From positions 1-56,758 of the IMG/VR virus record IMGVR_UViG_3300031566_000037: a stretch of DNA of 56,758 nt, one strand, 5' to 3'. How positions within the stretch are numbered: the stretch's first letter is position 1; every line of letters starts with the position of its first letter. Positions 1 through 56,758 of this stretch are shown here, piece by piece. Both the position numbers and the translations under genes were made by a program. This DNA comes from a virus. The notes under the pieces were generated by a model, which was not told the origin of the DNA, made no database searches, and saw only the letters and a list, made by a program, of their open reading frames with translations.

Positions 1-127
1 ATGGCCAAGCGCCGCCTATCCCACTCCCCCTGTCGCTACACGCACCCCGAAGGGCTGATCGATCCGCCTCACTCAGCAGGGAGTGAAAACCTATCGAGTT
101 GGCATTGTACAATCGCCCACTTTGTCC
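1..127. repeat. Terminal direct repeat, left copy (identical to 56632..56758)
   Basis: Bases 1-127 (atggccaagcgccgcc...cgcccactttgtcc) recur exactly as the last 127 bases of the window. This implies a closed unit of about 56,631 bp. Confidence 0.95.
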
Positions 128-383
128 CGTTGTCTCAGCCAGCCTTGCAGCAGGCGCGCCACGCTCCGAGCGCGTGCCCGGCTATCATAGTTCCCGAGTG
201 CACAGAACAGCTCAGGCTTCGCCGCCAACTCGGCGACTACACAGTAGCACCCCTTAAGCGGCGGCATCGATGCATAGGGCAGCAGCCTGCCAAGGTGCCG
301 CCGAGTGGTCTTATAGCTCCAGGCGCGAACGCGGAAAATGAATCCCTCCGAAAGCGAATATAGCCCCTGCGTTTGGATATACA

Positions 384-716
384 TTATCCCGCCCCCAGCT
401 GTGCGGCGAAGAGGTCAAGGGCCTCGCCTACCGCATGGATCCCCGCCCGGCGCTTTGCCTTGGTCTCCTCCTTCAGCGCATCTGTCAAGGCACCGATGAG
501 CGCACCGTCGCCCAGGTCATCAAAGCCGAGGTCGCCCAGGCTATCGATGGCCCCGGCAATCTGCTGGAGTCTCCGCACCTTGATGTGCTGCTTGCATTTC
601 GGACGCGCCATTTGGCTTACAGCCGCACGGATCTTCCGCAGAAGGATCCGCGCACGCCGCCTCCGATCGGCTAGCGCATCCGCGGCTGCTGCCTCGTCTC
701 GAGTTGGCTCACTCAT
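384..716 (-). CDS. hypothetical protein (110 aa)
   Basis: ORF whose ATG overlaps the upstream stop (ATGA at 713-716). No recognisable domain. Confidence 0.55.
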   Translation of the reverse strand: MSEPTRDEAAAADALADRRRRARILLRKIRAAVSQMARPKCKQHIKVRRLQQIAGAIDSLGDLGFDDLGDGALIGALTDALKEETKAKRRAGIHAVGEALDLFAAQLGAG

Positions 717-895
717 TCTTGCATCTCCACGACCAAATAACCCCCGTTCGGCGGCGGTAATGGATGCTCTCGTGCAACCCGCCTGAAGTGCGAACTGGCA
801 AACAGAGTCTTGGACAGTCTGCCGCCAGGCGAAATCGCGGCCCCGTCAGGATACTTCGCCAAGATCTCACGCACCGTCATGTCCTCGTTTTTCAT
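713..895 (-). CDS. hypothetical protein (60 aa)
   Basis: ORF with ATGA start/stop coupling at both ends (892-895 and 713-716). Confidence 0.5.
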   Translation of the reverse strand: MKNEDMTVREILAKYPDGAAISPGGRLSKTLFASSHFRRVAREHPLPPPNGGYLVVEMQE

Positions 896-1158
896 GCGAT
901 CACCTCAAAGACGTGCCAGATCAAGGCGCCGCCCTTCATCTGCGCGGTACCGATGTACTTGAAATTGTCCGCGCCCATCTCATGGCCAGTCCCGATCACC
1001 GCGATCGAGCGAGGCTCCTTCTCCGCATCGGTGTCTACGACCGCCCACACACATAGCACCTCGGCCTGGGTGTCGGCACACAGGATCTCGGCGCCTTTAG
1101 GCATCTCGACATCCTGCAGCCCCTTGACTGCCAATGGAAACTTCCAGATCGACTTCAT
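892..1158 (-). CDS. conserved small phage protein, function unknown (88 aa)
   Basis: Internal ATG at 1158 preceded by GGAGGTGATTAC. The sequence MKSIWKFPL...GTGHEMG...IWHVFEVIA resembles a widespread small phage protein family (recalled from memory). Confidence 0.6.
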   Translation of the reverse strand: MKSIWKFPLAVKGLQDVEMPKGAEILCADTQAEVLCVWAVVDTDAEKEPRSIAVIGTGHEMGADNFKYIGTAQMKGGALIWHVFEVIA

Positions 1159-1332
1159 GTAATCACCTCCTCTCCAATGTCTCAAGCCGGAACAAGATCG
1201 CGCAGCCCAGGAGCCAGATCCCGCGCTCCGGCCATGGCCTTTCCGCCCCTGGCCAGCCGAAGCAGACGCAGGCACCTATCATCGCAAGCCAGAAGCCCAG
1301 GGGACTCCATCGTCTTGCCTTCTCTTGTAGGC

Positions 1333-1617
1333 TCATCCTGCCTCCTCAATCACCCGCATCGCCGCGGCCTTGCCTGCCTCAAAGCCCTTGTCGTATCCCT
1401 CCGCGTGCCCATCGGCCTTGCCGCGCGAATAGCCCTCCTCGTCCCCGGCCTCATCCCCTTCCGCCTTCGCCTTCTCCAGACACGCCTCACATGGCTCGAC
1501 CTTGACCATCGCGTTCGTTCGGTAAGACCCTGCAGTCACGTCCGCCGTAAGGGTTGCCCCGCAGGTCTCGCATTCCACATCGAACTCTATCTCGGCTTCA
1601 TGATTTAAAGTCGGCAC
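1333..1617 (-). CDS. zinc-ribbon-like small protein (94 aa)
   Basis: GTG at 1617 overlaps the upstream TAG, with GGAGGTG 9 nt upstream. Has CETC...CEAC cysteine pairs and an acidic Gly-rich tail. Confidence 0.5.
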   Translation of the reverse strand: MPTLNHEAEIEFDVECETCGATLTADVTAGSYRTNAMVKVEPCEACLEKAKAEGDEAGDEEGYSRGKADGHAEGYDKGFEAGKAAAMRVIEEAG

Positions 1618-1904
1618 TAGAACGGCACCTCCACTTCCTTCTTCGCCACCTCCTCCTGCGCGCGGTGCTCGGGCACCCGTTCCGGCGTCCCCTGCCGCGA
1701 TCCAATTACCACGCGTTCCACATTCATCAGAGGGAAGATATGTATTTCGCTGGTGCCCATAGGATCGCACCAGAGCCATATGCACTCTTCCTTGAAACTG
1801 TAGGCACAAATCCCGCCCATCACATGCGCGCCGCCATCGAGCATCTGTATTGTGATCTCTCGCCCGGGCGGCGACCCAATTATATTTAAGTCGCCGGTTT
1901 GCAT
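1617..1904 (-). CDS. hypothetical protein (95 aa)
   Basis: ATG at 1904 preceded by GGAGGTGAG. The longer track ORF (to 1982) lacks a ribosome-binding site (RBS). Confidence 0.5.
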   Translation of the reverse strand: MQTGDLNIIGSPPGREITIQMLDGGAHVMGGICAYSFKEECIWLWCDPMGTSEIHIFPLMNVERVVIGSRQGTPERVPEHRAQEEVAKKEVEVPF

Positions 1905-2116
1905 CCGATACTCACCTCCAAGTCTTCGCCTCCGCGTACAGGTAGACTTGCCCCCTGGTGCAGCGTAGCATAGATGCGCCACACCCCCTTTGGCTCATCC
2001 CGCACCGCCTTGGTGATCTCGCCGACAACCTTATCCTCACATCTGATCGGTCGCCCTGCGAGGTCGCCGACAAGATCTATAAGGGGCACCTCAAAAACAA
2101 ACCCGTTCCAAAACAT
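1886..2116 (-). CDS. hypothetical protein (76 aa)
   Basis: ORF whose start is coupled to the upstream stop (TGATG at 2114-2118). Confidence 0.45.
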   Translation of the reverse strand: MFWNGFVFEVPLIDLVGDLAGRPIRCEDKVVGEITKAVRDEPKGVWRIYATLHQGASLPVRGGEDLEVSIGCKPAT

Positions 2117-2916
2117 CAGCCTGTTCCCTCCGTTTCTCCTTTCTTCGATTGCAGCCGTTCAAAAAGCGTGTTGGCCAAGTCCCGCGCCACACACTCGCTA
2201 ATATCAAATGCCCCCATCACCTGCTTGTCACCAAAGAACAATGCGATCGCTTCCTTGGCATCCACGATCGCGGCAGCCTTGGCTTTAAGCGCTGCCTCTA
2301 GTGCGCAGGCTGCTGCCTGGTTCTGTTTGACTAACTCCTCGGTGCGCATCTCGAGATCCTTATAGCGCCGCATGGCACGTCCGAGATCCTGCCGCAGGGT
2401 CTTGATCTCCTCGGCGGCATCGATCGTGTCGGGTTCCTGATCGAGATCGGAAAAATCCTCCGGATCCCATTCGGCATCGTCCAAAGGCCCAAGGCCCATG
2501 GTCGCCCGCTGGTTATTGATGGTTGCCTTCTCGCTCTGCGACACAATATAATGAACGGTCTCCCGTTCGGTTTGTAGCCGCTTTAGATGAGCCGCTACCG
2601 ATGTCGCATCGGACAGACAGGATCCGCAGATCCATATGTGCCCAGGATATTGCTGGCCCCCTGCTTGGCGGAATACTCGCATCGGATGTACGATCGTATC
2701 CTTTGTCCGGCAGCAGGTACAGGTATCCGTGATTTCGCCGCCGAGCCGCGCGACCTGAATCCGCAGGCTCTCGATCTGCTGTACCAGCCGATCGACAACC
2801 TGGCCGGTAGCATCGCTGGGGAATCGCTCGAGCACATTCCCCTTGAACCACGCAGACGCCTGGAGCGCCTCCTCAACCTTGGCCATGAATTGTAAGTCAG
2901 GTTTTGGCTTGCCCAT
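2116..2916 (-). CDS. hypothetical protein with Cys4 motif and coiled-coil tail (~266 aa)
   Basis: ATG at 2916 preceded by AGGAGA (track ORF extends to 2931). Has CTCC...CGSC cysteine pairs. The C-terminal heptad-like segment (EEIKTLRQDL...ELVKQNQAAA) suggests a coiled coil. Confidence 0.55.
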   Translation of the reverse strand: MGKPKPDLQFMAKVEEALQASAWFKGNVLERFPSDATGQVVDRLVQQIESLRIQVARLGGEITDTCTCCRTKDTIVHPMRVFRQAGGQQYPGHIWICGSCLSDATSVAAHLKRLQTERETVHYIVSQSEKATINNQRATMGLGPLDDAEWDPEDFSDLDQEPDTIDAAEEIKTLRQDLGRAMRRYKDLEMRTEELVKQNQAAACALEAALKAKAAAIVDAKEAIALFFGDKQVMGAFDISECVARDLANTLFERLQSKKGETEGTG

Positions 2917-3298
2917 CCCTTTTCTCCTCATATATTTCTCGCGCCACTCGCCGGATTTGATTGCCGAATAGATAGAACTTATCGATATGAAACTCGACCA
3001 GCACGCGGTCGCGGAAGTCCATATAAATGCTCTCGATTATGCTGCGATATCTTTCGCCAAGCGTCTCTAAAAGAATCGCATAGGCCAGATCCGCAGCCCC
3101 TGCGTTCGGCTCCCCCCAATCAAAGCCCCGCGCACCATGCCTGGTGACAAACGGGATCACCTTATACTTCGTTCGTTCACCAACCTGCTCGGCCAGCGTG
3201 ACCCGGGTTGCAACCCGCTCTCCGTTCTGTCCTCGCCGCGTTCGGCATCCGGTGAAAGCCAGCGCACGCCTGGTCGCCATCAGCGTTTCCGATTCCAT
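2897..3298 (-). CDS. hypothetical protein (133 aa)
   Basis: ORF in the operon frame. The start is uncertain because the RBS is weak. Confidence 0.5.
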   Translation of the reverse strand: MESETLMATRRALAFTGCRTRRGQNGERVATRVTLAEQVGERTKYKVIPFVTRHGARGFDWGEPNAGAADLAYAILLETLGERYRSIIESIYMDFRDRVLVEFHIDKFYLFGNQIRRVAREIYEEKRDGQAKT

Positions 3299-3456
3299 TT
3301 ATCCGCCCGGCAAAGCCCATTGAGATAACAATGGATCCCCGCCTGGAACAAACGACTGACGCGCGCTAGCGCGATGCCGGTATACGAGAGCACAATACCC
3401 AGCAACGCGCCGAGGCTGAGCAGACACCACACAACTATGAATCGCACCCTATACAT
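3280..3456 (-). CDS. small membrane protein (58 aa)
   Basis: ATG at 3456 preceded by GAGGGAGGGG. One hydrophobic helix (FIVVWCLLSLGALLGIVLSYTGIAL). Confidence 0.5.
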   Translation of the reverse strand: MYRVRFIVVWCLLSLGALLGIVLSYTGIALARVSRLFQAGIHCYLNGLCRADKWNRKR

Positions 3457-3533
3457 TCGGCCCCTCCCTCGAAACCGTGGGCGGCGCCACCACGCCCCCT
3501 TCCCGTGAAACGCAGCGGCGCCACCTCCTGGGT

Positions 3534-4187
3534 TCATCGCCCGATCCCAGCCCCCGTACATCCATGGAAATAATGGCTGGCGAAGATCCCAAAGTCGGAC
3601 AAGTCTACCTCCATGTCCGCATTGAAATCACAAAGCGGGTTGTAAACATAGGGCGGCTCCGGCCCGCCCAAATAGTACTGCGCGAAGTATCCGAAATCCG
3701 CCAGGTCGACGGCCTGGTCGTGGGGCGGCGTGTTCGGTGTAATAACTAAGTCCACGCTTTTAATCGCATTCCCCGCGCCATCGATATAGAATTGCCATGG
3801 GCTGCCGACCCAGCAGCGCCATGCCATGTTCCCCACCTCAGATCCCCCGATATGTGTCGGCGCGAATTCCCACACCCCATCGGCATTGGTGTAACCGATG
3901 TTCGCGCCGGTTTCAAACTCACACATCGTATAGACCTGTTCAGACGGGTTGTACGGATACATCTTCATCGGGAACACCTCAACCTGTATGCCTTCACATG
4001 GGCTGCCCGCCTCGTCGCGGACATACACGGTGATGCCGCATTGCTCGTGGCCGGTATTGCCGCACAGACAATACAGGGTGTTGTAGCCGATCACGCATTC
4101 GAGATAGCAATTCGGCTGATGAGGATCCCCGGCAAAGCACGTACTGGCGATCAGTATCCCCAACATCAAAAGTAACCATCGTCTCAT
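3534..4187 (-). CDS. secreted protein with C-terminal dockerin-like calcium-binding repeats
   Basis: ATG at 4187 lies 8 nt after GGAGGAGG. Signal peptide MRRWLLLMLGILIASTCFAG. C-terminal DLADFGYFAQYYL and DFNADMEVDLSDFGIFASHY match the DxNxDGxVDxxDF dockerin/EF-hand-like pattern. Confidence 0.65.
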   Translation of the reverse strand: MRRWLLLMLGILIASTCFAGDPHQPNCYLECVIGYNTLYCLCGNTGHEQCGITVYVRDEAGSPCEGIQVEVFPMKMYPYNPSEQVYTMCEFETGANIGYTNADGVWEFAPTHIGGSEVGNMAWRCWVGSPWQFYIDGAGNAIKSVDLVITPNTPPHDQAVDLADFGYFAQYYLGGPEPPYVYNPLCDFNADMEVDLSDFGIFASHYFHGCTGAGIGR

Positions 4188-4446
4188 TGTTCTCACCTCC
4201 TCCCCTTGTGATATAGAAAAGGCTGGCCCCCCCGGAACTTGAGATTCAGGAGAGACCTGCGCGGGCGCGCATGGCGAGCTTCTCGCGGGGTCTCAGGGAG
4301 CCAGCACAAAGTTGTCTATTAACACGAGGGACATGGTTCGCCGCCCCGCGTGCCCTCCTTGGCAGCCGTCCTTGGCAATCCCGGCTGGCTGATATCGCGC
4401 GCGATAATAACCAGGAGACAGCGAGAACCATGTCCTCGCCCGAATC

Positions 4447-5634
4447 CTAACACCGCCCCGCGATCGTGTCCAACCTTTTTGCATTCTTGGCTCCAAGACT
4501 CACGGTCAATTCCTCAATCTCCTGCGCAGACATGTGCGCGGTGCTCATGACCTTACCGCACGCGTCGGCCTCAATCCGGAGCCGATCTCGGTGCTGCCAA
4601 AAGTAAGACCCGATATCGAGCCGCGCATGCCGGAATAGAGGGATGATACCAAATCGTTCACAAGTCTCTTCATCGTTCTCAACCGACGCCGTCGTCTGTT
4701 GCGGCAATCCATATCGCAACTCAGCGACCATCGTCAACCCATCCGCGCGCAGCCGAGATGTGTAGCGCCAGAACGAATACGTCTGCTCATAGCGATACGC
4801 CTTCCCCGCCTGTGATAGCACTGCCCCATCCAGGCTGGCAAGATCCATCTGCACGATGCGCAGCCCACAGGTCTGCGCTCGCGTTAGTCGACTCACAATG
4901 CCGCGCCGCCTCCGGCCATCCAATGTAACCCCCCAGGGTTTCCCGACCACATTTTCAATTATAGCGTCGAAGTCTGGATGCCCGAGAAAAGCGGCGTCGA
5001 CAAAATGATAATACTCAACCTGCGAGCTGGCCGCGGCCCTCTGTATCTCAGCCCATATATGTGCCACGCGTCTGAATTCCAGGTGCGCGAAATCCCCCTT
5101 CCGCTCCCGCCAATTTGTCCGATCGATCGTCCCCCAGGATCCGCGCACCGCTCCATAGCGATAGGCAAATGCCTCCTCGGGTAATACGACCGGCGCGGGA
5201 TACGGGTTCGGCCCCACAAGGCCACGTGGCCGCTCCCCCCGGGCGATCGCCTCAAGGTAGGCATATCCGTGGCCATGAATAAGAAGATCCCAACCGTCGC
5301 TGCCTGTGGCCCTGTCAAGGCCAATCGCCTGGCCCAGGCCCACGGTCAGCGTGTTGGCGCTCTCGGCTTTGCACATCTTTGCAAATGCTGACGCAACGCG
5401 GAAGGTCGCAGGCTCGAGTGCGATTACGATCATGTCCCAGGGCTTGGGAGCGAATTCAAAGATCGCATCCGCATCAACCCGTTGATCGAACACCTGCGCC
5501 TGGCCCAGCAGCCGACACTGCCGAAGCCAGGCGAGGTGGTAGAGCAGATGCGACGGCGGCAGAAGCCGGAAGCGATCAGCCTCCGGCTTCCCCAACCGCA
5601 CGATGGCCATGGAAAGTGGTGCCCGGGTTGTCAT
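4447..5634 (-). CDS. B12-binding-domain/radical-SAM-like protein lacking the CxxxCxxC cluster motif
   Basis: 395 aa. The N-terminal Rossmann-like layout (DMIVIALEP...LIHGHGYAYLEAIARGE) is followed by a TIM-barrel-like layout (FVDAAF..., VQMDLASLDG..., YGLPQQT). At the position of RGCxxxCxFC it reads VRGSWGTIDRTNW, with no cysteines. Confidence 0.55.
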   Translation of the reverse strand: MTTRAPLSMAIVRLGKPEADRFRLLPPSHLLYHLAWLRQCRLLGQAQVFDQRVDADAIFEFAPKPWDMIVIALEPATFRVASAFAKMCKAESANTLTVGLGQAIGLDRATGSDGWDLLIHGHGYAYLEAIARGERPRGLVGPNPYPAPVVLPEEAFAYRYGAVRGSWGTIDRTNWRERKGDFAHLEFRRVAHIWAEIQRAAASSQVEYYHFVDAAFLGHPDFDAIIENVVGKPWGVTLDGRRRRGIVSRLTRAQTCGLRIVQMDLASLDGAVLSQAGKAYRYEQTYSFWRYTSRLRADGLTMVAELRYGLPQQTTASVENDEETCERFGIIPLFRHARLDIGSYFWQHRDRLRIEADACGKVMSTAHMSAQEIEELTVSLGAKNAKRLDTIAGRC

Positions 5635-6053
5635 AAGCCCGCCCCCTGCGGTAACCCAGCATCGTCGCCACAGGGTTTTGCGTTGGTCAATAGAACAAGC
5701 GCCTTCCCCAGGCGCCCGAGTATCTCATCTGTCAATCCGACACCGTCTGTGTGAGTTGGCGCCGAGTCCTGCAATAGATCAATCCCCGCCTTGAGTTCAG
5801 CGATTGCCTCGTCTGTCACGAGAGGCGAGTAACATATCACATCCCAAAAGGGCGGCGCCGTCCCCTCGGGTACTGGCGCGAAGTCGGGGGATTGCATTAT
5901 CAATACGAAGCGTGCTCGGAGAGAATCATAAGCCGCGCCGATCATCACAAGATCTGCCGGCGGATCCTCGATGGCAACCCTCAATATCGCCTCCTCCAGA
6001 AATTCCGGGGTGACATGTAAAATGCGGATCCGGCGCTCTCCCGCTGTTGTCAT
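5631..6053 (-). CDS. hypothetical protein (140 aa)
   Basis: RBS GGGAGGAGGA. ATGA coupling to the downstream gene at 5631-5634. Confidence 0.6.
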   Translation of the reverse strand: MTTAGERRIRILHVTPEFLEEAILRVAIEDPPADLVMIGAAYDSLRARFVLIMQSPDFAPVPEGTAPPFWDVICYSPLVTDEAIAELKAGIDLLQDSAPTHTDGVGLTDEILGRLGKALVLLTNAKPCGDDAGLPQGAGL

Positions 6054-6165
6054 CCGTGTCCTCCTCCCATTCCATCGTGATGCCTCCTGCTATGCAGGCC
6101 AATCGGGATCGCCGAAAGCCCACAGGAAAAGCATGTAGATCAATGGCAGCATCAAACTCACCTCC

Positions 6166-6378
6166 TCATTGTTTTTCCGGCGCCGCGCCGAAGCCTGCCA
6201 TCCGGATTGTCCCCTTCGCATTTCTGGTGGTCTGTGTCACTGTGGAGCAGTGGTCGATTACTCCGGCGAGCCGCCAGCTCACCTCGCCTTTTCCCAGGGG
6301 ACAGGCAGACAGGGCGCATGCCACATCCTTCGCCGACAGCCCTGTCCTGATTGCGTAACCCATAAACCAGATGGCCAT
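6166..6378 (-). CDS. hypothetical protein (70 aa)
   Basis: ATG at 6378 overlaps the RusA stop (TAATG). Confidence 0.5.
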   Translation of the reverse strand: MAIWFMGYAIRTGLSAKDVACALSACPLGKGEVSWRLAGVIDHCSTVTQTTRNAKGTIRMAGFGAAPEKQ

Positions 6379-6830
6379 TACTGTTCGTCCTCGATCTCTG
6401 CTCTCAACCTTCTCCACCAAGTGACCGGATCCTCCTCCGCGACTTCCACCACAACCTCGATGCGTGGCTCGGCCTTATCCTTCGCCTTGCCCACGCTGCC
6501 GATCACGAACTGGTTATCGTTCTCGTAGATGATCCCCTCGAGCGCATCGCAGATGCTCTTCGGCGCGTTGAAGATGTCGTTGCCGCTTGGCTCGTAGGGA
6601 TAGAAAAACATCAGGTGCATCACCAGGCGCGTCCCCTTCGGGAGAGGGAAGCGTCCGCGATCGCGCCGCCCGAGGATCTGCTCGAGCGCCAAGACCTTAA
6701 TCCGCTTCTCAAACTCGCGGTAGGATGCAGGGATTAAAATGGCAGGCGCTCCCCGTTTGATCACCGGGAAGCGCCTGTTGTCCTTACTGATGGGCTTGCC
6801 TGGTATGACCAGGGTTATTACATGGCCCAT
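6378..6830 (-). CDS. rusA: RusA-family Holliday junction resolvase
   Basis: 150 aa. DIFNAPKSICDAL...ENDNQ matches the RusA catalytic spacing D-x2-N-x2-K-x3-DAL...DD.Q. Confidence 0.85.
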   Translation of the reverse strand: MGHVITLVIPGKPISKDNRRFPVIKRGAPAILIPASYREFEKRIKVLALEQILGRRDRGRFPLPKGTRLVMHLMFFYPYEPSGNDIFNAPKSICDALEGIIYENDNQFVIGSVGKAKDKAEPRIEVVVEVAEEDPVTWWRRLRAEIEDEQ

Positions 6831-7426
6831 TACGGCGATCTCTTGACGCGATCCTCTGTGCTCTCAGCCGACATCGGAATCTGAAATGCGAAGTATGCCT
6901 GATCCGGCTTACCCCGAAATCCGCGACCCCATCCCATTACGAGCGATCCCGGCAGGCCCGCTGCCTTGAAGTCAATTTGCGCTTCGACTCCCATTGACAG
7001 CCAAGCCTCATCGTCGGTGACCTTCAGCCCGGCATCTATCTCTTCGGCCGTAAGTGTGGCTGCATCCCGAAACGCATCGGTCGGGAAAGTCACATCGAAA
7101 AACATCGCCATACCAATCATCACATTCTGCACCTCTTCGGGTGCATATGTCCCGCCAATGCCCACGATTGCATTTGTAAGATCATTGGCAACGCCGCTGC
7201 CGCCCACTACCTGTAGGTTCCATTCACCATTGGCCGTGAGTGGTACCAAGTAGTGTCCGGCGATTTCGACAATGGTCGAGGTTTGAATCTCCACCTCGGG
7301 GTTCTCCGCGATGGTGAATCGATAGCCTATACCAGGCTTGATTGCACCACCGCCCTGATCTTCGGCAAACGTACTAGCCGCCATCGCGAGTAGCACGATC
7401 ACCAGTACCGCTAAGACTTTCCGCAT
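6830..7426 (-). CDS. secreted protein, possibly beta-barrel (198 aa)
   Basis: ATG at 7426 preceded by GGAGGTG. Signal peptide MRKVLAVLVIVLLAMAASTFA. Alternating hydrophobic pattern through the rest of the protein. Confidence 0.65.
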   Translation of the reverse strand: MRKVLAVLVIVLLAMAASTFAEDQGGGAIKPGIGYRFTIAENPEVEIQTSTIVEIAGHYLVPLTANGEWNLQVVGGSGVANDLTNAIVGIGGTYAPEEVQNVMIGMAMFFDVTFPTDAFRDAATLTAEEIDAGLKVTDDEAWLSMGVEAQIDFKAAGLPGSLVMGWGRGFRGKPDQAYFAFQIPMSAESTEDRVKRSP

Positions 7427-7640
7427 CCGGCACCTCCTTCGTTTCGCCCAAGGCTGCCAATGCCTTAAGCAGAGCCTGCGAATTCTTCCGAAACCAATCC
7501 TGCCGCTTGAGCTCACCAAGCACTACCTTCATGGCCTTGGCCAGCGAGACGTGTCGGCCCTGCTGCATGGTCAGCCAGACGGCGGTTTCATATATCACCC
7601 GCCAATCCTCATCGCGCAGAGCAACCGTTCGCCGTTCCAA
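7374..7640 (-). CDS. hypothetical protein (88 aa), possibly ribbon-helix-helix
   Basis: TTG start 5 nt after GGGAGGTG. Overlaps the downstream gene by 53 nt. Confidence 0.4.
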   Translation of the reverse strand: MERRTVALRDEDWRVIYETAVWLTMQQGRHVSLAKAMKVVLGELKRQDWFRKNSQALLKALAALGETKEVPDAESLSGTGDRATRDGG

Positions 7641-7654
7641 AAGTCACCTCCCTG

Positions 7655-7807
7655 TTACCACAAGTTCCAGCTGCCGCCCTGTTCCATGAGCCATTCGATT
7701 ACATACCACCACCACTCCGTCCTCTCCTCAGAAGCCGAAACGATGGCGGGGAACAGCGGGGTGGCGAACACCGCCACGGTTAGAATCATGAGATGGAGTC
7801 GCTTCAT
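7655..7807 (-). CDS. small signal-peptide protein (50 aa, Trp-rich)
   Basis: Not in the ORF track because it is under 60 aa. ATG at 7807 preceded by GAGAGGAGGG and ATGA-coupled to the upstream stop. Sequence: MKRLHLMILTVAVFATPLFPAIVSASEERTEWWWYVIEWLMEQGGSWNLW. Confidence 0.5.
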   Translation of the reverse strand: MKRLHLMILTVAVFATPLFPAIVSASEERTEWWWYVIEWLMEQGGSWNLW

Positions 7808-8382
7808 CGGACATCCCTCCTCTCAATAATCACCTCCGCTGGCGGAACGAACTCGGCCTTGTCCAGATCTCTATCGTCGTGGTCGAGGTCAAGAGAACCT
7901 TCATCGAAGGCAATCCAGATCACAAATGCCTCGCACGATGATCGGCTATACCAAGCGCCATCGCAGAACCTCAAAATCTGCGTGTCGGTTGAAAACACCT
8001 CACACATGCGCGGCGATTCTGTCGCGAGAATTTCATGGCTATGCGGCTCGCGGCCATTCGCAAACCGCAAGACCACCTGCGACAGTGCATCAAAGGACAC
8101 CTCCGTGCTATCGGGCACATAGAGGTGCCACATCGTCCAATCGGCTGGATGCGCGATCATGTATTGGTGGATCTGCAGGCAACCCTTCTCCTGCAGCCTT
8201 CGTTCCCACCATTTGAAAAGCGTCGGCCAGAGGCTATATTGATTCACCCCTCCAACGCAACACAACCGCGCACCGTCCTCGAGAGGTACTTCGAACAGAT
8301 ATTCGAACTTGCGCGCCTCAGCAGTCCCCAGGAGCACAAGCAGCAGGATCGATACGATTAAACAGATGCGCCTGCGTGACAT
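7804..8382 (-). CDS. secreted protein (192 aa)
   Basis: RBS GAGGAGGTG. Signal peptide MSRRRICLIVSILLLVLLGTAEA. Confidence 0.65.
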   Translation of the reverse strand: MSRRRICLIVSILLLVLLGTAEARKFEYLFEVPLEDGARLCCVGGVNQYSLWPTLFKWWERRLQEKGCLQIHQYMIAHPADWTMWHLYVPDSTEVSFDALSQVVLRFANGREPHSHEILATESPRMCEVFSTDTQILRFCDGAWYSRSSCEAFVIWIAFDEGSLDLDHDDRDLDKAEFVPPAEVIIERRDVR

Positions 8383-9149
8383 GTAGGTGTCACCTCCTCA
8401 ATGGATTCGGGGTGACAGACAGTGCCGTAGTGAGGACACCAACGCGGATGGCACCATCTTGATTGAGTGTTTTTCATAAAGACGCGCCTCCTCAAATGCC
8501 CCACGAAGCCTATCATCCGATCCCAAAATTCGTCAATGTCTTTCTCTTGAACCTGCATCCAGTCGCGCACGATCTCCACCGGATCGCTTTCCCGAATGAT
8601 ATGGATCCGGCAAGCCGTGTCCGGTGCTATTTTCAGCATCCGCCGGACGCCTTCCAAGTAACAAACCTCTTGCATAACATCCTGGATCGTTCGGATCTTC
8701 TTAACGACCTTATAGTCTGCGAGAGCCATGTCCTCGGTGAGAAGATCGATGATGCCGGTTAGGATATATCGCACCCGGCTTTTATACGGCAGCCGATCGG
8801 TAATGTCGATATAGAACTGCTCTTCCACCAACAGGGGTTTGCCCAGGTGCGGCGCGACATCTGCGATATAATGCGCGAGGATCCGACGCGCGCGATACTC
8901 CCAATAATCATTCGGCGCCCCGAAAGTCTTCTGCCATTCCCATACGAGAAGATCAAATGGCAGGACTGTCCCGCTGCGCAAGCCCCGGTTGAAAAGCGCG
9001 AGCGCGGCATGCATAGCCGATCCGAATGATTGCTGCACCGTTGTTACGCGAGGGATCTTCAGGATGCGTTCCAGATAATACCGATAGGGGCAATCACGGA
9101 AGCTCCCCTCTTGAGAAATCGAGATGAATTTAAACCACTCTTTAGCCAT
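8358..9149 (-). CDS. PD-(D/E)XK nuclease, Cas4/RecB-like with Fe-S cysteines
   Basis: ATG at 9149 preceded by GGAGAGGGG. N-terminal Cys (FRDCPYRYY). GIIDLL...LADYKVVKK fits the D...(D/E)xK pattern. C-terminal WCHPRWCPHYGTVC cysteine triad. Confidence 0.7.
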   Translation of the reverse strand: MAKEWFKFISISQEGSFRDCPYRYYLERILKIPRVTTVQQSFGSAMHAALALFNRGLRSGTVLPFDLLVWEWQKTFGAPNDYWEYRARRILAHYIADVAPHLGKPLLVEEQFYIDITDRLPYKSRVRYILTGIIDLLTEDMALADYKVVKKIRTIQDVMQEVCYLEGVRRMLKIAPDTACRIHIIRESDPVEIVRDWMQVQEKDIDEFWDRMIGFVGHLRRRVFMKNTQSRWCHPRWCPHYGTVCHPESIEEVTPTCHAGASV

Positions 9150-9474
9150 CGCCCCTCTCCATTCCGTCGAGTAAGCCCCCGACCTTGGCATCGTAATCCT
9201 CAAGAACCTCCTGCGCCTCTTCACCACGCAGGTGACGGAAGGGGATTACGTTGCGGAACAACGTCGCGATCCCGCGCTTGACCACCATCCCCTTCATCGC
9301 GCGCACCTCGATCCCAACACCGCTGTCGCGCGCGGAGACGACCCATACCCCCGCCTTGACTGTCACGAATGTGTCCCCCAGGTGCAATATCTCAGCATCC
9401 GCACAGGGGATCCATTTGCCATCAAAGCCGCGCCGGTATCGCGCCCGGAAAAGGCGCCGGTCATCATCCCTCAT
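9142..9474 (-). CDS. hypothetical protein (110 aa)
   Basis: ATG at 9474 preceded by AAGGAGAG. Confidence 0.55.
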   Translation of the reverse strand: MRDDDRRLFRARYRRGFDGKWIPCADAEILHLGDTFVTVKAGVWVVSARDSGVGIEVRAMKGMVVKRGIATLFRNVIPFRHLRGEEAQEVLEDYDAKVGGLLDGMERGDG

Positions 9475-9671
9475 ATTTCCACCCTCTCCTTGCGGTTTTT
9501 CGCACGCTCTGTCCAGGCGGGACAGATTAAAACCTTCACTTTGAGCTTCCGGTTTTCGAAGAGGAACCCTCGTATCGGACACGTAAATGAATGCTGGCTA
9601 CACGTCCGACACTTCTCGGTCTTGTATGTTTCGACAACCCCCTGTGACCCTCGCGGGACGTAATATGGCAT
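9471..9671 (-). CDS. small Cys-containing protein (66 aa)
   Basis: ATG at 9671 lies 6 nt after AAGGAG. Cysteine pattern CRTC...C...C. Confidence 0.45.
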   Translation of the reverse strand: MPYYVPRGSQGVVETYKTEKCRTCSQHSFTCPIRGFLFENRKLKVKVLICPAWTERAKNRKERVEI

Positions 9672-9828
9672 GCCCATCTCCTTTCATATGGCCTCCCCGA
9701 GCGCAGGCATAAGGTTCAGGCGCGGCACTACCATCCATGGTAGCGGCCATCCGCGCCAGCAGAGCTGCGAGTTCCTGCGCCACAAGAATGTGGCGACTTG
9801 ATGCGCTGCGCTCGGTTCAGCCAGGATA

Positions 9829-10113
9829 TTACGTTGCGGGCGGATCCCCCGCAGGTTCAAAGGCCCGTTCGATAACGGCCAGCAGTTTCTCTTTCGTCGT
9901 TATATCTGCAACAACCTTCAAGAGCTGTCGCAGAAATTCCAACACCTCCACGTGTGCCATCGGATCCCAGGCCTGGGGGATAATGGCAAAGCCCCAACGC
10001 TCGCCTCTCTGCTCACTCCGATCAGCTATCGCATCGAGCTCCTTGCGCAATTCCCAAATATCTTGTTCCGATGTATCTGCCGGCACCTTCATAAAAAACA
10101 TCTTCGCTGCCAT
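9829..10113 (-). CDS. hypothetical protein (94 aa)
   Basis: ATG at 10113 preceded by AGGAGG, coupled to the upstream stop (TGATG). Confidence 0.55.
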   Translation of the reverse strand: MAAKMFFMKVPADTSEQDIWELRKELDAIADRSEQRGERWGFAIIPQAWDPMAHVEVLEFLRQLLKVVADITTKEKLLAVIERAFEPAGDPPAT

Positions 10114-10373
10114 CACGCCTCCTGTAAACTGGCTGCCATATAGCTGCCAGCATAAGCCTCAAGACCACGCCGCATATCCGGCGTCTGATCTTGTGCATAT
10201 CGGGTAATCGCATTCAGCAGATCCCAACGCGTGAGCGCGACCCTGGGTTTCTGCGACTGTAGATCCTCCCATATCACAAGCCAGCGTTTCCGCCCGATCT
10301 GCGCTTCCAGATCTAAGGCGACATCACGGATATCGATCTGGCCTTGAGCATCGCGCAGCAACATCCTTGACAT
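10113..10373 (-). CDS. hypothetical protein (86 aa)
   Basis: ATG preceded by GGAGGCG. Confidence 0.55.
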   Translation of the reverse strand: MSRMLLRDAQGQIDIRDVALDLEAQIGRKRWLVIWEDLQSQKPRVALTRWDLLNAITRYAQDQTPDMRRGLEAYAGSYMAASLQEA

Positions 10374-10448
10374 CGCCTCCGCATTGTCTGCGTAGATCTC
10401 CGCGACTTCTTCCCAACGTTCAGGGTCATTAATAATTTCCCGGACAGT

Positions 10449-11162
10449 TCAGAGCGCCGAATCAGGATCGACCATGTGTTTTTGTTTCCAAATCTGCGCG
10501 AGGTTCTTTTCGGCGACAACCAGCCCATTGGTACAGACCAGCCGTAACACATACGGCGCAACGCTGATTGCTAAGTTGCGGGTTTCACTATTCAAGATCT
10601 CAAAGCCGACAGAATGCAAATCGTCCGTTGCAACGTTGGCCATGTTGTCCCAGGGCTGCACCATGAATTGCTCAGTCTGTGCTCGCACTCGCAGCATCAG
10701 ATCGGTCAGCGTAACCTGGCCTTTATCGGTTACGGCCAGGGCTTCATCGAGAACCCGTTCGTGATCGAGCCAACGATACCGCTCGCTCACAATTGCTTGC
10801 GCAACGATCCGGGTTTGCATCTGTGTCTGCGGATCCCGCCAGGCCTCAACCCGGATTTGAAAATGCGTGCCCTTCACCTTCTCGGTGCGCAACAGACGAG
10901 TCCCTATGGTCTCGAATAGATCCGCAGGCACATCCCGGGCAAAGCGGATCGGGATCTTCGGGCTGACGAATCCCGCAAATGCCTGCAGGAAAGATTCTGA
11001 GATCGGGTACGCACGTGCCCCGATCCGTACCATGTCGCCAGCGAATCCAAAGCCGCTATCGCCTGCGACGACATCAAAATCATGCACCTCGCGATTCACA
11101 ATGGACGCACGAGCATCGGCGATCGATTCGAAGTCATGCCGATATTTCGGGATAATTCTCAT
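10449..11162 (-). CDS. DUF932-like protein
   Basis: 237 aa. GFEILNSETRNLAISVAPYVLRLVCTNGLVV matches the remembered DUF932 signature (NShdgs...R.vCsNG). Confidence 0.6.
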   Translation of the reverse strand: MRIIPKYRHDFESIADARASIVNREVHDFDVVAGDSGFGFAGDMVRIGARAYPISESFLQAFAGFVSPKIPIRFARDVPADLFETIGTRLLRTEKVKGTHFQIRVEAWRDPQTQMQTRIVAQAIVSERYRWLDHERVLDEALAVTDKGQVTLTDLMLRVRAQTEQFMVQPWDNMANVATDDLHSVGFEILNSETRNLAISVAPYVLRLVCTNGLVVAEKNLAQIWKQKHMVDPDSAL

Positions 11163-11593
11163 GGCGTATGCTCTCCCTTCATGTGTTCGGCAAATGCCCA
11201 GGCAATTTGCGCAGCCATCTTCAGCGACTCACTATTTGCACTCGCGTGCGGCGAACCAGGCATTGCGACGCAGCGCAGTAGTGTTATAACCTTGGCTGCG
11301 AATTCTGTGATCTGAGGGGCGATTGTGCTGTCAACCTGCAGATATTTTTGTAACAGAATCACAAATGCCTGGCGTTGTGTGAGTCCCTGAAGAGCCGGAT
11401 CGTCTACCTGTGCTTCAGCCATCTCTGTCATAACGCGCTTATAGAAAGCCCGCGTATTGTGCATCCCGGCATGTGCCCGCCGCGATGCTTCGGCCATGGC
11501 CTGAATAGGTATCGCCTCGGCTTTAGGCACCACCTCGGGTGAATCCCCTCCCTGGACAAGAAATACGAATGGTTTATCCGGCAGTCTTATCAC
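11159..11593 (-). CDS. hypothetical protein (up to 144 aa)
   Basis: ORF ATGA-coupled to the DUF932 gene. The start codon is uncertain. Confidence 0.5.
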   Translation of the reverse strand: MIRLPDKPFVFLVQGGDSPEVVPKAEAIPIQAMAEASRRAHAGMHNTRAFYKRVMTEMAEAQVDDPALQGLTQRQAFVILLQKYLQVDSTIAPQITEFAAKVITLLRCVAMPGSPHASANSESLKMAAQIAWAFAEHMKGEHTP

Positions 11594-12665
11594 CTCCCTC
11601 TTTTGGGATCCTCCGTTGTGTACATTTTTTTATCGCCTCTCGCACATCATCCCATTGGCCATCGATCTCTTTAAGAACTTCCCCGGCCAACCCGGTTGGT
11701 AGCCCGGCAGATTGGCAGGCGCGCTCAAAGATCCCCGACATCACCACGGCACTGTCCTCATTGACCCGTGCGATTGCATCGCGTGTGGCTGCGTCCGGAA
11801 TGATCCCGGGCTTGATCAATGCGGTCAATCTGTCATCGAGCGTTTTGAGCATCGCCCCTGCGCTTACCACTTCATCTTCGAATCCCCGGCTCAATCTCTC
11901 GAGCGCCGCCACCTCTCCCTGTATCTTCTGTTTGCGCGCCTGCCGTGTCTGCCATTCATCCAGTAACACAATCAGGTCTGGCACCGCCGTGGCGAATGCG
12001 GCGACGGTATATCTTCGGCGTGGCATCGTGATATAAATGGCTATCATCTGCTGCACCGTATCGAGCGGGTACGTCTCCAACACCGGCTTCAGCGCTGCGG
12101 TATCTCGTGACCAATTGACCAAATATTTGCGCTGCTTTTTCCGCAAATGCAGATCGCGGAACGCATTGATGGCCCCCATAAGCTTATCACGTGTATACGC
12201 CTGCGCTTTAAGCGCAGGCTCGCCGCCCTTGGCGGCGGCATTATCAGCGGAGTCTTTACTGAGTATACTTCGGGTGACACCGGTGTCACTTCTAGATATG
12301 ACAATATTGTCACTTCTGAGTTCAAAAGCGAGCAGGCTGGTCACGATTATGTACAGATTCGTTTGGCCCTGCCCGCGCCGCTCCTTCGTGAGATACCCTC
12401 GCTTGACGATTTCTTGAATGTGTCTAATCACATTCCGTTCGCTTTGCCCCCTTTCTTCGGCAATGCGCGCCAAGCCCGGGTAACAAAAGGGGTCGCCATC
12501 TTCAGTCAATGACGCTTCGTGATCCCATGCGAATTTTCTCAGCACCGCATAGGTGCGGAAGGCTCCATCCGACAGATCTGTGTCTGTGACGATGACGTAA
12601 TCTATCATCACAAACCCACGCTGCGCGCGTGGCCGGTCAAACCGGATCCCTATTTTGTCCGGCAT
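11574..12665 (-). CDS. winged-helix DNA-binding protein, putative replication initiator/organiser
   Basis: ATG at 12665 preceded by GGAAGGAG. LARIAEERGQSERNVIRHIQEIVKRGYLTKERRGQGQTNLY is a typical winged helix-turn-helix. Sits beside the SSB/ATPase genes. Confidence 0.5.
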   Translation of the reverse strand: MPDKIGIRFDRPRAQRGFVMIDYVIVTDTDLSDGAFRTYAVLRKFAWDHEASLTEDGDPFCYPGLARIAEERGQSERNVIRHIQEIVKRGYLTKERRGQGQTNLYIIVTSLLAFELRSDNIVISRSDTGVTRSILSKDSADNAAAKGGEPALKAQAYTRDKLMGAINAFRDLHLRKKQRKYLVNWSRDTAALKPVLETYPLDTVQQMIAIYITMPRRRYTVAAFATAVPDLIVLLDEWQTRQARKQKIQGEVAALERLSRGFEDEVVSAGAMLKTLDDRLTALIKPGIIPDAATRDAIARVNEDSAVVMSGIFERACQSAGLPTGLAGEVLKEIDGQWDDVREAIKKCTQRRIPKEGGDKTAG

Positions 12666-12684
12666 CGGTGGCTCCTTCCCGTTG

Positions 12685-13086
12685 CTAGAATGGCACCTCC
12701 CCGAATTCATCGAGTCCGCTCTGTTCGGGGTTGCGGTATTCCACAATTGACTCCCGCATCTTCCCGCGGCTCTCTTTGTGTTCAACAACCAGTTGCACCC
12801 TTAAGCCCACCACTTCGTGATCCCAATCGATATCGAGCGTGCCCTTGCTCGGTAGACCAAGGATTTCGAAGAGACGCCTTAACCTCCAGAGCGCCTGGGG
12901 CTGCAGGCTGAAATTGTCAAAAAGGTGACGCGGACTCTCGTCGATCCTGAAATCGAAGGCCATGTATGGTTGCTGCGATTTTTCGCCGAGACGTTCGTCG
13001 ATGGCCCATATCTGCGCCTGGTATATCCCCTCCGGCAGGAGCTCAAACTGCGGCCCATCATCTTCGGGGAATGTGATCCTCGTCAC
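12685..13086 (-). CDS. DUF669-like single-stranded DNA-binding protein
   Basis: GTG start overlaps the upstream stop (GTGA), RBS GGAGGTGAGG. LPEGIYQAQI...ALWRLRRLFEILGL resembles DUF669. The C-terminal LDEFGEVPF mimics the acidic ...PF tail of SSB. Confidence 0.6.
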   Translation of the reverse strand: MTRITFPEDDGPQFELLPEGIYQAQIWAIDERLGEKSQQPYMAFDFRIDESPRHLFDNFSLQPQALWRLRRLFEILGLPSKGTLDIDWDHEVVGLRVQLVVEHKESRGKMRESIVEYRNPEQSGLDEFGEVPF

Positions 13087-14129
13087 GCGGCCTCACCTCC
13101 ATCTGCCGCCTGGGATTCAGCGGCGGGTGCTGCAGCGCCTTCGCCAGGTTCCGCTGCGGGTGCAACCACCTTGGGTTTCTGTGTCGGCACAGGCCTCGCG
13201 CCCGGAGTAGCGGGCGGCGCCTGTGCGGGTGCAGCCTCGGCGGGCGGCGCTGAGGCACCCTGTGCTGCCGGCGCCTCTTCGGATTTTGCAGGCGCGCCTT
13301 CCGACTGAGCAGCAACCTGGGCTTCGCCGAAGATCATCTTCTGGAAGATGGCGAAATCGGGCGGCATAAGCCGATCGAGTTTCCCGAAACGATCCTTGCC
13401 ATCGTATTTCGGCATCGGCTGGACGGCGATGAAGCGCTTGACCGTCTGATCTTCATCCTTCGGCCCTGGGCTGCGCACAGCCATGTAGCCGACGACATCC
13501 ACGTAATGCGGCATCTCATCAGCCATCCGGCCAACCATGCCACACTTGTGAACGATGCTGCCGACCTCCTCGTCCTTGTCGTCACGGACGCTGTGGATGA
13601 AGAGAACGTTGATATTGAGATCGCAGAACTCCCTCACGATCCTGCGCATCTCGGTGGTGCATTCGCCATACATGTCCAGGGTCATATTCGCCTTCTCGTG
13701 CGAGTCCATGAGGAAGTCCATGAACTTACGCTGCGCCTCTGAGAGGGAATCGATTATGACGGACTCAAATCGCTGGCTCGTATCCTTCTTGAGAAATTCC
13801 AAAGCCAGAAGGAGATCATCGTAGGTTTTGACATCGATTACTGTGACCGCATCCATACGATCCCGGATTGATGCAGTGCCGGATTCCGCTGCCAGAAGGA
13901 GCGGCTTTGGCATTGTGGATGCGAACACGGTCTTGCCGACCCCGGCGCGGCCATAAAGCGCCATCTTGATTATCGGCGGGATCTCCGTCACTCGTTTGCC
14001 CAGCAGCGCTTCCTCGAGGAACTGCTGGGTCTGATCCACGTATTTGCGGCGGGTTGATTTCGGCGCCGCAGGTGCCGTCGTTGGCGATGGCTCAGAAGTT
14101 GGTGCTTTCTTATCCTTGGCAGTTGCCAT
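13083..14129 (-). CDS. Sak4-like RecA-fold ATPase (AAA_24) with Ala/Pro-rich tail
   Basis: Walker A motif YGRAGVGKT and Walker B-like VIIDSLSE. About 80 aa of low-complexity A/P/E tail. Confidence 0.75.
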   Translation of the reverse strand: MATAKDKKAPTSEPSPTTAPAAPKSTRRKYVDQTQQFLEEALLGKRVTEIPPIIKMALYGRAGVGKTVFASTMPKPLLLAAESGTASIRDRMDAVTVIDVKTYDDLLLALEFLKKDTSQRFESVIIDSLSEAQRKFMDFLMDSHEKANMTLDMYGECTTEMRRIVREFCDLNINVLFIHSVRDDKDEEVGSIVHKCGMVGRMADEMPHYVDVVGYMAVRSPGPKDEDQTVKRFIAVQPMPKYDGKDRFGKLDRLMPPDFAIFQKMIFGEAQVAAQSEGAPAKSEEAPAAQGASAPPAEAAPAQAPPATPGARPVPTQKPKVVAPAAEPGEGAAAPAAESQAADGGEAA

Positions 14130-14379
14130 TTCGGTCTCCTATCGAGCAAAAGGTAAGCGTTCCCGTTCAGGTTTAGCGATGCCAGCCACTGGCGCGACGC
14201 CTAACAAAACCACCTCCTCCAGGCGCTGGAATAGGGCTGGCTCGCGGCCCCGTCTCCCCTGTGCCGCGATCGGCACTCCCCCCGGCCCCTACCCCTCGGC
14301 GCCGGAGAAAAGCCCACACGCGGCCTCTGTGGCCCTCAAAATCGCGGGGGGATAGGCCAGATCCCCACAATGCGGTGCT

Positions 14380-14527
14380 GTGGTAGGCAGATACCGCCCT
14401 GGCGGGAGCTACCCCTACCGGCAGAAGCCGCCTACCACCGCGACCCTATGGTAGCGAGAGATCGCAGCGGGACGCTCCTGTCCGGGCAGATGGCACGGAT
14501 CCGCACCGAACGTTACTGCGATCTCTC
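14380..14527 (-). promoter_or_regulatory. Structured intergenic element (two long stems)
   Basis: GTGGTAGGC (14380-14388) pairs with GCCTACCAC (14430-14438). GAGAGATCGCAG (14456-14467) pairs perfectly with CTGCGATCTCTC (14516-14527). I saw no ATG on the minus strand anywhere in 14130..14530. Confidence 0.4.
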
Positions 14528-14530
14528 TTT

Positions 14531-14743
14531 TCAGTCGGTCGGCGACGCCGAGGTTCCGAGGTCGATACCAAGATCGCTCTCGATATCGGAAGCGGAGAAT
14601 ACGTCGCCGACCAAAATATCATGTGGCAAAATGGCGTTGCAGAGAGGGCACAGATCATAGAGTTGCCCTTGGCGAGAATCAAAACGGCTCATCTCGTGTT
14701 CCGCACCGCAAGCGAGACAGATTACCAAGGCATCAATAAACAC
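14531..14743 (-). CDS. zinc-ribbon small protein (70 aa)
   Basis: Cysteine pairs CLACG...CPLC. Confidence 0.5.
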   Translation of the reverse strand: MFIDALVICLACGAEHEMSRFDSRQGQLYDLCPLCNAILPHDILVGDVFSASDIESDLGIDLGTSASPTD

Positions 14744-14960
14744 GGTGCTCGCCCTCTCTTTCGCCTATTCTGATCGTCCGAGTTATTTGCGCGCGCCGCG
14801 TGACCTCGCGGCGGATCCGCGCACATAGATATTCATTATCACAACCGGCGCAGCGTGCCACAAATGTATCGCGCCCATCTACATGACTGCAACTGGCCAG
14901 ACACCTCAACACGGATCTGGCGCCGTTTTCGAAGCGGGCTTTCTGTTCTGGCTTCATCAT
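14733..14960 (-). CDS. small Cys-containing protein (75 aa)
   Basis: ORF ATGA-coupled to the upstream mini-gene. Contains CAGC plus two other cysteines. Confidence 0.5.
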   Translation of the reverse strand: MMKPEQKARFENGARSVLRCLASCSHVDGRDTFVARCAGCDNEYLCARIRREVTRRAQITRTIRIGEREGEHRVY

Positions 14961-15115
14961 GCGCTCGCCTTTATGGATTCGATCTGTTCGGCTTCCATGC
15001 GTTTTACGGCTTCAGCCAACATGGCATCCTTGCAAGTGCTACAAATCCCGTGGGAGTGTTCGACTATACACTCGCCGATTACTTTTCGGCACCAGGCACA
15101 CAGTACAGGATACAT
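14957..15115 (-). CDS. zinc-ribbon mini-protein (52 aa)
   Basis: Below the track cut-off. ATG at 15115 preceded by GAGGTGAGAGCG. Sequence MYPVLCAWCRKVIGECIVEHSHGICSTCKDAM... Confidence 0.45.
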   Translation of the reverse strand: MYPVLCAWCRKVIGECIVEHSHGICSTCKDAMLAEAVKRMEAEQIESIKASA

Positions 15116-15376
15116 CGCTCTCACCTCGTTTTTAATCTCGTGTTAAAGCCCAGGCAATCAAGAAAATCCCGCCCAAGCAAACAACGCAGAAGCCATGAAA
15201 TTGTCCTAAAAGATTTTCCATCTCTTTCACCTCATGTGTATGAAAGGAGCCGAGCCAGGGATTCACGAATTAAGCCCCTGGCTGCACATCGCACCGCAAG
15301 CCGAACAGCATCGGGCGGAGAGCATTCGCCCGCGCCAGGATCTACGGCCACTGGCCCAGCCCCATCTGTTCGTCTT

Positions 15377-15580
15377 CTATGGATCCTCTAAAATGCTCTC
15401 TCTCTCTTGGCGCTCGAGATCTTCAGTGTCTCGCATCTCGTTGCAGCACTCGTAACCGGAGCGCCAGCATCCCCACCAAGCCTCCCAATCCCCTTCTATG
15501 TCTGTTACCCCCTCCGCGTCTGCCCATATTTCAAAATCAACCCATCCGAAATCATGAGCATCCTTCGGCATCTCTCGCAT
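15377..15580 (-). CDS. hypothetical acidic Trp-rich protein (67 aa)
   Basis: RBS GAGGGGG. Confidence 0.5.
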   Translation of the reverse strand: MREMPKDAHDFGWVDFEIWADAEGVTDIEGDWEAWWGCWRSGYECCNEMRDTEDLERQERESILEDP

Positions 15581-15590
15581 CGCTACCCCC

Positions 15591-15887
15591 TCAATCGCTT
15601 ACCCAAAAAATGTTCACAAAGGCATCCCGCCCGAGCATCTCCTCGCGGCCAGCATCGCTATTGAAATCGGCCAGGCCCAGCGGCCGGAACCAGATTGCCT
15701 CTTGCTCCCTCGTCATCCTGATGTCCCCCAATGGTGGGATCACGCCATCGCGGATCCAAGACGTGACCTCACCCTCGTTGCTGGGATCTCCCTCGCCGCC
15801 GCCATAGAGTGTGTACTCACGGACGTCCGGCTGCGTGTTTCTCTTGGGATCGTAGGACAACGCGATCCATCTCTGTGGTGTTGCCAT
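15591..15887 (-). CDS. hypothetical protein (98 aa)
   Basis: ORF in operon context. Confidence 0.5.
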   Translation of the reverse strand: MATPQRWIALSYDPKRNTQPDVREYTLYGGGEGDPSNEGEVTSWIRDGVIPPLGDIRMTREQEAIWFRPLGLADFNSDAGREEMLGRDAFVNIFWVSD

Positions 15888-15890
15888 TGG

Positions 15891-16445
15891 TTATGCCTCC
15901 CTTTTTGTCGTTTGGAAACGGTGCCAGCCCCGCCTGATATAACAGGCTTCCCATTGGGTTGCCAACTCAAGAAGCGCGTCCTCGAGTTCGGGCGGCGCCT
16001 CCTGATCATTCAGGATCCCCATCGCTATATCGGCATATTCTTCAGCGCGGATTTCCTGGATCCGTGATTCCCACGGCATCCGCTTGTGATCGAATGGTTC
16101 CTTGCGCTGCCAATCTCTAACGTGTCCAAGCTCATGGCAGCACGTTCTGTAGAATCGGCTGGCTACCCTAAGGAAATCGTCCTCTAGCCGTCGGTGCTGT
16201 GGTCGGATGACCACAAACCCACCATCGGTTTCGATCCAACGCTTGCCGCCATTGCGCACCAGGAGATAGCGCCGGACGGATCGGCAGCCAGTAGCCGTTG
16301 AAGCCAGCCGCCAACTCCGTCCCCCTCGCGTAACCTTCACAACAACGCCCCGGGCAATCCGGCACCTAACCGCTTTGGCCGCGCAGGTCAGAATCGTCTT
16401 TAGCGTGGCGTCTTCGAAGTGTGAGTTGTTATAGAGTTTGATCAT
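15891..16445 (-). CDS. HExxH zinc-metallopeptidase-like protein (SprT/ImmA-like)
   Basis: 184 aa containing CCHELGHVRDW. Confidence 0.5.
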   Translation of the reverse strand: MIKLYNNSHFEDATLKTILTCAAKAVRCRIARGVVVKVTRGGRSWRLASTATGCRSVRRYLLVRNGGKRWIETDGGFVVIRPQHRRLEDDFLRVASRFYRTCCHELGHVRDWQRKEPFDHKRMPWESRIQEIRAEEYADIAMGILNDQEAPPELEDALLELATQWEACYIRRGWHRFQTTKREA

Positions 16446-16458
16446 GGCGCCTACCTCT

Positions 16459-16749
16459 TCAAATCTTTCCGATTAGTATCGTCAGCTCGCCTGGGCTGAG
16501 ATACGTGCCACAGTCCGCGCAGAGGGCTGCGCTGAACACTCGCTCTTGTTCCTTCTCGCCATAAATTTCCTTCGCCCGCATCCCGCTAGGCGGGATGGGA
16601 TAAACAAACAGCCTCGTATGAACAATTACTTCAAATTCCCGGCCACCGCAGGTGTTGCAGGTTAATGGCTTTTCCGAACGGCGCTCCCGCCGCGCCTGCC
16701 TTAGTATCTGTGCATCTTTGAAAGTCGCTCTCTTGCCCATCATTTCCAC
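16459..16749 (-). CDS. zinc-ribbon protein (~93-96 aa)
   Basis: Cysteine pairs CNTCGG...CADCG. The start is one of 16749, 16743 or 16740. Confidence 0.55.
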   Translation of the reverse strand: MEMMGKRATFKDAQILRQARRERRSEKPLTCNTCGGREFEVIVHTRLFVYPIPPSGMRAKEIYGEKEQERVFSAALCADCGTYLSPGELTILIGKI

Positions 16750-16841
16750 CTCGTTTTGTTCGGCTTCTAATCAACCGGCGAGGCGGCGCCAGTGTCTAGC
16801 CCACGATTCCCCGGCGCCGCCCCCACCGCTCGGCCTCGTTA

Positions 16842-17207
16842 TTATCCCGCGGCCTCCTCTTCCGGCTCGCTCCCTACGGTCTGCAGATCAGCCAGTTTGG
16901 CCTCCCAATCGGGATCGGTCGTCTTCAGGTCGGCCTCGACCTTCCCGACCTGCTCCATCAGGCCTTCCATATCGCGGAGAAGCGCAAGCCGCTTCTTGAC
17001 CAGGCGTGCCCGGCGATTCCAGAGTGCATCGATCTTCCGCTGCTTGCGGACGCCGATGTGGCTCGCCTTGAATTCCTGCCGCTCCGCCTTCGCCTGCTCC
17101 TTGAACTCGGCAGGCGCACAGGCGGGATGATAAGGATTCATGTGGTCATCGTAAACCGTGAATCCGGCAATCGGTCGCTCGCATTTTGTACAGATTATTT
17201 CCGTCAT
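16842..17207 (-). CDS. zinc-finger plus coiled-coil protein (121 aa)
   Basis: ATG at 17207 preceded by GGAGGATAACAAG. Cysteine/histidine pattern CTKCERP...YHPAC. Confidence 0.55.
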   Translation of the reverse strand: MTEIICTKCERPIAGFTVYDDHMNPYHPACAPAEFKEQAKAERQEFKASHIGVRKQRKIDALWNRRARLVKKRLALLRDMEGLMEQVGKVEADLKTTDPDWEAKLADLQTVGSEPEEEAAG

Positions 17208-17653
17208 CTTGTTATCCTCCATCTACTAGTGAAATTTCTGTGGATCCCCCTTCGTGGTTCAAATCCCGTTTGCTATACAACGTCGAACGTTCTATTCCCA
17301 CCGCTGGCCGCTCCCGTGATTTAACACCGAGCAGGCGCTGCTGGGCTTCCCAGGCTTTCGATCCCGAGTTATGAGGCGCCGCGCGAGGCGATCTTCGTAC
17401 CCCTTCTTAGCGATTCGTTCGGGTTGTCAGTCCTATCCTTGGCCAGGCGCATCCTCCGGCCTGGCCTTGGATCCAGGTTCGCTTCTACCTGCTCTTATTG
17501 TCTTCCCCGATCGGCTCCGCAGTTTATCCGGCTGGGCTTCCCCTCGCCTGCTATGCCGTTGTGGAGCCGCCTTTTGCTCCGCGAGGTCTTGCCGATCGGC
17601 CTCTGTCCGTGTGTGCTACATCCTTTCAGGCTATTCGGTTGTAAGGGTTCCGT

Positions 17654-17905
17654 CTATTTCTCGTCAGGGTATCCGCTCAGGAAATCTTCGATATCCTTAA
17701 GCTGCCCATCTACGTGCTCGAGGTCGCCCACGAATCCCCAAAACATCTGGTCATCATCGGTCGGCCCATGCTTTGCTATCAATCTCTGGATCCGAAGAAT
17801 CCGGTCGGTGATCGCGGCGCGCTTCTCTTTACAAGCCGCCTGCGCCTTGGCCAGGTTCTTCGCCCTCTTCTCTTCTCGGCTCGTGTGTTCGGTTCTGGTC
17901 TTCAT
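17654..17905 (-). CDS. hypothetical basic protein (83 aa)
   Basis: RBS AAAGGAGGGACGCAGG. First gene downstream of the predicted promoter. Confidence 0.55.
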   Translation of the reverse strand: MKTRTEHTSREEKRAKNLAKAQAACKEKRAAITDRILRIQRLIAKHGPTDDDQMFWGFVGDLEHVDGQLKDIEDFLSGYPDEK

Positions 17906-17940
17906 CCTGCGTCCCTCCTTTGTCTCAAGTTCTACCCACC

Positions 17941-17969
17941 AGTGTAGCAGGTACCATGCCAGCAGTCAA
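17941..17969 (-). promoter_or_regulatory. sigma70-like promoter
   Basis: Minus strand reads TTGACT, then a 17-nt spacer (gctggcatggtacctgc), then TACACT. It lies about 35 nt upstream of the 17905 start codon. Confidence 0.55.
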
Positions 17970-18180
17970 CACAATTCGACATTTATTTTCCGGCCTAAGT
18001 CTTTGATCTATCGGCACTTCTAACGAGGATCCCCAGCGACCAGATCCCGGGGCAATCCGGGCAGCGCAGATTGCCCGATTCGCCGGCAGATCGCAACCAA
18101 GATAATTCGACGCTTATAAGTCTTTGAAAGCACAAGGGGTTAGGAGTTACAATGTGCATGGGGTGCGGGGTGGTGGCTAA

Positions 18181-18234
18181 ACCCATTGCAAATGGCCAGG
18201 AACGGTGCGAAATTCCTGGCCATTTGCAATGGGT
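18181..18234 (-). terminator. Perfect 22-bp hairpin, putative terminator of the late operon
   Basis: acccattgcaaatggccaggaa, a 10-nt loop, then ttcctggccatttgcaatgggt. Starts 22 nt after the stop at 18256. Followed by only TTTA on the minus strand. Confidence 0.6.
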
Positions 18235-18255
18235 AGTGGGGCACTTACCTTTTGC

Positions 18256-18489
18256 TCAAGGGCGATCAGAGCCTTCCTGGGAATCTTTTCTCTCCCGCAC
18301 GATATCCCGCCCGCCTTCGATGCCGATAAACCCCCACAGGCTGGCTACGGCCACGAGGGCAATGGTAACAGCATCCCGCGCGGGAGTGCCGGTTTGAGTA
18401 AGGTAAACAGTCAGGGCCACCGTAACGCCGGTTGCGATCAGCGCCAGGGTGAATTTCTTCTTGCCAGGCATGAATGTTCTGTCCGACAC
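18256..18489 (-). CDS. small two-helix membrane protein (77 aa)
   Basis: GTG start 7 nt after GGAGG. Two hydrophobic segments. Confidence 0.55.
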   Translation of the reverse strand: MSDRTFMPGKKKFTLALIATGVTVALTVYLTQTGTPARDAVTIALVAVASLWGFIGIEGGRDIVRERKDSQEGSDRP

Positions 18490-18492
18490 GGG

Positions 18493-19329
18493 TTAGCCTC
18501 CTTTCGTGATATCATAATACTTGCAAGTTGCGGGAGCACATCCCTTGAATCCACTGTGTAATTCCCCGTCTTTCGGGCAGCGCCATTTCTCTCCTTCCCA
18601 ACGTAGACCCTTTAGCCATTCGCACCAGAGCGGTAATCCCGGACTCGTCCCCGGGCGAAAAGCATTCCACCATACCTGCCGACCACGCAGCCCGGCCTGC
18701 CAGCGTTCATAGGTTACGGGCACATCGAAATCCACCGTCTCATCGAAAACCACGCGCGTAGTCCCGGCCCTTTGAAACGCCAACCCCGGCGTGATCTTCC
18801 AATCGCCGATATAGGCCAGGCCATACCAAACCCGATAATATCGCCAGAGCTGTCCGCAGTGATGTTCCTCTGCGTCTTGCCGCTTCGCCGCGAGATCCAA
18901 TACGCGCCGGAGCGTCTTCCCGGCCCGGTCGTAATACTGGCGCCGAATGGCCATCCCCCATATCTCGGCTTCGCCGGTATAAAACATCGTCTCGCCCTTC
19001 ACCAGTAGATCCATGCAAAAATCTGAATAGTAGACATCACCTAAGAGGACAATGGTCTGTTCTGTCCCCCACAGATCGCGGGTAGAATATAGGGTTTCGC
19101 ACGTCCAGCGATGCCCGCGTGGCTCAAAAAACCTGGCGCGGATCCCGGCCTCTTCATATACCTCGGGCTGATGGGTAATCAACCAGGTGGGGATCCCGCG
19201 TGCAGCGCATTGATTTAATGTGCGCTGGACGAGCGGCGCGCCGTCGATCTCAAGCAATTGCTTGACAACCCCGCCGAAGCGCGTGGCCTGCCCGGCGCAG
19301 AGGATAACTGCTACAACCGGATCATTCAT
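18493..19329 (-). CDS. sugar-phosphate nucleotidyltransferase-like protein with Cys-rich C-terminus
   Basis: ATG at 19329 (ATGAATGA overlap with the upstream stop). VAVILCAGQATRFGGVVKQLLEIDGAPLV is the GxGtRx(n)K nucleotidyltransferase signature. Confidence 0.7.
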   Translation of the reverse strand: MNDPVVAVILCAGQATRFGGVVKQLLEIDGAPLVQRTLNQCAARGIPTWLITHQPEVYEEAGIRARFFEPRGHRWTCETLYSTRDLWGTEQTIVLLGDVYYSDFCMDLLVKGETMFYTGEAEIWGMAIRRQYYDRAGKTLRRVLDLAAKRQDAEEHHCGQLWRYYRVWYGLAYIGDWKITPGLAFQRAGTTRVVFDETVDFDVPVTYERWQAGLRGRQVWWNAFRPGTSPGLPLWCEWLKGLRWEGEKWRCPKDGELHSGFKGCAPATCKYYDITKGG

Positions 19330-20008
19330 CGGACTCGGCCCCCGTTCGATAATATGCATGTTTCGCCGAAAGGTTCTCGCGGATCCTGTTGCCCATTGCC
19401 AGGTCGACCGCATCAAATGTAACCCCCATCCGCGTGTGAATTTCAATGATCCAATCGAATCTGTCGTCAGTAAGGAGTCCCTTGGCGCCTGCCAATACGT
19501 CCAGCTCGCTGCCCTCCACATCGATTTTCACCAGGCCCGGCTTCCCGACCAAAGGATAATCCGCACGCTGACGTAATATGTCATCGAGGCTAACCGCATC
19601 TAATCCTACCTCGGCATCGTTGGCTTCGACTGGGCTCCATGGGGTTTGGCTGCGCTTTGCCTTCTGCCCTTCGCGACCGGCAAAGCATAGGTGCCGGCAG
19701 ACATTCGGGAGCAGCTGTGTATTCCAGCACAATAACCCGAATCGCAGAGCGTTGGCCTCTAAGGCGACAACCGATCGGCAGTGATGTGCGGCGATCATTG
19801 TGTGGTAACCCCAGCCCGCGCCGACATCAAGGAAAAACCCATATCGTTCTGACTCCAAGATCCCCACGATCGGCGCTTCGTAAGAGAGGTCTTTGAACCA
19901 GGAATTCCGGTTGGTGAAACTTATGTGTAGCGGCGATGGCCCGTGCGACCAAAAGTCGCCATATCTGTTCCGTCCATTCAGCAATTCAATGCGGGGGTTT
20001 ATAACCAT
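19322..20008 (-). CDS. FkbM-family methyltransferase
   Basis: Motifs FLDVGAGWGYHT...VVALEAN and LVKIDVEGSELDVLAGAK. Confidence 0.8.
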   Translation of the reverse strand: MVINPRIELLNGRNRYGDFWSHGPSPLHISFTNRNSWFKDLSYEAPIVGILESERYGFFLDVGAGWGYHTMIAAHHCRSVVALEANALRFGLLCWNTQLLPNVCRHLCFAGREGQKAKRSQTPWSPVEANDAEVGLDAVSLDDILRQRADYPLVGKPGLVKIDVEGSELDVLAGAKGLLTDDRFDWIIEIHTRMGVTFDAVDLAMGNRIRENLSAKHAYYRTGAESDE

Positions 20009-20988
20009 CGGCCCAGCACCTCCTTATATGCATTCATTGTCTGTCGCCCTGCGATTTCCCAGGTATAGTTCTGAAGCATCCGCATCTGGATCTGCGCTGT
20101 ATCCGTCGCAGTCGCCTTCAGACATCCCTGCATACTTTCCGGCGTGAACGGATCGATATAATAGACTGCATTCCCAAAGTACTCGCGGGCAGATCCGCGG
20201 TTAGTCGGCGCGACCGGCACCCCCAGCGCGGCGGCCTCTAACACGGCCAGGCCCGGGGTTTCATAGATGGATGGCTGCGCGACAAGCCTGGCGCCTTTCA
20301 TGTAGTGATAGATCCTCGGGGGCGGGATCCCCATAAAAAACTCTGTCCGCGCACGTCTCTTCTGCGCCATCTCCCAGCAGGCCCAATAATAATCATGTTC
20401 ATAATGACAGTCGCCTACCATCAAAATCGGCACATCGACATCGCGCATGGCACTGAGAAATCGGAATTGATTTTTCCGGCCTTCATTGCGCCCAACGATC
20501 AGGATGTAGTCTCGCATGTCGCAGAGTTCCCAATCCTCGAGTCCATTCCCATTTGTCTGCTCATTAATGTCGGGGGGCACAGCGTTTACCACGACTCGCA
20601 TCTTAGACTTCGGCACCTGGAACTCTCCGGAGATAAGCGCCGCCTCAGCATGGCTATTCGGGAGCAATAGGTCGGCTTCATGGTAAGCCCAATGGAACTG
20701 CCGCAGGTGATGTGCCATTCGCCGCTGCGGGTGATGCATCTCCTTGTAAGTCCAGTAAATCGTGGAGAGCACGATCTTTTTGCCGAGGCTACGAGCCTCG
20801 GCCATCCGCATCGGGGTCTTCCCATACACACCGAAAAAGTGAACTACCTTGGCCTTTGTCCAGTCATAGACAATTTCGACGCCTAACCGCTCAAGCCATT
20901 TGATCGTCTCGGCCTGCTGGGTTTCCATCCCGCCGAAACCGGCAGGTTTCCCGAAGCCAAAGCCCTGCCGGTGGATTGCGACGCGCAT
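19999..20988 (-). CDS. family 1/4 (GT-B fold) glycosyltransferase
   Basis: 329 aa. YETPGLAVLEAAALGVPVAPTNRGSAREYF matches the E-x7-E type motif. Confidence 0.85.
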   Translation of the reverse strand: MRVAIHRQGFGFGKPAGFGGMETQQAETIKWLERLGVEIVYDWTKAKVVHFFGVYGKTPMRMAEARSLGKKIVLSTIYWTYKEMHHPQRRMAHHLRQFHWAYHEADLLLPNSHAEAALISGEFQVPKSKMRVVVNAVPPDINEQTNGNGLEDWELCDMRDYILIVGRNEGRKNQFRFLSAMRDVDVPILMVGDCHYEHDYYWACWEMAQKRRARTEFFMGIPPPRIYHYMKGARLVAQPSIYETPGLAVLEAAALGVPVAPTNRGSAREYFGNAVYYIDPFTPESMQGCLKATATDTAQIQMRMLQNYTWEIAGRQTMNAYKEVLGRWL

Positions 20989-20997
20989 GACTTACCT

Positions 20998-21141
20998 CTA
21001 TTTCTCTATAAGCCTCTTCAGGTGTTCGATCCCGTTCCCATTTTTGCTATCGCGCCTCTCGCGCCAAGACAACACGGCCGCAGCAACGCCCAGGCTCACG
21101 ATAACAATTCCGGCAAGCCCCGCGCAGAAATCAAACCCCAT
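20998..21141 (-). CDS. single-pass membrane peptide (47 aa), lysis-cassette component
   Basis: Below the track cut-off. ATG at 21141 preceded by GGGAGGA. Sequence MGFDFCAGLAGIVIVSLGVAAAVLSWRERRD... Confidence 0.45.
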   Translation of the reverse strand: MGFDFCAGLAGIVIVSLGVAAAVLSWRERRDSKNGNGIEHLKRLIEK

Positions 21142-21142
21142 G

Positions 21143-21307
21143 TCAGTCCTCCCGCCGTTCTAAAATCGTGAGGATTTTGATAACCCCCTCTTTGATGCAA
21201 TCGACTTTCCGGGTGAGAGTATTTAAGAGCCATCGCAATAAGATGAGCGCGACCAGGCCAGCGAATCCGAATCCCATCAACTTCTCAATTTCCAGCCCCT
21301 CTACCAT
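21143..21307 (-). CDS. single-pass membrane protein (54 aa), holin/spanin candidate
   Basis: Transmembrane segment LMGFGFAGLVALILLRWLL. Lies downstream of the endolysin. Confidence 0.5.
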   Translation of the reverse strand: MVEGLEIEKLMGFGFAGLVALILLRWLLNTLTRKVDCIKEGVIKILTILERRED

Positions 21308-21579
21308 GTGATGCCTCGTGTCCCTTCCGGCTCTACAAACCATTCAAAGTTGCCTTCATTGATTTTTGCAAAATTCAGGTCACCATCTGGTTTGACGAAG
21401 AACGAAACGCGCCGCATATCTGCGGTTTTGTTCCGTGGATGCTTTGTCTGTTGCCCGTGGTAGATCACCAGGATCGCCTTGCCCATCCTGGCCGCCAGCG
21501 CACGCGCATGGTTCAACGCGCCTTGATAGCAATTTGTCCCCCCGGGTTGATTGTGCCAAGTGTAGATCTTCTGTGCCAT
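21301..21579 (-). CDS. hypothetical protein (92 aa)
   Basis: TGATG coupling to the endolysin stop. Confidence 0.5.
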   Translation of the reverse strand: MAQKIYTWHNQPGGTNCYQGALNHARALAARMGKAILVIYHGQQTKHPRNKTADMRRVSFFVKPDGDLNFAKINEGNFEWFVEPEGTRGITW

Positions 21580-22070
21580 CAGGTAGCCCCCAAGATTTCG
21601 TTTATCGCATCACCAATCATTGCGATCTTATAGCGTTCTAAAAAATCTGCAATTAGAAAATTCCCATCCTTGGTGACCACATCCCAAATCACCCGATCGG
21701 TGATCCACATATCCGCATGGCAATGCCCGCCCTTAGAACGGCTATACATACAAACGCGGCGGAAGTGCTTCCGCAGAAGCAGCCAGAGGGCGAATGTGTC
21801 CTGGCCCCAGGAGAGATCCACCGCCTCGCCACGGAGATGTGGACTATTTGCAGATCCGCCCTTCCGATCATTCCAGGCGCCGCAGCGGACGCCGGATGTC
21901 GGGAATAAAGGCTGGCCAGCCTCGAGGCGTGCATTTTCGAGTGCATCGATAGCAAGCTCTTGCATGTCGGCTCGTCCACAGGAATCGCGGCAGGACAGCT
22001 CGGAACGTGTGAAATGAGTGATGCGGCCATCGGTTGTAAGGTAATATCCTTGGAAGATTCGCGCGATCAT
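21579..22070 (-). CDS. Peptidase M15-family endolysin
   Basis: ATG at 22070 (ATGA overlap). SGVRCGAWNDRKGGSANSPHLRGEAVDL plus GGHCHAD supply the H-x6-D ... H zinc ligands. Confidence 0.8.
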   Translation of the reverse strand: MIARIFQGYYLTTDGRITHFTRSELSCRDSCGRADMQELAIDALENARLEAGQPLFPTSGVRCGAWNDRKGGSANSPHLRGEAVDLSWGQDTFALWLLLRKHFRRVCMYSRSKGGHCHADMWITDRVIWDVVTKDGNFLIADFLERYKIAMIGDAINEILGAT

Positions 22071-22573
22071 GTCAGGCTCGTTTCCAGCATCGCGTGGCGA
22101 CACTTAACCAGCATGTCGTCACAAGATGTGCCGCCGGTGGGGAACCAGTGCACCTCGATAATGTGATTCCCCGCGGCCCATCCGGTGATGTCATAAGCAT
22201 CGATAACCGCGAACCAGACCCAGCCGGAATAGTCTGCGCAATCGAGTGTCGATGTCCGCATGTTTTCAGCGCCGAGGTGATCAACTGTCAGCTGTAGATT
22301 CCCGGTGCCAATGTGGGGAACGTTGATTTTCTCCATGATTGTCAGGCGATCCCAAGGGCAGGCATCTGTAATGCGTATCGAGTAAAACCAGGATGGGTTA
22401 ACGATACTCGTGTATTCGTAATAGTCATGGAATTGTGCTTCATGTAACCGTTCCATGCCTTTGTAGAGACGCCAATTATTCAGAAACATCGTGTTGCATT
22501 TGATCGCCGAGATCAGCAGCGGTGGCGTGCTTGTCCAGAAATCCGTGGTGTCAGACCAATCGCCTATGGTCAT
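22067..22573 (-). CDS. tail fibre/receptor-binding-like paralog C (168 aa)
   Basis: N-terminus MTIGDWSDTTDFW is shared with the two upstream paralogs. ATGA coupling. Confidence 0.6.
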   Translation of the reverse strand: MTIGDWSDTTDFWTSTPPLLISAIKCNTMFLNNWRLYKGMERLHEAQFHDYYEYTSIVNPSWFYSIRITDACPWDRLTIMEKINVPHIGTGNLQLTVDHLGAENMRTSTLDCADYSGWVWFAVIDAYDITGWAAGNHIIEVHWFPTGGTSCDDMLVKCRHAMLETSLT

Positions 22574-23136
22574 GTTGCCTCTCGCGTCAGAACGCCTACC
22601 ATGCTCCGCAGCCGCGAATGCCTTTGGAGCGGTGCGTTAGACTTTTCCTGCAATTGGAATTCATAGCTGCCAGCAACCCACGCTCCCGATGGCGGGGTGA
22701 GGTCAACCGTGATCATAATCGACTGATATTGATACCCGGGGAAGGGATTACCCAAGAGCCAAATGGGTAATGAGATCGGTTGATAGCCTGTGGCATCCGG
22801 GTAGTATGCGGCGCGTTCGGGGCAGTAAATCCGCATCCAGCAATCCAGCGGCGCCAACAGCGGTGCACCCTCTTCGGTTACGGCCAGATGGAACATGTAG
22901 ACCATCTGATCATAAGGTTCAGTGCCATCTAACGTGACTCCCCACAAAGCACGATTTGTCCACGCGCCTACAGTGAAAAATCCATCGATCTGATCTCGGC
23001 CCCAATTGACAAAGGTTTCCTGCTCGACCAGCGCGTGGGAATTCTGCGTGAGATTGTGTAGCTTGGTGCACGCCGTGAGAAACGGGGTTTTATCAAACCA
23101 ATCTGAAGTCGGATCTGTCCAGCTGCCGATTGCCAT
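22570..23136 (-). CDS. tail fibre/receptor-binding-like paralog B (188 aa)
   Basis: N-terminus MAIGSWTDPTSDWF. Confidence 0.6.
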   Translation of the reverse strand: MAIGSWTDPTSDWFDKTPFLTACTKLHNLTQNSHALVEQETFVNWGRDQIDGFFTVGAWTNRALWGVTLDGTEPYDQMVYMFHLAVTEEGAPLLAPLDCWMRIYCPERAAYYPDATGYQPISLPIWLLGNPFPGYQYQSIMITVDLTPPSGAWVAGSYEFQLQEKSNAPLQRHSRLRSMVGVLTREAT

Positions 23137-23649
23137 TTATGGCTCCAAAGATGAGGTCAGATAGACTTGTAAGTATTTGGCACTAAAGCTTCCGGACGGA
23201 CATCGCCCCAACACTGCGACGCTATAAAGGATCCCATCGGATTCTGCGAGACCTGTGCTATGATGCTTATCAATTTGCACCCACCCGATTCCGCTGACGG
23301 TCGCTCCAGTTGCATTCGGGATTGTCGCAATAGTATTGTCGTTTTCGTCTCGCACCTCGAGGCGGATATAGTTAGTCCCTGAGTTCGCGCTGATATAGAT
23401 CCACGCGCCGAGCCCATCCCATGCTTGCCCGCTGCGGATATAAAGGCCCGTATACCAGGACGCTTCCGTCCATGCGGCGAGGTTGAAACTGATGGTATCT
23501 GAGCCATCTCCGGCGATGGCGGCCGTCATGCGGTCGTACCCGAGAAGCATCCGATTCTGATCCGCAGCGAGCTCGGCGAATTCTTCATGCTCAATAACCT
23601 GTTGGTAATTCGCCACGCTACGATTGTCGTCCCAATCGCCGATAGCCAT
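23137..23649 (-). CDS. tail fibre/receptor-binding-like paralog A (170 aa)
   Basis: N-terminus MAIGDWDDNRSVANY. RBS GGAG 7 nt upstream. Confidence 0.6.
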   Translation of the reverse strand: MAIGDWDDNRSVANYQQVIEHEEFAELAADQNRMLLGYDRMTAAIAGDGSDTISFNLAAWTEASWYTGLYIRSGQAWDGLGAWIYISANSGTNYIRLEVRDENDNTIATIPNATGATVSGIGWVQIDKHHSTGLAESDGILYSVAVLGRCPSGSFSAKYLQVYLTSSLEP

Positions 23650-23651
23650 GC

Positions 23652-26297
23652 TTATACTCCATAAACCCAGCAGTCATCTGTGGTACCGACTCCGCCACAA
23701 AAGCCATAACCGCATCCTGATGCGGGTTCAATTACATCCGAAACATCCATTAATTTCGCCGTGATCGCGCGAGCAGACGGATCCTTCTCGATGTCGACCA
23801 CCAATCCATATCCCTGGCGTACTGGCCGCGCGCTATCAATATACACCACTTCGCCCAAATACATATTTAATTCATCGATCTTTGATTGCAACCTGAAAAC
23901 CTGCCGTGGATTATGGGGCAGCCCCGCACGCGTGAAATAAAACCCCTGCAGCAGCCCCCGGACGGTGCTGTAGTCTGCCGAGACATAACCTCGCAACGTG
24001 AAAGTATAAGGGTATTCCATACGGTATCGCGTCACGCTATCGTTCGCAGCGCCAGGCGCAGGGTACTGTGCCCCACTCGTGGGACTGCCGCCATCGCCAT
24101 AACCGGTCTGCGCACTCAGCACGTTATAGATATCAAGATGTTCAACTTGCAGGTCGACTAAGTTATAGCGCTTTCCGATGCATCGTGTGACCCATTGTGA
24201 AGGATCCGGCTCAAAAGTCATAACCGAAATTTTCGCTTCATGTGTCGGGAACGCGGTTGCGATTCGATGCCGCATGAAAGTACGCAACAGGCGCAGGGGA
24301 TCGACGACATTGTCAGACCAATATGTGATCTTATAGGCAGCGCTTTTGGCTTCAATGTCTGCCCAGGCAGCCAGATCCAACCACGCTTCAGGGATGTCAG
24401 ACAACGTCGTAAGCATGTGGCGAGCGGCGACGATTACGTTCGTGGCGGTATAGCGGATCCCGCTATTAAAGGTCACGGTATCGCCGATGTCCCATGCGCC
24501 ATTCCAGAAGGCGGCGGGGATAGAGATAGATCCAGAAATCGATGTGAATCCGGCGCCGGTGCTGCCACCACCGTCTAGGCCAATCTTCGATCCATCTATT
24601 GTGTAATCGGTTGCTGTGGTGAAAGTAATTGTCCAAGTCTGCTGCCGGCAGTAAGCGGGATCGCACGATGCCTGGTTCTCATTTATCGTGCCCGTATTGG
24701 ATGTTGAAGCCACAAACTTCCCGAGAGAATTCGCCCGCGTTTCGCCGCGCAGTAGCCATATAAAGATATCCTCGAGACGCCAGCGGGTTTTGCCCCCGGG
24801 GAGAGGTTTTGCGTCCGCCAGGAAATACCGCCCGATCTTCAAGACGGAGCCGGTGCCCACGATCCACACGCCGATATCGACATGCTTGCCGAACCAGTTG
24901 TCCTGATAAATATCGCTCGTAGGGATGTGGGGATCAAATCGCCCGGTTGGATCCACGAATTCAATATCCGTATCAGAGCCTCGGTATTCGGCGAATTGAA
25001 CGTCGCGCGCCTGCTTGACTGGCCGCATATTTTGCACAAAAGGTGTTAGCTGTAGATTCCGCCCACCGGGGTCATAACAGACAACGACAACCACTCCCGG
25101 CACGTGCGGCTTTGCCAGCAAGGCTTGCCAATCAGCAGGATAGATGCCGGAGAATGAATTGTAATCGCACGAGACAACATCGCACGGATCACATGGCGGC
25201 GGGGGCACCGGTTTTGTGCAGAGACACGCCTCCTCTTCATAAGGCTTGCAGGCGCCGATACAGAGGTTCTGATCGCTGCCCCAAAGTACGAGCTGATTCT
25301 CCGGCTCATAATTGCTAGGCAGGATCAGTCCATACAACCACTCCCAGGCAGGCCCGCCCGTGAATTCAGGATCGACTGCCCACAGATCGCCAGCGCCCAG
25401 GCCAACGTTATCGCAGGTAGCGCACGTCACGTGGTTGCAGAGCTGGCTCAACCCGAAATAGCAATTATTATGACTGGTGAGCGTGCCGCCCATCATGAGG
25501 CCACAGTAATAGGCATAGGTGCCAGAGTAGAAAATGTTGTTCTTCACCGTGAAAGTCGAGGTGCCACCGAAATTGTTGATCGAGACGCCATACTTGAAAT
25601 TCATGAATGTGCAGTTTTCGATGTCAATTGTCCCGATCGCAGCAGAGGCGAAGTAGAGTGGCGCCTCAGTGTCTCGCATGACGCAGTGCTGTATGCTCGC
25701 GGTTTTGCATTGGTAAAGTTGAATGAATCTTTTGTCCCCCGTTATGAAGCCCTGCGCCTGCCGCGCATAACAGCACCGCACCTCGAGGTCGAGTGTGATA
25801 GCGCCGACGCCGCTAACCCTGATAATATCCTGAGAATAGTTTGGCAGGGATCCGGCATCGATGCATTCGATGCGGATGTGCTTCGCGGTTTCCTGGATCG
25901 CAAATGGGACGGGATTCTGGCCGGAAGCATTACCAATGGTGACACGCAGGTTGCGAATCGACACGTAGTCAGCATTCGCTTGGATCGCAAAGCCATCATT
26001 CCCGGCTGGAATATTGAGCTGCCAGATCGGCCAGGACGTGTTGGGATAGCCTTCAATAATCAGCCCTGGCCGGACATCGTAATCGTCACCCTGGAAGGCG
26101 GTGCCGATTGGGATCCCGTAGTTATTCACGCCGGAATAAGGGGTGCCGGTGTTGACAACCTTGAGAATATGCCCGATGGGATCCGGCAATGCCGCGATGT
26201 TGGAAACGCTGCCTTTCATTGACGCCCAAGGCAACAGTTCAGATCCATCGCCGGTAACATCATCGCCGATCACATTGTTACACCAGAAGGTTGACAT
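23652..26297 (-). CDS. large tail-tip protein with N-terminal right-handed beta-helix domain
   Basis: 881 aa. N-terminal ~330 aa has pectate-lyase-like repeats (IENCTFMNF..., VKNNIFYSG...). Then a Cys/Pro linker CLCTKPVPPPPCDPCDVVSCD. Then a ~480-aa tail-protein-like region. The role is assigned from position after the tape measure. Confidence 0.65.
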   Translation of the reverse strand: MSTFWCNNVIGDDVTGDGSELLPWASMKGSVSNIAALPDPIGHILKVVNTGTPYSGVNNYGIPIGTAFQGDDYDVRPGLIIEGYPNTSWPIWQLNIPAGNDGFAIQANADYVSIRNLRVTIGNASGQNPVPFAIQETAKHIRIECIDAGSLPNYSQDIIRVSGVGAITLDLEVRCCYARQAQGFITGDKRFIQLYQCKTASIQHCVMRDTEAPLYFASAAIGTIDIENCTFMNFKYGVSINNFGGTSTFTVKNNIFYSGTYAYYCGLMMGGTLTSHNNCYFGLSQLCNHVTCATCDNVGLGAGDLWAVDPEFTGGPAWEWLYGLILPSNYEPENQLVLWGSDQNLCIGACKPYEEEACLCTKPVPPPPCDPCDVVSCDYNSFSGIYPADWQALLAKPHVPGVVVVVCYDPGGRNLQLTPFVQNMRPVKQARDVQFAEYRGSDTDIEFVDPTGRFDPHIPTSDIYQDNWFGKHVDIGVWIVGTGSVLKIGRYFLADAKPLPGGKTRWRLEDIFIWLLRGETRANSLGKFVASTSNTGTINENQASCDPAYCRQQTWTITFTTATDYTIDGSKIGLDGGGSTGAGFTSISGSISIPAAFWNGAWDIGDTVTFNSGIRYTATNVIVAARHMLTTLSDIPEAWLDLAAWADIEAKSAAYKITYWSDNVVDPLRLLRTFMRHRIATAFPTHEAKISVMTFEPDPSQWVTRCIGKRYNLVDLQVEHLDIYNVLSAQTGYGDGGSPTSGAQYPAPGAANDSVTRYRMEYPYTFTLRGYVSADYSTVRGLLQGFYFTRAGLPHNPRQVFRLQSKIDELNMYLGEVVYIDSARPVRQGYGLVVDIEKDPSARAITAKLMDVSDVIEPASGCGYGFCGGVGTTDDCWVYGV

Positions 26298-26857
26298 CAG
26301 ATATCTCCGACAGCGAAATCTCCTACCGCCGAGAGGTACCCGAACGGCTGCACCTCATTCGGGCAATACATGGCATGGAATTCAATCTCGCCTGCCGTGG
26401 CGGCATCGATACTCCAGGGTAGTTCGACCGGCTGCGCCACGCTCGCGCGATGCAGCACAACCGTGATCGTGGCGTCATGGCAGGGGAATGTGTGAATCAG
26501 CGTCACCCGATACACCGCTCGCCGTTGCACAATTTGCCAAGCCATCTGATAGCCTCCGGGCACAGGCGTATTCACGGTGTCATAAAAAGTTGCAAGTGTG
26601 CGGGGATTGATCTCATCGACTGAGACGCGGATCACCAGGTGGTTCCGGAAAGCGCAGATATATCGGGTATCTGTGGCAGGCGAGGAATCGTAAGACGAGA
26701 AGTGCTCGCCAGCATCGATAATAGATGCAATCACCACGTTCCCAAGGATGAATTCATCCGGCTCTGCATCGCCCTCCGCCAACAGGCGGCATTCAAAAGT
26801 CCCAAGGGTATAGTCAGCCAGCGCCTCAGTGCATCCCTGACAAAGATCATCTGCCAT
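26297..26857 (-). CDS. minor tail/baseplate protein (186 aa)
   Basis: ATG at 26857 just after the upstream TAA. Assigned from position between the tape measure and the tip protein. Confidence 0.5.
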   Translation of the reverse strand: MADDLCQGCTEALADYTLGTFECRLLAEGDAEPDEFILGNVVIASIIDAGEHFSSYDSSPATDTRYICAFRNHLVIRVSVDEINPRTLATFYDTVNTPVPGGYQMAWQIVQRRAVYRVTLIHTFPCHDATITVVLHRASVAQPVELPWSIDAATAGEIEFHAMYCPNEVQPFGYLSAVGDFAVGDI

Positions 26858-26859
26858 GC

Positions 26860-27276
26860 TTAGCTCCCTGCAGACGGGGGATAGCATACCGCCCCGGTAT
26901 ATTCGCGGAATTCCAAGGTAATGATCTGGTCGGCATGGGGATGGCCATGATACCACGCCTCGAAAATCGCCTCGGGGTTCCACAAGACCACACAATATTT
27001 CTCCTCACTATCGTCCATGTAGTGAGGATAAAACCAAAAGCGATCACGGATCATCCGGATAAAATTCAGGCGTCCCAGGGTACTGGCAAAGACTGTAATG
27101 AATTCAAATGTTGCCCGGTAGTGATCGACGCCCTCGTCATAAACCGTGGGATCGCCGAGCTGGGATTCTATTTTGATCTGCGAGACATATTGCCACTCGC
27201 GGCTATGACCAACTTCGATTTCGTCAAAATCGTATGTGCCGCCCAGGAGCGTTTCGAATCTCACTGCGGTAGCCAT
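26860..27276 (-). CDS. minor tail protein (138 aa)
   Basis: ATG at 27276 (TGATG with the tape-measure stop), RBS GGAGGCGG. Confidence 0.55.
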   Translation of the reverse strand: MATAVRFETLLGGTYDFDEIEVGHSREWQYVSQIKIESQLGDPTVYDEGVDHYRATFEFITVFASTLGRLNFIRMIRDRFWFYPHYMDDSEEKYCVVLWNPEAIFEAWYHGHPHADQIITLEFREYTGAVCYPPSAGS

Positions 27277-29828
27277 CAATCCGCCTCCGTTCCTTGATCG
27301 GCCAACTCTTTCCGGCGCGGCTCATAGTGACGATCGTAGATCCGGACATATGTCATTTCATTGGCCTCATTGATTTCGACGACGGGTTCAAAGTTAAAGC
27401 CCTGTTCACTGATTGTCCCCGGCGCAGACTGCAGCGCGTCTCCGGCAGCAATCGGCGCGAGCCGTCGTTGTACCCCCTGCATGAATAAATCCGCAAAACG
27501 GCCGCCTTCATATCGGGCAAAAAAGTCTGGCCCGGGAGATTGGAAGCCGCCTGACAGCAATGAGCCGAAGCTGGGGACTGGCCCGCTACCAAAGATCGAC
27601 AGAATCGTCTTTAGGATTAAAGCCTTAACGATCGCCGCCGTGAGTTGTGCGAGCAGGCTCTGGAAGAATTTTCCTGCCGCAGACGTGGCTTTTCCGAACG
27701 CCTGCGCCAAACCTTGTCCGGCCAGGTTCCCAAGGCCATCGACGGCAGACATAAGCGTCTGGAACCCGATCTGCCCGAAATCAGATGCCTGGCGCATCTG
27801 GTCTTGCATCATCTCCCATGGAGTGGGATCGGAAAGTTTCTCATGATACCGCTCTAGCTGTCCCTCGAGCTGGTTGTAATATGCGAGATCCTCTTCGGTA
27901 GCATTAACCAGCAACTCCTGCCGCGTGCCGAAGGTTTCAATCATCGCATCGCGTTCTTGCTTTACGAGATCGAATAGCGCCTGGTACTGTCCGCGCCGTT
28001 CCATGAAAGTGCGCTGGGCAGCGGCGCGCCTCCGCTCAGCGCCGATATCGCGTTCGGCAGGTAGCCCGGCCTCGGCGCCTGGCTCTTCGAATACAGGGGC
28101 AGCGGCGGTTGGCGCTTTGCCAGCGATGTCATCCATCCCCTTGCTGACCTTCTCGTAATCGCTGGCCAATTTCCGCGCCGCCTCAGCCCCGCCATACATG
28201 ATCTTCTCGATCGCCCCGATGGCAGCATTGATCGGAGAGACATTAGCGACCGTCCGCGCGGCGAATGGCAGGCCTGTTACAGGGTCAATCCCCGAGGCGA
28301 TATCCCAATATGCCTTAAGAGTTGTCTTCGCCTTATCATCGCCGAATGCGGCTTTGACCAGCGTGGGGATATCACTGATGAGCACAAGCGCCGCCATCAC
28401 CCGCTGGACAGCGGTGCGGAAGGAATCCCACTGATTGATATAATTCCCGATCTCTAAACCAAGTGCGAGTGCGGCGAGTACCCCGACAATGGTCAGGAGA
28501 TTCACGCTGATCGATTTCAGTGTCGGGATGAAATTCGCCTGTGCCACGTGTCGGAATTGATTCAGCGCAGTAATAGACTTTAGGACTTGGCTGCCGAAGA
28601 TGAGAAACGTGCCCCCGGCCAGCGCGATAACAGCAATAAGGCCTCCACCCCCGCCAACCACCAACCCCATCATGCGGATTAATTCGCGATGGCTATCGGC
28701 GAATTCTGCGAATGCCACAACCGCGTCCCGGATCTTTGTTACTAATGCCACGAGATCATCGCGCAGCGCTTCGAAGATAGTGATCTCGATGTCTTCAATC
28801 GCGGATTTCAACAACCGCCCGGCGCCGGAGAAAGAGTCTAATTGAATCGCGGCCATCTCCGCGGCGGCCTCGGTCGCGGTGATTTTCTCCGTAAGATCAG
28901 CGAGTTTCTCGCTCCCCTGCTGTGACAGCGTCAGCCATACGCGGGCACCCTCGGCGCCGAAAACCTTCATGGCTTTCTGCGCATCGAGATGCCCGCGTTC
29001 GAGAGCGCCGACAATATCTGCCATCGAGTGCAATTGCGGATTGATATCGTCTGCGGTAAGGCCCATCTCCCGTAGCGTTGCCGCGCCTTCGCCGCTGATA
29101 TCTGTCAGTTTCAACAGCGATGTCCCAAGGAGTCGCCCGGCACTTGATGCTCGGACACCCGCCGAGACGAGTACGCCGAGCGTGCCCACGGTCTCCTCGA
29201 GGGAAATCCCTAATGCGCTCGCGCTCGAGCTAACAAATGGCAACGCAATCCCGAGGCGTTCGAGTGTCAACTGCGATTTCCCGATACTCGCGGCGAGCAC
29301 ATTTGAAACGCGCCCGGCATCAGAGGCGGCTAACCCGAAAGCATTGAGCTGGCTAACAACAATCTCGGTAGAGGATGCCAGGTCTGATTGTGTCGCCGCC
29401 GCCAGATCCAGGATGGGCTTGAGCGACTGCATCTGTTCCTGCGCACTCTGCCCCGCACTGGCGAGGAAATACATCCCCTCACCAGCCTGGCGCGCAGAGA
29501 ATACCGTCGCCCGTCCCATATCCTTTGCGAAATCAGAAAGTTCTCGGAATTGCGCTTCGGTGGATCCGGATACCGACTGAACATTCCGCATGGTCTGTTC
29601 AAAATCCGCACCGGTTTTAATGATGGCTCGGGACGCTAAGCCAAGAGGGACTGCAATGGCAGCGCCAAGCGCCGCGAATTGCATGCCCATGCGCTGGGTC
29701 TGCTCCCCCATCCGTTTGGATTTTAGCGCAAAGGCATCAAGTCTTGCATCGGCCTGGTCCATCTTTTGAAGGAAGTCGCCGATCGCTCCCTTCAGAACTA
29801 CCTCGAGCTCCGCCAGTCGAGTCGCCAA
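27276..29828 (-). CDS. tail tape measure protein
   Basis: 850 aa. KTGADFEQTMRNVQSVSGSTEAQFRELSDFAKDMGRATVFSARQAGEGMYFLASAG matches the conserved tape-measure core. Contains internal hydrophobic helices. TTG start. Confidence 0.9.
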   Translation of the reverse strand: MATRLAELEVVLKGAIGDFLQKMDQADARLDAFALKSKRMGEQTQRMGMQFAALGAAIAVPLGLASRAIIKTGADFEQTMRNVQSVSGSTEAQFRELSDFAKDMGRATVFSARQAGEGMYFLASAGQSAQEQMQSLKPILDLAAATQSDLASSTEIVVSQLNAFGLAASDAGRVSNVLAASIGKSQLTLERLGIALPFVSSSASALGISLEETVGTLGVLVSAGVRASSAGRLLGTSLLKLTDISGEGAATLREMGLTADDINPQLHSMADIVGALERGHLDAQKAMKVFGAEGARVWLTLSQQGSEKLADLTEKITATEAAAEMAAIQLDSFSGAGRLLKSAIEDIEITIFEALRDDLVALVTKIRDAVVAFAEFADSHRELIRMMGLVVGGGGGLIAVIALAGGTFLIFGSQVLKSITALNQFRHVAQANFIPTLKSISVNLLTIVGVLAALALGLEIGNYINQWDSFRTAVQRVMAALVLISDIPTLVKAAFGDDKAKTTLKAYWDIASGIDPVTGLPFAARTVANVSPINAAIGAIEKIMYGGAEAARKLASDYEKVSKGMDDIAGKAPTAAAPVFEEPGAEAGLPAERDIGAERRRAAAQRTFMERRGQYQALFDLVKQERDAMIETFGTRQELLVNATEEDLAYYNQLEGQLERYHEKLSDPTPWEMMQDQMRQASDFGQIGFQTLMSAVDGLGNLAGQGLAQAFGKATSAAGKFFQSLLAQLTAAIVKALILKTILSIFGSGPVPSFGSLLSGGFQSPGPDFFARYEGGRFADLFMQGVQRRLAPIAAGDALQSAPGTISEQGFNFEPVVEINEANEMTYVRIYDRHYEPRRKELADQGTEAD

Positions 29829-30563
29829 TTGCCCTCCGTGGCACCATGGGCAGACTACCGAACATCTTCATCAAGGTCTTATACTTAAGCCCGGCGCCTG
29901 CTCCTTTCAGGCGCGACAAGACCCCGCGTAATCTGCCATATAGTTTCTGGGGTTCCTTGCCATGAATCATTCCCAGCAGGCTCATCCGCCTTTGTACATC
30001 GCGAATAGCGGCCTGCTTTGAGTACAGCATCAACTCTTCAAAGTTGAACTCTCGGATTTCGTCGAGCCTGTATCCTCGCCCAACGAGCTCATCAACTGTT
30101 TGAGCGAATCGAACCACGCCTTCAGCGCGGCCACCGGCATCCCCGCCGCCTCCAGGACTCCGAAAAAAGCCTTGGCGACTCCCTGGTGTATCCTCACGAA
30201 CACCTCGACGATATTAAGCATATCCTCTGCATCCATATCGTCATAATCGGCCTCTGTGAGATTGGTAGCCAACTCGAGCATCGCTACCAAGGGATCCCAA
30301 ATTGCAACCACCAGACTGCCGATAAACGCATAACCACTCGCAGCCTTATCCGTTTCTTCGGCCTTGGTCTTAGTCGCCGCCGTCAGCCCCGCCAACGCGC
30401 TGACGAATGTCCCCGCATGCTGAATGATTTGCCGCAGCTTTAAGCGACTGACTTCAGCTATCCGCCCGTCACGAAGCGGGACACATTCGGGTACCCGGAG
30501 CACAACCCTGGCCTCGCTATCTGCACTACCATCACTGGGCTTCAAAGAGCCTCCTGCTGCCAT
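29737..30563 (-). CDS. tail assembly chaperone, predicted -1 frameshift fusion (gpGT-like, ~275 aa)
   Basis: The -1 frame is open, with no stop, from the slippery heptamer at 30162-30168 down to the stop at 29737. Frame arithmetic: 30563 mod 3 = 2 and 30162 mod 3 = 0, which is a -1 shift. Confidence 0.55.
30030..30563 (-). CDS. tail assembly chaperone (gpG-like, 177 aa)
   Basis: RBS AAGGAGGA. Lies immediately upstream of the tape measure and contains the slippery site. Confidence 0.7.
   Translation of the reverse strand: MAAGGSLKPSDGSADSEARVVLRVPECVPLRDGRIAEVSRLKLRQIIQHAGTFVSALAGLTAATKTKAEETDKAASGYAFIGSLVVAIWDPLVAMLELATNLTEADYDDMDAEDMLNIVEVFVRIHQGVAKAFFGVLEAAGMPVAALKAWFDSLKQLMSSLGEDTGSTKSESSTLKS
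30162..30168 (-). promoter_or_regulatory. -1 programmed ribosomal frameshift slippery heptamer T_TTT_TTC
   Basis: The minus strand reads GCT TTT TTC GGA in the zero frame (protein AKAFFGV), i.e. X_XXY_YYZ in the correct phase. Confidence 0.55.
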
Positions 30564-30576
30564 CAGAACATCCTCC

Positions 30577-31125
30577 TTACGTGGCCGGACAAGTCGATTG
30601 AATCTCTATGTTCCCAAAAGGCTCTGCAGGATGCAGAGACGCACAGTCGGTTGCCCGGAACCGAATCGGGAACTCCACAATCGACTCGCCGAACTCCATG
30701 GTAAACTCTGCGGTAATGAGCGCAGCCCACAGGTTGATATTCAACCACTTGCTGGCACAGGGGAACGCATGCTCAAACCGCACGCCATAATGCCTGCCAC
30801 AATCCGGCTTTTTGAACGGGATCTTACACGATGAAACATCGGGGATCCAATTCACTCCCAGGGCAGTCGCCAGATTATAGACGGTGATCTCATGGATGAG
30901 CACTTCCAACTCAAACTCTGCGCGGATTGGAATCGCAGCATCGAACTGACCATCCCGGCTACGGTAATGGTCAATGTATGTCGGGCGATAGGTAAAGCGT
31001 ATCACCCCACACTCGCCGAGATTCGTTTCCGCGCCACCGCTGTGGTTACAGACAAAGACCTGACCAGAATTGACCGTGTAATTCTCGTTGGTCGATTCTT
31101 CGGTGCAGGCGTCACAGATGGACAC
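30577..31125 (-). CDS. major tail (tube) protein candidate, Cys-rich
   Basis: GTG at 31125 lies 8 nt after GAGGAGG (track ORF extends to 31134). Assigned from position before the chaperones. 9 Cys in ~182 aa. Confidence 0.55.
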   Translation of the reverse strand: MSICDACTEESTNENYTVNSGQVFVCNHSGGAETNLGECGVIRFTYRPTYIDHYRSRDGQFDAAIPIRAEFELEVLIHEITVYNLATALGVNWIPDVSSCKIPFKKPDCGRHYGVRFEHAFPCASKWLNINLWAALITAEFTMEFGESIVEFPIRFRATDCASLHPAEPFGNIEIQSTCPAT

Positions 31126-31140
31126 TAATCTCACCTCCTC

Positions 31141-31635
31141 TCACAGGCAAAATTCCGGTTGCCCGGGGCGGCAGCATTGATACGCTACCTTGAACATATA
31201 TCGCGTGCTTTGGTGCCAGGCCTGAATAGTGGAATCGACGTCCGGCTCATCCAGGTCACCATCCCACCGCGAATTCATCACAATGATCTCATCTGAGGAT
31301 CCCGGGCTGCAGCAATCAAAGTCACACTTGGCACAGCCGAAGCGCCGCCGGATCCAGTAGAGGATGTCGCCCAAAACCAAGTCGGCGTTTTGGGTTTCAG
31401 AATAATCGATACGCACATATGGGGTAAAAGTGCAGAACACATGCTGTAGCGGCTCACTGACAAATCCGGGGATCGGAGCGCCAAAGGCTTTCCCGTAACA
31501 CAGGCATGCGCGGAAGGAGCCATTATCTGGTCGCGCCGCTCGCCGCAGGCCATCGGTTGTGTCCAGAATCGCCATCAGGTGCTGGCAGCCTAAAAGACAG
31601 TCGCACACATAAGAATAAAAAGCACTTATCCTCAT
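31141..31635 (-). CDS. tail completion/terminator candidate, very Cys-rich
   Basis: 164 aa with 13 Cys (CDC, CLC, CAKCDFDCC, QCC). ATGA coupling. Role assigned from position. Confidence 0.45.
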   Translation of the reverse strand: MRISAFYSYVCDCLLGCQHLMAILDTTDGLRRAARPDNGSFRACLCYGKAFGAPIPGFVSEPLQHVFCTFTPYVRIDYSETQNADLVLGDILYWIRRRFGCAKCDFDCCSPGSSDEIIVMNSRWDGDLDEPDVDSTIQAWHQSTRYMFKVAYQCCRPGQPEFCL

Positions 31636-32027
31636 AACTGGATGCTCCGATCAATTACCTTTTTGTATTCATCCTGGATGTACTGTAGCACAACTGCCCG
31701 CTGTTTTTCAAACGCTTCAAATAGGAACCCCCCGTCCGGCAGATTCTCTATAAACTCTGCATATGCTCGATCGGTGCCAACGCTGACCTCTACCGTCCGC
31801 ATGGTAACATTTGTGATCTGCGCGGTCTGCGATCGCCACAGCGCGCCAGTCAACACATGATCTTTCGCCGTAATAATCTGCGCAGCTGAATTGGCAATGA
31901 TCAACCCCCCGCCCCGGAAGACGCGTCCGATATCTAAGCCGAACCGAGTCTTCAGGGCGGCGATATTCTTCTTCGCATTCCGGATCCCCCGCAAATTCTG
32001 TTCTTCCTGTGCTGTAATACCCATCAA
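31632..32027 (-). CDS. HK97 gp10-like head-tail component
   Basis: VLTGALWRSQ...AYAEFIENLPDGGF resembles the gp10 family (TG.L..S ... YA.fvE.G). Confidence 0.6.
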   Translation of the reverse strand: MMGITAQEEQNLRGIRNAKKNIAALKTRFGLDIGRVFRGGGLIIANSAAQIITAKDHVLTGALWRSQTAQITNVTMRTVEVSVGTDRAYAEFIENLPDGGFLFEAFEKQRAVVLQYIQDEYKKVIDRSIQL

Positions 32028-32380
32028 TCCTGCCCCGGCCTTGTCGGCGGCACCTTGATTTCACGCACCCAACATTTCATGTATTCCATCGAATCTTGAC
32101 CGCGTGGCCGTTTGGCCATCGTAACGATCATCTCTGAGCCTCCGGAGCGGATCACCTTGTCGCCGGTTTGGATGTCTTTCAATTGCCCGATCATCATGAA
32201 GCGCGCTACCTGGCGCTCGCCTTCATCGGCATATAGGGTCTCGGCATCGGGGTGATAAATCCGGCAATGATACCGCGCGATGTGTGCCGTGAAGACCGGG
32301 ATCTTGCCACATGCGCTATCGCTAAGCGTGGTCTTCCGCTGGATCGCTACGGTTTCATTCAACAACAATCCGCGATACAT
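32024..32380 (-). CDS. head closure / head-tail adaptor candidate (118 aa)
   Basis: Assigned from size and position. Confidence 0.45.
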   Translation of the reverse strand: MYRGLLLNETVAIQRKTTLSDSACGKIPVFTAHIARYHCRIYHPDAETLYADEGERQVARFMMIGQLKDIQTGDKVIRSGGSEMIVTMAKRPRGQDSMEYMKCWVREIKVPPTRPGQD

Positions 32381-33372
32381 TAAAACACCCGCCCCCCAAA
32401 CTGCTTCCGCAGGAAACTGAACAGCAACCCGTCGATCGCAGGGATCCCGGTCTCATTATGCACCGCCGCACGTTCGAATAATTCCCGGAGAGTATAGGCA
32501 TAGCCGTCCACCGATTCGCTCGCAAAGTTCGCAAACATCGGCGCGGTAACTGTGTCCCACTTCCCGCCCTCTTTCAGGAGCAGACACGTTGCCAGCGATA
32601 TGGGATCCGGACATGCGGCATAGAGCCCCCAGGTCGCCTCGACTGCGATATTCTTAAACCCATATGGGAATATCGACGATGTCCCACTGCAGTATGCCAC
32701 TGCGGCTTCGCCGGTCGGCGGATCCATCTGGTTCCGCGGCCACGGTCGACCGTCTTTATGGATCAGCCAAGTCCCGCGGATCCTATAATCTGCGACCGTG
32801 AAAGTCGCTGTAGAATCATCAAGATTCGTGATGGCGGTCAATTCCAGGATCGGCCCATCGCATGGCAAATAGAACATCCCGGTGCCATCGACATAGCGGG
32901 TCTCTTGTACTGGCAAAAAATGCTGCCCGCAGACTCGATCGATGATCGACATAGCAATCCGAATGAGATATTGAATATCATCATCCGGCAGCGGGCTGCT
33001 TATGAGACAGCGTGCACGCGCCTCGGTTACGGACAGGTAATAATCCGCAGCTGCAAACGTCCCAGCTGCATAGACATAGAATTCCAGCGTGGCCGTTACG
33101 GCATCGTGCCCAGCCTCCGGGGTGTAGTACCACTTGTCATAATGCTTACCCAAAGTCTCGGCGCCAGGGACGGCCCAATCCACATAATAAAGCCCGGTAG
33201 CATCGCGCACGATCCCGCTGGCCACAAAGGTGTGTAAAACCGTGAGATCCGCCGCGAGAATCTCTACCTGCGTGAATGCATATGGGTCATAAAGATTCCC
33301 CTCGGGATCGTGGAATTTGATGCCAAGTCGGACGGTCTGGCCCCGCTCGGCAGCATAGCGTGAAACGGCCAT
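32380..33372 (-). CDS. Ig-like domain fused to gp6-like head-tail connector
   Basis: The N-terminal ~105 aa is a beta-sandwich similar to the two upstream genes. The middle segment (YYLSVTEARARCLISSPLPDDDIQYLIRIAMSIIDRVCG) resembles gp6-type DNA-packaging/connector proteins. Confidence 0.5.
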   Translation of the reverse strand: MAVSRYAAERGQTVRLGIKFHDPEGNLYDPYAFTQVEILAADLTVLHTFVASGIVRDATGLYYVDWAVPGAETLGKHYDKWYYTPEAGHDAVTATLEFYVYAAGTFAAADYYLSVTEARARCLISSPLPDDDIQYLIRIAMSIIDRVCGQHFLPVQETRYVDGTGMFYLPCDGPILELTAITNLDDSTATFTVADYRIRGTWLIHKDGRPWPRNQMDPPTGEAAVAYCSGTSSIFPYGFKNIAVEATWGLYAACPDPISLATCLLLKEGGKWDTVTAPMFANFASESVDGYAYTLRELFERAAVHNETGIPAIDGLLFSFLRKQFGGRVF

Positions 33373-33384
33373 CGCAATCGCCTC

Positions 33385-33693
33385 CTAATATGCCTGCGCG
33401 GTGAAACCACGCAATGCTTCGATGATGTCCTCATCGACATCAAACACCTGAAACGAAAAACATGGCGGGATAGAGCAGTCCAGGGTCACCAGCCATGCCC
33501 CGAGTGCATCCGGGGTGAAGTCCGCGTAGTAGACTGCCGTCGCGCCGATCTCTACCGCACCCGGCGCCAGCGCCAGCACCAGCAAGGGATTGTAGACTTC
33601 AACCGTGATATTCCCGGCGATCCCCGTTGCCAAGGTTTTGTCCGCATTTAGGATCCGCATGAACACGCGGATTGGTTCGTTAATGATGTTCAT
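33385..33693 (-). CDS. Ig-like small virion protein (102 aa)
   Basis: Beta-sandwich pattern ITVEVYNP...AVYYADFTPDALGAWLVTL. Confidence 0.5.
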   Translation of the reverse strand: MNIINEPIRVFMRILNADKTLATGIAGNITVEVYNPLLVLALAPGAVEIGATAVYYADFTPDALGAWLVTLDCSIPPCFSFQVFDVDEDIIEALRGFTAQAY

Positions 33694-33983
33694 GCGGTAA
33701 TCGTCCCTTCCTGATATACAAAGAAACTCCCCCAGCCATAGACAGCGTCGGCAACGACGCTCACGGAAACTTTATGCATTCCGCCGCTGTCTGGTGTGGC
33801 GTTGTAATAATATTCTCCGCCCCCGATCTCGGTTGCATTCCCGGATGCGAGGATTGTGTTGTCCTCGCGCCGGACTTCGACCGCGACTGTTCTGCCCGTC
33901 AGCGGCCCGGTTTCATCAACCACCGCGATCGGGATCTGGATCTGTTTCCCGATCGGATGTAGCCCACACCAGCCTGTGCTCAT
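33690..33983 (-). CDS. Ig-like small virion protein (97 aa)
   Basis: Beta-sandwich pattern IQIPIAVVDETGPLTGRTVAVEV...GEYYYNATPDSGGMHKVSV. Confidence 0.5.
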   Translation of the reverse strand: MSTGWCGLHPIGKQIQIPIAVVDETGPLTGRTVAVEVRREDNTILASGNATEIGGGEYYYNATPDSGGMHKVSVSVVADAVYGWGSFFVYQEGTITA

Positions 33984-34007
33984 GGCGTTATCTCCAATGT
34001 AGTTGCG

Positions 34008-34685
34008 TTATACATTTTCCCAATATCCAACTGTTCTGAAGAGAACTATCCCCATGCCCGCGCCACTGAAATCGGCACAAAAGCAGAACTTCTGGTCGAC
34101 GATTTTAATAATCGTTGTGAAATTGAATTGAGCGTTGACTGCCTGGAGCCTATAGCTTTGCCGCTTCCCGTTAGCCTCAGATTCATACGGGTGTAGGACT
34201 AACCGACCGGCGATAGCTGCTCTGTCTAAATATGTCACATACACCAGGGCGGCAACGACATCGCTGCTTAGAAACTCTGAACAATCTACCTCAAAGTATT
34301 TGAAGGCCCAAGGGGAACTGACAGTCGGACTGTTAGTGGTAATCGCATCCCCCGCGCTCCATGCCACGGTCATAGGTGCTGTCAAAGTAATTCTATTTGT
34401 CAGCGTGTTCACCGATTCAATCAGCCTGTATTCTCCGATGGTTGAATTGTATAGTCTCAGGTGCCCGATCTCGTTCCCGGTCACAAGTCTCGGCACAATG
34501 CTGTCTTCATTGCCGACAACATTTTTATAGACCAAAATGGTATCTGAAACAAACGTATCTATCTCCGCGGCAAAAATTGTATCACTGCTAGCGGCATTCC
34601 CGAAAATCTCATCGTCACTCGTGTAGTTAACAAACCTCGTGAGGGGGCTCGGAACGCTACCGCCGATCCTGGTTACAATGATCAT
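34008..34685 (-). CDS. hypothetical virion-module protein (225 aa)
   Basis: ATG at 34685 (ATGA overlap). Confidence 0.5.
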   Translation of the reverse strand: MIIVTRIGGSVPSPLTRFVNYTSDDEIFGNAASSDTIFAAEIDTFVSDTILVYKNVVGNEDSIVPRLVTGNEIGHLRLYNSTIGEYRLIESVNTLTNRITLTAPMTVAWSAGDAITTNSPTVSSPWAFKYFEVDCSEFLSSDVVAALVYVTYLDRAAIAGRLVLHPYESEANGKRQSYRLQAVNAQFNFTTIIKIVDQKFCFCADFSGAGMGIVLFRTVGYWENV

Positions 34686-35401
34686 GATACCCGCGCTCCT
34701 CTCGGACTCGAGTTCGGGATTGCCGCACAGTTCCATGACCAGCCGTTGCCGACGATTCCGCCGTTATAGTGTGGTACACTCGCATCGTGTACCTGCGTGC
34801 CGGAGCCTTCATCGAAATTGAATCGCATGAGATCGGTCGGGCGAGCGGCAAATGGGTATCCGGTCATGAGCGGCCAGTCCACATAGTCACTGCAAATCGC
34901 CAATTGCCAAATCCGCATTGCCATGCCCCGGCCAACCATCGCCGACGCTTCTGGCAGCAACATCACAAATGCATTCCCGACCGGCCACGGCGGTTTGAGG
35001 CTCCCATTAATCACGGCTTGGTATGCTGTCTGGATCGGTGGGAAGAGAGAGATGCTTTGTACCCGCCACTCGATGAAGTAATGCGTGCCGACCACCATTT
35101 TATTGACAACAGCGTTGCCGTAGCCTCCGGTGCCGACGCCCGCCCAGCGGACGGCAAAAAAGTCGTGTGTGCCCTCGACATAGATTTCAATGCCTTCAAC
35201 TATAGCCCCGCCAGCATCCCGCGTTGCCCATTCGAATAGATACGCATCGTGTGGCGCTGGCATATTCAAGACCTCAAACTCCATTGTAACTGTGAGATTT
35301 TTCCGGTCACTTGGCTCCGGCATTGGAATCGCAACGTGCGCGCTGCCCGGCGTATCGCCTGGCAATTCGATGTAACAGCGCCGCTGTTTAGATACCCCCA
35401 C
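34682..35401 (-). CDS. concanavalin/LamG-like protein (239 aa)
   Basis: GTG start 6 nt after GGGGGAG. RFNFDEGSGTQVHDASVPHYNGGIVGNGWSW is a typical LamG-domain entry motif, but here it sits at the C-terminus. Confidence 0.5.
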   Translation of the reverse strand: MGVSKQRRCYIELPGDTPGSAHVAIPMPEPSDRKNLTVTMEFEVLNMPAPHDAYLFEWATRDAGGAIVEGIEIYVEGTHDFFAVRWAGVGTGGYGNAVVNKMVVGTHYFIEWRVQSISLFPPIQTAYQAVINGSLKPPWPVGNAFVMLLPEASAMVGRGMAMRIWQLAICSDYVDWPLMTGYPFAARPTDLMRFNFDEGSGTQVHDASVPHYNGGIVGNGWSWNCAAIPNSSPRGARVS

Positions 35402-35420
35402 TGCTTACTCCCCCGGAATC

Positions 35421-35855
35421 CTACAGGATCCCGTAAGTATAAGATCCATAATCAGCATCGATCCGCATGGCCCCAGGCCCGGCTGGACGGATGAAATATC
35501 CACGCGCGGTAAACGTAATGGCCTTCCCACCGCTGGCCCGCCGCACCACAAATTCCGCATTGGCCGGCAGAATCATTGCCTGCACATAGGTGCGCTTCCC
35601 GTGTTCGTAAAACCCCTGCACGTAGTCGAATTCAAAAAAGGTGCCGCCCTGTTGATATGCCAATACCAATTCTGTGCTGGCCTGATCGCCACTCGGGAAA
35701 TCCAGATCTTGAATCGCGATACAATAGTGGCTCGGCGGCCTCACGATAATATGCCAGTTATCATCGGCCCAGGTCATTGGTACACGATACCAGGATTGAA
35801 CCGGCTTTCCAAAAGCAACGGCGCGCCGGAATTTATTGATCATCGGATAGCCCAT
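35421..35855 (-). CDS. hypothetical virion-module protein (144 aa)
   Basis: RBS GAGGAGGAG. Confidence 0.5.
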   Translation of the reverse strand: MGYPMINKFRRAVAFGKPVQSWYRVPMTWADDNWHIIVRPPSHYCIAIQDLDFPSGDQASTELVLAYQQGGTFFEFDYVQGFYEHGKRTYVQAMILPANAEFVVRRASGGKAITFTARGYFIRPAGPGAMRIDADYGSYTYGIL

Positions 35856-36943
35856 GTCTTCTCCTCCTCGCGGACATTTGTATTAACTCTCTCCGCAATC
35901 GCCTGACGAACACGAGCAATGATCTCGCTGGATGAAATCGCTCGCATACACTCCAGCGTCGTACATGTCGGTCTCTTGTCAAAGCAGGGACACTTGGGTA
36001 GCCCCAGGGATCCCGCCTTCCAAATTGGAAAGGCATATCGATAATGCGATAAGCGTAATCGTGGCGGCCAGCTTGAGTATAGATCTATATGAGGGGTTTC
36101 AACCGCTTCCGCCAAATGACACAACCCGGTATCCGGAGAGATCACGGCATCGCATTCGGCGACGATCGCACATAGCTGCCGGATATTGAGCTGCCCCGTG
36201 AGATTCAGATCGGCTGGCCAATCCAGGAAGTCGTTGTACGTTAAAACCGCCGACATATTCTCTTCATTCAGGCGATGCGCCACTTCAATGACTTGCGCCT
36301 CGGGGAATGTCCGCAGATGGATCGTGCTGCTTTTCGCAGCGATAGCCACGCGCGGCGCTGGGACTTCAGCGAGAGTCTGCCTGGCCCATTGGCGTTCGGC
36401 CTCGGTCAAGACGGGCACACAGAACCGATACTCCTTGGGGCGGCTCCCGAGGAGATAATCAAAATAGATATCGATCCGATCGGTGGTATATTTCGCATGA
36501 TGCCGTTCAGCGAATCCCCGCAAATCGATTGCATCAAAAGATCCCCGCATGCTGGAGATTTGATAGGTGCAGGTAAGCCATGGCACGTTTTCAAATAGCT
36601 CGCGGTGATAAGAATTAGTCGCCCAGGCAAAGCGCAGATGTGGGTGTGCCTCATCCAACGCTTTGATCGCTGCCGAGATAATCACCAGATCGCCGAGACC
36701 AATGTCGCGGACAATAACAACCTCTGTCCCGGGGCGGAGTTTCTTCAAGTGATCCGATGGCCAGAGCCGGAAGTCTTTGTAGGGGTCTCGGAAATATCCC
36801 GTCCGCAATAGCCAGTTATAATCGTGCTCACATTTAACACCGAAGATCTCGCCGCGCAGAGCGTGGTAGGTGTTGCTCATGGGGACGGTGCCCTGCCATG
36901 AAACGGAACGCTTCAGGATCAGGTGCCCGCAATACTTCGGCAT
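35840..36943 (-). CDS. family 9 glycosyltransferase (heptosyltransferase-like)
   Basis: VVIVRDIGLGDLVIISAAIKALDEAHPHLRFAW matches the GT9 N-terminal motif. ISPDTGLCHLAEAVETPHIDLY matches the DsG..HlAaA motif. Confidence 0.8.
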   Translation of the reverse strand: MPKYCGHLILKRSVSWQGTVPMSNTYHALRGEIFGVKCEHDYNWLLRTGYFRDPYKDFRLWPSDHLKKLRPGTEVVIVRDIGLGDLVIISAAIKALDEAHPHLRFAWATNSYHRELFENVPWLTCTYQISSMRGSFDAIDLRGFAERHHAKYTTDRIDIYFDYLLGSRPKEYRFCVPVLTEAERQWARQTLAEVPAPRVAIAAKSSTIHLRTFPEAQVIEVAHRLNEENMSAVLTYNDFLDWPADLNLTGQLNIRQLCAIVAECDAVISPDTGLCHLAEAVETPHIDLYSSWPPRLRLSHYRYAFPIWKAGSLGLPKCPCFDKRPTCTTLECMRAISSSEIIARVRQAIAERVNTNVREEEKTWAIR

Positions 36944-36965
36944 GGTTTACCCCTGGCAACATAGA

Positions 36966-37002
36966 GCAGGGAGTCCGCCCTTGGGCGCTGGCGGCTCCCT
37001 GC
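36966..37002 (-). terminator. Strong stem-loop 24 nt downstream of the capsid gene (attenuator/partial terminator)
   Basis: GCAGGGAG-t-CCGCC, a 10-nt loop, then GGCGG-CTCCCTGC: 13 bp with one bulge. Confidence 0.5.
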
Positions 37003-37025
37003 CCCGCGAAGATATCGTTGACGGC

Positions 37026-38057
37026 CTAGTAGGTGCTGGACTCGACGCAGCACTCATCCCTGGTCGTCAGGTGATCAAGCAATACTGCGGCATCGGTGTT
37101 GATGATGCCGGTATCGAACGCGATCCTGAAGATATGGAACGTCCGTGAATTCACGCCATCCCGCTGACGCTCGTAGTTGATATCATACTGAATACCAAGC
37201 ACGAGGTTCTTCGGGTCTGTCAGAAACATGAACGTCCCCGCCTGGCCATCTTCATAATGCCCGCAGGCATTCGCCAGATCGGTCGGCAGGAGCGGGATCG
37301 TTTCCATCGGAGTGGTCATCCAGGTTGCGGGAGCCTCCCCCGTGATAACCTTGTCCCCGAGGGCAGTCCCCCGCTTCTGCAGAATGTCTGCCCAATCCTG
37401 GAACACGTCGTCGGCCATGAAGAAGCGGAGTTTCTTTTTGTCCCGACGCCACTTGGTCGGGAGCTGCTTCATCATCTGCCCGAAATGACAGATGTCCAAG
37501 CAACAATTGGGGAAGGTCGGCGTCACAATGTGAGCCGCCTTGAGCTGCTTGTACCATCCATCGAAAAGGTGAAATACGCTGGTGTCTACATCCGCATGGA
37601 CATAGGAATGATCGATGTTGGCCATAAGCGCCATGATCTCCAACTCGTTTGCGAGCTGGGATCCGACCATCTTTAATACCTGCTTCTCCAGCGCATCGCC
37701 GGTGAGATTGTCTGCGAGCATGTCGTCGCAGATCGGGATGACGGCCTTGAATTTGCGCGCGGTCAGTTTGAAGCCTGTGGCCGACATGCCGCCGGTATCG
37801 ACGTAGTCACCACAGTTGTCCGGGCGCAGCATACCTTTGTTAATATCGATAAACCGCACCCACTTCTCATTGGTCGTCATCCGCTCGACTCTGACCTTGC
37901 TCCACAGCGTTGATTCATCGACGATGAAATCAATCAGCCGGTCAGCTTCCTCGGGCTGGATGATCGACGGCGCGCTCGAGCTTTGAATAGCCTTCTTAAA
38001 GTCGAACGTGTCCTTTGCTTCAACTCCAAGAAGCTGCATGGCGCGTGCCTTGCTCAC
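37026..38057 (-). CDS. major capsid protein (HK97-fold type)
   Basis: 343 aa. GTG start 6 nt after AAGGAGG. Assigned from position after the protease/scaffold gene and from an N-terminal region typical of major capsid proteins. Confidence 0.85.
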   Translation of the reverse strand: MSKARAMQLLGVEAKDTFDFKKAIQSSSAPSIIQPEEADRLIDFIVDESTLWSKVRVERMTTNEKWVRFIDINKGMLRPDNCGDYVDTGGMSATGFKLTARKFKAVIPICDDMLADNLTGDALEKQVLKMVGSQLANELEIMALMANIDHSYVHADVDTSVFHLFDGWYKQLKAAHIVTPTFPNCCLDICHFGQMMKQLPTKWRRDKKKLRFFMADDVFQDWADILQKRGTALGDKVITGEAPATWMTTPMETIPLLPTDLANACGHYEDGQAGTFMFLTDPKNLVLGIQYDINYERQRDGVNSRTFHIFRIAFDTGIINTDAAVLLDHLTTRDECCVESSTY

Positions 38058-38128
38058 GATCAGCCTCCTTGCTAGTAACGCCTCCTGGCATCCATAAACC
38101 TATTCAATTACACGATCGCCACCGATCG

Positions 38129-39904
38129 CTACGTCTTCTTGCTGCCCTCTTCCTCCTCGACCGGAATATATCCGCCCAGCATAGTCGAGTATCTCATCCC
38201 GGGCTTGCCCTCGGCGCCCTTGGCACCATGCATTCTCTCCTGCATGGAAACGCCACGCGTGTGCTCGATCGCCTGCACGCGATGATCCATGCCCCGAACC
38301 ATGTTCAGGACAAGATCCATCTTGGCCGAAAGCGCTTTCTCGCCTTCGGTCTCATCCGCCCCGGCGCCACCGTCGCCAGCGCCTTCAGCGCCAGCCCCGG
38401 CATCGCCTTCCCCAGCGGCCCCGGCACCCTCCCCGGCACCGCCTTCACCAGCGCCTCCGGCGCCTTCAGCGGGCTTCTCGCCAGCGGGCTTGCCCTCCGG
38501 CTTGCCTGCAGCACCAGCAGCGCCCTGTGCGCCGCCTGTGCCCTCAACGGGGGACTTGCCCGTTCCAGGCGATGCCTGCTCCTTGGGCGGCTCCTGCGCG
38601 GCCCCAGCAGCGGAAGCCTCCGCGCTGGCCATGACGGCCGAGGTATTGGCATTAACCCGCGCGATAATGAGGTTAAACTGCGTGGCCACGGCGTTGGCAT
38701 CGGCCAACGCCTCCGGGGTGACCGGCTGCAGCTCATCCTGCTTCTTGCCGAACATCTGCATGAATTCGGCGACCACCTGCTTTGCTACGGCTTTGACGTC
38801 CATCGGCCTCCTCCCTCCTTGATTGAGCCAGAACATCCTCTCAGCATCTGTAGTATCCGCTATCTTTTGCCCATGCCCATTCGATCCGCTTTCGGATTCT
38901 ATAACAAGCGAACCCGTCCCGTTTTTGTATCCGGCAAAATCCTTTCTGATCGCACCCTTGATCACAAGCGAGAGATCTTTAATGTGAACATCCATCAGCT
39001 GGAAAATCCCCTTGCTGCTGGTAGTGCGGGGGATAATAGGGATCAGCGTCCATACTCCCCCGATCGAGAATCCGTTGAGTTCGCCATTTTGTACCTTGGC
39101 CCAGGCAACATCGGAACACCTCACCCCGGCGACGCCAGCGCCTGGCATGAAGAATTTCGACCCCTCCGGCGCCTGGAAGCATTCAACGAGATCGCCCACG
39201 CCGCCCCATAGGATGTGATTGATACCAATGCCCCTTGTCCGGCCCGCAGCATATTCAATCATGAATTCATGGATCGCCTTCCCGATCTCATATTCGCTCA
39301 GGAAATGCCCCTGCGCATCGGTAGCCCACGGCACCAGGAATTCTCCATAGACAACCTTTTGCGAAGCCATGAGGGGATCCTGGGCGAACTTGAAGAATAT
39401 CTTCCCGTCGATTTTCTGCGGCTTGTAGGCATCGCTCTGGAGCCGTGTCTTATTGGCGCGGATAAACTGCTCTGCCGCCAACTTGGTAAAGATGGAATCA
39501 TCGAACCAGACGGTAATTAGATCCCAGGTCTCGGTGCCCTCATTGAACCCAAACTCCAGCCGGACGCCTTCGCTGTCTCTGAAATTAACCATGGCGGTCT
39601 TATCATAGGAATACACATTCGGCTCGAGTTCAATAGAAAACCAATTCGTCTTAGCGCCAACCAGCGCCACGATTTCCCGGGGATCGATGATATCTTTTTC
39701 CCGTAACGTCCAGCTGCCGGCAGCATCTCTGGTGTATTTCTGCTTGACCGCTGCCCAGGCGGCAATGCGTGCCCCCTCCTCGCGCACGGATTCTTCGCCG
39801 GTCAGGGTTTGGTAGGTTGAATTGAAGATCCGGATCCAGATCGCCTGTGCGCCTTTCGGCAGGTTCTTAATCGTGTCCGGGGGATTTGATAGGAGATACG
39901 GCAT
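38129..39904 (-). CDS. ChaB-domain / XkdF-like prohead protease / scaffold fusion protein
   Basis: ATG at 39904 preceded by GGAGAAG. ChaB-like segment: IKNLPKGAQAIWIRIFN...ARIAAWAAVKQKY. XkdF-like segment: EFLVPWATDAQGHFLSEYEIGKAIHEFM...GELNGFSIGG. Then a Gly/Ala/Glu low-complexity region and a helical C-terminus. Confidence 0.75.
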   Translation of the reverse strand: MPYLLSNPPDTIKNLPKGAQAIWIRIFNSTYQTLTGEESVREEGARIAAWAAVKQKYTRDAAGSWTLREKDIIDPREIVALVGAKTNWFSIELEPNVYSYDKTAMVNFRDSEGVRLEFGFNEGTETWDLITVWFDDSIFTKLAAEQFIRANKTRLQSDAYKPQKIDGKIFFKFAQDPLMASQKVVYGEFLVPWATDAQGHFLSEYEIGKAIHEFMIEYAAGRTRGIGINHILWGGVGDLVECFQAPEGSKFFMPGAGVAGVRCSDVAWAKVQNGELNGFSIGGVWTLIPIIPRTTSSKGIFQLMDVHIKDLSLVIKGAIRKDFAGYKNGTGSLVIESESGSNGHGQKIADTTDAERMFWLNQGGRRPMDVKAVAKQVVAEFMQMFGKKQDELQPVTPEALADANAVATQFNLIIARVNANTSAVMASAEASAAGAAQEPPKEQASPGTGKSPVEGTGGAQGAAGAAGKPEGKPAGEKPAEGAGGAGEGGAGEGAGAAGEGDAGAGAEGAGDGGAGADETEGEKALSAKMDLVLNMVRGMDHRVQAIEHTRGVSMQERMHGAKGAEGKPGMRYSTMLGGYIPVEEEEGSKKT

Positions 39905-40139
39905 CGCGCTTCTTCTCCATGGCATCTAGCGTGCCCATGATCTGATTCAACTGTGAATTGAGCTCCCGGGCGAGCGCCGTTAATTCCATAAGGGTCTTGC
40001 GGACTTTCTGTTCTTGGTCAACGGGGATGGCGATTTCCATTCTAAGGGGTTGTGCCTTCATCCCCCCAGCATCCCGCAAGTCCATTACGTGCGGGTTTAA
40101 AATTCGTGGTCGATCTCCGTTGCCCTGCCCGTTCGCCAT
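39867..40139 (-). CDS. hypothetical protein (90 aa)
   Basis: RBS ACGGAGG. Overlaps the downstream start by 38 nt. Confidence 0.45.
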   Translation of the reverse strand: MANGQGNGDRPRILNPHVMDLRDAGGMKAQPLRMEIAIPVDQEQKVRKTLMELTALARELNSQLNQIMGTLDAMEKKRDAVSPIKSPGHD

Positions 40140-40234
40140 CCTTGGCCTCCGTAAGAGTCAGCCCTTCGAATTAGGGCTTCGAGAGCCTCTAAGCGCGTCA
40201 TCCATCGGGAGTATAGAAATCTCCCGATAGCCTG

Positions 40235-40396
40235 TCAAGAAATCTTTTTGCACCGGGGGCACTTGATTCGGATCGGCATGTGCCGCTGTGCGAATTCCCT
40301 CTCGGTAGGCGTGCGGTATTGCCCGAGCTTCTTATTGCAGAATTTACACCGCTTATCAGAGTCACCTTTGGGATCCGTCCCAGATGTCCTCTTCAA
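40235..40396 (-). CDS. possible zinc-ribbon mini-protein (53 aa, TTG start)
   Basis: Below the track cut-off. AAGGAG lies 9 nt before the TTG. Sequence ...RCKFCNKKLG...IKCPRCKKIS. Confidence 0.3.
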   Translation of the reverse strand: MKRTSGTDPKGDSDKRCKFCNKKLGQYRTPTEREFAQRHMPIRIKCPRCKKIS

Positions 40397-41231
40397 TGAG
40401 TTCGACTCCTTCCAATACCGGCAGGAAGGTGCATTGACAATGCACGAGTTCCTCGGCCCCTGCCGAGGGATCGCCCGGGTGCATCATCTGATGCGCACCG
40501 ACAGTGAACGGCGCGTCCATGCGCTGCCGCTGGCCATGTGCGTCCATATGTGTCTGCCGACTATTCCGAAATGAACAAGCCCAATCTTTGAACTCTACGC
40601 TTGTGGTTTTGTAGACTTCAAATTGCGCCTGCTCGACGGCGATGAGCGTTTCTGTCCGCGCCGTGGCATTCGCTCTGCCAATTGAGAACTCATCGAATTT
40701 CGCCGCAATCATCTGCCCGACCTGCAATGGGTTCAGCCCCTTGTCATAGAACCCGGTCGCGATGGTTCGGGACAGATCATCGATCAGATCGTCGGCAAAA
40801 AACTGCCCCCATGCGGCTGCGCGGACTTTGAGATTTTCAAGTACAGCGATATCTTTCAGATTAAATGAGCCAGGCATGCCCATGCGGATCTGTGCCGTTT
40901 TGCCCCCCGCATTATATGCCGGAAGCGAACGCACCTTGAGTGTCGCTTCCATCTCGGCGGCAAGCCCCTGGTGGGTACCTCGCAGATCCGACAGCAGGAT
41001 TTCTCTAACCAACCGCTCCTCTTCCGGGCTGGCCTTCTCGGTGCGTTCTCTCTCGGTCTTCACATAGATCCGCTCCAGGGTATCCTGCTTTTCCATCGCT
41101 GCCATCCCGGTGCGTTTGGCGTCAACCACATGCTTATGAATAGCGTCATACGTGGCCCGCTCAAGCGGCTCCAGTGGAATCGGGCGAGTAAAAGTTTCAC
41201 GCGACACGGTGCTGCTCCCTGAAGCGGCCAT
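40362..41231 (-). CDS. head morphogenesis protein (Mu F / SPP1 gp7 family)
   Basis: ARTETLIAVEQAQ...WACSFRNSRQTHMDAHGQ...HPGDPSAGAEELVHCQCT matches the family signature (R..H..ldG ... P....NCrC). Confidence 0.85.
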   Translation of the reverse strand: MAASGSSTVSRETFTRPIPLEPLERATYDAIHKHVVDAKRTGMAAMEKQDTLERIYVKTERERTEKASPEEERLVREILLSDLRGTHQGLAAEMEATLKVRSLPAYNAGGKTAQIRMGMPGSFNLKDIAVLENLKVRAAAWGQFFADDLIDDLSRTIATGFYDKGLNPLQVGQMIAAKFDEFSIGRANATARTETLIAVEQAQFEVYKTTSVEFKDWACSFRNSRQTHMDAHGQRQRMDAPFTVGAHQMMHPGDPSAGAEELVHCQCTFLPVLEGVELIEEDIWDGSQR

Positions 41232-42708
41232 ACATTTCCATCGCTTTTACCTGCGCCTCGGGATCCATCAGCGCCATGAAACTCGGGAATCCCATGGCAG
41301 CACTCCCGGGTGTGCCAGTTGTAATCTCGCCGCGCCGGATCCCGAGATCCATCATCGCTAACTGCGCCTGGATTACCTGAAACGGCAGATTCGCCCACGG
41401 CTCCGGAATAGCCGGTAGAGCCATTTTCAAGAACCTTGTCATGTACTCTCGGCCTTCATTAATCGACATAAATGGCAGCACCCCGATCCGCGCCAGGATC
41501 TCGGCTTCGCGCTGTTCGTCGAGGGTGTCGATCTCATCGAACTTCGCATAATGATCGTGAACGAACAGCCCCTCTTTTATCAGGCGGAGCAATTTCTTTT
41601 CCCATGTCTCTTGACGCGGTTTGGTAATCGAATGCTTGTAAACTTCAATCTGTGTCTCACCACTGCCGGTGCCGATGTTGCCGGTTTCTATGATGCCCAC
41701 GCGATTCGGGAGCATCCCATAGGAACGCAGGATCTCATCGCGGTTGTCTCTCCGGTATTCGCGGAAATCCGCGTCCTTATGATCCGGCCCCAGCTTCTTC
41801 CACTCGAGTTCAATCTCCTTGGGGATTTCCAGGTAGAGTAGCCGGTAATGATCACCCCGGAGCACGAGCTCGAGGTGGTTCGTAATGTTCTCACGGAATA
41901 CGGCGAGTTCCTTGTCCATGCCGACCAGATCGCCCTTAACCATCAGGCACCATTCCGGCAGCGTCCGGTTGAAGAAGAACTTGATATTCCGATCTGCCTG
42001 GTATTGATATCCCCGCACCGCCGATAGCGCAGGCACAATCCGGGGGATCCCGTAGACCGGCGAGAACGAATGATAATGCCGGAACCAGATCATCTCATTA
42101 AGCAAAGCCCCCGTATCCGGATCCCGCGATCGTTCATTCTTGGGATCGCTACCGAAACGCCGGAACCACACCTTCTGCGCCCCACGGATTTGACAGAAAT
42201 TCTTCATGTCAATTGTGATCCGCACCTCTTTCGCTGGAACGTGATCGAGACGCTGAACGGGCTTGGTGGGCAGGTTCCCGATTCGCGTGCATTCGATGTA
42301 GCCGTTCCCGGTCGATTCCCAATCCATATTTGTGGCATCAGAGATCTCGCGGAAGGTATCGTCCGGATTGCAATCGCCGAAGAACATCTCGACCGCCAGG
42401 CGATTTTGCTCACTCGCCAGGTCTTTCTTAAAGGGAACGATGTGCAGCCCCAGCCCTGAGACATCGGTTGAAATCTGATTCACGGTAACCGCAAAATCGG
42501 TGCTGCTCAGAAGAAGCGCCGCCATCTGCTCCAAGGATTTCCCACCGAGCGGCGGGATCTCAAGATCCCATGCGCCTTTACTGTATTGCCGGAAAAATGG
42601 GTCAACAATTTTCGTGGGCTGCATCCAATCTTTATATGGACGCTTCGGCCCTGGCCCCAAGGATAACGCCTTAGCTCCGCGCTCTTTTATGATATCGCCA
42701 TCAGCCAT
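41197..42708 (-). CDS. portal protein
   Basis: 503 aa, immediately downstream of the large terminase. Confidence 0.85.
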   Translation of the reverse strand: MADGDIIKERGAKALSLGPGPKRPYKDWMQPTKIVDPFFRQYSKGAWDLEIPPLGGKSLEQMAALLLSSTDFAVTVNQISTDVSGLGLHIVPFKKDLASEQNRLAVEMFFGDCNPDDTFREISDATNMDWESTGNGYIECTRIGNLPTKPVQRLDHVPAKEVRITIDMKNFCQIRGAQKVWFRRFGSDPKNERSRDPDTGALLNEMIWFRHYHSFSPVYGIPRIVPALSAVRGYQYQADRNIKFFFNRTLPEWCLMVKGDLVGMDKELAVFRENITNHLELVLRGDHYRLLYLEIPKEIELEWKKLGPDHKDADFREYRRDNRDEILRSYGMLPNRVGIIETGNIGTGSGETQIEVYKHSITKPRQETWEKKLLRLIKEGLFVHDHYAKFDEIDTLDEQREAEILARIGVLPFMSINEGREYMTRFLKMALPAIPEPWANLPFQVIQAQLAMMDLGIRRGEITTGTPGSAAMGFPSFMALMDPEAQVKAMEMYGRFREQHRVA

Positions 42709-42723
42709 GTTTGTCCCCCACGA

Positions 42724-44277
42724 TTATTTCCCAAGCGAAGTGGCTTTAAGCCCACCGCGCGTCCTCTTGCCACAGGCGCTGGTGAAAAACCAAGATGCCA
42801 TCAGGCGATCGCCTGTATGCTCAACGGGATCGAAGCGTAACATATCATCTATCCATTCTGCCGATTGATGGTTCCTGGGGATCCGCCACATACGGTTTTC
42901 GAAGTCGACAGACATCGCGCGAACGCCCAGGGTAGGATCCGCCTTGTTCTTGCCCGTAGTAAAAGGATGCAACCGGATGGCCTTGGCGAATCGTTTAATT
43001 TCATCAAGCGCCATGGAGCCTTCGGATGGCGTGTTTTTGATGATGGCTCTAAAGATCTCATCGGCGCCTCTTAGGAACTGCAACAGATAATCCTGTGCCG
43101 AATTGTTTTCCACCTCAAACAGCACAGGCTTAAAACGATCCTGAATCTGACAGAAATTCTTGATGATGTCAACAAGTCCCATCCGGCCTGCGATGATATT
43201 GAGCACCACTTTTGTCCCATGCGGATCCACGCCGCCGATAAAAAACACCGTCTCATGTGCGCCGCGCTTCTTCTTGACCGCCAGGTCAACGCCGACATAG
43301 ACCTGCAGTTCATTATCGTCATAGCGGGAGACAAAATGCCTGCCTTCGGCCTCGGCCAGTTCAACGCATGTCTCAATCGCTGCCCGGCTGAAATCATCAC
43401 TCCCGCGTTCCTTGTCGGGGATATTCTTCATCGATCGTGCATACTCGATCGAGCTGACCTCGGCGAGTCTTTCCTTGCGGCGCCACTCCGGCCAACCACA
43501 GACCTCCCCCGATGGCATGATTTCAAGATCCGGCCAGAGATCATCGTCTGCATCATAGCGTTCGACGTGATAATTTGTATTCGCGGCAGCCCAATGCATC
43601 GCGTCTTCTGCGTGCCAGGCATTGCCGATCATCCAGAGGCGCGCCAGCGCGGTAAGCCTGGAGATCACCGTGTTCTTGACATATTCAATCACCCGCTTGC
43701 GCTGGCCCCGGGTTAGAGTGTTTTCGAAGTCGAGGATATCATCTAAGATAGCCAGGTCGAGGCGCGCTCCCATGATGTTCCCGTTCACCCCGACCGCCTC
43801 TACCGTATAATCCTTATTCGACAGATCCTTTCGCTCAACAACGATGTGACTGTCCTGCCAGCCCATGACTCGCCCGCGCCTGCGTTCAGGACGCACGTGT
43901 GGAAACACCGCCTGATAGCGTGCGTTATAGCCAATCGTCTGGCGGATCACGCCGAGAAATTTATGCGCCTGGCCAGCCGTATTGGAAACCAGCGCTGCGC
44001 GGATGTTGGTGTTCTTGCCGATCTCCCAGCTCAGGCGGCACACGGAAATTTGCATCGACTTCCCGTGCTCAACCGGAGCGAAAATAACCAGCCGCCGATA
44101 TTTATTGCAGAGATCCTGCCACTCGTCATGAAGGGGTTGTGCCTTCCAGCCGAAAACGTACTCGCCGAAGGTCGCCGGATCCTGCCTGGCTACCTGGATC
44201 GTGTCGCGTTCGTAAGCGCCGAGGTCGGCCTCCAGTAGATCCTGATCGTGCTCAATTTTCCCGGGGGAATCTGTCAT
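42724..44277 (-). CDS. terL: terminase large subunit
   Basis: ATG at 44277 (ATGA overlap). Walker A-like motif FAPVEHGKS. C-terminal nuclease-like region. Confidence 0.9.
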   Translation of the reverse strand: MTDSPGKIEHDQDLLEADLGAYERDTIQVARQDPATFGEYVFGWKAQPLHDEWQDLCNKYRRLVIFAPVEHGKSMQISVCRLSWEIGKNTNIRAALVSNTAGQAHKFLGVIRQTIGYNARYQAVFPHVRPERRRGRVMGWQDSHIVVERKDLSNKDYTVEAVGVNGNIMGARLDLAILDDILDFENTLTRGQRKRVIEYVKNTVISRLTALARLWMIGNAWHAEDAMHWAAANTNYHVERYDADDDLWPDLEIMPSGEVCGWPEWRRKERLAEVSSIEYARSMKNIPDKERGSDDFSRAAIETCVELAEAEGRHFVSRYDDNELQVYVGVDLAVKKKRGAHETVFFIGGVDPHGTKVVLNIIAGRMGLVDIIKNFCQIQDRFKPVLFEVENNSAQDYLLQFLRGADEIFRAIIKNTPSEGSMALDEIKRFAKAIRLHPFTTGKNKADPTLGVRAMSVDFENRMWRIPRNHQSAEWIDDMLRFDPVEHTGDRLMASWFFTSACGKRTRGGLKATSLGK

Positions 44278-45269
44278 CGCCCAACGTACCCTAACCCCTC
44301 GAGCCGTTTTAAAACCTCCGGATCCGCAGTCGGCCACGGCAGGGACGGCCCGGGTTGTTTAATGGAAAACCGGCGCAGAATCGTATTGAGCATCATGTGG
44401 TGATTGGCAGGTTCATAGACTTCACGAACGGCCAGCTGGATCGGCAATGGTGTCCGTGCGATGAGAGGAACCCGGATGAGTTCGGGAAACATCCCATAGG
44501 CATGAATACAAAAGCCCCGCTCGCCTAAGCCTTCACCGTGGTCGCCGGTAACGAAGATCTCGGCATCAGGAAAGGCGTCAAAGAGTTCAGGCATCTTCGA
44601 ATCGAGAAACCGGATCGCCCCATCATAAGCAGCGATGTAACACGCCGGATGGTTGGCGATGCGTTTGCCGAAATACCGCGAGCCCTCCGCTGTCCACTCC
44701 TGGCTATCCTCGCCGCACCACTCGATCAGCGCGCCGATCTTGTCGAGGATCTTCATGCCCGGCATCGCCATCGGCCCCCAGCGCTTCTTGTGGGTTTGCC
44801 AGAGAGCATCCCCGACAAAGCGCTGGTGGTTGCCCCAGGGCTGATACATCGCATGCGTCTCCTGCAGGTGCAGCACCCCGAAAAACTCCGGGCGGCCTCG
44901 ATGCGCAGCGATAAAGGCATCGATCATCTGATTCGCCGTTGGCCTCTTGCCGCGCCGGTGGTACCACGCAGGCCAGGATTTGAAGTCGAAAACGCTCGTG
45001 GCCATGCGCTGGCCTGCCGGTGTCGCGTTGCCGCTGTAGAATGATGTGTGGATCTTGTTGCGGGAGATCGTCAGTGCATAGTTGGCGATCCGCTGGAACG
45101 TCCCCTTAGTCGCCGAGGCGTTAGACTTAAAATCGTTCCACATCAAACCCTTGGCTCCGGTTACGACGGAATCCAAGAACGGAGTCGTCTCGCGATCGTA
45201 CCCATAACAATGAATATGATCGCTCCGCAAACACTCGATCATGACAAGAATAACCTGTGTTTTATTCAT
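44274..45269 (-). CDS. alkaline-phosphatase-superfamily (sulfatase-like) hydrolase/transferase
   Basis: 331 aa. Motifs VILVMIECLRSDHIHCYGYD and IFVTGDHGEGLGERG. No CxPxR formylglycine motif seen. ATGA overlaps at both ends. Confidence 0.7.
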   Translation of the reverse strand: MNKTQVILVMIECLRSDHIHCYGYDRETTPFLDSVVTGAKGLMWNDFKSNASATKGTFQRIANYALTISRNKIHTSFYSGNATPAGQRMATSVFDFKSWPAWYHRRGKRPTANQMIDAFIAAHRGRPEFFGVLHLQETHAMYQPWGNHQRFVGDALWQTHKKRWGPMAMPGMKILDKIGALIEWCGEDSQEWTAEGSRYFGKRIANHPACYIAAYDGAIRFLDSKMPELFDAFPDAEIFVTGDHGEGLGERGFCIHAYGMFPELIRVPLIARTPLPIQLAVREVYEPANHHMMLNTILRRFSIKQPGPSLPWPTADPEVLKRLEGLGYVGR

Positions 45270-46126
45270 CTGAGATCCTCTATCGATGGCACTTCAAAAT
45301 CACAACCCTCTTCATCTGCACCATCGTCTCCGGCGTCATTATCAGCCGCTCGGTCAAGTCCTGTGGCTGCGAAACTAACATCAAGGTGTCCGCCGTTAGA
45401 TCCGGGATTGTCAGGATCGGGATCCCCCACAGGCTCTTCGGCGACCTCCTCGGCGGTAGCAGGGATGGCCTGGGTATCGCCCCCGGGCGGGACTTCAAAA
45501 AGGACTCCATGAAGGTCTCCTTCCTGCGGCGCATCCTTCACGCCACGCAATGCCATTTGCGTCCGCGCATCGGTTACGGTCGTTACTTGCTCCCGGCCCA
45601 GCAGCGTGCGGAGTTGTCGCAGGTGTTTGCGCACTGCCGGAATGTTGTCCGCCGGCACCTCCGCGAATTCCCCCTTGCCGCCTCCAGGCGACGCGTTGTT
45701 CGTTGTCTGATTGATAAAGGCAAAAACCGGCGACTGCTCGGTCTTGCCGAAACCCAAGATCATCGCCTGCAACCGGATCGCCTCGAGCACCCGCGCGTCA
45801 GCCGCTGTGCGTGCATTGTAGTCGGGTTCGGTCACTAACTGCGGTTTCTCCTCCTTGCCCTGGCGCACCTCCCGAACCTTCACGGCCTTGTCGGCGATCC
45901 TATTTTGCCGAGTAATTACCGTCCCGATCCTCGTGAGCATCTCGCCCACGGCACAGCCGTCAATGATCAGGAGATCGGTATAGCGCTTATAAATCATCTT
46001 CAGATCATTAACCACCGTCGCCCGGGTTACCTTCACCTCCTCGGCAATCTGCGTTGGGTTCGCCCCCCGCGCGGCAAGGCTCAAAACCTGCTTTTCACGT
46101 TCCCAGCGTTCCTGCCTATCCGACAT
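45266..46126 (-). CDS. putative terminase small subunit (HTH, acidic tail)
   Basis: ATG at 46126 lies 8 nt after GGAGGG. LSLAARGANPTQIAEEVKVTRATVVNDL is a helix-turn-helix. Assigned from position upstream of terL. Confidence 0.5.
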   Translation of the reverse strand: MSDRQERWEREKQVLSLAARGANPTQIAEEVKVTRATVVNDLKMIYKRYTDLLIIDGCAVGEMLTRIGTVITRQNRIADKAVKVREVRQGKEEKPQLVTEPDYNARTAADARVLEAIRLQAMILGFGKTEQSPVFAFINQTTNNASPGGGKGEFAEVPADNIPAVRKHLRQLRTLLGREQVTTVTDARTQMALRGVKDAPQEGDLHGVLFEVPPGGDTQAIPATAEEVAEEPVGDPDPDNPGSNGGHLDVSFAATGLDRAADNDAGDDGADEEGCDFEVPSIEDLR

Positions 46127-46805
46127 CCGTATCGCCCTCCGCAAGACCGACTGCCCCCAGGTACCCTCGCACCATTACCATCAGCGCCTTGCCCCGGGAA
46201 ACGCCTCCGGCTAACGCGCTGGCCCGCGTCAAGGCCTCCTCGAGCAGCGCCGGATCGTCCTCCACCACGAAGGAGACGATCTTCGGTCGCGTCCGCCCCG
46301 CCTCCTCCTCCTCGGCATCCAGGTCGACCTCTAAGGCATCGGATACCTTCGAAAGTTCAAGCGCATCCCGGAGCTCCGCCTCGCTGTAGGGGAGATGCGT
46401 CTCGAGGTCGTCGATCGATAGATCCGTCGACAGATCCTGAACCAGCTTCGCAAACAATGCTTGCACCGACTGCCCCTTGAGTTCGTTCAGGTTGATCGAT
46501 AGGATCTTCGCTTCACGATCGCCCAGGTCGACCACGCTGCAGGGGACGGCCGTGTAGTCTAACTCCTGCGCCGCCATCCAGCGATGATAGCCACCGAGGA
46601 TCTCCCAGCGCCCATCGTGCGGACGCACCACCAGCGGCTCTACAAAGCCCCGGGCTTTTATGTAAGCCCGGAGTTTCGCATATGTCTCCGCGTCCATGCG
46701 ATTCGGATTCCATGGATTAGGTACCAAATCGCCGATCGGAATTTCCCGAATATCCATCTTGCCCTCGCTCTCGCCCCGAGCCATGTCCACCACGGCCAGA
46801 GCCAT
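46116..46805 (-). CDS. ParB-like nuclease domain protein
   Basis: IPIGDLVPNPWNPNRMD...PLVV...ILGGYHRWMAAQ matches the ParB N-terminal domain. The true start may be 46757 (GAGGG RBS). Confidence 0.85.
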   Translation of the reverse strand: MALAVVDMARGESEGKMDIREIPIGDLVPNPWNPNRMDAETYAKLRAYIKARGFVEPLVVRPHDGRWEILGGYHRWMAAQELDYTAVPCSVVDLGDREAKILSINLNELKGQSVQALFAKLVQDLSTDLSIDDLETHLPYSEAELRDALELSKVSDALEVDLDAEEEEAGRTRPKIVSFVVEDDPALLEEALTRASALAGGVSRGKALMVMVRGYLGAVGLAEGDTDVG

Positions 46806-46918
46806 TCAATTCGCAATGCGTCAAGCAGATCCTGCTCGCTGATAATGTAATCGATAAACCGATCGGCCTGAGCATAGGTGATGAAGGTTTCGGCCTGGCC
46901 CAGCGGTAGACCCAACAT
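46658..46918 (-). CDS. questionable ORF (86 aa) overlapping the ParB start
   Basis: The N-terminal ~38 aa look protein-like. The remainder is the out-of-frame, Trp/Arg-rich reading of the ParB 5' end. Confidence 0.3.
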   Translation of the reverse strand: MLGLPLGQAETFITYAQADRFIDYIISEQDLLDALRIEWLWPWWTWLGARARARWIFGKFRSAIWYLIHGIRIAWTRRHMRNSGLT

Positions 46919-47082
46919 CACGCCCTCACCCTTCTCGCGGCCTCGAGGATCCCGCAGATCTGTGCAATCGCAACCCGCGTCATTAAAGTTTCCAAACGCC
47001 CGACCGCTTCCTCGATCCGATCAAGAAACTCCTGCAGGCCCGGCGCCGTAACTGTCACATTCATCTTCCCCACTCGTGCCAT
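46918..47082 (-). CDS. hypothetical mini-protein (54 aa)
   Basis: Below the track cut-off. ATG at 47082 preceded by AAGGAGGGCGAG. Confidence 0.4.
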   Translation of the reverse strand: MARVGKMNVTVTAPGLQEFLDRIEEAVGRLETLMTRVAIAQICGILEAARRVRA

Positions 47083-47106
47083 CTCGCCCTCCTTGCATCG
47101 CCCCGC

Positions 47107-48126
47107 CTACCTCACGCGGATCACATACTCCACATTTGTCGCCCGATGCCGATCCGATGCCAGCGCTGCCAGGTGTGTGCATTTGATCTCCTCCACCTCT
47201 ATATCTTCACGGAACTTCCGGATGCTGTCAACTAGCTCCGCGATCGGAAACCCCTGGTTGCCACAGGATAGAACCCAGGTGGGAAACTTCTCGCAGGCTA
47301 TAAATAAATCCTCCAATGCCGATCGCGCCTCCTTCGTCGAGAATACACTGCGCGGCGCCTTCGATATCGCGCCCGCCAAGATCGAATCCAACACCCGAAG
47401 GCTCTGCTCATAACTCTGCGTGCCCACATACGGCGGATCCAGGTAGACCACGTCCCCCTCTACTCGATCGAGAAAGTCGAAGACGTCCAGCTGGTGCGCC
47501 TCGTTCTGAAGCCCGTTGGTGAATACCCCCTTGTTTACATACGACAGCACCCGCCTGGCAACCGTCCGCGGATGCCCCGCTATGTTCCGCGCCAAGATGT
47601 CACGAACGTAGTTCTGATTCATCTCCTCCCACTTCCCGTCCTCCGCCTGCTGGATGATCGTCTTCGCCCCGAAGTTCCCCGCCGGACGCATCCGTAAAAT
47701 GTACTTGATCAAAAGAAGCAGAAGCATCCACCGCTTGACACCCTCCGCTCGATGCGCCCAATAAAATGCCCGATCGAGAAAACGCGCGTGGCGTGTCGTG
47801 AATACCCCATAGGCGAAATGGTCGGCAATGAAGGTCTGTGGCTCCGGGGGCTTCACGAAAAGCCGATCGATGTCTAACTCGTCTAAGCGTACACGATCGT
47901 TTGCAATCAATGCCTGGCCGACAACATGACTCCGAAATGCAATGCCGTTCGCCAGTACCCGATAACCCCGAGCCTTCCCGAAAAGTGAGACGCTGCCGCC
48001 CCCCATGAAGGCATCCACCAGAACGGGGGCTTCCGAGGGCGGCGGGATCCACTTGAAGATGTGACCGAGTAGACGACGCTTGCCGCCCAGGTAGAGCGGC
48101 AGTGCCCGAAGCCTCGACCAGGCCAT
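47107..48126 (-). CDS. D12-class N6-adenine DNA methyltransferase (Dam-like)
   Basis: Motifs YLGGKRRL, FMGGGSV (FxGxG) and VYLDPPYV (DPPY). ATG at 48126 coupled to the upstream stop (TGATG). Confidence 0.85.
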   Translation of the reverse strand: MAWSRLRALPLYLGGKRRLLGHIFKWIPPPSEAPVLVDAFMGGGSVSLFGKARGYRVLANGIAFRSHVVGQALIANDRVRLDELDIDRLFVKPPEPQTFIADHFAYGVFTTRHARFLDRAFYWAHRAEGVKRWMLLLLLIKYILRMRPAGNFGAKTIIQQAEDGKWEEMNQNYVRDILARNIAGHPRTVARRVLSYVNKGVFTNGLQNEAHQLDVFDFLDRVEGDVVYLDPPYVGTQSYEQSLRVLDSILAGAISKAPRSVFSTKEARSALEDLFIACEKFPTWVLSCGNQGFPIAELVDSIRKFREDIEVEEIKCTHLAALASDRHRATNVEYVIRVR

Positions 48127-48374
48127 CAGCGATTGCCCCCAAGATCCCTGCAGATCGCGTTCGGACAATTGTGCACCAGGCCACTCCCGATGTGAAACTC
48201 GGTCGGCTCAAAAAACGTCACGTTGATCATGACGCCATCGCCCAAGGCAAGCAGCCGAATGAGCCGGTGCCGGACAGTGCGCAATGTCAAAGGGTTCCAG
48301 TGACGCGAGATCCAGCCGCCGAGGCGCCAGAGCCGTCTGTGGCGCGAGCGCAAACACCAGGTGAGAAAATCCAT
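48126..48374 (-). CDS. hypothetical basic protein (82 aa), first gene of the late block
   Basis: ATG at 48374 lies 7 nt after AAGGAGG. Confidence 0.5.
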   Translation of the reverse strand: MDFLTWCLRSRHRRLWRLGGWISRHWNPLTLRTVRHRLIRLLALGDGVMINVTFFEPTEFHIGSGLVHNCPNAICRDLGGNR

Positions 48375-48475
48375 GACGCGCCTCCTTGAGAGATTGAGGT
48401 CGATGAGCACCCGCTGGAAGCCCACCGACCTCACCCAAAACGGAGTGTGACGAGGATGAGTCGTCAGCGACGACC

Positions 48476-48504
48476 ACTCTACCATGGCCCGGGAGTGACG
48501 ACAA
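48476..48504 (-). promoter_or_regulatory. candidate sigma70-like promoter with AT-rich UP-like tract
   Basis: Minus strand reads gaatttttata TTGTCG, then a 17-nt spacer (tcactcccgggccatgg), then TAGAGT. Confidence 0.4.
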
Positions 48505-48763
48505 TATAAAAATTCACCCCGGCGTTCCCGTGTGTGAAAAATGACGACCAAGACAAGACACCCGGGCGATCCTGCCCGTGATCAGAGGTGGGGGATAGAG
48601 CAAAATTCGTGCCATCGATTTACGCTAATTTGCATTCTGCGCTGCCGGCCTTGCATGTTTTCGCACAGATTCTGCTTTGCTGTGAGTGCCCTTGCTGATC
48701 GTTGCCGACCCTTGTCGATCAAACTGATCATTTGAGCAATCGCTGTCGTCATTTGACCGGGTT

Positions 48764-48780
48764 TTGCACATGCTGTGCAA
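48764..48780. promoter_or_regulatory. Perfect palindrome TTGCACA-tgc-TGTGCAA (operator-like)
   Basis: 7-bp arms read directly from the sequence. Lies within the spacer/-10 of a plus-strand TTGACC-17 nt-TGCAAT promoter-like motif at 48753..48781. Confidence 0.5.
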
Positions 48781-48972
48781 TCAGTGTGGAACGTTGTGTT
48801 CTACAGTCACGGTGTTTGCTGATTGTGACACCTGGACAGCTGCTGTCCGCTTTTGCAGATAGCGAGCTTTAGAGTCACGCTCCTTGCACATGCTTGCGTA
48901 TGCGTGTGGAATCGCACTGATTTCTTGGTCAGGTTTGGCAGATTGTGTGCTTTGGTGTGGGTGATTTCGCAG

Positions 48973-49432
48973 GTGAGTGGACAGAGTGGTGCCCTGGTGC
49001 TGCTCGGTGCGGGCGAAGTGGGCTGCGGAGAGTGGAATTTGCACTCACATTTCCACAGAAGTGGGCTGCGGAGAGTCGTATGTGGGTGCTTTTTCAGTCG
49101 GAAGTGGGGCGATAGTGGCAGGGTCAGTGATGCTCCCGGGGTGATGGTGGAGCCATGGTGGGCTGCGCGGAGTCGATGTGACACTTGATTTGAGGGCAAA
49201 GTGGGCTGCGAAGACTGTGATTATGACTCACATTCCACCGTCAGTGGGCTGGAATAGTGGGTGTTATCACCCAGGACACGACTGATGCATGACTGTGTGT
49301 GTCCGCCAGGCGGCGCCGGTGGGACGCCGTCCCAGGATATGACTCATTATTACACTCATGTTTCACTCGAAGTGGGCTGCGCTGACTCAAACGTGAGTGC
49401 TTTTTCAGCCGAAAGTGGGCTGCCCGCCCGGG
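48973..49432 (+). repeat. Phased array of ~18-bp direct repeats (iteron-like), core GTGGGCTGCGgAGaGTsG
   Basis: Core starts at 48973 (degenerate), 49018, 49061, 49104, 49158, 49201, 49244, (49319 degenerate), 49372 and 49415. The spacings are mostly exactly 43 bp. Confidence 0.8.
49257..49279. repeat. 23-bp repeat GTGGGTGTTATCACCCAGGACAC, copy 1
   Basis: 22 of 23 bases identical to 49915..49937. Contains the inverted repeat GGGTG-n4-CACCC. Confidence 0.8.
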
Positions 49433-49443
49433 GAAGTCATGAC

Positions 49444-49461
49444 TGTCACATGCCTGTGACA
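49444..49461. promoter_or_regulatory. Perfect palindrome TGTCACA-tgcc-TGTGACA (operator-like)
   Basis: 7-bp arms. Related in form to the 48764 palindrome (shared CACATGC-TGTG core). Adjacent to the GTCATGAC palindrome at 49436-49443. Confidence 0.5.
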
Positions 49462-49811
49462 CATCCTCTGGTGGGTGAAAACCCGCAGATATTGGAGAGT
49501 TCTTTTGAAGGCAATGTGGTAGCCTGTCTAACTTTAGCGATCCAGAGACGCGAGCCTGCTGGCGCTTCCCGGGTGCCCGGGGGCAGCCGCGAGCTCCCGG
49601 ATCCTCCAGACAGCACACCTGTAATCGCCCGTAACGGCGGCCTCTCCCGCATGATCGCATAAAAGGCATTATGTCAACTTGGCTGAAATGCGCAGGTTTT
49701 GCACCTGTTGATACTATGACATCCCCGGGTGTGTTCCCCGCGCGGCGAACATCCCGCGAGCGCCGCCGGACATGTCCACAATCCGTCCACACACTGTGGA
49801 TAACCGACCGG

Positions 49812-49877
49812 AGTGACCACTTTTGAAGTCATATGCGACTGTCGAGCGACTGTCGAAAGTGACCACTTTTAGAGTCA
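49812..49877. repeat. Composite repeat: AGTGACCACTTTTGAAGTCA, 2x GCGACTGTCGA, AGTGACCACTTTTAGAGTCA
   Basis: 20-mers at 49812-49831 and 49858-49877 differ at 2 positions. They flank a tandem 11-mer at 49835-49856. Confidence 0.8.
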
Positions 49878-49914
49878 GCAAGCAGTCATGCCGGAGTCAT
49901 GGATCAGTCATGCG

Positions 49915-49937
49915 GTGGGTGTTTTCACCCAGGACAC
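49915..49937. repeat. 23-bp repeat GTGGGTGTTTTCACCCAGGACAC, copy 2
   Basis: See 49257..49279. Confidence 0.8.
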
Positions 49938-50131
49938 ACCCTCACAGTCATCCTGTGAGTCATCCTCGCAGGATCCCCGGGGTAGCCCCGGAAACGAAGG
50001 CCACAGAGCGCCCGTGTGCGTCGACCGCAAGCCCTCGCGGCTCCCAGGTCGTATCCCCGGCGATCGCCTCACACACGCGACGTGTGCGCGAACCTGCCCC
50101 CGGCATGCCCTAGTGTATGGGTGAAATAAGC

Positions 50132-50165
50132 AAAAAAAAGACCGACCGGAGGGTGCTCTTCCCGG
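50132..50165 (-). terminator. Possible terminator of the early block (T8 tract)
   Basis: On the minus strand a short GC stem (CCGG...CCGG, only 4-5 bp) is followed by tcggtc and TTTTTTTT (50132-50139). It lies about 80 nt after the stop at 50221. The stem is weak. Confidence 0.35.
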
Positions 50166-50220
50166 GCAGAGGCAGATTTACCGCCCTAACCATATGGCCC
50201 ATATAGCCCCCGCAATCGCC

Positions 50221-50601
50221 CTATTTGCCTACCTTCGCCGCACGGCAGCGCTGCAGCGTCTCTGCGTCCATCCGAACCTTCCGCCCGTTCAGCGTTCTAT
50301 CACATATATCACACGGCATAAGCAGGCTTCGGCTAGACGCGAACGTATCATCCTCCAGGTGAAACTTCACTCTACACGCCACGCAGACGATCGCGACTCT
50401 CTCTTCGATTTCGCCACGCCATCTGTGGTGTCTCATCCCTGCCCATTTGTGCACTATGCCATCGATCGTGCCCGGGGTAACCTCGAGGATCCCGGCGTAA
50501 TCGATAATGAGTTGTCGTTTGGGGTCTTCGGAGAATGGTGCTTCGAGGTCGCAGATACAGCACACCGCCTCTGCGAGAGCGCATTTATCATCACAAGCCA
50601 T
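50221..50601 (-). CDS. Cys-rich protein (126 aa)
   Basis: ATG at 50601 lies 7 nt after GGAGG. Multiple CxxC-like pairs (CDDKC, CCIC, CVAC, CDIC). Confidence 0.6.
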   Translation of the reverse strand: MACDDKCALAEAVCCICDLEAPFSEDPKRQLIIDYAGILEVTPGTIDGIVHKWAGMRHHRWRGEIEERVAIVCVACRVKFHLEDDTFASSRSLLMPCDICDRTLNGRKVRMDAETLQRCRAAKVGK

Positions 50602-50977
50602 CGTCAGCCTCCGGTTCATCATCAGCGAGTTTGATTTCACATGCCGCGGCCTTGACCGCCTCGGGATCGAGCAGGTCGACTCCGGCCAGGTCGGTAAGGA
50701 TAAGGCACATGGCCGCGAGGGTAACGGCGTTCTTCCTGACATCCTCCTTGAGCGCATCGGGCAGCGGCTCATGCCCCTGGTATCCCATCGCGCCGAGCAC
50801 CGTGTGCAGCAGGCTGGTATAGGAATCGGCGATCTGACACGCCGTATAGGCGATAGTGCCGGCACGCCAGTTGCCGTCGCGGCGGTAGACCTGGAGTAGG
50901 CGTTTGCGGAGTAAGGATGCGAAGGGGGGGATGAATTGTGAGACTGCAGACGAATATAAAGGATCTTTTTCTAGCAC
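50591..50977 (-). CDS. hypothetical protein (~128 aa)
   Basis: GTG at 50977 lies 9 nt after GGAGGGG. An alternative ATG at 50995 lacks an RBS. Confidence 0.5.
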   Translation of the reverse strand: MLEKDPLYSSAVSQFIPPFASLLRKRLLQVYRRDGNWRAGTIAYTACQIADSYTSLLHTVLGAMGYQGHEPLPDALKEDVRKNAVTLAAMCLILTDLAGVDLLDPEAVKAAACEIKLADDEPEADDGL

Positions 50978-51032
50978 AGTAGTGTTCCCCTCCATTTGGA
51001 ACAGCGGAAGCGCGCGGCCTCCGGGGAGACGC

Positions 51033-51068
51033 CTCTCCCTGGCGGGAGAGGGCAGGCTATCGCCTGCC
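51033..51068 (-). promoter_or_regulatory. Two abutting perfect 7-bp GC hairpins with tetraloops
   Basis: Plus strand reads CTCTCCC-tggc-GGGAGAG (51033-51050), directly followed by GGCAGGC-tatc-GCCTGCC (51051-51068). Intergenic. Confidence 0.45.
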
Positions 51069-51075
51069 GTATCGT

Positions 51076-51360
51076 TCAGGACTTTTCTTCTATTTCCACT
51101 TCGACACCGGGCGAGGTTATCGGTGGTGTTTCCGGCTCGAGTTCGAGGCAGAGTGTGGTCACGCATTGCCAGGTGTCCTCGTCGGTCGTTTCCAGCACGA
51201 TATCGCCTTTACCGATGAGGCGACCGATATCGTTATTATTTATCGCATCACTGAGCGCGGTGGCCTCATCATAGGTTTCGGACAGATCGGCGAGGCGTTC
51301 TCGTATGATGGCCAGGTCGGTCACTTCGAGAACAGTGATCATTGTTGCCTTGTATTTCAC
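51076..51360 (-). CDS. hypothetical acidic protein (94 aa)
   Basis: GTG start 5 nt after AAAGGAGGAA. GTGA overlap with the upstream stop. Confidence 0.55.
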   Translation of the reverse strand: MKYKATMITVLEVTDLAIIRERLADLSETYDEATALSDAINNNDIGRLIGKGDIVLETTDEDTWQCVTTLCLELEPETPPITSPGVEVEIEEKS

Positions 51361-51764
51361 GTTTGTTCCTCCTTTCGCCAGTGTGCGGCAAGGCGTGAGG
51401 CGATGCCATGCATCCGGCGCGTGAGATATGCTTTGCCAGTTTCAGGATCCACGCCCTTGCGTTTCCGCCAGAGCATTTCTTCACACCTGCCATCGGGTGT
51501 GCGGTCGCAGATACCATACACGTCACGGAATCGGCGCCGGAGTTCGGTTGTAAATACACCATCAGGGGCTTTGCCGCTCGCGAGCCACTTCCACAGCACA
51601 TATTGTGCGGCGTCAAAGCCGAGCGAGATAAACACGTCCATATCCTTGCGACCCTGCGTGGGGATATACTCGTTGACGAGCCAGGCGTACCAATCGCCTT
51701 CGGTGGTGAACTCGCGCAGGGGACGCAGGCCCAGCCGCGTGAGCAGGCGATCAGCCGGGCGCAT
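51357..51764 (-). CDS. hypothetical protein (135 aa)
   Basis: ATG at 51764 coupled (TGATG) to the upstream membrane mini-gene. Confidence 0.55.
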   Translation of the reverse strand: MRPADRLLTRLGLRPLREFTTEGDWYAWLVNEYIPTQGRKDMDVFISLGFDAAQYVLWKWLASGKAPDGVFTTELRRRFRDVYGICDRTPDGRCEEMLWRKRKGVDPETGKAYLTRRMHGIASRLAAHWRKEEQT

Positions 51765-51913
51765 CAAAGGCTCCATATGCCAGCGAGAAATCGTCCCAGG
51801 TAGACAGGCCAGATGAACAGCGCCCACAGGATCGTCCAGCCTTTGAGTGACAGCAGTCCCACGGTGCCGAGCCATCCGATGGCCCAGAGCGGACCAGAAG
51901 TTTCAGTCTTCAT
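51764..51913 (-). CDS. two-helix membrane mini-protein (49 aa)
   Basis: Below the track cut-off. ATG at 51913 preceded by AAAGGAGAAAGAG. Sequence MKTETSGPLWAIGWLGTVGLLSLKGWTILWALFIWPVYLGRFLAGIWSL. Confidence 0.55.
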   Translation of the reverse strand: MKTETSGPLWAIGWLGTVGLLSLKGWTILWALFIWPVYLGRFLAGIWSL

Positions 51914-51954
51914 CTCTTTCTCCTTTCATGTTCAGACACGCCAGCGCCAGGCCA

Positions 51955-52161
51955 TCAGCGGCACCTCAAACGGGCGAGGACGCCTTGTTGGCGGCGTTCC
52001 TCTATCTCGCGCTGGCGGTGTTCCCGCCCGATCAGGCATCCGATAACTGCGATCAGCTCATCCCTGGTCATATCCTTGACCGGACGCCCCATGAAGTGAG
52101 TGCGGATGCCAGCCATATACCACTCCCAGAACGCTTTAGCCTTACGAATCGGAGTCAACAT
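51955..52161 (-). CDS. hypothetical protein (68 aa)
   Basis: ATG at 52161 preceded by GGGAGGAGG. Confidence 0.55.
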   Translation of the reverse strand: MLTPIRKAKAFWEWYMAGIRTHFMGRPVKDMTRDELIAVIGCLIGREHRQREIEERRQQGVLARLRCR

Positions 52162-52192
52162 CAGGCGCCTCCTCCCATCTCTCGCTCGAGGT

Positions 52193-52348
52193 CTATGATA
52201 TCCCTCTCGATCTCCTCGAGGCGACGCGATCGGTCGCCGCCCCGGAATAGAGACCAAACAGCAGGTCGCGGCCAGCATTTGCTCGCACCTCGAACAGGAT
52301 GGCTTTAAGTATCTTCAAGATCTTTCTCTCGTTGGTGGTCACGGCCAT
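52193..52348 (-). CDS. hypothetical mini-protein (51 aa)
   Basis: Below the track cut-off. ATG at 52348 preceded by GGAGAGGAGGCG. Confidence 0.45.
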   Translation of the reverse strand: MAVTTNERKILKILKAILFEVRANAGRDLLFGLYSGAATDRVASRRSRGIS

Positions 52349-52589
52349 CGCCTCCTCTCCTCCGGGCGGCCGTCTTTTTCAGCCACGCACACATGCGCTG
52401 CCATGCCGACGGGGACGTTGCGTACTCCGGACAGGTATAGGCATAGGGACAGTCCAGCCGGAGCGCGCCGCCCTTATCCTGGCCTGTCAGCCCTGAGCGC
52501 GGGCACCGCCATTTGCCTTCGAAATAGACCCGGTTCCCGCTGCGCCTGGTCACGAGTTCAATCCCATTCTGCCAGCGACAGATTTTCAT
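52305..52589 (-). CDS. Cys-rich protein (94 aa)
   Basis: ATG at 52589 (ATGA overlap). Confidence 0.45.
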   Translation of the reverse strand: MKICRWQNGIELVTRRSGNRVYFEGKWRCPRSGLTGQDKGGALRLDCPYAYTCPEYATSPSAWQRMCAWLKKTAARRRGGDGRDHQREKDLEDT

Positions 52590-52804
52590 GGCGGCCACGC
52601 AGTGTAGTCTGGCTCATCGACCGTAGCCTTGACGTGCCGGAAAGCCTTGGCGGCATCGATACATGCCGGGTTATCGTTGCAATAGCGGACGTTCTGCGTC
52701 ATCGTCCCGGGCGGCAGGTCATGCTCCACGCTGGTGTCCGATGAGAACACGCTGATCTTCTCATCCGGCCTGACCGCACCGCAGATATGGCATCGCCATT
52801 TCAT
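52586..52804 (-). CDS. zinc-ribbon protein (72 aa)
   Basis: Cysteine pattern CHICG...YCNDNPAC. Confidence 0.5.
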   Translation of the reverse strand: MKWRCHICGAVRPDEKISVFSSDTSVEHDLPPGTMTQNVRYCNDNPACIDAAKAFRHVKATVDEPDYTAWPP

Positions 52805-52816
52805 AAGCGCCCCCCC

Positions 52817-53041
52817 CTATGTTAGTATCTCTCCGTCCCCCCAGCATTGTGGCGCCCATGCCGATGGACAGCACCTGGGCGGGAAAAGCCCGCAAATCTC
52901 ATCAATAAGATGGCACCAATGCGCCACCGCGTACCGATCCCCATGTGTATGGAGTTCCACACGAGCATACTCATAATGCTTGCACTGAGGGCGCTTCGGT
53001 TCCGTCTGCGCCAACGCGTCATAGATCTCCGGGTCTGTCAT
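52817..53041 (-). CDS. hypothetical protein (74 aa)
   Basis: ATGA overlap with the upstream stop. Confidence 0.5.
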   Translation of the reverse strand: MTDPEIYDALAQTEPKRPQCKHYEYARVELHTHGDRYAVAHWCHLIDEICGLFPPRCCPSAWAPQCWGDGEILT

Positions 53042-53430
53042 TGCGCCATCACCAGCCGCAGGCTCGCCTCCTGGAGCACGCTAAGATTGGCCATGACCTC
53101 CGCGTAATTATCTCCCAGCACCTCTGGCCCATCGATCACCACCGTGTCCATATCGGCATCGTTCCTGATCTCGCCGACCATCCTGAAGAACTCCTTGAAC
53201 TTCTCCTTGTGATCGGCCAGGAGTTTAAGCCCCTCGCGCCTGCTCATCCACGACTCAAAGCACTCGCGGGAGCAGAAGTCGTGGGTAATCAGATGCTCGG
53301 GAAGCAGGATATCGCCCTTCGGGTTGCGGTAACCCTCGAGCCGGATGACGCGGTTGGCGATCGCGGGATCCCCACCACATCCCCGTTCCGGAACCTCCGC
53401 GTGACATTCATCACATCTTACTAGCCTCAT
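53038..53430 (-). CDS. zinc-finger protein (130 aa)
   Basis: ATG at 53430 (ATGA overlap). Cysteine pattern CDECH...C...C..C. Confidence 0.55.
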   Translation of the reverse strand: MRLVRCDECHAEVPERGCGGDPAIANRVIRLEGYRNPKGDILLPEHLITHDFCSRECFESWMSRREGLKLLADHKEKFKEFFRMVGEIRNDADMDTVVIDGPEVLGDNYAEVMANLSVLQEASLRLVMAQ

Positions 53431-53924
53431 GTGACCTCCCCTAGCCGGACAAATGTCCTGGCCTCCTCGCGTGGTGACCGCCGCGTTGCGTTGAAGAACT
53501 CTATTACCTTCCGACACAGATCCTCATCGGAGAGCGCGCGGGGATCGATCCCCTGACTATCAAGCCAGCGGGCAAACCAGCCATCCCCTCGCTCGACCCT
53601 GGCCCGATCGATCATGTCGCCCCATCCTCTCTCGCTGTTGCCATGCCTGGCGACAAAATGAATCTCCCGTTTCTCAGCCTCCGGCTTCTTCTCCGCCATT
53701 GCGCCTCCTCTGCTTCCCCTCGCGCCGCGCTGCGCCTCCGCCCGCACCGTCTGGACGTAGAGCACGAGCATATCGTAGACGCCTGGCTCGAGAATGCTTG
53801 TGTTCGAGGGATCGGTCGGCAACCCGTTCTCGGTCGTGAGAACGAACATCCCCGCCCGATCGACCTCGCAGTACACGCCGTCGCCCAGGTAAATCTTGCC
53901 TGGGACTTCGATCTTATCCGGCAT
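53427..53924 (-). CDS. hypothetical protein (165 aa)
   Basis: ATG at 53924 preceded by AGAGGAGGCGGG. Confidence 0.55.
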   Translation of the reverse strand: MPDKIEVPGKIYLGDGVYCEVDRAGMFVLTTENGLPTDPSNTSILEPGVYDMLVLYVQTVRAEAQRGARGSRGGAMAEKKPEAEKREIHFVARHGNSERGWGDMIDRARVERGDGWFARWLDSQGIDPRALSDEDLCRKVIEFFNATRRSPREEARTFVRLGEVT

Positions 53925-54117
53925 CCCGCCTCCTCTTTGCCCGTTGCTTTGCCAGTAGTTCATCCCGATGGCACCAATAGTATGCTGCCCCTCGGGAGCG
54001 CGCGGCCCGGGCACGTTGCTCGTGATAGAGGTCGACGAGCGCCTGCCGCGCACCGCGCAGCGTTTCCAGGCGCTGGTCGATCTCATCGAATGTCGCCCGG
54101 AAGGTTGCCGCGTCCAT
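53914..54117 (-). CDS. hypothetical protein (67 aa)
   Basis: ATG at 54117 preceded by AAAGGAGGCGGG. Confidence 0.5.
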   Translation of the reverse strand: MDAATFRATFDEIDQRLETLRGARQALVDLYHEQRARAARSRGAAYYWCHRDELLAKQRAKRRRDAG

Positions 54118-54128
54118 CCCGCCTCCTT

Positions 54129-54362
54129 TCATCTGCCCAGCCTGCCGGTTAGACACAGCAGCGCCATGCGGGTAAGCGCCCCGCTATCCGGCAGGCGGAC
54201 AAGGGGTAAGTGCTTGAGTACCAGTTCGAGAGTCTCAGTGCCATCCGTCATGAGATCGTAGACCTCCGGCGGCACATAGATGGTGCCCCGAGCAAATACC
54301 GCCTTGTTCATGCCTGCCAGCATGGGTGCGACGACTACGGATATGTCGGCAAAGGGTTTCAT
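54129..54362 (-). CDS. hypothetical protein (77 aa)
   Basis: ATGA overlap with the upstream stop. Confidence 0.5.
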   Translation of the reverse strand: MKPFADISVVVAPMLAGMNKAVFARGTIYVPPEVYDLMTDGTETLELVLKHLPLVRLPDSGALTRMALLCLTGRLGR

Positions 54363-54754
54363 GACTTAGGATCCAGCACCTTCGCCAGCCAGAGGCGGTC
54401 CTTAACGGTTACAGCCTCGGCGCGTGGCGTATGCAAGATCGCGCGCAGCGCCTTCCGCACCGCTTCGATCCCATGCAGCCGCCCCTTCAGTTTCGATGTG
54501 TCCAGGTGCTTCGCCTTATTCGCACGGATCTCCGTCTGGATCGCGGTGACCTCGTGCCGCAGGGATTCCTTGAGCACAATCAACTGGCGCCGGATGAAGA
54601 ACCCCTTAGTCACCCCGGTCGAAACCGCTGCCGTCGCCACAACCTGGGAGCGCACGAGGATACCCATCTGAGCCATGCGATCGATCGCGTCGGCCAGCAA
54701 GCGCACCTCATTCTGTCGATGCTGCTCCAGGTTCATTGCCTTCAGCCTATTCAC
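54359..54754 (-). CDS. hypothetical protein (131 aa)
   Basis: GTG start 7 nt after GGAGGG. Confidence 0.55.
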   Translation of the reverse strand: MNRLKAMNLEQHRQNEVRLLADAIDRMAQMGILVRSQVVATAAVSTGVTKGFFIRRQLIVLKESLRHEVTAIQTEIRANKAKHLDTSKLKGRLHGIEAVRKALRAILHTPRAEAVTVKDRLWLAKVLDPKS

Positions 54755-54766
54755 CCTGTCGCCCTC

Positions 54767-54937
54767 CTATCCGGCTTTAAATTCATGGTATGCCGTAATC
54801 CAGTCAGGATACCCGCGCGACTCTGCCTCCCGAGTAGCAAGCCCCTCTATGAGAGACTGGCTCTCACCCTCAAGCGGCCAGGGATCCGACACCATTATTA
54901 GATCCAGAAATGCTCGGAACTCTTTATCCTCCATCAT
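54767..54937 (-). CDS. hypothetical acidic mini-protein (56 aa)
   Basis: ATG at 54937 preceded by GGAAGGAGGC. ATGA overlap. Confidence 0.5.
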   Translation of the reverse strand: MMEDKEFRAFLDLIMVSDPWPLEGESQSLIEGLATREAESRGYPDWITAYHEFKAG

Positions 54938-55098
54938 GCCTCCTTCCACCACTGGCGGCACGTCTCGCAGTAGTAGACCTCCGTCCCATGGGCGCCGAGC
55001 ATCATGAGCATCGGCTCCTCGCATTCAGGACACAGCTCCTGGTCGACCGCTACCGCCACGATCGCAAGTTCGACCGGCTCAAAGTTAGGAAGTGACAT
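54934..55098 (-). CDS. zinc-ribbon mini-protein (54 aa)
   Basis: ATG at 55098 preceded by GGAGAGGAGA. Cysteine pairs CPEC...CETC. Confidence 0.5.
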   Translation of the reverse strand: MSLPNFEPVELAIVAVAVDQELCPECEEPMLMMLGAHGTEVYYCETCRQWWKEA

Positions 55099-55312
55099 CG
55101 CCGTCTCCTCTCCGGAGATATGGCGGCACGCACCGCGGATCCCCGTCCTTCGACCACAGCGGCGCTGGCGGCACAGGACAGAATGCCCGCCATATCTCCG
55201 CCCGCACCCAGCGCCTGAGCGCCGGGTACTTCCGATCATGGGGATCCTCCGGCAGCAATCGGATCTCCGCATGCGCTACAATGGCCTTGAGTATTGCTAT
55301 CTGAAGATCCAT
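55085..55312 (-). CDS. hypothetical protein (75 aa)
   Basis: TAATG coupling. Confidence 0.4.
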   Translation of the reverse strand: MDLQIAILKAIVAHAEIRLLPEDPHDRKYPALRRWVRAEIWRAFCPVPPAPLWSKDGDPRCVPPYLRRGDGDVTS

Positions 55313-55536
55313 TATGTCATAAACCTCATGCGGCGCCGGTAGAACTCCCGCGCCTCATCGTAAAGTACCTCGCCGATCTCAGCGGCCTCCTCACAGTGGT
55401 GCTGGCTATCGCCCCAGGTAATGCATTCGATTGTCCCCGCGTCCTCATTGAGCAATATCACCACCACCTTGTTACCGCCGAACTGTGTCGCAAACCCCTT
55501 GGCTGCCTGGATCCGTGGCGTTAGATTCCCGGCCAT
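55312..55536 (-). CDS. hypothetical protein (74 aa)
   Basis: RBS GGAGAGGAGA. Confidence 0.55.
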   Translation of the reverse strand: MAGNLTPRIQAAKGFATQFGGNKVVVILLNEDAGTIECITWGDSQHHCEEAAEIGEVLYDEAREFYRRRMRFMT

Positions 55537-56025
55537 CTATGTCTCCTCTCCGGACGCCTCCTCAAGCCCACCATCGGGATCCCCCTCGGCCTCGCCTTCA
55601 TTCAGGGATAAGCCCTGGCTCTCGCCCGCGCCTGCCGCCCCGTCGTCGGCATCGGGAGCGGCATCGCCATAAGGCAGCTGTGGCGCTTCGATCGCAATCG
55701 TAACCATCACCCGCTCGCCGAGCATGCCGATGAGGTTTTGGACATCGGTTTCAGAATAATCCCCCCGCGCCAGGGTAACCGTAAGGGAATGCTCCCGCAT
55801 CCCGCCCCTGATCTTTGCCTTCGGGTGTACGTCCTTAAGGATGAATTCCGTTCTCACGCTGGCCATTGTCCCTGATCCTTCCAGTATCGGATGATGATAT
55901 TTGATAGGCTTCGCTTTAATGTCCTGCGCCACGCAGACCAGGCAAAGGCCACCCGGGGTGGCGCCATCCCGTCCGCATCGGCTGCAGGCTTTGTCCATAT
56001 CTGCCCTGACCACTAATCGTTCCAC
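55537..56025 (-). CDS. hypothetical protein with N-terminal zinc ribbon and acidic tail (~163 aa)
   Basis: GTG at 56025 lies 6 nt after GAGGTG. Cysteine pairs CSRCG...CLVC. Confidence 0.5.
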   Translation of the reverse strand: MERLVVRADMDKACSRCGRDGATPGGLCLVCVAQDIKAKPIKYHHPILEGSGTMASVRTEFILKDVHPKAKIRGGMREHSLTVTLARGDYSETDVQNLIGMLGERVMVTIAIEAPQLPYGDAAPDADDGAAGAGESQGLSLNEGEAEGDPDGGLEEASGEET

Positions 56026-56035
56026 GTGAAACACC

Positions 56036-56284
56036 TCAGAATAGTTCGCCCTGTCCCTTTCGCTTGGCTGCAGGTTCCGCATGCGCGCGTGGCTCCGGCG
56101 GTATCGCCGCGGCCTTCTCGCGGACAGCCTTTGCCTGCGCCTTCCGGCAGGCTATTGTCCGGTCGACCTGCTCCGCCAGGGCGCCATCAAAACACATCCA
56201 GCACCTGGGCACCCCACCAAACACCACCATGGCATATGCCCCGCATCGACACCGGAGTGTCTTGTTACCGTACTGGTTGCTCAT
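56036..56284 (-). CDS. zinc-ribbon protein (82 aa)
   Basis: ATG at 56284 preceded by GAGAGG. Cysteine pattern CRCG...CWMC. Confidence 0.5.
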   Translation of the reverse strand: MSNQYGNKTLRCRCGAYAMVVFGGVPRCWMCFDGALAEQVDRTIACRKAQAKAVREKAAAIPPEPRAHAEPAAKRKGQGELF

Positions 56285-56510
56285 GTCTGAGCCTCTCGAT
56301 CCGTTCCATCTCATCACGCCAGGCACGCCGCACCATTCTCAGCCGATGCTGATCGGAGAAGCGCTCCTCGAGGAATTCGATATAGAGCCGCCGCCAATCG
56401 AGCGTGCGCAGAAGCATGTCGATCTTGCCGCGGTTATGGTTCCACACCGTAAATCCGGCAGTACCATAGATCGCCCCGAGTGCGGCGACCACTATCAATG
56501 CAATGTTCAT
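56265..56510 (-). CDS. N-terminally membrane-anchored protein (81 aa), first gene of the early block
   Basis: ATG at 56510 preceded by AAAGGGGAGA. Transmembrane segment MNIALIVVAALGAIYGTAGFTVW. Confidence 0.55.
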   Translation of the reverse strand: MNIALIVVAALGAIYGTAGFTVWNHNRGKIDMLLRTLDWRRLYIEFLEERFSDQHRLRMVRRAWRDEMERIERLRHEQPVR

Positions 56511-56631
56511 CCGTCTCCCCTTTCTATGGGGCTGGCCGCAGGCGCCGTGAGATCCCGGCACCTACGACTCCTCAACAACGCTCGCCGCCCGGAGAGCTTT
56601 GTCGCCATGGCAGAGCGAACTCACACCCGCC

Positions 56632-56758
56632 ATGGCCAAGCGCCGCCTATCCCACTCCCCCTGTCGCTACACGCACCCCGAAGGGCTGATCGATCCGCCT
56701 CACTCAGCAGGGAGTGAAAACCTATCGAGTTGGCATTGTACAATCGCCCACTTTGTCC
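56632..56758. repeat. Terminal direct repeat, right copy (identical to 1..127)
   Basis: Exact 127-nt match to the window start. Confidence 0.95.

Follow-up and report, generated by a model that had tools for sequence, protein, structure and literature searches.

A family 9 glycosyltransferase gene fixed behind the major capsid gene of an uncultured tailed-phage lineage: a candidate enzyme for virion glycosylation

Across a whole lineage of uncultured tailed phages, the major capsid gene is followed by a hairpin and by a gene coding for a family 9 glycosyltransferase (GT9), in an arrangement that is fixed. The window analysed here, i.e., the whole stretch of 56,758 nucleotides, is a complete phage genome of this lineage (56.6 kb with a 127-bp terminal repeat). 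The explanation that we favour, albeit tentatively and at somewhat less than even confidence, is that a virion protein, probably that of the capsid, receives its first sugar from GT9 and that a variable gene cassette elaborates the resulting glycan. In a more specific form, which we put forward with considerable reserve, the lineage would have recruited GT9 as a dedicated capsid-protein glycosyltransferase priming a modular and rapidly exchanging glycan pathway, in hosts that are probably Gram-negative. The use of a GT9 enzyme for the glycosylation of phage particles has not yet been reported in the literature and the phage collections that were searched.

On the minus strand, the major capsid gene (37026-38057) precedes the hairpin (36963-37005), which itself precedes the GT9 gene (35840-36943), and a synteny survey found this order kept in 9/9 of the distinct relatives identified. 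Over these nine relatives, the identity of the capsid protein extends from 99 down to 46% and that of GT9 from 98 down to 35%, both declining in parallel, as fits vertical co-inheritance. The genes located 3′ of GT9 are gained and lost among relatives, the capsid gene being the sole constant neighbour of GT9. Beyond this lineage, GT9 is missing from the distant cultured relatives and GT9 genes are nearly absent among 50,697 phage records.

The hairpin separating both genes is a GC-rich stem-loop with a 16-bp stem, one bulged base and a 10-nt loop, and it encloses the 13-bp core (36966-37002) that the sequence-only reading had already recognized downstream of the capsid gene. Its folding energy (-31.6 kcal/mol, z = -3.8) was attained by 0/200 dinucleotide shuffles, and of all 50-nt local folds along the transcript strand it is one of the seven strongest (genome mean -11.9, sd 4.5, i.e., a genome-wide z of about -4.4). 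Every relative carries a strong hairpin at this position, of unrelated sequence (38% mean column identity, 2 invariant columns), and the feature is conserved as a structure. Stem-loops or leaky terminators following the capsid gene occur in phage late operons, T-phi after gene 10 of T7 being an example. As for leaky terminators of this type, a stable hairpin directly follows here the most abundant structural gene and the downstream genes need read-through, whereas the hairpin of the present phage is devoid of a 3′ U-tract (some relatives having only 3 U) and a terminator scan made no call at this place. As only 20 nt separate the end of the hairpin from the start codon of GT9, there is no room for a promoter and the expression of GT9 must rely on transcription reading through from the capsid gene. 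The earlier placement of GT9 in a head-gene operon is borne out, the gene lying inside the head block and being read from the capsid transcript. Its context suggests that the hairpin may lower the dose of GT9, and it could equally be a 3′ stabilizer of the capsid mRNA.

The enzyme itself (367 aa) matches Pfam PF01075 (Glyco_transf_9) at 2e-13, with 50.7 bits for a cutoff of 22, which places it in CAZy family GT9, and the same domain is present in 15/15 of its database homologs. Both hallmark motifs claimed from the sequence are in place, namely GLGD with D85 and SPDTGLCHLAEA with D271. Moreover, D85, R211 and D271 are invariant in 13 GT9 sequences and align with D13, K192 and D261 of WaaC, the last one within D-T-G-x-x-H in both proteins. 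Judged from its sequence, the protein is a genuine GT9 enzyme with intact catalytic residues. The AlphaFold2 model (pLDDT 86.7) predicts a GT-B fold with two Rossmann domains, nearest to solved GT9 structures: Foldseek against the PDB returned 3tov, WaaF (1psw) and WaaC (2gt1/6dfe) and then TibC (4rap), ranks 1-30 being occupied by GT9 enzymes or TibC only (E 1e-13 to 1e-7). A profile of 13 homologs likewise retrieved WaaF (2.4e-8), WaaC (4e-7) and 3tov among PDB sequences. WaaC (HepI) and WaaF (HepII), the heptosyltransferases that build the LPS inner core, are thus its best sequence and structure matches, sharing with it PF01075, the GT-B fold, the catalytic Asp in a GD motif, K/R-x-W/F-P and D-T/S-G-x-x-H-L. 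Unlike the E. coli enzymes, the phage GT9 adds a conserved 72-aa N-terminal domain and a cluster of four cysteines, and unlike the genes of the waa/rfa locus, it is phage-encoded and flanked by the capsid gene and virion genes. Family GT9 also includes transferases of sugars other than heptose.

This closeness in sequence and fold to WaaF, WaaC and the Veillonella GT9 structure 3tov speaks for a remodelling of the host envelope, in which GT9 would act during infection on a lipid-linked host glycoconjugate (LPS inner core or similar), the main rival explanation, which we consider unlikely. GT9 may then be assisted by a GT4 glycosyltransferase, an FkbM methyltransferase, a nucleotidyltransferase and an enzyme of the alkaline-phosphatase superfamily, in order to block superinfection or to keep the progeny from sticking to cell debris, and its position after the capsid gene would merely reflect late and strong expression. 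Phage seroconversion glycosyltransferases are known, which counts for such a role. The alkaline-phosphatase-superfamily ('sulfatase') enzyme points in the same direction. Indeed, this soluble protein (44274-45269, minus strand; Pfam PF00884, 1.3e-18), encoded directly upstream of the large terminase gene and conserved in the relatives L001, L003 and L009, shows similarity to the catalytic domain of EptA and CptA, which transfer phosphoethanolamine to lipid A or heptose, with its N-terminus matching the start of this domain (1.5e-7, below cutoffs). No CxPxR sulfatase motif was seen in it, and it is possibly a glycan-substituent transferase or esterase. In addition, phage-borne heptosyltransferases have previously been interpreted as LPS auxiliary genes (PMC10747093). 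However, the NCBIfam equivalogs of LPS heptosyltransferases remain far from being reached by GT9, with 60.5 bits for a cutoff of 185.3 (TIGR02193), 40.6 for 134.6 (TIGR02195) and 16.2 for 170.2 (TIGR02201), its acceptor-binding N-domain hardly aligns to WaaC (E 16), and its conserved 72-aa N-terminal domain is absent from LPS enzymes. Neither an integrase nor a repressor was found among the scanned ORFs, nor a prophage copy in 185,579 species genomes, which weakens a role in lysogenic conversion; the phage is apparently lytic. Finally, expression by read-through from the capsid gene would come very late for envelope remodelling, which moreover leaves unexplained a strict capsid linkage maintained down to 46% capsid identity.

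Enzymes of the GT9 fold are not confined to lipid acceptors. Indeed, the BAHT enzymes TibC and AAH O-heptosylate proteins, and in these systems the enzyme gene adjoins the substrate gene (PMC4358343). TibC is composed of a β-barrel (residues 1-97) followed by the catalytic Asp-110 and then by a Cys4 iron finger (PMC4358343). The same order is predicted for the phage GT9, with a putative β domain, a GT-B core with the catalytic Asp some 12 residues in, and a four-cysteine cluster near the C-terminus, an order that would speak for a protein acceptor; like the BAHT enzymes, it would be cytoplasmic, with a gene adjoining those of structural or surface proteins. Its N-terminal extension (aa 1-72; 36728-36943, minus strand) is lineage-specific and predicted to be β-rich, with five strands and one helix (AlphaFold2 pLDDT 83-94), and R30, G31, E39, Y42, L45, D53 and P54 do not vary among 13 homologs. 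Pfam has no match to this extension, which the nearest cellular GT9 (P0015) lacks. Within the four-cysteine cluster (C318, C320, C327 and C332; 35948-35992, minus strand), a putative metal finger at nearly the position of the TibC iron finger along the chain, C320, C327 and C332 are invariant and P319 nearly so among GT9 homologs, and the low AlphaFold2 confidence of residues 318-325 is what can be expected for a metal-dependent loop. As a similar cluster is found in the cellular P0015, it is not diagnostic of a protein acceptor. Both enzymes differ in the spacing of the cysteines (CxC-x6-C-x4-C in the phage GT9 versus C339, C342, C358 and C370 in TibC), in the length of the N-domain (about 70 aa, as predicted, versus 97 aa) and in the acceptor, putatively the capsid protein versus the β-helical autotransporters of BAHT. 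The Foldseek match to TibC chains is significant (3e-10, TM ~0.55), and TibC was not reached at E <= 10 by the 13-homolog profile among PDB sequences. By sequence, the phage GT9 is nearer to LPS-type GT9s than to TibC and Foldseek also ranks LPS enzymes first, an observation that counts against a virion acceptor.

The major capsid protein (343 aa; PHROG 1623, 6.7e-53; PHROG 10, major head protein) shares about 27% identity with proteins annotated as major capsid proteins in Streptomyces and Clostridium phages. Its C-terminal tail, TTRDECCVESSTY, is conserved in relatives, and both the capsid protein and the putative tail tube end in conserved tails containing Ser/Thr and Cys, which as a sign of glycosylation is suggestive only.

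On the other side of GT9, the three proteins of no recognized function noticed by the sequence-only reading correspond to real ORFs, all encoded on the minus strand, which are mosaic and none of which is universal among relatives. The first one, a 144-aa protein (35421-35855) modelled as a jelly-roll β-sandwich (AlphaFold2 pLDDT 67), has a gene start overlapping the 3′ end of GT9 by 16 nt and a strong ribosome-binding site, GAGGAGGAG, located inside GT9. Its family counts 9 representatives among 1.84 billion proteins, and its model gives weak Foldseek matches to the KHP40 trimeric cement protein, nucleoplasmin, TNF-like jelly rolls and small phage 'virion structural proteins', suggesting that it is probably a decoration or cement-like virion protein. 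The second one (239 aa; 34682-35401) carries a short conserved C-terminal motif (FDEGSG...NG..G..W; here RFNFDEGSGTQVHD...NG.IVGNGWSW), which presumably resembles the start of Laminin_G_3 domains. The LamG/Laminin_G_3 assignment proposed for this protein by the sequence-only reading finds no support in profiles: no match was obtained in Pfam, PHROG or NCBIfam, nor in Pfam at E <= 10 with the protein, its C-terminal 72 aa or two homologs, and a 4-sequence profile found nothing significant in the PDB (best E 1.3, unrelated). Homologs of this protein occur only in L008/L014 (54%), in L006 (28%) and in near-identical genomes. For the third one (34008-34685), the start earlier placed at 34736 (242 aa) is disfavoured, homologs aligning only from residue 29 onward; the most likely start is M18 at 34685, an ATGA overlap with the preceding stop, giving a 225-aa protein, as in the gene calls of near-identical contigs. 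This protein has no family match in Pfam or PHROG. Further downstream come two small proteins (97 and 102 aa; 33385-33983, minus strand), weakly paralogous to each other (E 0.008), conserved in L001, L006 and L008 and with no family match in Pfam, and then a head-tail adaptor (32380-33372, minus strand; PHROG 442, 1.2e-20), where the variable block ends.

The overlap of the 144-aa gene with the stop of GT9 and the resemblance of its fold to small virion or cement proteins would suit another acceptor for virion glycosylation, i.e., the jelly-roll protein itself or the 239- or 225-aa protein, in the manner of the aah-aidA and tibC-tibA pairs, since BAHT enzyme genes adjoin those of their substrates (PMC4358343). 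We regard this as improbable: the 144-aa gene is present in L001-3, L007, L008 and L014, but L004, L006 and L015 keep GT9 without it, and with none of the three proteins universal, a conserved enzyme would be left without a conserved acceptor.

In T-even phages, GT-B enzymes glucosylate DNA, and GT9 is to our knowledge not a DNA-glycosyltransferase family. DNA glucosylation being a known role of phage glycosyltransferases (PMC12619734) and the head-assembly block a suitable position for an assembly factor, GT9 might otherwise modify phage DNA or small molecules, or serve as a structural or chaperone part in head assembly, which is highly improbable given that no gene for hydroxymethyl-pyrimidine or base hypermodification was found among the scanned ORFs and that the catalytic Asp, Arg and Asp and the nucleotide-sugar motif, invariant in 13 homologs, argue for an enzyme rather than a scaffold.

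Glycosylation of the virion, the reading that we favour, draws in addition on other glycan genes of this genome. A second cassette (18493-20988, minus strand), which forms the last part of the late operon and shares its late transcription unit with GT9, encodes a GT4 glycosyltransferase (19999-20988; Pfam Glycos_transf_1, 7e-17), an FkbM-family methyltransferase (19322-20008; TIGR01444, 2e-15) and a MobA-like nucleotidyltransferase (18493-19329; NTP_transf_3, 5e-10), a perfect 20-bp hairpin (18184-18233) closing the operon. In a distant relative, this position is occupied by another set of glycan-tailoring genes, coding for a GT_PLOD-like glycosyltransferase, three methyltransferases, a B12 radical-SAM enzyme and a cupin sugar-isomerase-like protein. 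This gene content suggests a pattern of a conserved priming enzyme and a variable tailoring set. The cassettes of temperate phages responsible for seroconversion also sit at late-operon ends, which counts against this reading.

In the proposed mechanism, GT9 would be transcribed late, with no promoter of its own, by read-through of the post-capsid hairpin, and the cytoplasmic enzyme would place the first sugar on a virion protein. The major capsid protein is the most probable acceptor, as no other neighbour is conserved everywhere. The sugar would probably be a heptose taken from host ADP-heptose, a supply that we assume; the phage genome showed no heptose-pathway gene, and the assumed ADP-heptose donor is our sole basis for considering the hosts as probably Gram-negative. 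The late cassette, here the GT4, FkbM and nucleotidyltransferase genes, would then extend and methylate the glycan, and the particle would carry a glycan coat specified by the phage. The acceptor, the sugar and the division of labour between GT9 and the cassette are those that we infer from context. In the more specific proposal, the modular pathway would comprise GT4/GT-A enzymes, O-/C-methyltransferases, a radical-SAM enzyme, a nucleotidyltransferase and a phospho-substituent enzyme.

A precedent is provided by actinobacteriophages such as Che8, Corndog and Myrna, for which virion glycosylation has been described (Freeman et al. 2023, cited in PMC12619734, PMC12363180, PMC13313380 and PMC11256854). 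According to PMC12619734, PMC13313380 and PMC12363180, glycosyltransferases of these phages, some with a methyltransferase, are tied to glycosylated capsid and tail-tube subunits bearing C-terminal glycans. The pairing of a glycosyltransferase with a methyltransferase is read as a sign of virion glycosylation by workers in this field (PMC13313380), and such a gene content is found here with GT9, GT4 and the FkbM methyltransferase. Both groups are tailed phages with their own glycosyltransferases and methyltransferase, and the C-termini modified in actinobacteriophages may have as counterparts the conserved Ser/Thr-containing tails of the capsid protein and the putative tail-tube protein. In contrast, family GT9 is unreported for actinobacteriophage glycosylation in the literature searched, the glycosyltransferase genes of Che8-like phages lie near the genome 3′ end (PMC11256854) whereas one directly follows the capsid gene here, and the present host would probably be Gram-negative if the donor is ADP-heptose. 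In actinobacteriophages, virion glycosylation shields the particles from antibodies (PMC12363180, PMC11256854).

Should the target be the host envelope, GT9 would represent an unusual LPS-modifying gene, late-expressed and capsid-linked, in an apparently lytic phage. If virion glycosylation holds true, capsid proteins would become a new class of acceptors for GT9-fold enzymes, which are known to act on LPS and autotransporters, and this would be, as far as the searched literature and collections show, the first protein heptosylation outside autotransporter adhesins. E. coli makes ADP-heptose, and the capsid protein together with GT9 would constitute a compact two-gene tool for producing glycan-coated phage particles. 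Self-encoded virion glycosylation of tailed phages has so far been documented only for actinobacteriophages; within the same literature and collections, the present lineage would provide the first self-encoded capsid glycosylation outside this group, a case strengthened by the fixation to the capsid gene and the probably Gram-negative hosts. With a second and unrelated enzyme family at work, it would imply that the glycosylation of phage particles has evolved more than once, and beyond actinobacteriophages.

The 367-aa protein encoded at 35840-36943 on the minus strand, directly after the major capsid gene, had been taken for a family 9 glycosyltransferase (GT9) in the sequence-only reading, and profile, fold and catalytic residues now agree on this identity. 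It matches PF01075 over the Pfam cutoff (2e-13), its best NCBIfam matches are LPS heptosyltransferase models, with scores far under their equivalog cutoffs, and its best matches among PDB sequences are WaaF and WaaC. The AlphaFold2 model built with 13 homologs reached a pLDDT of 86.7 and, in Foldseek, its first 30 matches were all GT9 structures (3tov, WaaF and WaaC, then TibC). By alignment, D85, R211 and D271 correspond to D13, K192 and D261 of WaaC and are invariant family-wide. Every family member also keeps an N-terminal extension of ~72 residues, predicted by AlphaFold2 with high confidence to be beta-rich and missing from P0015, the nearest cellular GT9, as well as a Cys4 cluster near the C-terminus, likewise found in a cellular GT9, whose loop is modelled at low confidence. 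No PHROGs family matches the enzyme.

Close homologs are rare, with 14 among 5.8 billion proteins, all metagenomic. A survey of synteny in related phages, which had been proposed from the sequence, established that the order portal, Mu-F, ChaB-protease, capsid gene, hairpin and GT9 is kept in every readable contig, spanning nine distinct genomes over which the identities of the capsid protein (99% to 46%) and of the GT9 (98-35%) fall in step, a pattern that fits long vertical co-inheritance and not a recent moron insertion. When close capsid relatives devoid of GT9 were sought in IMG/VR and in a scan of JGI metagenomes, every genome returned had the enzyme. The nearest cultured capsid relatives reach only ~27% identity. 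The enzyme is missing only from relatives at this level, namely Streptomyces phage Sham and Pseudomonas phage PA_L9; there, small hypothetical genes and no glycosyltransferase follow the capsid gene, and hmmsearch detected no similarity between their products and the 144-aa and 239-aa proteins encoded downstream of the GT9. More generally, GT9 genes are nearly absent from the 50,697 phage records searched: tblastn with the phage enzyme gave no match and, apart from bacterial contamination and small fragments, a generic cellular GT9 query retrieved no more than two assemblies of Campylobacter 'phages' and a GT9 fragment of 222 aa that the jumbo phage XacN1 carries in an unrelated context.

The strong stem-loop previously noticed behind the capsid gene proved to be real, both against shuffled sequences and against the rest of the genome. 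On the transcript strand, it covers 36963-37005 with a 16-bp stem, one bulge and a 10-nt loop, and folds at -31.6 kcal/mol (z -3.8), a value equalled by none of 200 shuffles and lying ~4.4 sd under the mean of the 50-nt windows of the genome. No other intergenic hairpin of the structural module is as strong. A consensus terminator scan did not call it, owing to its 10-nt loop and to the absence in the window of a U-tract on its 3' side; some relatives have a short UUU run after the hairpin. The intergenic sequence is not conserved across relatives (mean column identity 38%, 2 invariant columns), despite which a strong hairpin is found at this junction in each genome.

The whole genome provides the context of this module. 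An exact 127-bp direct repeat (1-127 = 56632-56758) closes both ends of the window, which thus represents a complete phage genome of ~56.6 kb, either circular or terminally redundant. Nearly all genes lie on the minus strand, and neither tRNA genes nor, at Rfam gathering thresholds, known RNA families were found across the window. Genome-wide, the strongest local RNA/DNA hairpins, at -33 to -38 kcal/mol, are located in the early/replication region, at 5489-5603 and 3479-3528, partly within a 395-aa ORF devoid of family match, and represent a possible origin or regulatory element. The late region begins with genes for ParB-N and HTH proteins, the latter possibly the small terminase, followed by an alkaline-phosphatase-superfamily 'sulfatase' (44274-45269, minus strand), the large terminase, the portal and a Mu-F-like protein. 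The 'sulfatase' is soluble, has no CxPxR motif and has an N-terminus resembling the opening part of the catalytic domain in EptA and CptA, two phosphoethanolamine transferases; among the metagenomic relatives, L001, L003 and L009 retain this gene, which is missing from L007. Next come a fusion of an N-terminal ChaB domain (PF06150) with an S78 protease/scaffold (38129-39925, minus strand), an architecture common to all relatives and comprising a long Ala/Gly/Glu/Pro-rich low-complexity stretch, then the major capsid protein (37026-38057, minus strand) and the GT9 block. The head-tail adaptor (32380-33372, minus strand), neck and tail genes, the tape-measure protein, a beta-helix fibre and an M15 endolysin with small membrane proteins complete the structural and lysis genes; as to host clues, no clear spanin pair was found beside the endolysin.

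The late region ends with a second set of glycan genes (18493-20988, minus strand), coding for a GT4 glycosyltransferase, an FkbM-family methyltransferase and a MobA-like nucleotidyltransferase. This cassette sits after the lysis genes within the late transcription unit, whose terminator is probably the perfect 20-bp hairpin (18184-18233, -33.8 kcal/mol) just downstream of the last late gene. An identical GT4 protein occurs on contigs from many samples, 7 of them 50-200 kb long. In L023 (IMGVR_UViG_3300037264_005663), which among the relatives with long contigs is the most distant (capsid 47%, GT9 36%), the equivalent place (10492-17653) is occupied by a cassette of different gene content, with a GT_PLOD-like glycosyltransferase, Methyltransf_24, an FkbM methyltransferase, a B12-binding radical-SAM enzyme, Methyltransf_11 and a cupin/D-lyxose-isomerase-like protein. 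Differing cassettes at one genomic place suggest a rapid exchange of tailoring genes. A conserved glycosyltransferase by the capsid gene combined with an exchangeable tailoring set is the layout expected if one enzyme primes the glycan and variable ones elaborate it.

Judging from this context, we tentatively favor a virion protein as the acceptor of the GT9, with the capsid protein as the likeliest candidate. The enzyme would be made late, from capsid-gene transcripts passing the hairpin, and would add in the cytoplasm a first sugar, probably a heptose donated by host ADP-heptose, to this protein, after which the cassette enzymes would lengthen and methylate the glycan. Candidate sites may be found in the C-terminal tails of two virion proteins. 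The capsid protein terminates (37026-37064) in TTR(D/T/N)ECCV(E/P)xS(T/G)(Y/F), which reads TTRDECCVESSTY in the window genome, and a 185-aa protein, a putative tail tube judging by where it lies and how strongly it is conserved, terminates (30577-30606) in IEIQ(S/T)(S/T)CPA(T/S), both motifs being conserved across relatives. With their many Cys and Ser/Thr residues, these tails could undergo modification or form disulfides. Mycobacteriophage virions carry their glycans at the C-termini of capsid and tail-tube subunits (PMC12619734), a parallel that is only suggestive.

The main rival, which we regard as unlikely, is that the GT9 acts on the host envelope, on a lipid-linked glycan. This explanation fits the closer sequence similarity of the enzyme to WaaF and WaaC. 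Lysogenic seroconversion is made less attractive by the fact that neither an integrase nor a repressor was found among the ORFs scanned, nor any prophage copy in 185,579 species genomes.

A GT9 fold acting on proteins has a precedent in TibC, which O-heptosylates autotransporters and requires both its barrel and its finger to act on its substrate (PMC4358343). The predicted module order of the phage GT9 (N-terminal beta domain, core and Cys4 cluster) appears to match that of TibC, without detectable sequence relationship. Membership of the phage GT9 in the bacterial autotransporter heptosyltransferases was rejected, as a profile search of PDB sequences failed to reach TibC, and we regard TibC as a functional analogue rather than a fellow family member.

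Downstream of the GT9, the three proteins of no recognizable family reported earlier are indeed present (35421-35855, 34682-35401 and 34008-34685, all on the minus strand), and none of their ORFs has a family match. The start of the third should be placed at 34685, which makes the protein 225 aa long and creates an ATGA overlap. The LamG-type motif assigned to the 239-aa protein did not hold up as a domain: Pfam at E <= 10, applied to the protein, its C-terminus and two homologs, returned none, and a PDB profile search gave nothing meaningful, leaving a short conserved C-terminal motif, FDEGSG...NG..G..W. A single gene split into the 239-aa and 225-aa ORFs is likewise discarded, since relatives carry either one alone. 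The 144-aa gene starts 16 nt within the 3' end of the GT9 gene, after a GAGGAGGAG ribosome-binding site that fits an abundant product. Its family counts 9 representatives in 1.84 billion proteins, and its model, a jelly roll of moderate confidence (pLDDT 67), weakly matches the KHP40 trimeric cement protein, TNF-like and nucleoplasmin jelly rolls and small phage 'virion structural proteins', making a decoration or cement protein plausible but weakly supported. It is improbable that such a downstream accessory protein is the GT9 acceptor: the 144-aa gene is missing from L004, L006 and L015, the 239-aa gene occurs among relatives only in L006, L008 and L014 and the 225-aa gene only in L001, L002 and L006, a mosaicism that leaves the capsid gene as the only constant neighbour of the GT9. 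The lowest G+C of the genome in 2-kb windows is found at 34001-36000 (52.4% vs 53-60% in others), which fits a more recent exchange of the accessory genes after the GT9. Further along, ahead of the head-tail adaptor, two weakly paralogous proteins of 97 and 102 aa (33385-33983, minus strand; E 0.008) appear beta-rich from their sequences and could serve as small decoration domains of the head or neck.

Another role for the GT9, or none, is the least probable explanation, since other targets (DNA or a small molecule, for example) are without support and no genes supporting DNA hypermodification were found among the ORFs scanned.

Modification of a virion protein by the GT9, the reading we favor, found no counterpart in the literature searched, neither a phage with a GT9 enzyme among its head genes nor a capsid glycosylated by this family. 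Known virion glycosylation in tailed phages is so far limited to actinobacteriophages, which have their glycosyltransferase genes close to the genome end (PMC11256854), whereas the GT9 gene comes here right after the capsid gene. If the proposed model is right, virion glycosylation by a GT9 would be a variation on the known virion glycosylation systems.

Follow-up and report, generated by a model that had tools for sequence, protein, structure and literature searches.

A gene lying between a helix-turn-helix (HTH) protein gene and the large terminase gene (terL) of an uncultivated virus encodes a 331-aa enzyme of the alkaline phosphatase/sulfatase superfamily. We propose that this enzyme is soluble, transfers or hydrolyzes phospho(di)esters and belongs to a phage glycan-decoration module, probably one for virion glycosylation, and that its gene was inserted at a hot spot between the small (terS) and large terminase genes. 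We put the probability of this reading at about one half. The window analyzed is the 56,758-nucleotide IMG/VR record IMGVR_UViG_3300031566_000037, positions 1 to 56,758, and the genes at the site of insertion are the following:

44274..45269, minus strand: 331-aa alkaline phosphatase/sulfatase-superfamily enzyme, soluble, with a predicted Thr nucleophile (open reading frame, Pfam, AF2 model, Foldseek)
42724..44277, minus strand: large terminase subunit, 517 aa from the ATG at 44277 (phrog_38, E 7.5e-53)
45266..46126, minus strand: ORF286, a 286-aa HTH protein, small-terminase candidate by position only (weak HTH Pfam matches)
46116..46805, minus strand: ParB-N domain protein, with an 11-nt overlap with the ORF286 start (Pfam ParB_N, E 5.6e-14; phrog_723, E 1.2e-29)

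Judged by its sequence and predicted structure, the 331-aa gene is intact and real and is predicted to encode a cytoplasmic superfamily enzyme with a Thr-based, not a formylglycine-based, active site. The open reading frame is on the minus strand, starts with ATG and specifies both motifs quoted in a preliminary description of this DNA, VMIECLRSDHIHCYGYD and GDHGEGLGERG. The superfamily placement made there held up far above chance: the protein matches Pfam Sulfatase (PF00884) with E 1.3e-18 and a score of 67.7 bits, where the cut-off is 25, its AF2 model (pLDDT 83.9, pTM 0.86) has the alkaline-phosphatase fold, and the metal ligands are intact. Foldseek matched the model to EptC, MCR-1, LtaS and S1 sulfatases with E values of 3e-12 to 1e-10; there were 263 PDB matches at E<=1e-3 and, among the matches listed, all were superfamily members. 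Profile and structure searches, which the same description had recommended, placed the enzyme nearest MCR-1/EptC-type domains. A profile of the phage clade, searched against the PDB, found MCR-1 as its best match (E 1e-12); Foldseek ranked EptC (6a82) and MCR-1 (5k4p) highest, at 14-17% identity. The best NCBIfam matches were EptA/EptB-type models, all far under their cut-offs (EptA NF007160, 30.1 bits against 561; EptB NF008593, 29.3 against 493). Measured against its homologue in the related sequence L011 (related sequences are given L numbers throughout), the gene has a dN/dS of 0.04, indicating strong purifying selection.

The residues that would form the active site, and a conserved tail, map as follows:

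45234..45236, minus strand: codon of Glu12, the metal ligand closing strand beta1; aligns with MCR-1 E246 (profile search, conservation)
45108..45110, minus strand: codon of Thr54, the predicted nucleophile, where helix 54-70 begins; aligns with MCR-1 T285 (profile alignment)
44853..44870, minus strand: His134...Glu137-Thr138-His139 (LHLQETH), a conserved His pair (clade conservation)
44502..44543, minus strand: Asp243-His244 (GDHGE) and His256, metal ligands; align with MCR-1 D465, H466 and H478 (profile alignment)
44274..44318, minus strand: conserved C-terminal tail PEVLKRLEGLGYVGR with an L-x-x-LGY motif (clade alignment)

All catalytic residues are invariant in the 14 sequences of the phage clade, in which identity falls to 31%. 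The identity of the nucleophile had been left for later work; Thr54 is predicted from the profile alignment with MCR-1, which stops at T285, the start of helix 54-70 being taken from DSSP on the AF2 model. Of 107 distant homologues, 87 have Thr and 17 have Ser in this column (Thr/Ser in 104/107), and Thr57 is not conserved among them. Glu12, the first metal-binding residue, stands 11 residues after the protein start; it is invariant in 14/14 clade sequences, and its column is Asp in 102 of the 107 distant homologues. Asp243, His244 and His256 are invariant in the clade and kept in 106, 107 and 98 of the 107, respectively, and the profile search aligned the GDHGE/His256 stretch to DHGESLGENGVYLH of MCR-1. 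H134, E137 and H139 are likewise invariant in the clade, with H139 kept in 106/107 distant homologues; His134 and His139 probably correspond to the H390/H395 region of MCR-1. The layout of the AF2 model is that of the core of the superfamily, whose Pfam clan includes Sulfatase, Phosphodiest and Metalloenzyme. In this alpha/beta fold the metal-binding Asp/Glu follows beta1 and the next helix begins with the nucleophile; in the model, strand 4-11 leads to E12, T54 heads helix 54-70, and D243-H244 come after strand 237-242. The L-x-x-LGY motif also ends most of the 107 distant homologues (440-580 aa) at the extreme C-terminus, and we do not know it from phosphoethanolamine transferases.

This active-site layout is that of phosphoethanolamine transferases and LtaS, not that of formylglycine sulfatases. 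The catalytic domains of MCR-1, MCR-2, ICR-Mc, EptA and EptC share the fold and, at ~320-340 aa, the size of the phage enzyme. The zinc site of MCR/EptA, made up of Glu, Thr, Asp-His and His, is present in it, with E12, T54, D243/H244 and H256 standing for E246, T285, D465/H466 and H478. EptA and MCR, however, are periplasmic and carry an N-terminal five-helix membrane domain that binds the lipid donor, whereas the phage enzyme is cytoplasmic and lacks this domain, and it scores ~30 bits against NCBIfam models whose cut-offs are 490-660. A lipid donor is implausible. No membrane segment or signal peptide was found in the 331 residues (maximum 19-residue Kyte-Doolittle score 1.2), and there was no hydrophobic N-terminal extension among homologues of the phage clade. 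The phosphoglycerol transferases LtaS and LtaP belong to the same Glu/Thr class and fold (Foldseek E 5e-11 to 3e-10, TM 0.51-0.55). Unlike the phage enzyme, LtaS is membrane-anchored and extracellular, uses phosphatidylglycerol as donor and is ~100 residues larger, and PDB searches gave no LtaS-type match at the sequence level.

Of the roles suggested in the preliminary description, a link to the glycosyltransferase (GT) genes is the one favored by the evidence, which comes from synteny in relatives. The genes of the window assigned to glycan building are the following:

35840..36943, minus strand: GT9, a heptosyltransferase-like glycosyltransferase directly after the major capsid gene (Pfam Glyco_transf_9, E 2e-13)
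19999..20988, minus strand: GT4/GT1 glycosyltransferase (Pfam Glycos_transf_1, E 7e-17)
19322..20008, minus strand: FkbM-family methyltransferase (Pfam Methyltransf_21, E 5.4e-9; NCBIfam fkbM_fam, E 2.1e-15, above cut-off)
18493..19329, minus strand: MobA-like nucleotidyltransferase, 278 aa (Pfam NTP_transf_3, E 5.3e-10)

GT9 also matches NCBIfam heptosyltransferase I (E 1.6e-16, under its cut-off), and the 278-aa gene model of the nucleotidyltransferase was taken from its homologues. In this phage the enzyme gene lies 23 kb from the GT4, FkbM and nucleotidyltransferase genes. Linkage between the enzyme and glycan genes recurs in three independent contexts: (i) in L175, a GT4 gene (39.5% identical to the GT4 of this phage) directly precedes and overlaps the enzyme gene; (ii) in L179/L180, a nucleotidyltransferase gene (a 50% identical homologue) does so; and (iii) in L005, a cluster that has no terminase opens with a B12 radical-SAM gene and has the order GT2, Phosphodiest, methyltransferase (MTase), GT1, MTase, enzyme, MTase_24 and sulfotransferase. 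The link to GT4 and nucleotidyltransferase genes comes from three short contigs only, of relatives 41-48% identical. Among the immediate neighbors of 99 distant cellular homologues were 11 glycosyltransferases (6 GT2, 5 GT1) and ~10 tandem superfamily paralogues; for control genes at least 4.5 kb away in the same loci, 2 GT1 were listed and neither GT2 nor Sulfatase was among the listed top 25. This glycosyltransferase enrichment is modest and derives from ~25%-identical proteins with crude ORF picking.

The position of the enzyme gene relative to the terminase varies. The preliminary description had called for a survey of terS-X-terL arrangements; in the relatives compared here, the enzyme gene has a variable position or is missing between the HTH gene and terL. 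Four relatives (L001, L006, L007 and L010) have the enzyme beside terL, and in all of them the capsid gene is immediately followed by a GT9 gene. The enzyme gene is upstream of the HTH gene in L175 and L176. L182/L183, whose TerL and portal are 64% and 54% identical to those of this phage, have no sulfatase-like gene between the HTH gene and terL; there the HTH homologue lies 75 nt from terL, which has its own GGAG. In L177, TerL is 72% identical to that of this phage and the enzyme only 44%, which suggests that an enzyme gene was acquired independently, or was replaced, at this one site. In the distantly related phage Manuel, genes for lysin A and endonuclease VII stand between terL and portal. 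Read from these gene orders, the enzyme gene is a movable accessory gene that appears to travel with sugar-modifying genes in related phages, and this phage group has a hot spot for insertions between terS and terL.

Known systems offer partial parallels. Phage-encoded glycosyltransferases are known to glycosylate phage virions (Freeman et al. 2023, as cited in PMC12582341). In the capsid and tail glycosylation modules of mycobacteriophages the glycosyltransferase genes lie among or beside structural genes, as GT9 lies after the capsid gene here; an alkaline-phosphatase-superfamily partner is not described for them in the literature searched. The capsid protein of this phage has no obvious Ser/Thr-rich tail. 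In DNTV-1, a tailed archaeal virus, the sulfatase-superfamily ORF120 adjoins glycosyltransferase ORFs 121 and 122 (bioRxiv 10.1101/2025.02.15.638363), which resembles the gene context of the phage enzyme.

From the fold, the catalytic residues, the solubility of the protein, the selection on its gene and its variable synteny with glycosylation genes, we infer a reaction type, a nucleotide-activated donor and a virion-glycan target. Thr54 would act as the nucleophile of a catalytically competent metallo-enzyme in which Glu12, Asp243 and His244 bind metal and His134, His139 and His256 complete the site. By analogy with the phosphoethanolamine transferases and LtaS, attack on a phosphodiester or phosphoanhydride would yield a covalent phospho-Thr intermediate, from which a transferase would serve a hydroxyl acceptor and a phosphodiesterase would serve water. 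Since the enzyme has no membrane domain, the donor would be soluble and not a membrane phospholipid; it may be, for example, a nucleotide-activated compound from the phage's own MobA-like nucleotidyltransferase. The enzyme would thus join a glycan-building set made up of GT9 by the capsid gene, GT4, the FkbM methyltransferase and the nucleotidyltransferase, and late in infection this set would most likely make a decorated glycan on virion proteins. The location of the enzyme gene between the HTH gene and terL would be a lineage-specific insertion where accessory genes are tolerated, giving late co-expression with the structural genes. No packaging role is implied by that location.

Four other possibilities were weighed for this enzyme. 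The best of them, though still doubtful, is host takeover. A soluble NPP-like phosphodiesterase/pyrophosphatase would destroy host nucleotide-sugars, lipid-carrier-linked precursors or other phosphodiesters, so that host envelope synthesis stops or precursors are freed for phage glycans, with no transfer to the virion. A cytoplasmic, soluble enzyme suits this role, as do the second Phosphodiest-family gene that accompanies it in L005 and the nucleotidyltransferase that adjoins it in L179/L180, the latter fitting nucleotide-linked substrates. The wider cellular branch points the same way, with a T-x-P-S-H-like motif and precomputed matches to Phosphodiest (PF01663). These cellular LGY-tail proteins (440-580 aa; Acidobacteriota, Planctomycetota, Omnitrophota, haloarchaea and others) are the nearest non-phage relatives, at 22-28% identity; none passes a curated NCBIfam cut-off. 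They share with the phage enzyme the Thr/Ser nucleophile column, the DHGE...H motif and the LGY at the C-terminus, they too lack CxPxR, and their genes are often beside glycosyltransferases and tandem paralogues. They differ from it in the Asp first ligand and the T-x-P-S-H-like motif, and in being 120-170 residues longer, many with an N-terminal signal or anchor. The active site speaks against the takeover reading: the first ligand is the transferase-like Glu throughout the phage clade, against the NPP/sulfatase-type Asp of the distant homologues, and the T-x-P-x-H nucleophile motif with Asp ligands is absent from the 331-aa enzyme, which has T-K-G-T-F. The Pfam search gave no match of this enzyme to PF01663, and a location in the late operon fits virion building better than early takeover.

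Improbable, in our judgment, is a role in DNA modification, in which the enzyme, together with the glycosyltransferases, methyltransferase and nucleotidyltransferase, would make or trim a phosphate-linked DNA hypermodification. Phage glycosyltransferases can glycosylate DNA bases, as in T-even phages, and the neighborhood is DNA-centered (a D12 methyltransferase, ParB_N, the HTH protein and TerL). However, no thymidylate-synthase-like hydroxymethylase, DNA kinase or other hypermodification gene was found among the called genes, and the early region holds AAA_24, DUF669, HTH_36, DUF932, PDDEXK_1 and RusA only. The GT9 gene directly after the capsid gene and the resemblance of the L005 cluster to polysaccharide chemistry (sulfotransferase, GT2, GT1) also argue for glycans and against DNA.

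A true sulfatase or other sulfo-ester enzyme that does without formylglycine and acts on sulfated host or virion glycans is very unlikely. The Pfam family of the enzyme is Sulfatase, and S1 sulfatases (arylsulfatase, choline and carbohydrate) have in common with it PF00884, the overall fold and the GDHGE motif. Their structural matches are as good as those of the Thr-type transferases (TM 0.52-0.64), and in L005 the second gene downstream of the enzyme is weakly sulfotransferase-like. The formylglycine motif CxPxR, already reported missing in the preliminary description, is indeed absent, with no C/S-x-P/A-x-R in the enzyme or its 13 closest homologues; the nucleophile position is Thr. Efficient sulfate-ester hydrolysis needs formylglycine in all characterized S1 sulfatases. 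The Asp-Asp first-shell calcium ligands of S1 sulfatases are absent as well, replaced by Glu12-Cys13, which is (nearly) invariant in the clade. S1 sulfatases are 450-550 aa with a C-terminal subdomain that the 331-aa enzyme lacks. Neither FGE nor anSME appears among the Pfam annotations of the called genes (~45 kb), although a host enzyme could serve.

The last alternative is the one put forward in the preliminary description, in which the gene belongs to the packaging operon as an obligate member with stoichiometric coupling. In such a role the enzyme would be a partner of the terminase acting on DNA ends or on the terminase itself, with translational overlaps enforcing matched expression. 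The overlaps are there: the enzyme start overlaps the upstream stop as ctcagATGAataaa at 45269-45266 (ATGA), and its stop overlaps the in-frame large-terminase ATG as gggcgATGAcag at 44277-44274 (ATGA). In addition, the Shine-Dalgarno sequence before terL is weak in this phage, the order HTH gene, enzyme and terL is kept in the four relatives at 67-98% identity, and enzyme divergence tracks that of neighboring genes within this sub-lineage. But the 4-nt overlaps of the enzyme gene are not distinctive, since overlaps occur at 15 of the 26 same-strand junctions in the surrounding 19.6 kb and 7 of these measure exactly 4 nt; the enzyme gene overlaps methyltransferase genes in L005 too.

The large terminase is <=24% identical to annotated phage terminases (tblastn). 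ORF286 has an N-terminal LuxR/GerE-like HTH, a helical core of ~210 aa and a variable acidic tail, and 8/8 members of its family match phrog_645, with TerS phrogs marginal (E 0.012-0.022). Its PDB profile matches were NarL/DesR HTH domains only. The Pfam, PHROG and PDB profile searches matched it to no TerS by family, fold or profile (its model is poor, pLDDT 47), and hhalign gave no match with the gene that precedes the Youna2 terminase. From the HTH, the helical core and its position, directly upstream of terL also in L182/L183, ORF286 is a putative small terminase. The commonplace overlaps and variable synteny sink the packaging reading, which the comparison of gene orders suggests is already largely refuted: L182/L183 package with a 64%-identical TerL and no enzyme gene between HTH gene and terL, L175 and L176 have the enzyme gene beyond the HTH gene, L005 and L179 have it far from any terminase, and the enzyme showed no nuclease or DNA-binding feature and no PADLOC or PglZ similarity. 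For annotation, the lesson is that start/stop overlaps beside terminase genes do not make a gene packaging machinery.

To our knowledge, the characterized Glu/Thr-type members of the superfamily (MCR-1/EptA, LtaS and OpgB) are all membrane-anchored and extracytoplasmic and transfer the head-groups of phospholipid donors to envelope polymers. We know of no characterized precedent for a soluble cytoplasmic enzyme of this type, nor of any description of phosphodiester decoration of phage virion glycans. A stand-alone cytoplasmic phage version with links to genes for glycosyltransferases and nucleotidyltransferases would imply that the donor chemistry differs. More specifically, and only tentatively, the clade may be the first soluble cytoplasmic Glu/Thr-type transferase of the superfamily, using a nucleotide-activated donor (e.g., a CDP-alcohol supplied via the MobA-like enzyme) to add phosphoethanolamine, phosphoglycerol or phosphocholine to capsid or tail glycans. 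If this is true, phages would have a charged, phosphodiester-decorated glycan coat, and the function of the large cellular LGY-tail family would be revealed. It would give a first functional handle on this widespread Thr-type L-x-x-LGY branch, which is annotated only as "arylsulfatase A-like."

The gene at 44274..45269 on the minus strand encodes a 331-aa protein that starts MNKTQVILVMIECLRSDHIHCYGYD and carries the stretch GDHGEGLGERG in its translation. At 45269-45266 the DNA reads ...ctcagATGAataaa..., where the stop of the upstream ORF is shared with the start of the enzyme gene, and at 44277-44274 it reads ...gggcgATGAcag..., where the stop of the enzyme gene is shared with an in-frame ATG of the downstream ORF. 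The enzyme gene is therefore bounded on both sides by stop/start overlaps, and translation of the ORF and the DNA at the junctions confirmed the coordinates, motifs and both overlaps of the preliminary description. Its surroundings, in order of transcription, are:

Farther upstream, beyond the 286-aa ORF: ParB-N protein and D12 adenine methyltransferase
45266..46126, minus strand: 286-aa ORF directly upstream of the enzyme gene, with the gene-caller start at the ATG at 46126; weak HTH matches only
44274..45269, minus strand: the enzyme
42724..44277, minus strand: large terminase (TerL), directly downstream of the enzyme (phrog_38, E 7.5e-53)
Next after terL: portal (Pfam Phage_portal, E 5.8e-25)
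After the portal, also downstream of the enzyme: Mu-F-like head protein

Between the enzyme gene and that of a 98%-identical relative there are 50 synonymous and 8 non-synonymous differences (dN/dS 0.04). The gene is under strong purifying selection.

Membership of the protein in the alkaline-phosphatase/sulfatase superfamily, proposed earlier from its motifs, was borne out by Pfam Sulfatase (PF00884, E 1.3e-18), by an AF2 model built from a 14-sequence alignment (pLDDT 83.9, pTM 0.86) and by a Foldseek search of that model against the PDB. The Foldseek matches (E 3e-12 to 3e-10, TM-scores 0.5-0.64) had EptC, MCR-1, EptA and LtaS intermixed with S1 sulfatases and phosphonate monoester hydrolases. 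Because transferases and sulfatases are mixed in this way, the fold alone does not decide the subfamily; the choice comes from the sequence, which points to an MCR-1-like residue set. The clade formed by the enzyme and its 13 closest homologues (P0001-P0013) has MCR-1 as its best PDB-sequence match in a profile search (E 1.1e-12), and the profile alignment pairs Glu12 with E246, Thr54 with T285 (the nucleophile), Asp243-His244 with D465-H466 and His256 with H478, so that the catalytic Glu, Thr, Asp-His and His positions of MCR-1/EptA are common to the enzyme. Within the clade these residues, and with them H134, E137 and H139, show no or almost no variation down to 31% identity. Thr57 is also invariant there, but its column is not conserved across 107 distant homologues, whereas the Thr54 column is kept as Thr (87) or Ser (17); Thr54 is for this reason the predicted catalytic nucleophile. 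The C/S-x-P-x-R motif, already noted as missing from the enzyme, is absent from the 13 closest homologues as well. The first metal ligand is Glu in 14/14 of the phage clade versus Asp in 102/107 of the wider family; Glu is what transferase-type enzymes (EptA, MCR-1, LtaS) have at this site. Only 11 residues precede Glu12 and no hydrophobic segment was found in the enzyme (maximum 19-residue Kyte-Doolittle score 1.2), which is predicted to be cytoplasmic and soluble. The kind of enzyme is thus already known (alkaline-phosphatase superfamily, Glu/Thr type), and it is the form that is unusual: stand-alone, apparently cytoplasmic, phage-borne, LGY-tailed and linked to glycosyltransferase (GT) and nucleotidyltransferase genes.

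In 5.8 billion clustered proteins the clade comprised only P0001-P0011 (38-98% identity, 310-357 aa) and two cellular proteins at ~30%. Its next-nearest relatives are cellular "arylsulfatase A-like" proteins of 440-580 aa, which, like it, have a Thr/Ser nucleophile, lack CxPxR and carry a C-terminal L-x-x-LGY. Because this tail occurs throughout the cellular family, the LEGLGYVGR tail was ruled out as a phage-specific docking peptide. Neither the clade nor ten distant relatives reached a curated NCBIfam cut-off, and the PHROGs matches of the enzyme were two weak, unannotated families. BFVD returned giant-virus superfamily members only and no phage protein, no match to the enzyme or to the upstream ORF turned up when 50,697 GenBank phage records were searched by tblastn, and a pattern scan of IMG/VR for the enzyme found the same phage and three remote sulfatases only. 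Among the matches listed from metagenome and genome collections there were generic relatives at 22-28% identity and no close family members.

The closest cellular homologue, P0012 (contig L003, 10001-11008; 31% identity), has Ala at the position aligned with the nucleophile, 54, and keeps Thr57; this protein may lack activity or rely on a shifted nucleophile. Its gene adjoins that for ribosomal protein L25, and the same contig carries an N_methyl/SBP_bac_10 gene, a type known mainly from Planctomycetota. In a different relative, L178, two sulfatase-like genes follow each other (430-1449 and 1747-2193), the second 38% identical to the window enzyme over 146 aa; such tandem paralogues are also common beside distant cellular homologues (~10/99 neighbours).

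Does the enzyme belong obligately to the packaging operon, as the preliminary description held? In favor of this, four relatives at 67-98% identity (L001, L006, L007/L011 and L010) likewise have the HTH gene, the enzyme gene and terL in this order, tightly overlapping. Same-strand junctions around the enzyme gene, however, overlap in 15 of 26 cases, seven of them by 4 nt, and the homologue in contig L005 likewise overlaps methyltransferase (MTase) genes. In L182/L183, whose TerL and portal are 64% and 54% identical to those of the window, 75 nt separate the end of the HTH homologue from terL, which carries a GGAG of its own, and the enzyme gene is missing there. In other relatives the gene is found in different company:

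L175: GT4, enzyme, two small ORFs, HTH gene
L176: enzyme, HTH gene
L177: 98-aa ORF, enzyme, terL
L178: 98-aa ORF, enzyme, second paralogue
L179/L180: nucleotidyltransferase, enzyme
L005: B12 radical-SAM, GT2, Phosphodiest, MTase, GT1, MTase, enzyme, MTase_24, sulfotransferase

The TerL of L177 is 72% identical to that of the window but its enzyme only 44%, which points to a gene acquired independently at this junction or exchanged there. The frequency of overlaps, the absence from L182/L183, the changed positions and the mismatch in L177 together argue against a packaging role: the gene is stably established in one sub-lineage and is no core part of the packaging machinery.

The 98-aa ORF directly upstream of the sulfatase-like gene is conserved between L177 (114-410) and L178 (137-433), contains CxxC, CVVC and a C-terminal HWHxHxRFH, and has no homologue in the window; its by-eye likeness to a HIT-like/histidine triad protein (HWHxHxRFH) was unsupported by Pfam and PDB and was rejected. 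The annotation of a remote TerL relative, Streptomyces phage Manuel (L186, NC_048685.1; 661-5647), places lysin A and endonuclease VII between terL and portal, another case of non-packaging genes within a packaging module.

The conserved part of the upstream 286-aa ORF is ~210 aa long, an HTH followed by helices, and its acidic tail is variable. Across 1.84 billion representatives, an HMM search yielded only ~5 full-length relatives, then HTH-only matches. All eight family members matched phrog_645 (labelled "Rnase E"; best E 3.6e-6), small terminase (TerS) PHROGs were reached at E 0.01-0.02 only, via the HTH, and PDB profile matches were NarL/DesR HTH domains. Its AF2 model is unreliable (pLDDT 47), so the Foldseek result is meaningless, and hhalign against the gene upstream of the Youna2 terminase was negative. 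TerS identity was thus not found by PHROG, PDB profile or hhalign comparison; position in the genome, including a homologue directly preceding terL in L182/L183, makes the ORF a plausible candidate TerS.

The enzyme's recurring partners in relatives are homologues of genes located elsewhere in this phage:

18493-19329: MobA-like nucleotidyltransferase, 50% identical to the enzyme's neighbour in L179; similarity to MobA, IspD and inositol-phosphate cytidylyltransferase, all weak
Between the nucleotidyltransferase and GT4 genes: FkbM methyltransferase
19999-20988: GT4 glycosyltransferase, 39.5% identical to the enzyme's neighbour in L175

A Peptidase_M15_3 (endolysin-type) gene (21579-22103, minus strand) lies ~600 nt upstream of these on the coding strand, which puts the glycan genes beside lysis, at the far end of the late region. 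In this phage, as in each relative with the enzyme beside the terminase, the capsid gene (37026-38057 in the window) is immediately followed by a GT9 heptosyltransferase-like gene. Directly beside 99 distant cellular homologues there were 6 GT2, 5 GT1 and ~10 tandem superfamily paralogues, versus, among the families listed, 2 GT1 and no GT2 or Sulfatase in 99 control ORFs at least 4.5 kb away in the same loci; this is a modest enrichment from a crude comparison.

At ~56.7 kb the window amounts to an essentially complete phage genome. Contigs of this phage from other samples measure 56,772 nt (L007) and 56,661 nt (L185) and start at different points, one of them breaking inside the nucleotidyltransferase gene, and the differing breaks fit a complete circular or circularly permuted genome. 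No close cultured relative was found (TerL identity does not exceed 24% in 50,697 phage records), nor were tRNA genes or Rfam matches in the window. Other features of the genome are as follows:

38129-39925, minus strand: 591-598-aa fusion of an N-terminal ChaB domain and an S78-type prohead protease domain, with a long Ala/Gly/Glu-rich low-complexity C-terminal region that is probably a scaffold; kept in all relatives
33385-33983, minus strand: adjacent small ORFs (102 and 97 aa) with similar motifs, ...AVYYADFTPDALGAW... and ...GEYYYNATPDSGGMH..., possibly a duplicated pair of Ig-like domains of decoration or fibre type
30577-31635, minus strand, tail region: consecutive 185- and 164-aa ORFs, unusually cysteine-rich, without family match
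49008-49424, plus strand: iteron-like cluster of six copies of AGTGGGCTGCG (at most 1 mismatch) in three pairs, with 43-nt spacing per pair

The last lies in a ~1-kb stretch with only short ORFs among those listed, the late operon on one side and other genes beyond. The whole window holds 9 matches to AGTGGGCTGCG versus 1.35 expected, a number reached in 0/100 shuffles; the cluster may act as a replication origin, as a ParB site or as a pac site recognized by the HTH protein.

No base-hypermodification genes are among the called genes of this phage, and PADLOC gave no defence-system (e.g. PglZ) similarity for the enzyme. Taken with the partner genes, the GT9 gene by the capsid and the neighbour enrichment, this leads to a glycan-decoration reading. 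The enzyme would be a soluble phospho(di)ester transferase or hydrolase with a Thr nucleophile, acting in a phage glycan-decoration pathway and expressed late because its gene sits in the structural operon; the reaction type, donor and acceptor are those we infer, and the glycan is most likely carried by virion proteins. Virion glycosylation by phage GTs has precedent (Freeman 2023, as cited in PMC12582341). In the archaeal tailed virus DNTV-1 a sulfatase-superfamily gene, without assigned substrates, adjoins GT genes (bioRxiv 10.1101/2025.02.15.638363). The glycan-decoration reading could further involve a soluble donor and the phospho-decoration of virion glycans by a phage enzyme.

Follow-up and report, generated by a model that had tools for sequence, protein, structure and literature searches.

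A non-coding region of helically phased repeat arrays at the head of a phage late operon and its possible role in replication

The longest non-coding stretch in the 56.6-kb genome of an uncultivated phage, about 1.85 kb at positions 48375-50220 (hereafter the desert), was filled with arrays of short repeats set in phase with the DNA helix. We propose that the desert is a non-coding, cis-acting protein-binding region with three functional layers. In the distal layer, a T8 tract would mark where the upstream operon ends, and the proximal layer would be the late promoter together with a structured leader, from which the methyltransferase-ParB-TerS-TerL operon would start. Between them would lie about 1.5 kb of site arrays that follow the helix, with periods of 10-11 bp or of four turns (41-43 bp). 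Because of this phasing, proteins bound to the arrays would be aligned on one face of the helix, and the DNA could be wrapped or stacked in a large nucleoprotein complex. The middle layer would most likely be replicative: we infer a second or auxiliary origin, or a loading or titration locus for the O-like initiator of the phage, probably assisted by host DnaA, and we give this reading a probability of about 35%. An auxiliary rather than a primary role was assigned because a lambda-type origin was well supported elsewhere, in the initiator gene, which would place the primary origin 19-36 kb from the desert. More broadly, the desert most likely belonged to a known class of platforms that control replication or packaging, of which it would be an unusually large example.

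Non-coding status and boundaries of the desert

The window, i.e., the whole stretch of 56,758 nucleotides that was analysed, was a complete and circular genome assembly, as indicated by an exact 127-bp overlap between its ends. Nearly all of its genes were on the minus strand, and a distant-mode DNA similarity search of GenBank phages returned no match to it. Codon-position GC periodicity was lost at ~48540-50160, and no longer run of this kind was present anywhere in the genome. The 120 substitutions between the desert and the related contig L001 (~93% identical) were distributed evenly over the three codon phases (41/40/39), as opposed to 3/5/26 in the neighbouring gene and 4/4/12, 9/6/19 and 7/4/19 in other flanking genes. 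The eight largest ORFs of the desert had neither Pfam nor PHROG matches. Lacking codon periodicity, a third-position substitution bias and homologues, the desert did not behave as protein-coding DNA. Another low-periodicity stretch (51840-52740) contained small genes and was therefore rejected as a second desert.

The lower boundary was the ATG at 48374 that starts an 82-codon ORF missing from L001 and from a second relative, L002. At the other end, the last gene of the upstream (early) operon encoded a Cys-rich product of ~127 aa and ended at 50221. The first-pass annotation had described this region as the only long stretch without a credible gene, lying between the early genes and the methyltransferase-ParB-terminase genes and holding at least five repeat or palindrome families. 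The periodicity loss, the phase-neutral substitutions and the empty Pfam and PHROG searches all agreed with it; the upstream block was indeed on the other side of the desert, and more than five families were present (Table 1). The T8 tract that it took as one boundary was found. Its other boundary, the candidate late promoter, had hexamers that were retained in L001, but the true boundary was the ATG downstream of it.

Gene callers placed spurious ORFs in the desert, which may serve as a warning about such calls in similar regions.

Table 1. Features of the desert and the candidate origin in the initiator gene
Feature	Position	Strand	Remarks
Candidate lambda-type origin	12271-12317	-	two 19-bp repeats, each with a perfect palindrome GTGACA-N4-TGTCAC
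Late-operon leader	48375-48470	-	strong hairpin at 48395-48433; Shine-Dalgarno AAGGAGG at 48380-48386
Candidate late promoter TTGTCG-17-TAGAGT	48476-48504	-	8/12 consensus matches
Degenerate 10-bp and 41-bp periodic array	48590-48960	-	autocorrelation lags 41 and 10
Iteron array	49016-49430	+	eight 18-bp iterons (R)AAGTGGGCTGCGGAGAGT, one orientation
23-bp repeat GTGGGTGTTATCACCCAGGACAC with dyad GGGTG-N4-CACCC	49257-49279		family D6
Segment missing from the L001/L131/L132 lineage	49424-49576		contains the 60 bp of lowest GC in the desert
Conserved block, GCCAAGTTGACATAATGCCTTTTATGCG on minus strand, and 20-bp palindrome TGTTCCCCGCGCGGCGAACA	49620-49751		palindrome (I12) at 49732-49751
DnaA-box-like cluster	49773-49803		TGTCCACA 49773-49780; CGTCCACA 49784-49791 (11-bp step); inverted TGTGGATAA 49795-49803
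Motif A (TGACTYnAAAAGTGGTCACT), two copies	49812-49877	-	around a perfect 2 x 11-bp tandem GCGACTGTCGA
Four (CA)TGACT units	49872-49913	-	11-12 bp apart; family D7
GC-rich (~70%) block with several short palindromes	49930-50131		best conserved part of the desert
T8 tract and weak hairpin before it	50132-50172	-	A8/T8 at 50132-50139; may terminate the upstream (early) operon

Late promoter and leader

The candidate late promoter scored under the threshold of the promoter scanner. Its hexamers and their spacing were intact in L001, where four substitutions fell in the spacer, and L002 had TTGTGC-18-TACTGT at the equivalent position. The adjoining leader was strongly structured: the fold of 48376-48520 had an energy of -60.7 kcal/mol (z = -3.83), none of 200 shuffled sequences was as stable, and only one substitution separated the leader from that of L001 in ~115 bp.

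These features could be accommodated by a transcription switch or insulator, in which early regulators, such as the Cys-rich protein ending at 50221, would use the arrays as operators or roadblocks, and the late operon would stay silent, or shielded against read-through of early transcription, until a late activator comes into play. The position of the region between an operon end and a promoter whose -35 element was weak, the structured and highly conserved leader (z = -3.8), and the sites of uniform orientation that preceded the promoter in the window, in L002 and in a further relative, L126, were in line with this possibility. However, promoter control takes tens to a few hundred bp, not 1.5 kb, the outer arrays were over 1 kb away from the promoter, and no regulator was found among the upstream genes, for which Pfam, PHROG and NCBIfam were blank. 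We regarded the switch as unlikely for the desert as a whole. The earlier suggestion of a main regulatory switch was supported for the proximal 130-150 bp (promoter and leader) only.

The iteron array

The main array was composed of eight 18-bp copies on the same strand that shared the core AGTGGGCTGCG and started at 49016, 49059, 49102, 49156, 49199, 49242, 49370 and 49413. At 10.7 bp per turn, the spacings corresponded to 4.02, 4.02, 5.05, 4.02, 4.02, 11.96 and 4.02 helical turns, and autocorrelation peaked at a lag of 43. The spacers between the iterons were themselves repeated and alternated between two types, which produced a higher-order unit of 86 bp. All six genomic copies of AGTGGGCTG were located in the desert, on one strand. 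The iteron AAGTGGGCTGCGGAGAGT was asymmetric, with no internal inverted repeat. In seven copies compared with L001, the 11-bp core had no substitutions, while ~5 were expected at 6.5% divergence; this comparison of sequences indicated that the core is under purifying selection.

An iteron-type origin is expected to carry at least three direct repeats of the same orientation in helical phase, and the array did so. It is also expected to adjoin an A+T-rich unwinding element, and here no clear one was detected in the desert: the lowest GC contents of 60-bp windows were 43% (49490-49549) and 45% (48500-48559), and the former segment was deleted in the L001 lineage. Cumulative GC skew, which had been proposed as a means of locating the origin, displayed no more than a local bump, because all genes share one strand.

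Other repeats and sites

The proximal array (48590-48960) was homologous to a 41-bp tandem repeat of L002, whose units matched 48784-48752 and 48950-48930 with 88-96% identity. Arrays phased at 11 bp were found in the desert as well. The 23-bp repeat GTGGGTGTTATCACCCAGGACAC had a second copy at 49915-49937 (96% identity), and both belonged to a TCACCC/CACCCA family. TCACCC was present in eight copies against 0.98 expected (about eight-fold, P about 9e-6), and the desert held 9 of the 16 CACCCA copies, 7 of the 15 TGACTC copies and 9 of the 43 CCCGGG sites of the genome.

The block at 49620-49751 was nearly invariant in L001 and partly conserved in L002 (653-667). Both copies of motif A were ~90% conserved in L002 (404-425 and 544-566), where the (CA)TGACT units also had a counterpart, three TGACTCA spaced by 11 bp. 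The GC-rich block differed from L001 by only 2-3 substitutions in ~175 bp, and bases 1-20 of L002 aligned with 50020-50001. The T8 tract was kept in L001; its hairpin was unexceptional (fold z = 0.15) and was missed by a consensus terminator scan. The segment missing from the L001/L131/L132 lineage adjoined the eighth iteron, the distal end of which differed in that lineage. The contigs L131 and L132 were 99.9% identical.

As for DnaA, a direct pair of GTCCACA with 11-bp spacing was retained in L001 and L002, in the latter as part of an inverted block. The perfect box at 49795-49803, the sole TTATCCACA in the genome, was downgraded as a strong mark of an origin: it was absent from L001, which reads GGTGCATAA there.

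A long or multi-unit non-coding RNA, which had been among the first suggestions, or RNA decoys such as mimics of CRISPR repeats, might be imagined from the regular spacing of the repeats and from the plus strand of 48600-49300, which was G- and T-rich, the reverse of the rest of the genome. However, Rfam 15 gave no match at the gathering score in the whole window and none at E<=1 in 48200-50400, and a search for tRNA and tmRNA found none. Fold energies were ordinary except in the late leader; the GC-rich block, for example, had z = -0.39 and +1.14 on its two strands. Moreover, the modules were inverted or rearranged between relatives, the supposed spacers were repeated too, and no conserved promoter or terminator bracketed the arrays. 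We considered an RNA locus highly improbable; inversion and rearrangement of modules fit protein sites, not an RNA or a gene.

An origin-like element in the initiator gene

The winged-helix protein encoded at 11574-12665, pointed out by the first-pass annotation as a candidate DNA-binding factor, proved to be an O-like replication initiator. Just past its winged-helix domain, the gene contained two repeats plus a partial third (Table 1), followed by an A+T-richer stretch. No substitutions separated ~12190-12360 from the contigs L134 and L135. The element was also conserved in L216, a lineage that came from an AAA_24 search, despite 51% protein identity, and DNA identity to L216 peaked there (77% against a gene average of 57%). 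From these sequence comparisons, a lambda-type origin inside the initiator gene appeared well supported. The earlier proposal that the desert is the replication origin was weakened accordingly, and a second or auxiliary origin became the best single reading of it. Since a good candidate was already available in the initiator gene, a second origin in the desert was not required.

Several links between the two loci pointed to the initiator as a ligand of the desert. The half-site of the palindromes in the initiator gene was TGTCAC(C/T)(C/T), and the same core was enriched in the deserts: [GT]TCAC[CT][CT] occurred eight times in that of the window against 1.25 expected (P about 5e-5) and 14 times in L002 against 0.3, and T[GT]TCAC[CT] occurred nine times in the L126 gap against 0.37, the shared TCAC core being short and chosen partly after the data were seen. 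The desert and the 52-bp element of the initiator gene had more 6-8-mers in common than did 95-99% of windows of equal size, and the units GATTGTCACC of L126 matched the origin half-site GATTGTCAC of L216. On the other hand, the initiator sites were conserved within their own gene and only a short core (TCACyy, GAAGTG) was common to the desert: the full 10-bp origin half-repeat AGAAGTGACA was not enriched in the desert, and the initiator gene contained nothing like the main iteron AAGTGGGCTGCG beyond GAAGTG. Searches of solved structures with TerL, TerS and the initiator yielded nothing useful.

Conservation and replacement of the arrays in relatives

At the corresponding place, two more distant relatives had a gap without genes that was filled with repeats, namely other helically phased arrays; in L126, these were blocks of about 8-11 units with a period of exactly 10 bp. 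Scans of IMG/VR with motif A and motif C recovered only a known relative or chance matches without similarity to the window. Conservation in relatives, another of the checks proposed at the outset, was divided: the gap, its phasing and short motifs were kept, as was the iteron core in L001, but the arrays differed almost completely between lineages, with modules inverted or rearranged relative to L002.

Such turnover might reflect repeat expansion by slippage and unequal recombination in a tolerated gap, with little or no function and with only the promoter and the terminator being of importance. The 150-bp segment was dispensable in L001, and the overall divergence of the desert from L001 (~6.5%) was near the third-codon-position rate of the neighbouring gene, as this scenario would predict. 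It is difficult to reconcile, however, with the unsubstituted iteron cores, with strict phasing and a single orientation in three lineages, with motif A, the TCACCC sites and the GTCCACA pair being shared by lineages with only ~70% protein identity, and with the pressure for compactness on phage genomes. We judged largely functionless expansion to be quite unlikely.

For the same reason that a primary origin is not needed in the desert, i.e., because the initiator has its own in the initiator gene, the desert could instead be a dedicated organiser locus, neither origin nor pac, in the form of a fast-evolving 1-2 kb mosaic of phased arrays. Several phage and host proteins would join there in one large wrapped complex, which might tie late transcription and packaging to the end of replication and early transcription, or tether the genome within the cell. 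To our knowledge, no such class of cis-element has been described for tailed phages, and we deemed it unlikely.

A packaging site as an alternative

The small terminase TerS was a protein of 286 aa with an N-terminal HTH, encoded at 46126-45266. If the desert was a pac platform, TerS would oligomerise on the phased sites, wrap the DNA and set TerL for the first headful cut; a feedback of TerS on the late promoter, as in SPP1, is also possible. This alternative, less likely than the replicative reading but next after it, had several points in its favor. TerS and TerL are encoded in the operon at the head of which the desert lies, and the portal and Mu-F/SPP1-gp7-like head genes suit headful phages. 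Between the window and L002, TerS was the most diverged of the late proteins (50-55% against 70-87% identity), parallel to the fast-changing arrays. From what is generally known of TerS rings, the L126 blocks (~8-11 units of 10 bp) had the size expected for wrapping one ring. In addition, L002, L128 and the distant L188 ended in or beside the region, and L188 had tandem repeats directly upstream of its TerS gene. However, the contig ends are equally explicable by repeats defeating the assembler, and the assemblies of the window, L001 and L126 crossed the region unbroken. A search for a pac-like repeat cluster inside the TerS and ParB genes found only two-copy chance matches.

Comparison with SPP1 illustrated both sides. 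The pac of SPP1 (pacL-pacC-pacR), to which the small terminase binds, is located at the head of the late operon and overlaps late promoters (PMC6316719). The desert was likewise at the head of the late operon. Unlike SPP1 pac, which spans a few hundred bp and runs into the TerS gene, it was 1.85 kb long, with many unrelated repeat families where known pac/cos sites do not exceed 300 bp, and a distance of 2.2 kb, which included the methyltransferase and ParB genes, separated it from the TerS gene.

A ParB-loading site as an alternative

A further possibility was that the ParB-like protein, the gene for which lay 1.6 kb downstream, uses the desert as a loading array or a centromere-like one. In the F plasmid, sopC consists of 12 direct 43-bp repeats, each with a 16-bp inverted repeat for SopB (PMC3177203). 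The desert resembled it in its direct repeats of the same 43-bp period and in the nearby ParB-family gene, the product of which aligned with Noc/Spo0J over the N-terminal and central domains; CCCGGG was also enriched in the desert. Nevertheless, the traits that characterise a sopC-type centromere, namely a dyad site, a DNA-reading HTH with a ParA partner, and co-occurrence of site and gene, all appeared to be missing at the sequence level. The iterons had no dyad symmetry, in contrast to SopB sites, the predicted DNA-reading helix was acidic (EAELRDALEL), and no SopA/ParA-type partner was found among the scanned ORFs, a set that took in only part of the small ones. Many elements, including L121, L123 and L124, had the methyltransferase-ParB cassette without a desert, and the L126 gap lacked an adjacent cassette. 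We found it very unlikely that the desert serves ParB.

About 110 loci of ParB relatives from metagenomes and genomes were also surveyed for a ParB link by periodicity and repeat scans, and the L001 contig alone had a comparable desert upstream, on which ground the ParB link was dropped. A palindrome, ATTAGACCnnGGTCTAAT, near the ParB genes of eight loci was considered as a parS candidate and was absent from the window.

Comparison with known replication systems

The replicative reading, be it as a second or auxiliary origin or as a locus where the initiator binds, had several precedents. Phage SPP1 has one origin in its initiator gene and a second that is intergenic; these two, oriL and oriR, are kilobases apart, are both made of direct repeats and are both bound by gp38 (PMC6316719). 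Our phage was similar in that a TCAC-type core was common to the repeat element within the O-like gene and to the repeats of an intergenic region. However, oriR of SPP1 contains the boxes of oriL and an A+T-rich unwinding element, whereas here the main iteron differed from the repeats in the gene, and the desert had no clear unwinding element and was several times larger.

In the PLE satellite of Vibrio cholerae, a non-coding region (NCR) carries four families of repeats; they include the iteron of RepA, the gene for which (repA) is elsewhere (PMC7145576). The desert was also a large non-coding region with several repeat families and an initiator encoded elsewhere. In PLE, unlike the desert, the initiator is of the RepA_N type and semi-palindromic iterons surround a poly-A tract. 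The function of the NCR was demonstrated via deletion and gel shift (PMC7145576), whereas that of the desert is a proposal.

The resemblance to the lambda origin concerned the element at 12271-12317, outside the desert: its repeats with internal dyads lay in the linker-coding part of the O-like gene and were followed by A+T-richer DNA. Lambda has four iterons, compared with two and a partial third here, and no initiator gene surrounds the desert.

Short clusters of initiator-binding repeats at a second site far from the origin are familiar from P4 (ori/crr) and P1 (incA), where they are needed in cis or control replication, though the initiators (the P4 alpha primase-helicase and P1 RepA) differ from that of our phage. 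The TTTCACC/TGTCACC units here are similar to the P4 octamer TGTTCACC, a short likeness that could be due to chance. Few tailed phages have large non-coding regions filled with repeats, and those regions that have been studied contain origins, packaging signals or copy-control sites.

The clade can be considered as a natural experiment in which position and helical phasing were kept while the arrays were replaced, so that specificity swaps between DNA-binding proteins and their sites are directly testable. The practical gain is modest: in phage genomes from metagenomes, origins and packaging signals could be annotated better. We know of no cis-acting phage elements from the FCB group; relatives of this phage occurred in MAGs of that group (Eisenbacteria, Zixibacteria, Latescibacteria and Gemmatimonadota).

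Organization of the gene desert

The gene desert at 48375-50220 was a real feature of this uncultivated phage: non-coding DNA with multiple arrays of candidate protein-binding sites, placed where the upstream and late operons meet. Phages are known to carry elements of this kind, although this one is unusually large and modular, and its function is putative. The ends of the window (1-127 and 56632-56758) were identical over exactly 127 bp, which indicated a circularly closed complete genome assembly with a true length of 56,631 bp; 127 is a frequent maximum k-mer size. Almost all genes lay on the minus strand, and the replication/recombination module was far from the desert. The ORFs scanned yielded neither an integrase nor a ParA. 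An FCB-group host was suggested by MAGs of Eisenbacteria, Zixibacteria, Latescibacteria, Gemmatimonadota and related groups, which carried relatives of the methyltransferase and the ParB-like protein.

Coordinates of the features discussed (window positions unless a locus is named)
Feature	Position	Strand	Remarks
Small-gene block	last gene ends 50221	minus	upstream of desert; function unassigned
A8/T8 tract	50132-50139
Four CATGACT units			11-12 bp spacing; side toward upstream operon
Two TGACTYnAAAAGTGGTCACT copies (motif A)		minus	flanking a perfect 2 x 11-bp tandem; side toward upstream operon
GTCCACA site cluster; 20-bp palindrome			side toward upstream operon
GC-rich block			side toward upstream operon; most conserved part of desert
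Iteron starts	49016, 49059, 49102, 49156, 49199, 49242, 49370, 49413	plus
10-/41-bp periodic region	48590-48960		promoter-ward
Likely late promoter	48504-48476	minus	TTGTCG-17-TAGAGT
82-codon ORF	48374-48126	minus	first ORF after desert
D12-class adenine methyltransferase	48126-47107	minus
ParB-like protein	46805-46116	minus
HTH protein, probably small terminase (TerS)	46126-45266	minus
Sulfatase-fold protein	44274-45269	minus	between small and large terminase genes
Large terminase (TerL)	44277-42724	minus
Portal, Mu-F-like, capsid/protease genes		minus	after TerL in minus-strand order
AAA_24 ATPase	14129-13083		replication/recombination module
DUF669 gene, PD-(D/E)XK nuclease, RusA			replication/recombination module
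O-like initiator	12788-11574		404 aa, HTH_36 domain; same module
Two 19-bp repeats	12271-12317	minus	candidate primary origin
Called desert ORFs	L131 4898-5364; L132 2627-3093	opposite	87 and 67 aa
ATTAGACCnnGGTCTAAT sites	L031 7320, L033 1289, L039 3939, L042 6911, L043 2152, L047 1904, L062 5865, L096 7326		ParB-bearing loci

The first-pass annotation had found no credible gene in the desert, and this was borne out. Codon-position GC periodicity was lost from ~48540 to ~50160, a longer run than any other of this kind in the genome. Against L001 (IMG/VR 3300024433_000035), a relative ~93% identical to the window across the desert, the 120 desert substitutions were distributed 41/40/39 over the three codon phases, versus 3/5/26 in the methyltransferase gene, 4/4/12 in the ParB gene, and 9/6/19 and 7/4/19 in two upstream genes. 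Searches of the eight largest desert ORFs against Pfam and PHROGs gave no matches. Gene callers nonetheless placed two ORFs here in public contigs; since these lacked the codon signal, they were most likely false calls.

The boundaries proposed earlier fared differently. The T8 tract was present, but the hairpin before it was weak in the fold analysis and the consensus scan called no terminator there. The late promoter was accepted as likely because both hexamers and their spacing were unchanged in L001, where four substitutions fell in the spacer, and because L002 (a relative from Logan SRR26080961) had TTGTGC-18-TACTGT at the equivalent position. The leader after the promoter was much more stably folded than its shuffled counterparts (z = -3.83) and nearly invariant relative to L001. 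The suggested regulatory switch explained the proximal 130-150 bp (promoter and leader) well; as a purely regulatory account of the whole desert it was unlikely, since the other 1.5 kb was left unexplained. A non-coding RNA locus, also suggested, was poorly supported and hardly plausible.

A 248-bp insertion (48127-48374) held the Arg/Trp-rich 82-codon ORF with its own Shine-Dalgarno sequence, and the stop of this ORF overlapped the methyltransferase start. L001 and L002 lacked the insertion, and in both of them that same ribosome-binding site directly serves the methyltransferase gene.

Repeat arrays

The main array consisted of eight 18-bp iterons, (R)AAGTGGGCTGCGGAGAGT, and contained all six genome copies of AGTGGGCTG. 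Their spacings of 43, 43, 54, 43, 43, 128 and 43 bp corresponded to 4.02, 4.02, 5.05, 4.02, 4.02, 11.96 and 4.02 turns of 10.7 bp, so that all eight sites would face one side of the helix. The spacers were of two alternating types, forming an 86-bp higher-order unit. Relative to L001, the 11-bp iteron core had no substitutions in seven copies where ~5 were expected. Functionless repeat growth might apply to parts of the desert, but it does not account for these invariant cores and their phasing, and we considered it quite unlikely. The periodic region nearer the promoter was homologous to a 41-bp tandem repeat of L002. TCACCC occurred eight times in the desert versus 0.98 expected, and the desert held 9 of the 16 genome copies of CACCCA, 7 of 15 of TGACTC and 9 of the 43 CCCGGG sites.

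GATC was over-represented genome-wide (576 sites vs 393 +/- 19 in dinucleotide-preserving shuffles), and the phage's own D12-class methyltransferase was Dam-type; the desert had 11 GATC sites, below the genome average.

Conservation in relatives

L001, L131 and L132 formed a single lineage that was ~93% identical over the desert and lacked 49424-49576 and the 82-codon ORF. The contig of L002, whose late proteins were 50-87% identical to those of the window, began within the corresponding region, which leaves at least 1.8 kb without genes ahead of its methyltransferase gene. It shared with the window motif A (twice), the GTCCACA pair (inverted in L002), TGACTCA triplets at 11 bp, the 41-bp unit, and TTCACCCA, present as six sites in a single orientation. 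Its dominant arrays, about ten tandem 41-mers and many GAAGCTYC palindromes, were unlike those of the window. A third lineage (L126, L127 and L138; TerL 64% identical) had no adjacent methyltransferase-ParB cassette and retained a gap of 920 bp without genes, which separated the small upstream genes from the late block. This gap contained ~36 units (GATTGTCACC, TGCTTTCACC, GATTATCTGG) at exact 10-bp spacing in one orientation, with autocorrelation peaks at lags 10, 20 and 30. No comparable gap was seen in more distant TerL relatives. Across relatives, conservation extended to the location, its gene-free state, the phasing of the sites with the helix, their uniform orientation and a short TCAC(C) core; the arrays as such were not conserved.

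In L188, a distant AT-rich TerL relative, tandem repeats filled a non-coding contig end (1-820) directly upstream of the TerS gene; they comprised four 35-bp units, (GTTAA)n and (GGAACA)7.

A TerS/pac platform would fit the location in front of the packaging operon, the grouping of 10-bp units into blocks of 8-11, the fast divergence of TerS and the ending of relatives' contigs at this region. However, the desert was several times bigger than any known pac site and the TerS gene was 2.2 kb away. We ranked this reading second, and less likely than a replication role. The 43-bp period was the same as in F sopC (PMC3177203), as a ParB centromere might have it, but the iterons were without dyad symmetry, the ParB-like protein had an acidic predicted recognition helix, no ParA turned up among the ORFs scanned, and cassette and desert occurred apart, the cassette being widespread without any desert. 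A centromere was thus very unlikely.

The cassette (window 46116-48126; L121-L125, L088-L115) was located in mobile elements and at prophage edges of FCB-group MAGs, and its genes frequently overlapped stop to start. The ParB-like protein kept the N-terminal ParB fold. Eight other ParB-bearing loci shared an 18-bp palindrome, ATTAGACCnnGGTCTAAT, accompanied by extra half-sites; it was located ~700 bp beyond the ParB gene, in a short non-coding stretch immediately preceding the following gene. The palindrome, which was absent from the window, resembles an operator or recognition site belonging to that sub-clade.

Candidate origin and its link to the desert

The two 19-bp repeats lay in the linker-coding part of the O-like initiator gene, right after the winged-helix domain. 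Each contained a perfect palindrome, GTGACA-N4-TGTCAC, and more A+T-rich DNA followed. Compared with a relative with 95% protein identity, ~12190-12360 had no substitutions while the gene ends were variable. The initiator of L216, another relative, was 51% identical in protein, with both palindromes at the same place and DNA identity highest there (77% vs 57% for the whole gene). The gene-internal arrangement was the same as in lambda, and on this sequence evidence the element is a well-supported candidate for a lambda-type primary origin. It lessens the need for the desert as "the" origin, the role suggested at first; a second or auxiliary origin, or an initiator-binding control locus, was instead our first-ranked, if tentative, reading of the desert (probability about 0.35).

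The desert still appears linked to the initiator-gene element. The palindrome half-site TGTCAC(C/T)(C/T) had its core in common with the enriched desert sites, although this core is short and the patterns compared were partly picked after the data were seen. In 6-8-mers shared with the 52-bp initiator-gene element, the desert exceeded 95-99% of equal-sized windows, and the L126 unit GATTGTCACC matched the L216 half-site. The full half-repeat AGAAGTGACA was not enriched in the desert. Besides this shared core, a replication role was favored by the iterons, by the GTCCACA pair conserved across three lineages, and by precedents: SPP1 has oriL within the initiator gene and an intergenic oriR (PMC6316719), and in PLE the non-coding region carries four families of repeats, the iteron being one (PMC7145576). 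On the other hand, the desert had no clear unwinding element, its A+T-richest segment was dispensable (missing in L001), and a perfect DnaA box was lost in L001.

Other observations

The sulfatase/phosphoethanolamine-transferase-fold gene occupied an unusual site for such an enzyme; this placement was kept in L002, L119 and L128. A 36-bp tandem repeat (38358-38464; three copies, 76% matches) within a 598-aa capsid/protease-region gene presumably coded for an Ala/Pro-rich repeat. The otherwise 93-96% identical contig IMGVR_UViG_3300024433_000035 lacked ~2 kb of the upstream block (54606-56650), an indel in accessory early genes.

Follow-up and report, generated by a model that had tools for sequence, protein, structure and literature searches.

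What would a phage use a run of short direct repeats for, when they lie almost exactly 43 bp apart and head its packaging genes? We addressed this question in a single genome and its relatives. The window analysed here, the whole 56,758-nucleotide stretch, begins and ends with the same 127 bp (bases 1–127 are identical to bases 56632–56758, an overlap at an arbitrary point), and so represents a 56,631-bp genome assembled as a circle.

We find the array to be real: the 9-mer AGTGGGCTG is present six times within 49017–49422 and nowhere else in the genome on either strand, and AAGTGGGCT likewise has five copies in the array and none elsewhere. A search for AGTGGGCTGCG with up to two mismatches revealed seven matches in the array, all on the plus strand, and the eighth copy is the degenerate AGTGGGGCGAT at 49103 (Table 1). 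The original prediction had proposed nine to ten same-orientation repeats of about 18 bp. The common orientation holds for all eight copies, but eight is the full count: in a scan with a position matrix derived from them, the eight sites score 11–27 bits, whereas the further candidates at 48973 and 49319 stay below 8 bits. The repeat is also shorter than proposed, as its strongly conserved part spans 10–11 bp, AGTGGGCTGC(G), with 96% pairwise identity among copies. Identity falls to 57% over the following 8 bp and to 41% over the rest of the spacer, where 26% would be expected at random; an invariant T stands 9 bp upstream of the core. The core is asymmetric, being neither an inverted repeat nor a dyad. 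The contrast between core and spacers, together with the restriction of the core to this 400-bp stretch, indicates that both core and unit length are constrained.

Table 1 Coordinates of the repeat array and of the features around it.
Feature	Position	Strand	Description
Whole array	49017–49424	+	8 co-oriented core sites in 3 blocks (3+3+2)
Core copy 1, AGTGGGCTGCG	49017–49027	+	0 mismatches, 26.9 bits
Core copy 2, AGTGGGCTGCG	49060–49070	+	26.2 bits
Core copy 3, degenerate AGTGGGGCGAT	49103–49113	+	11.1 bits
Core copy 4, GGTGGGCTGCG	49157–49167	+	1 mismatch, 23.3 bits
Core copy 5, AGTGGGCTGCG	49200–49210	+	24.8 bits
Core copy 6, AGTGGGCTGGA	49243–49253	+	2 mismatches, 16.9 bits
Core copy 7, AGTGGGCTGCG	49371–49381	+	23.1 bits
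Core copy 8, AGTGGGCTGCC	49414–49424	+	1 mismatch, 17.4 bits
Intergenic control region holding the array	48375–50220		~1.85 kb; only large non-coding gap of the genome
Second repeat family, two copies (TTGCACATGCTGTGCAA..GTGTGGAA)	48764–48911	+	Homologue of the unit amplified in relative L002
Perfect sigma-54-type −24/−12 element, TGGCACGAATTTTGCT	48599–48614	−	Only perfect TGGCAC-N5-TTGC in the genome
Large terminase (TerL)	42724–44337	−	phrog_38, E = 1e-52
Putative small terminase (TerS), 292 aa	45266–46144	−	N-terminal helix-turn-helix, then long helices, acidic tail
Last early gene, 126-aa Cys-rich protein with helix-turn-helix-like segment	50221–50601	−	ORF from sequence

Start-to-start intervals are 43, 43, 54, 43, 43, 128 and 43 bp, exactly as had been claimed, with 43 bp in five of the seven. 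Placement of all sites on one face of the helix, also part of that claim, follows trivially within the blocks; across the blocks, phase is coherent at 10.75 bp per turn (R = 0.974) with p ~0.07 against a null that takes the within-block spacing as given and randomises the two inter-block gaps, and to this extent the claim falls short. The two partly repeated spacer classes proved real, class A (49017 and 49200) being 58% identical and class B (49060 and 49371) 79%. Furthermore, an 86-bp two-unit segment is duplicated (49039–49108 versus 49350–49419, 77% match). Tandem Repeats Finder, suggested for recovering the repeats, failed to pick up the array, owing to the divergence of the spacers.

A coding-potential scan found no coding signal in the array region, Rfam gave no match, tRNA scans returned nothing, and predicted RNA folding was not beyond that of shuffled sequences (z-scores −1.26 and −1.01). 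These results indicate that the array acts as DNA. It is not a CRISPR locus either: its cores measure 10–11 bp compared with CRISPR repeats of at least 23 bp, its spacers fall into repeated classes, and no cas genes were found.

The setting is that of a junction between early and late genes. Every credible gene lies on the minus strand by a codon-usage scan, and the cores, on the plus strand, are thus antisense to all phage genes. Read along the minus strand, the order is the 126-aa gene, a T-rich terminator-like stretch, the gap, a Dam-like D12 methylase, a ParB_N protein, the 292-aa helix-turn-helix protein, a sulfatase-like protein, TerL and the portal; the gap consequently separates the last early gene from the late operon, directly upstream of the packaging genes. 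Family searches also identified structural genes downstream of the portal gene, an M15 endolysin, and an early/replication block comprising an O-like initiator (11574–12788), Sak4, a PD-(D/E)XK exonuclease and RusA, and scans of the phage proteins with PHROGs and Pfam yielded no integrase, ParA, repressor or sigma-54 activator. The phage is remote from cultured ones: TerL is at most ~25% identical to theirs, and a DNA search found no similarity between the gap and cultured phages. For the methylase, the nearest homologues come from metagenome-assembled genomes of Eisenbacteria, Latescibacteria and Zixibacteria.

Other repeat families, 7- to 30-fold more frequent here than elsewhere in the genome, share this gap with the array. 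They include TTKCAC, (A)TGACTC in runs with an 11–12-bp period, two TGGGTG-N4-CACCCA palindromes, two AAGTGGTCACTT palindromes and a cluster resembling DnaA boxes. The first copy of the TTGCACATGCTGTGCAA..GTGTGGAA family contains a perfect inverted repeat with 7-bp arms and a 3-bp spacer. Searching IMG/VR for the conserved gap element CTGCGGGWTTTCACCCAC gave two unrelated chance matches. At the late-gene end, a 141-aa ORF (48126–48551) was considered as a gene and rejected, since only its last 82 codons make up an inserted small ORF, which is absent from the relative L001; the 245-bp insertion carrying this ORF lies, relative to L001, between the ribosome-binding site and the methylase start.

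We then compared the locus among relatives. In L001 (an IMG/VR relative, ~94% identical), all sites and spacings are kept and the array contains no indels. In L002, whose TerL is 79% identical, the motif is absent, and the same position upstream of the methylase is occupied by 5.9 tandem copies of a 41-bp unit whose sequence is different; the window itself holds two to four degenerate copies of that 41-bp unit at 48760–48960. L003–L005 (TerL 64% identical) carry arrays of 10- and 20-bp period in the homologous gap. The spacing is therefore kept in homologous regions, at 43 bp in the window and L001 and at 41 bp in L002, as the original prediction required of a functional array. A phased array is what is conserved at this locus, with the four-turn unit held between the two closer lineages and the sequence replaced. 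A phage protein that co-evolves with its site would be expected to leave this pattern, an architecture that persists while its sequence is recoded. An identical 3+3+2 block plan in the window and L002 was also considered and was dropped as not significant.

Among distant TerL relatives, L030 has eight 23.5-bp direct repeats between a helix-turn-helix gene and TerL, and L074 has ~24 GCGAC repeats directly upstream of the ORF preceding TerL. Genes of the TerS family and arrays co-occur in all three lineages in which the gap is visible, and the gap is missing from unrelated prophages that have the methylase–ParB_N–TerS order with a TerS of another family. A methylase-homologue search led to unrelated prophages sharing only the methylase–ParB_N(–TerS) module, with no array; an attP site was considered here, since one methylase-bearing prophage abuts a tRNA, and was rejected for a genome that has no integrase. 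A TerS-family profile run over IMG/VR found no further lineages. A gapped core pattern, too permissive and matching many unrelated sequences among metagenome and viral contigs, gave no new relative among the matches listed, the only relative there being the known IMG/VR contig.

These comparisons bear on whether the repeats do anything at all. They could be the functionless remnant of tandem duplications, a decaying 43/86-bp satellite, as the 86-bp duplication would suggest; between the window and L001, moreover, 2 of 87 positions are substituted in cores and 22 of 333 elsewhere, an excess outside the cores that is not significant (p = 0.19). We consider such a remnant very improbable: neutral decay would erode cores and spacers equally, the unit length is exact in five intervals with no indels relative to L001, and independent arrays stand at the same locus in two other lineages. 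Conservation confined to the core, the indel-free array of L001, the arrays of sister lineages at this locus and the lack of coding or RNA signal together support an array of protein-binding sites. The original prediction had named an initiator, a small terminase or a ParB-type protein as cooperative binders. Co-oriented sites acting at the DNA level agree with that proposal; the initiator and the ParB-type protein are disfavoured for the reasons given below, and the small terminase is the best supported of the three.

An origin of replication, primary or secondary, would have the repeats serve as iterons for the O-like initiator, in the manner of SPP1 oriR, which binds an initiator encoded far away from it. 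Besides the iteron-like architecture, the gap contains the only perfect DnaA box of the genome (49795–49803), 370 bp from the array, and three copies of TGTGACAC, found nowhere else, with GTGACAC half-sites like those of iterons inside the rep gene. GAAGTG precedes half of the array cores and also the in-gene iterons, and the GC skew flips sign locally at the gap. However, the rep gene lies ~20 kb away and already has iterons of its own, two palindromic 19-bp copies of AGAAGTGACAnnnnTGTCA placed 24 bp apart in its linker-coding region, which look like a lambda-like origin signature. The array spacing is 43 bp, not the ~22 bp (20–24 bp) of iterons, and no strong AT-rich unwinding element is apparent beside it: AT content peaks, inside the array, at 65% over 40 bp (genome 99th percentile 62.5%). 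The perfect DnaA box is not conserved in L001, although the TGTGGAC-repeat cluster around it is also present in L001 and L002, and the skew changes because one-strand coding is interrupted at the gap. An origin is thus decidedly unlikely.

The 43-bp unit is also that of F-plasmid sopC, and the array could be a centromere on which the phage ParB_N protein or a host ParB is loaded. The gene for a ParB/Noc-like protein lies 2.2 kb from the array, there is a near-canonical parS (CGTTCCACGTGAAACA) at 56018–56033 and a perfect one in the L002 gap, and the 41-bp units of L002 contain an imperfect dyad. Against this, PHROGs and Pfam scans of early and late proteins revealed no ParA, and neither an integrase nor a repressor points to a plasmid-prophage lifestyle, all genes being on one strand. 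The core shows no palindrome. In its N-terminal domain the ParB_N protein is similar to Noc and Spo0J, but the stretch aligned with their recognition helix, which is basic in those proteins, is acidic here (EAELRDALEL). Its C-terminus looks like a ribbon-helix-helix whose putative DNA-contacting strand, RPKIVSFV, is identical in L002, and this protein therefore cannot account for a motif that is missing from L002. Furthermore, methylase–ParB_N is a mobile two-gene module that occurs in unrelated prophages without arrays. For these reasons we regard a centromere as extremely unlikely.

Most likely, a DNA-binding protein of the phage docks at the array, and the small terminase is the probable one. 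Homologues of the 292-aa protein are found immediately upstream of TerL in every relative, and unrelated prophages with the same gene order have a clear TerS in this slot; because of this synteny we treat the protein as the putative TerS, an assignment to which a weak helix-turn-helix match is added. The helix-turn-helix matches are marginal, and the structure model is poor (mean pLDDT 47.8), its fold search being uninformative. Between the window and L002 the putative TerS is 50% identical, compared with 70–79% for the methylase, ParB_N protein, sulfatase-like protein, TerL and portal, and it is the fastest-diverging protein of the module. Its predicted recognition helix differs in each lineage (TRATVVND, SRNTVTED, SRETVSAD, GLDTVRKA, GVETVRHA). 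The conserved slot upstream of TerL, the fast divergence and the lineage-specific helix make the small terminase the best-supported binder. The helix changes appear to match the lineage-specific recoding of the arrays, a correspondence over three lineages that any fast-evolving pair would show.

The array is positioned as a pac or cosB site would be, directly upstream of the methylase–ParB_N–TerS–sulfatase–TerL–portal operon, and we count the arrays of L030 and L074, beside terminase genes, towards the same reading. A Mu-F/SPP1-gp7-type head protein was called in relatives, and this protein, together with the circular assembly with its 127-bp overlap, fits a headful (pac) phage. We therefore lean, tentatively and with less than even confidence, towards a pac-like array recognised by the small terminase. 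The eight regular sites, in a non-transcribed spacer heading the late operon, would bind a phage-encoded, sequence-specific protein; the N-terminal helix-turn-helix of the putative TerS would read the AGTGGGCTGC core; and several oligomers of terminase, seated next to each other every four turns, would form a polar nucleoprotein complex. This complex would identify the DNA as belonging to the phage and bring in TerL to make the first headful-packaging cut, which would make the array a recognition region like SPP1 pacL/pacR or lambda cosB. A P1-type, Dam-regulated pac was rejected, as GATC is absent from the array although enriched genome-wide (574 versus 391 expected). We infer the binding of protein to the array, the identity of the binder and the outcome in packaging initiation alike.

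Several observations weigh against TerS as the reader. Known pac sites lie within or next to terS, whereas 2.9–3.3 kb, including the methylase and ParB_N genes, separate the array from the putative terS downstream. To our knowledge, eight sites over 400 bp at 43-bp spacing also exceed any characterised pac or cosB region in size and spacing, and wrapping of the DNA around one TerS ring would not account for the array. Moreover, the DNA-binding domain of SF6 TerS binds pac DNA without sequence specificity (PMC4737164), and repeats in a pac region therefore need not be TerS sites.

The main rival to packaging recognition is control of late transcription, with the repeats as sites for a phage activator, an enhancer-like architectural protein or a roadblock at a late promoter. 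On one side of the array the early genes end in a terminator-like stretch; on the other lies the one perfect sigma-54 element of the genome, TGGCAC-N5-TTGC, the −24/−12 consensus. This element is in sense orientation, downstream of the array and ~210 bp upstream of the first late gene, and it is conserved in L001 and L002, where GGCAC-N5-TTGC is retained at the homologous spot. Sigma-54 promoters require upstream enhancer sites, and a perfect 7-3-7 inverted repeat, TGCAC-N7-GTGCA, resembling NtrC sites, stands ~170 bp upstream of the promoter. Strict co-orientation with transcription is also typical of orientation-dependent operators, and the L003 group has a TATAAT element ~100 bp downstream of where its arrays end.

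Immediately ahead of the gap is the gene for the 126-aa protein, predicted to be of DNA-binding type; the protein is 87% conserved in L001 and has no family match. By analogy, this helix-turn-helix/Cys-rich protein would be the natural candidate binder, as late activators of the Ltr/RinA/Alt kind (~130 aa) are encoded just before terS and bind direct repeats (PMC13123087). However, the array lies ~400–820 bp upstream of the candidate promoter, far beyond the Ltr/Alt sites (−107 to −32), its eight sites at 43-bp spacing are far more than known late activators use, and conservation of the gene that precedes the gap does not extend from the window to the L003 lineage. Of what a sigma-54 enhancer would call for, the downstream −24/−12 promoter is present, but the core is not an inverted repeat as the dyad sites of enhancer-binding proteins typically are, and no enhancer-binding AAA+ protein (Sigma54_activat domain) was found among the phage proteins scanned; an enhancer-binding protein of the host could supply the activator but would not explain the lineage-specific recoding of the motif. 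Late-transcription control is accordingly possible, if somewhat unlikely. The putative sigma-54 late promoter suggests, in its own right, that the late genes may depend on the host RpoN system. Among the papers searched, none described phage late genes dependent on host RpoN, and a sigma-54-dependent late promoter would be very unusual for a phage. This putative promoter may be a more surprising by-product of the analysis than the array itself.

Phased direct-repeat arrays for cooperative protein binding are already known as a kind of element; the array described here is new as a variant, in that its unit spans four turns, only its core is conserved and close relatives have recoded it wholesale. 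A bolder reading, which we hold to be quite improbable, would join both candidate functions: the array and its 41-bp counterpart in L002 would constitute an undescribed phage landing pad, a sopC-like four-turn scaffold without ParA, on which a lineage-specific protein polymerises and couples firing of the sigma-54 late promoter to the initiation of headful packaging, the site being recoded while the unit length is kept. If the array is a packaging recognition region, it would be an unusually large and regular example, with eight sites at four helical turns, in a phage of an uncultured host. Close relatives with different arrays and different TerS recognition helices amount to a natural swap experiment, through which one could directly test how small terminases recognise pac DNA, a question of long standing.

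Finally, we compared the array with characterised systems. Sigma-54 enhancers, the upstream activating sites of NtrC-family proteins, resemble it in having a perfect −24/−12 promoter downstream and helically phased upstream sites able to act at a distance; their sites, however, are dyads, whereas the array core is asymmetric and lineage-specific, and no enhancer-binding protein is among the phage proteins scanned. The repeats of the Ltr/RinA/Alt systems are similar in that the gene for a ~130-aa regulator lies immediately upstream and direct repeats precede a terS-containing operon (PMC13123087). They differ in number and distance, with four repeats within ~100 bp of the transcription start compared with eight at 400–820 bp from the candidate promoter, and in promoter type, which is sigma-70 there and, in the candidate here, sigma-54.

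Iteron origins (lambda ori, P1 oriR/incA and plasmid iterons) share co-oriented repeats, the cooperative loading of a single protein as proposed here, and a DnaA box in the same intergenic region. Their usual spacing is 20–24 bp, about half that of the array, whose presumed initiator is moreover distant with iterons of its own and which has no clear unwinding element. F-plasmid sopC consists of twelve 43-bp direct repeats bound by SopB (PMC3177203), and the 43-bp unit, the tandem co-oriented arrangement and a nearby ParB-family gene all recur here. The sopC units, however, are near-identical over all 43 bp, each with a 16-bp inverted repeat, compared with an asymmetric core of 10–11 bp only; in addition, the phage has no ParA and its ParB_N protein no credible recognition helix.

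The packaging sites of SPP1/SF6 (pac) and lambda (cosB) remain to be compared. They have two to four sites per set, whereas eight are found here over ~400 bp with a strict 43-bp unit. The R-sites of lambda, like the sites here, lie tens of base pairs apart. The candidate array also differs in that the putative terS is 2.9–3.3 kb off, with two genes between. In the SPP1 pac region, three sets of direct repeats span promoters and the start of terS (PMC4737164). Like the array, the SPP1/SF6 pac and lambda cosB regions are short direct-repeat sets in non-coding DNA at the head of a terminase or late operon, overlapping the late promoter region (PMC4737164). Furthermore, all are polar elements whose reader is, or would be in the case proposed here, an N-terminal TerS helix-turn-helix, and in all of them specificity varies among relatives.

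The late operon is preceded by a sigma-54-type -24/-12 promoter, the sole perfect match to this element genome-wide (see the table). The element is kept in two relatives, at 5893-5906 of the ~94%-identical L001 and at 1642-1655 of L002 (79% TerL identity), and RpoN may be needed for expression of the late and packaging operon. Yet the phage has no gene for an enhancer-binding protein, and the literature searched did not describe any phage late promoter of the sigma-54 -24/-12 type. Other operator-like elements lie in the non-coding gap that holds the 43-bp array, and related versions of them are present in L002.

Features and their coordinates (in the window unless another sequence is named).
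Feature	Position	Strand	Setting
Perfect sigma-54-type -24/-12 promoter TGGCACGAATTTTGCT	48599-48614	minus	~210 bp upstream of first late gene
Two TGGGTG-N4-CACCCA palindromes, GGACAC after each	49258-49273, 49916-49931		array gap, operator-like
Two AAGTGGTCACTT palindromes	49812-49822, 49858-49868		array gap, operator-like
(C)ATGACT(C/G) runs, 11-12-bp spacing	49872-49913, 49937-49973		array gap, operator-like
One perfect DnaA box and two TGTGGAC repeats, clustered	49766-49805		array gap, operator-like
245-bp insertion relative to L001	48127-48371		between conserved ribosome-binding site and methylase start
ParB_N protein gene, three-part architecture	46116-46805
Sulfatase/phosphoethanolamine-transferase-like gene	44274-45269		Pfam Sulfatase, E=1e-18
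Near-canonical parS CGTTCCACGTGAAACA, 1 mismatch	56018-56033		within 181-aa gene 55537-56082
Perfect parS TGTTCCACGTGAAACA	L002 36-51		L002 non-coding gap
Eight 23.5-bp units GCTTTCAAGTCACACCCCATCT	L030 2279-2500		between HTH gene and TerL
~24 copies of GCGAC-centred repeat, 28-39 bp apart	L074 3880-4720		directly upstream of ORF preceding TerL
Repeat GAGATACC...CCTTTCCA, 72-74-bp period, ~9 copies	L067 14852-15421		distant viral contig
GC-rich non-coding stretch, ~430 nt	14130-14560	minus	upstream of Sak4 gene
Two 19-bp repeats AGAAGTGACAnnnnTGTCA, 24 bp apart	12271-12317		linker-coding part of O-like initiator gene rep, 11574-12788

Downstream of the sigma-54-type promoter, the insertion ahead of the methylase contains an ORF of 82 codons that is rich in Arg and Cys and matches no family, and the sulfatase-like gene sits between the putative small and the large terminase genes, a position kept in L002, L006 and L091. 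The methylase-ParB_N pair followed by TerS forms a module that recurs in unrelated prophages (L094-L098) of metagenome-assembled genomes of the Eisenbacteria, Latescibacteria and Zixibacteria types; a tRNA gene adjoins one of these prophages. The D12/Dam-type methylase is encoded in a GATC-rich phage genome, with this site strongly over-represented across the whole window (574 sites vs ~391 expected from dinucleotide content; roughly 10 per kb). GATC is absent from the 43-bp array.

Both parS matches, that of the window with its single mismatch and the perfect one of L002, are far below chance expectation. The ParB_N protein combines a Noc/Spo0J-like N-terminal domain, in which the GERR box is altered to GGYHRW, with an acidic pseudo-HTH and an RHH-like C-terminus (KIVSFVVE...GGVSRGKALMVMV). 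It does not look able to read the two parS sites, and host ParB may therefore play a part there. A ~2-kb segment (54606-56650) that includes the gene with the parS-like site is missing from the IMG/VR contig of slices L001 and L252, which outside this segment is 93-96% identical to the window.

The distant TerL relatives L030 and L074 have their own repeat arrays adjoining the terminase genes, and the regular repeat of L067 could be a CRISPR-like array.

Elsewhere in the window, the stretch upstream of Sak4 has many self-complementary segments and gave no Rfam match at gathering thresholds. A third GAAGT lies 23 bp beyond the paired repeats in the rep gene, and these repeats are a candidate for an in-gene origin in the style of lambda.
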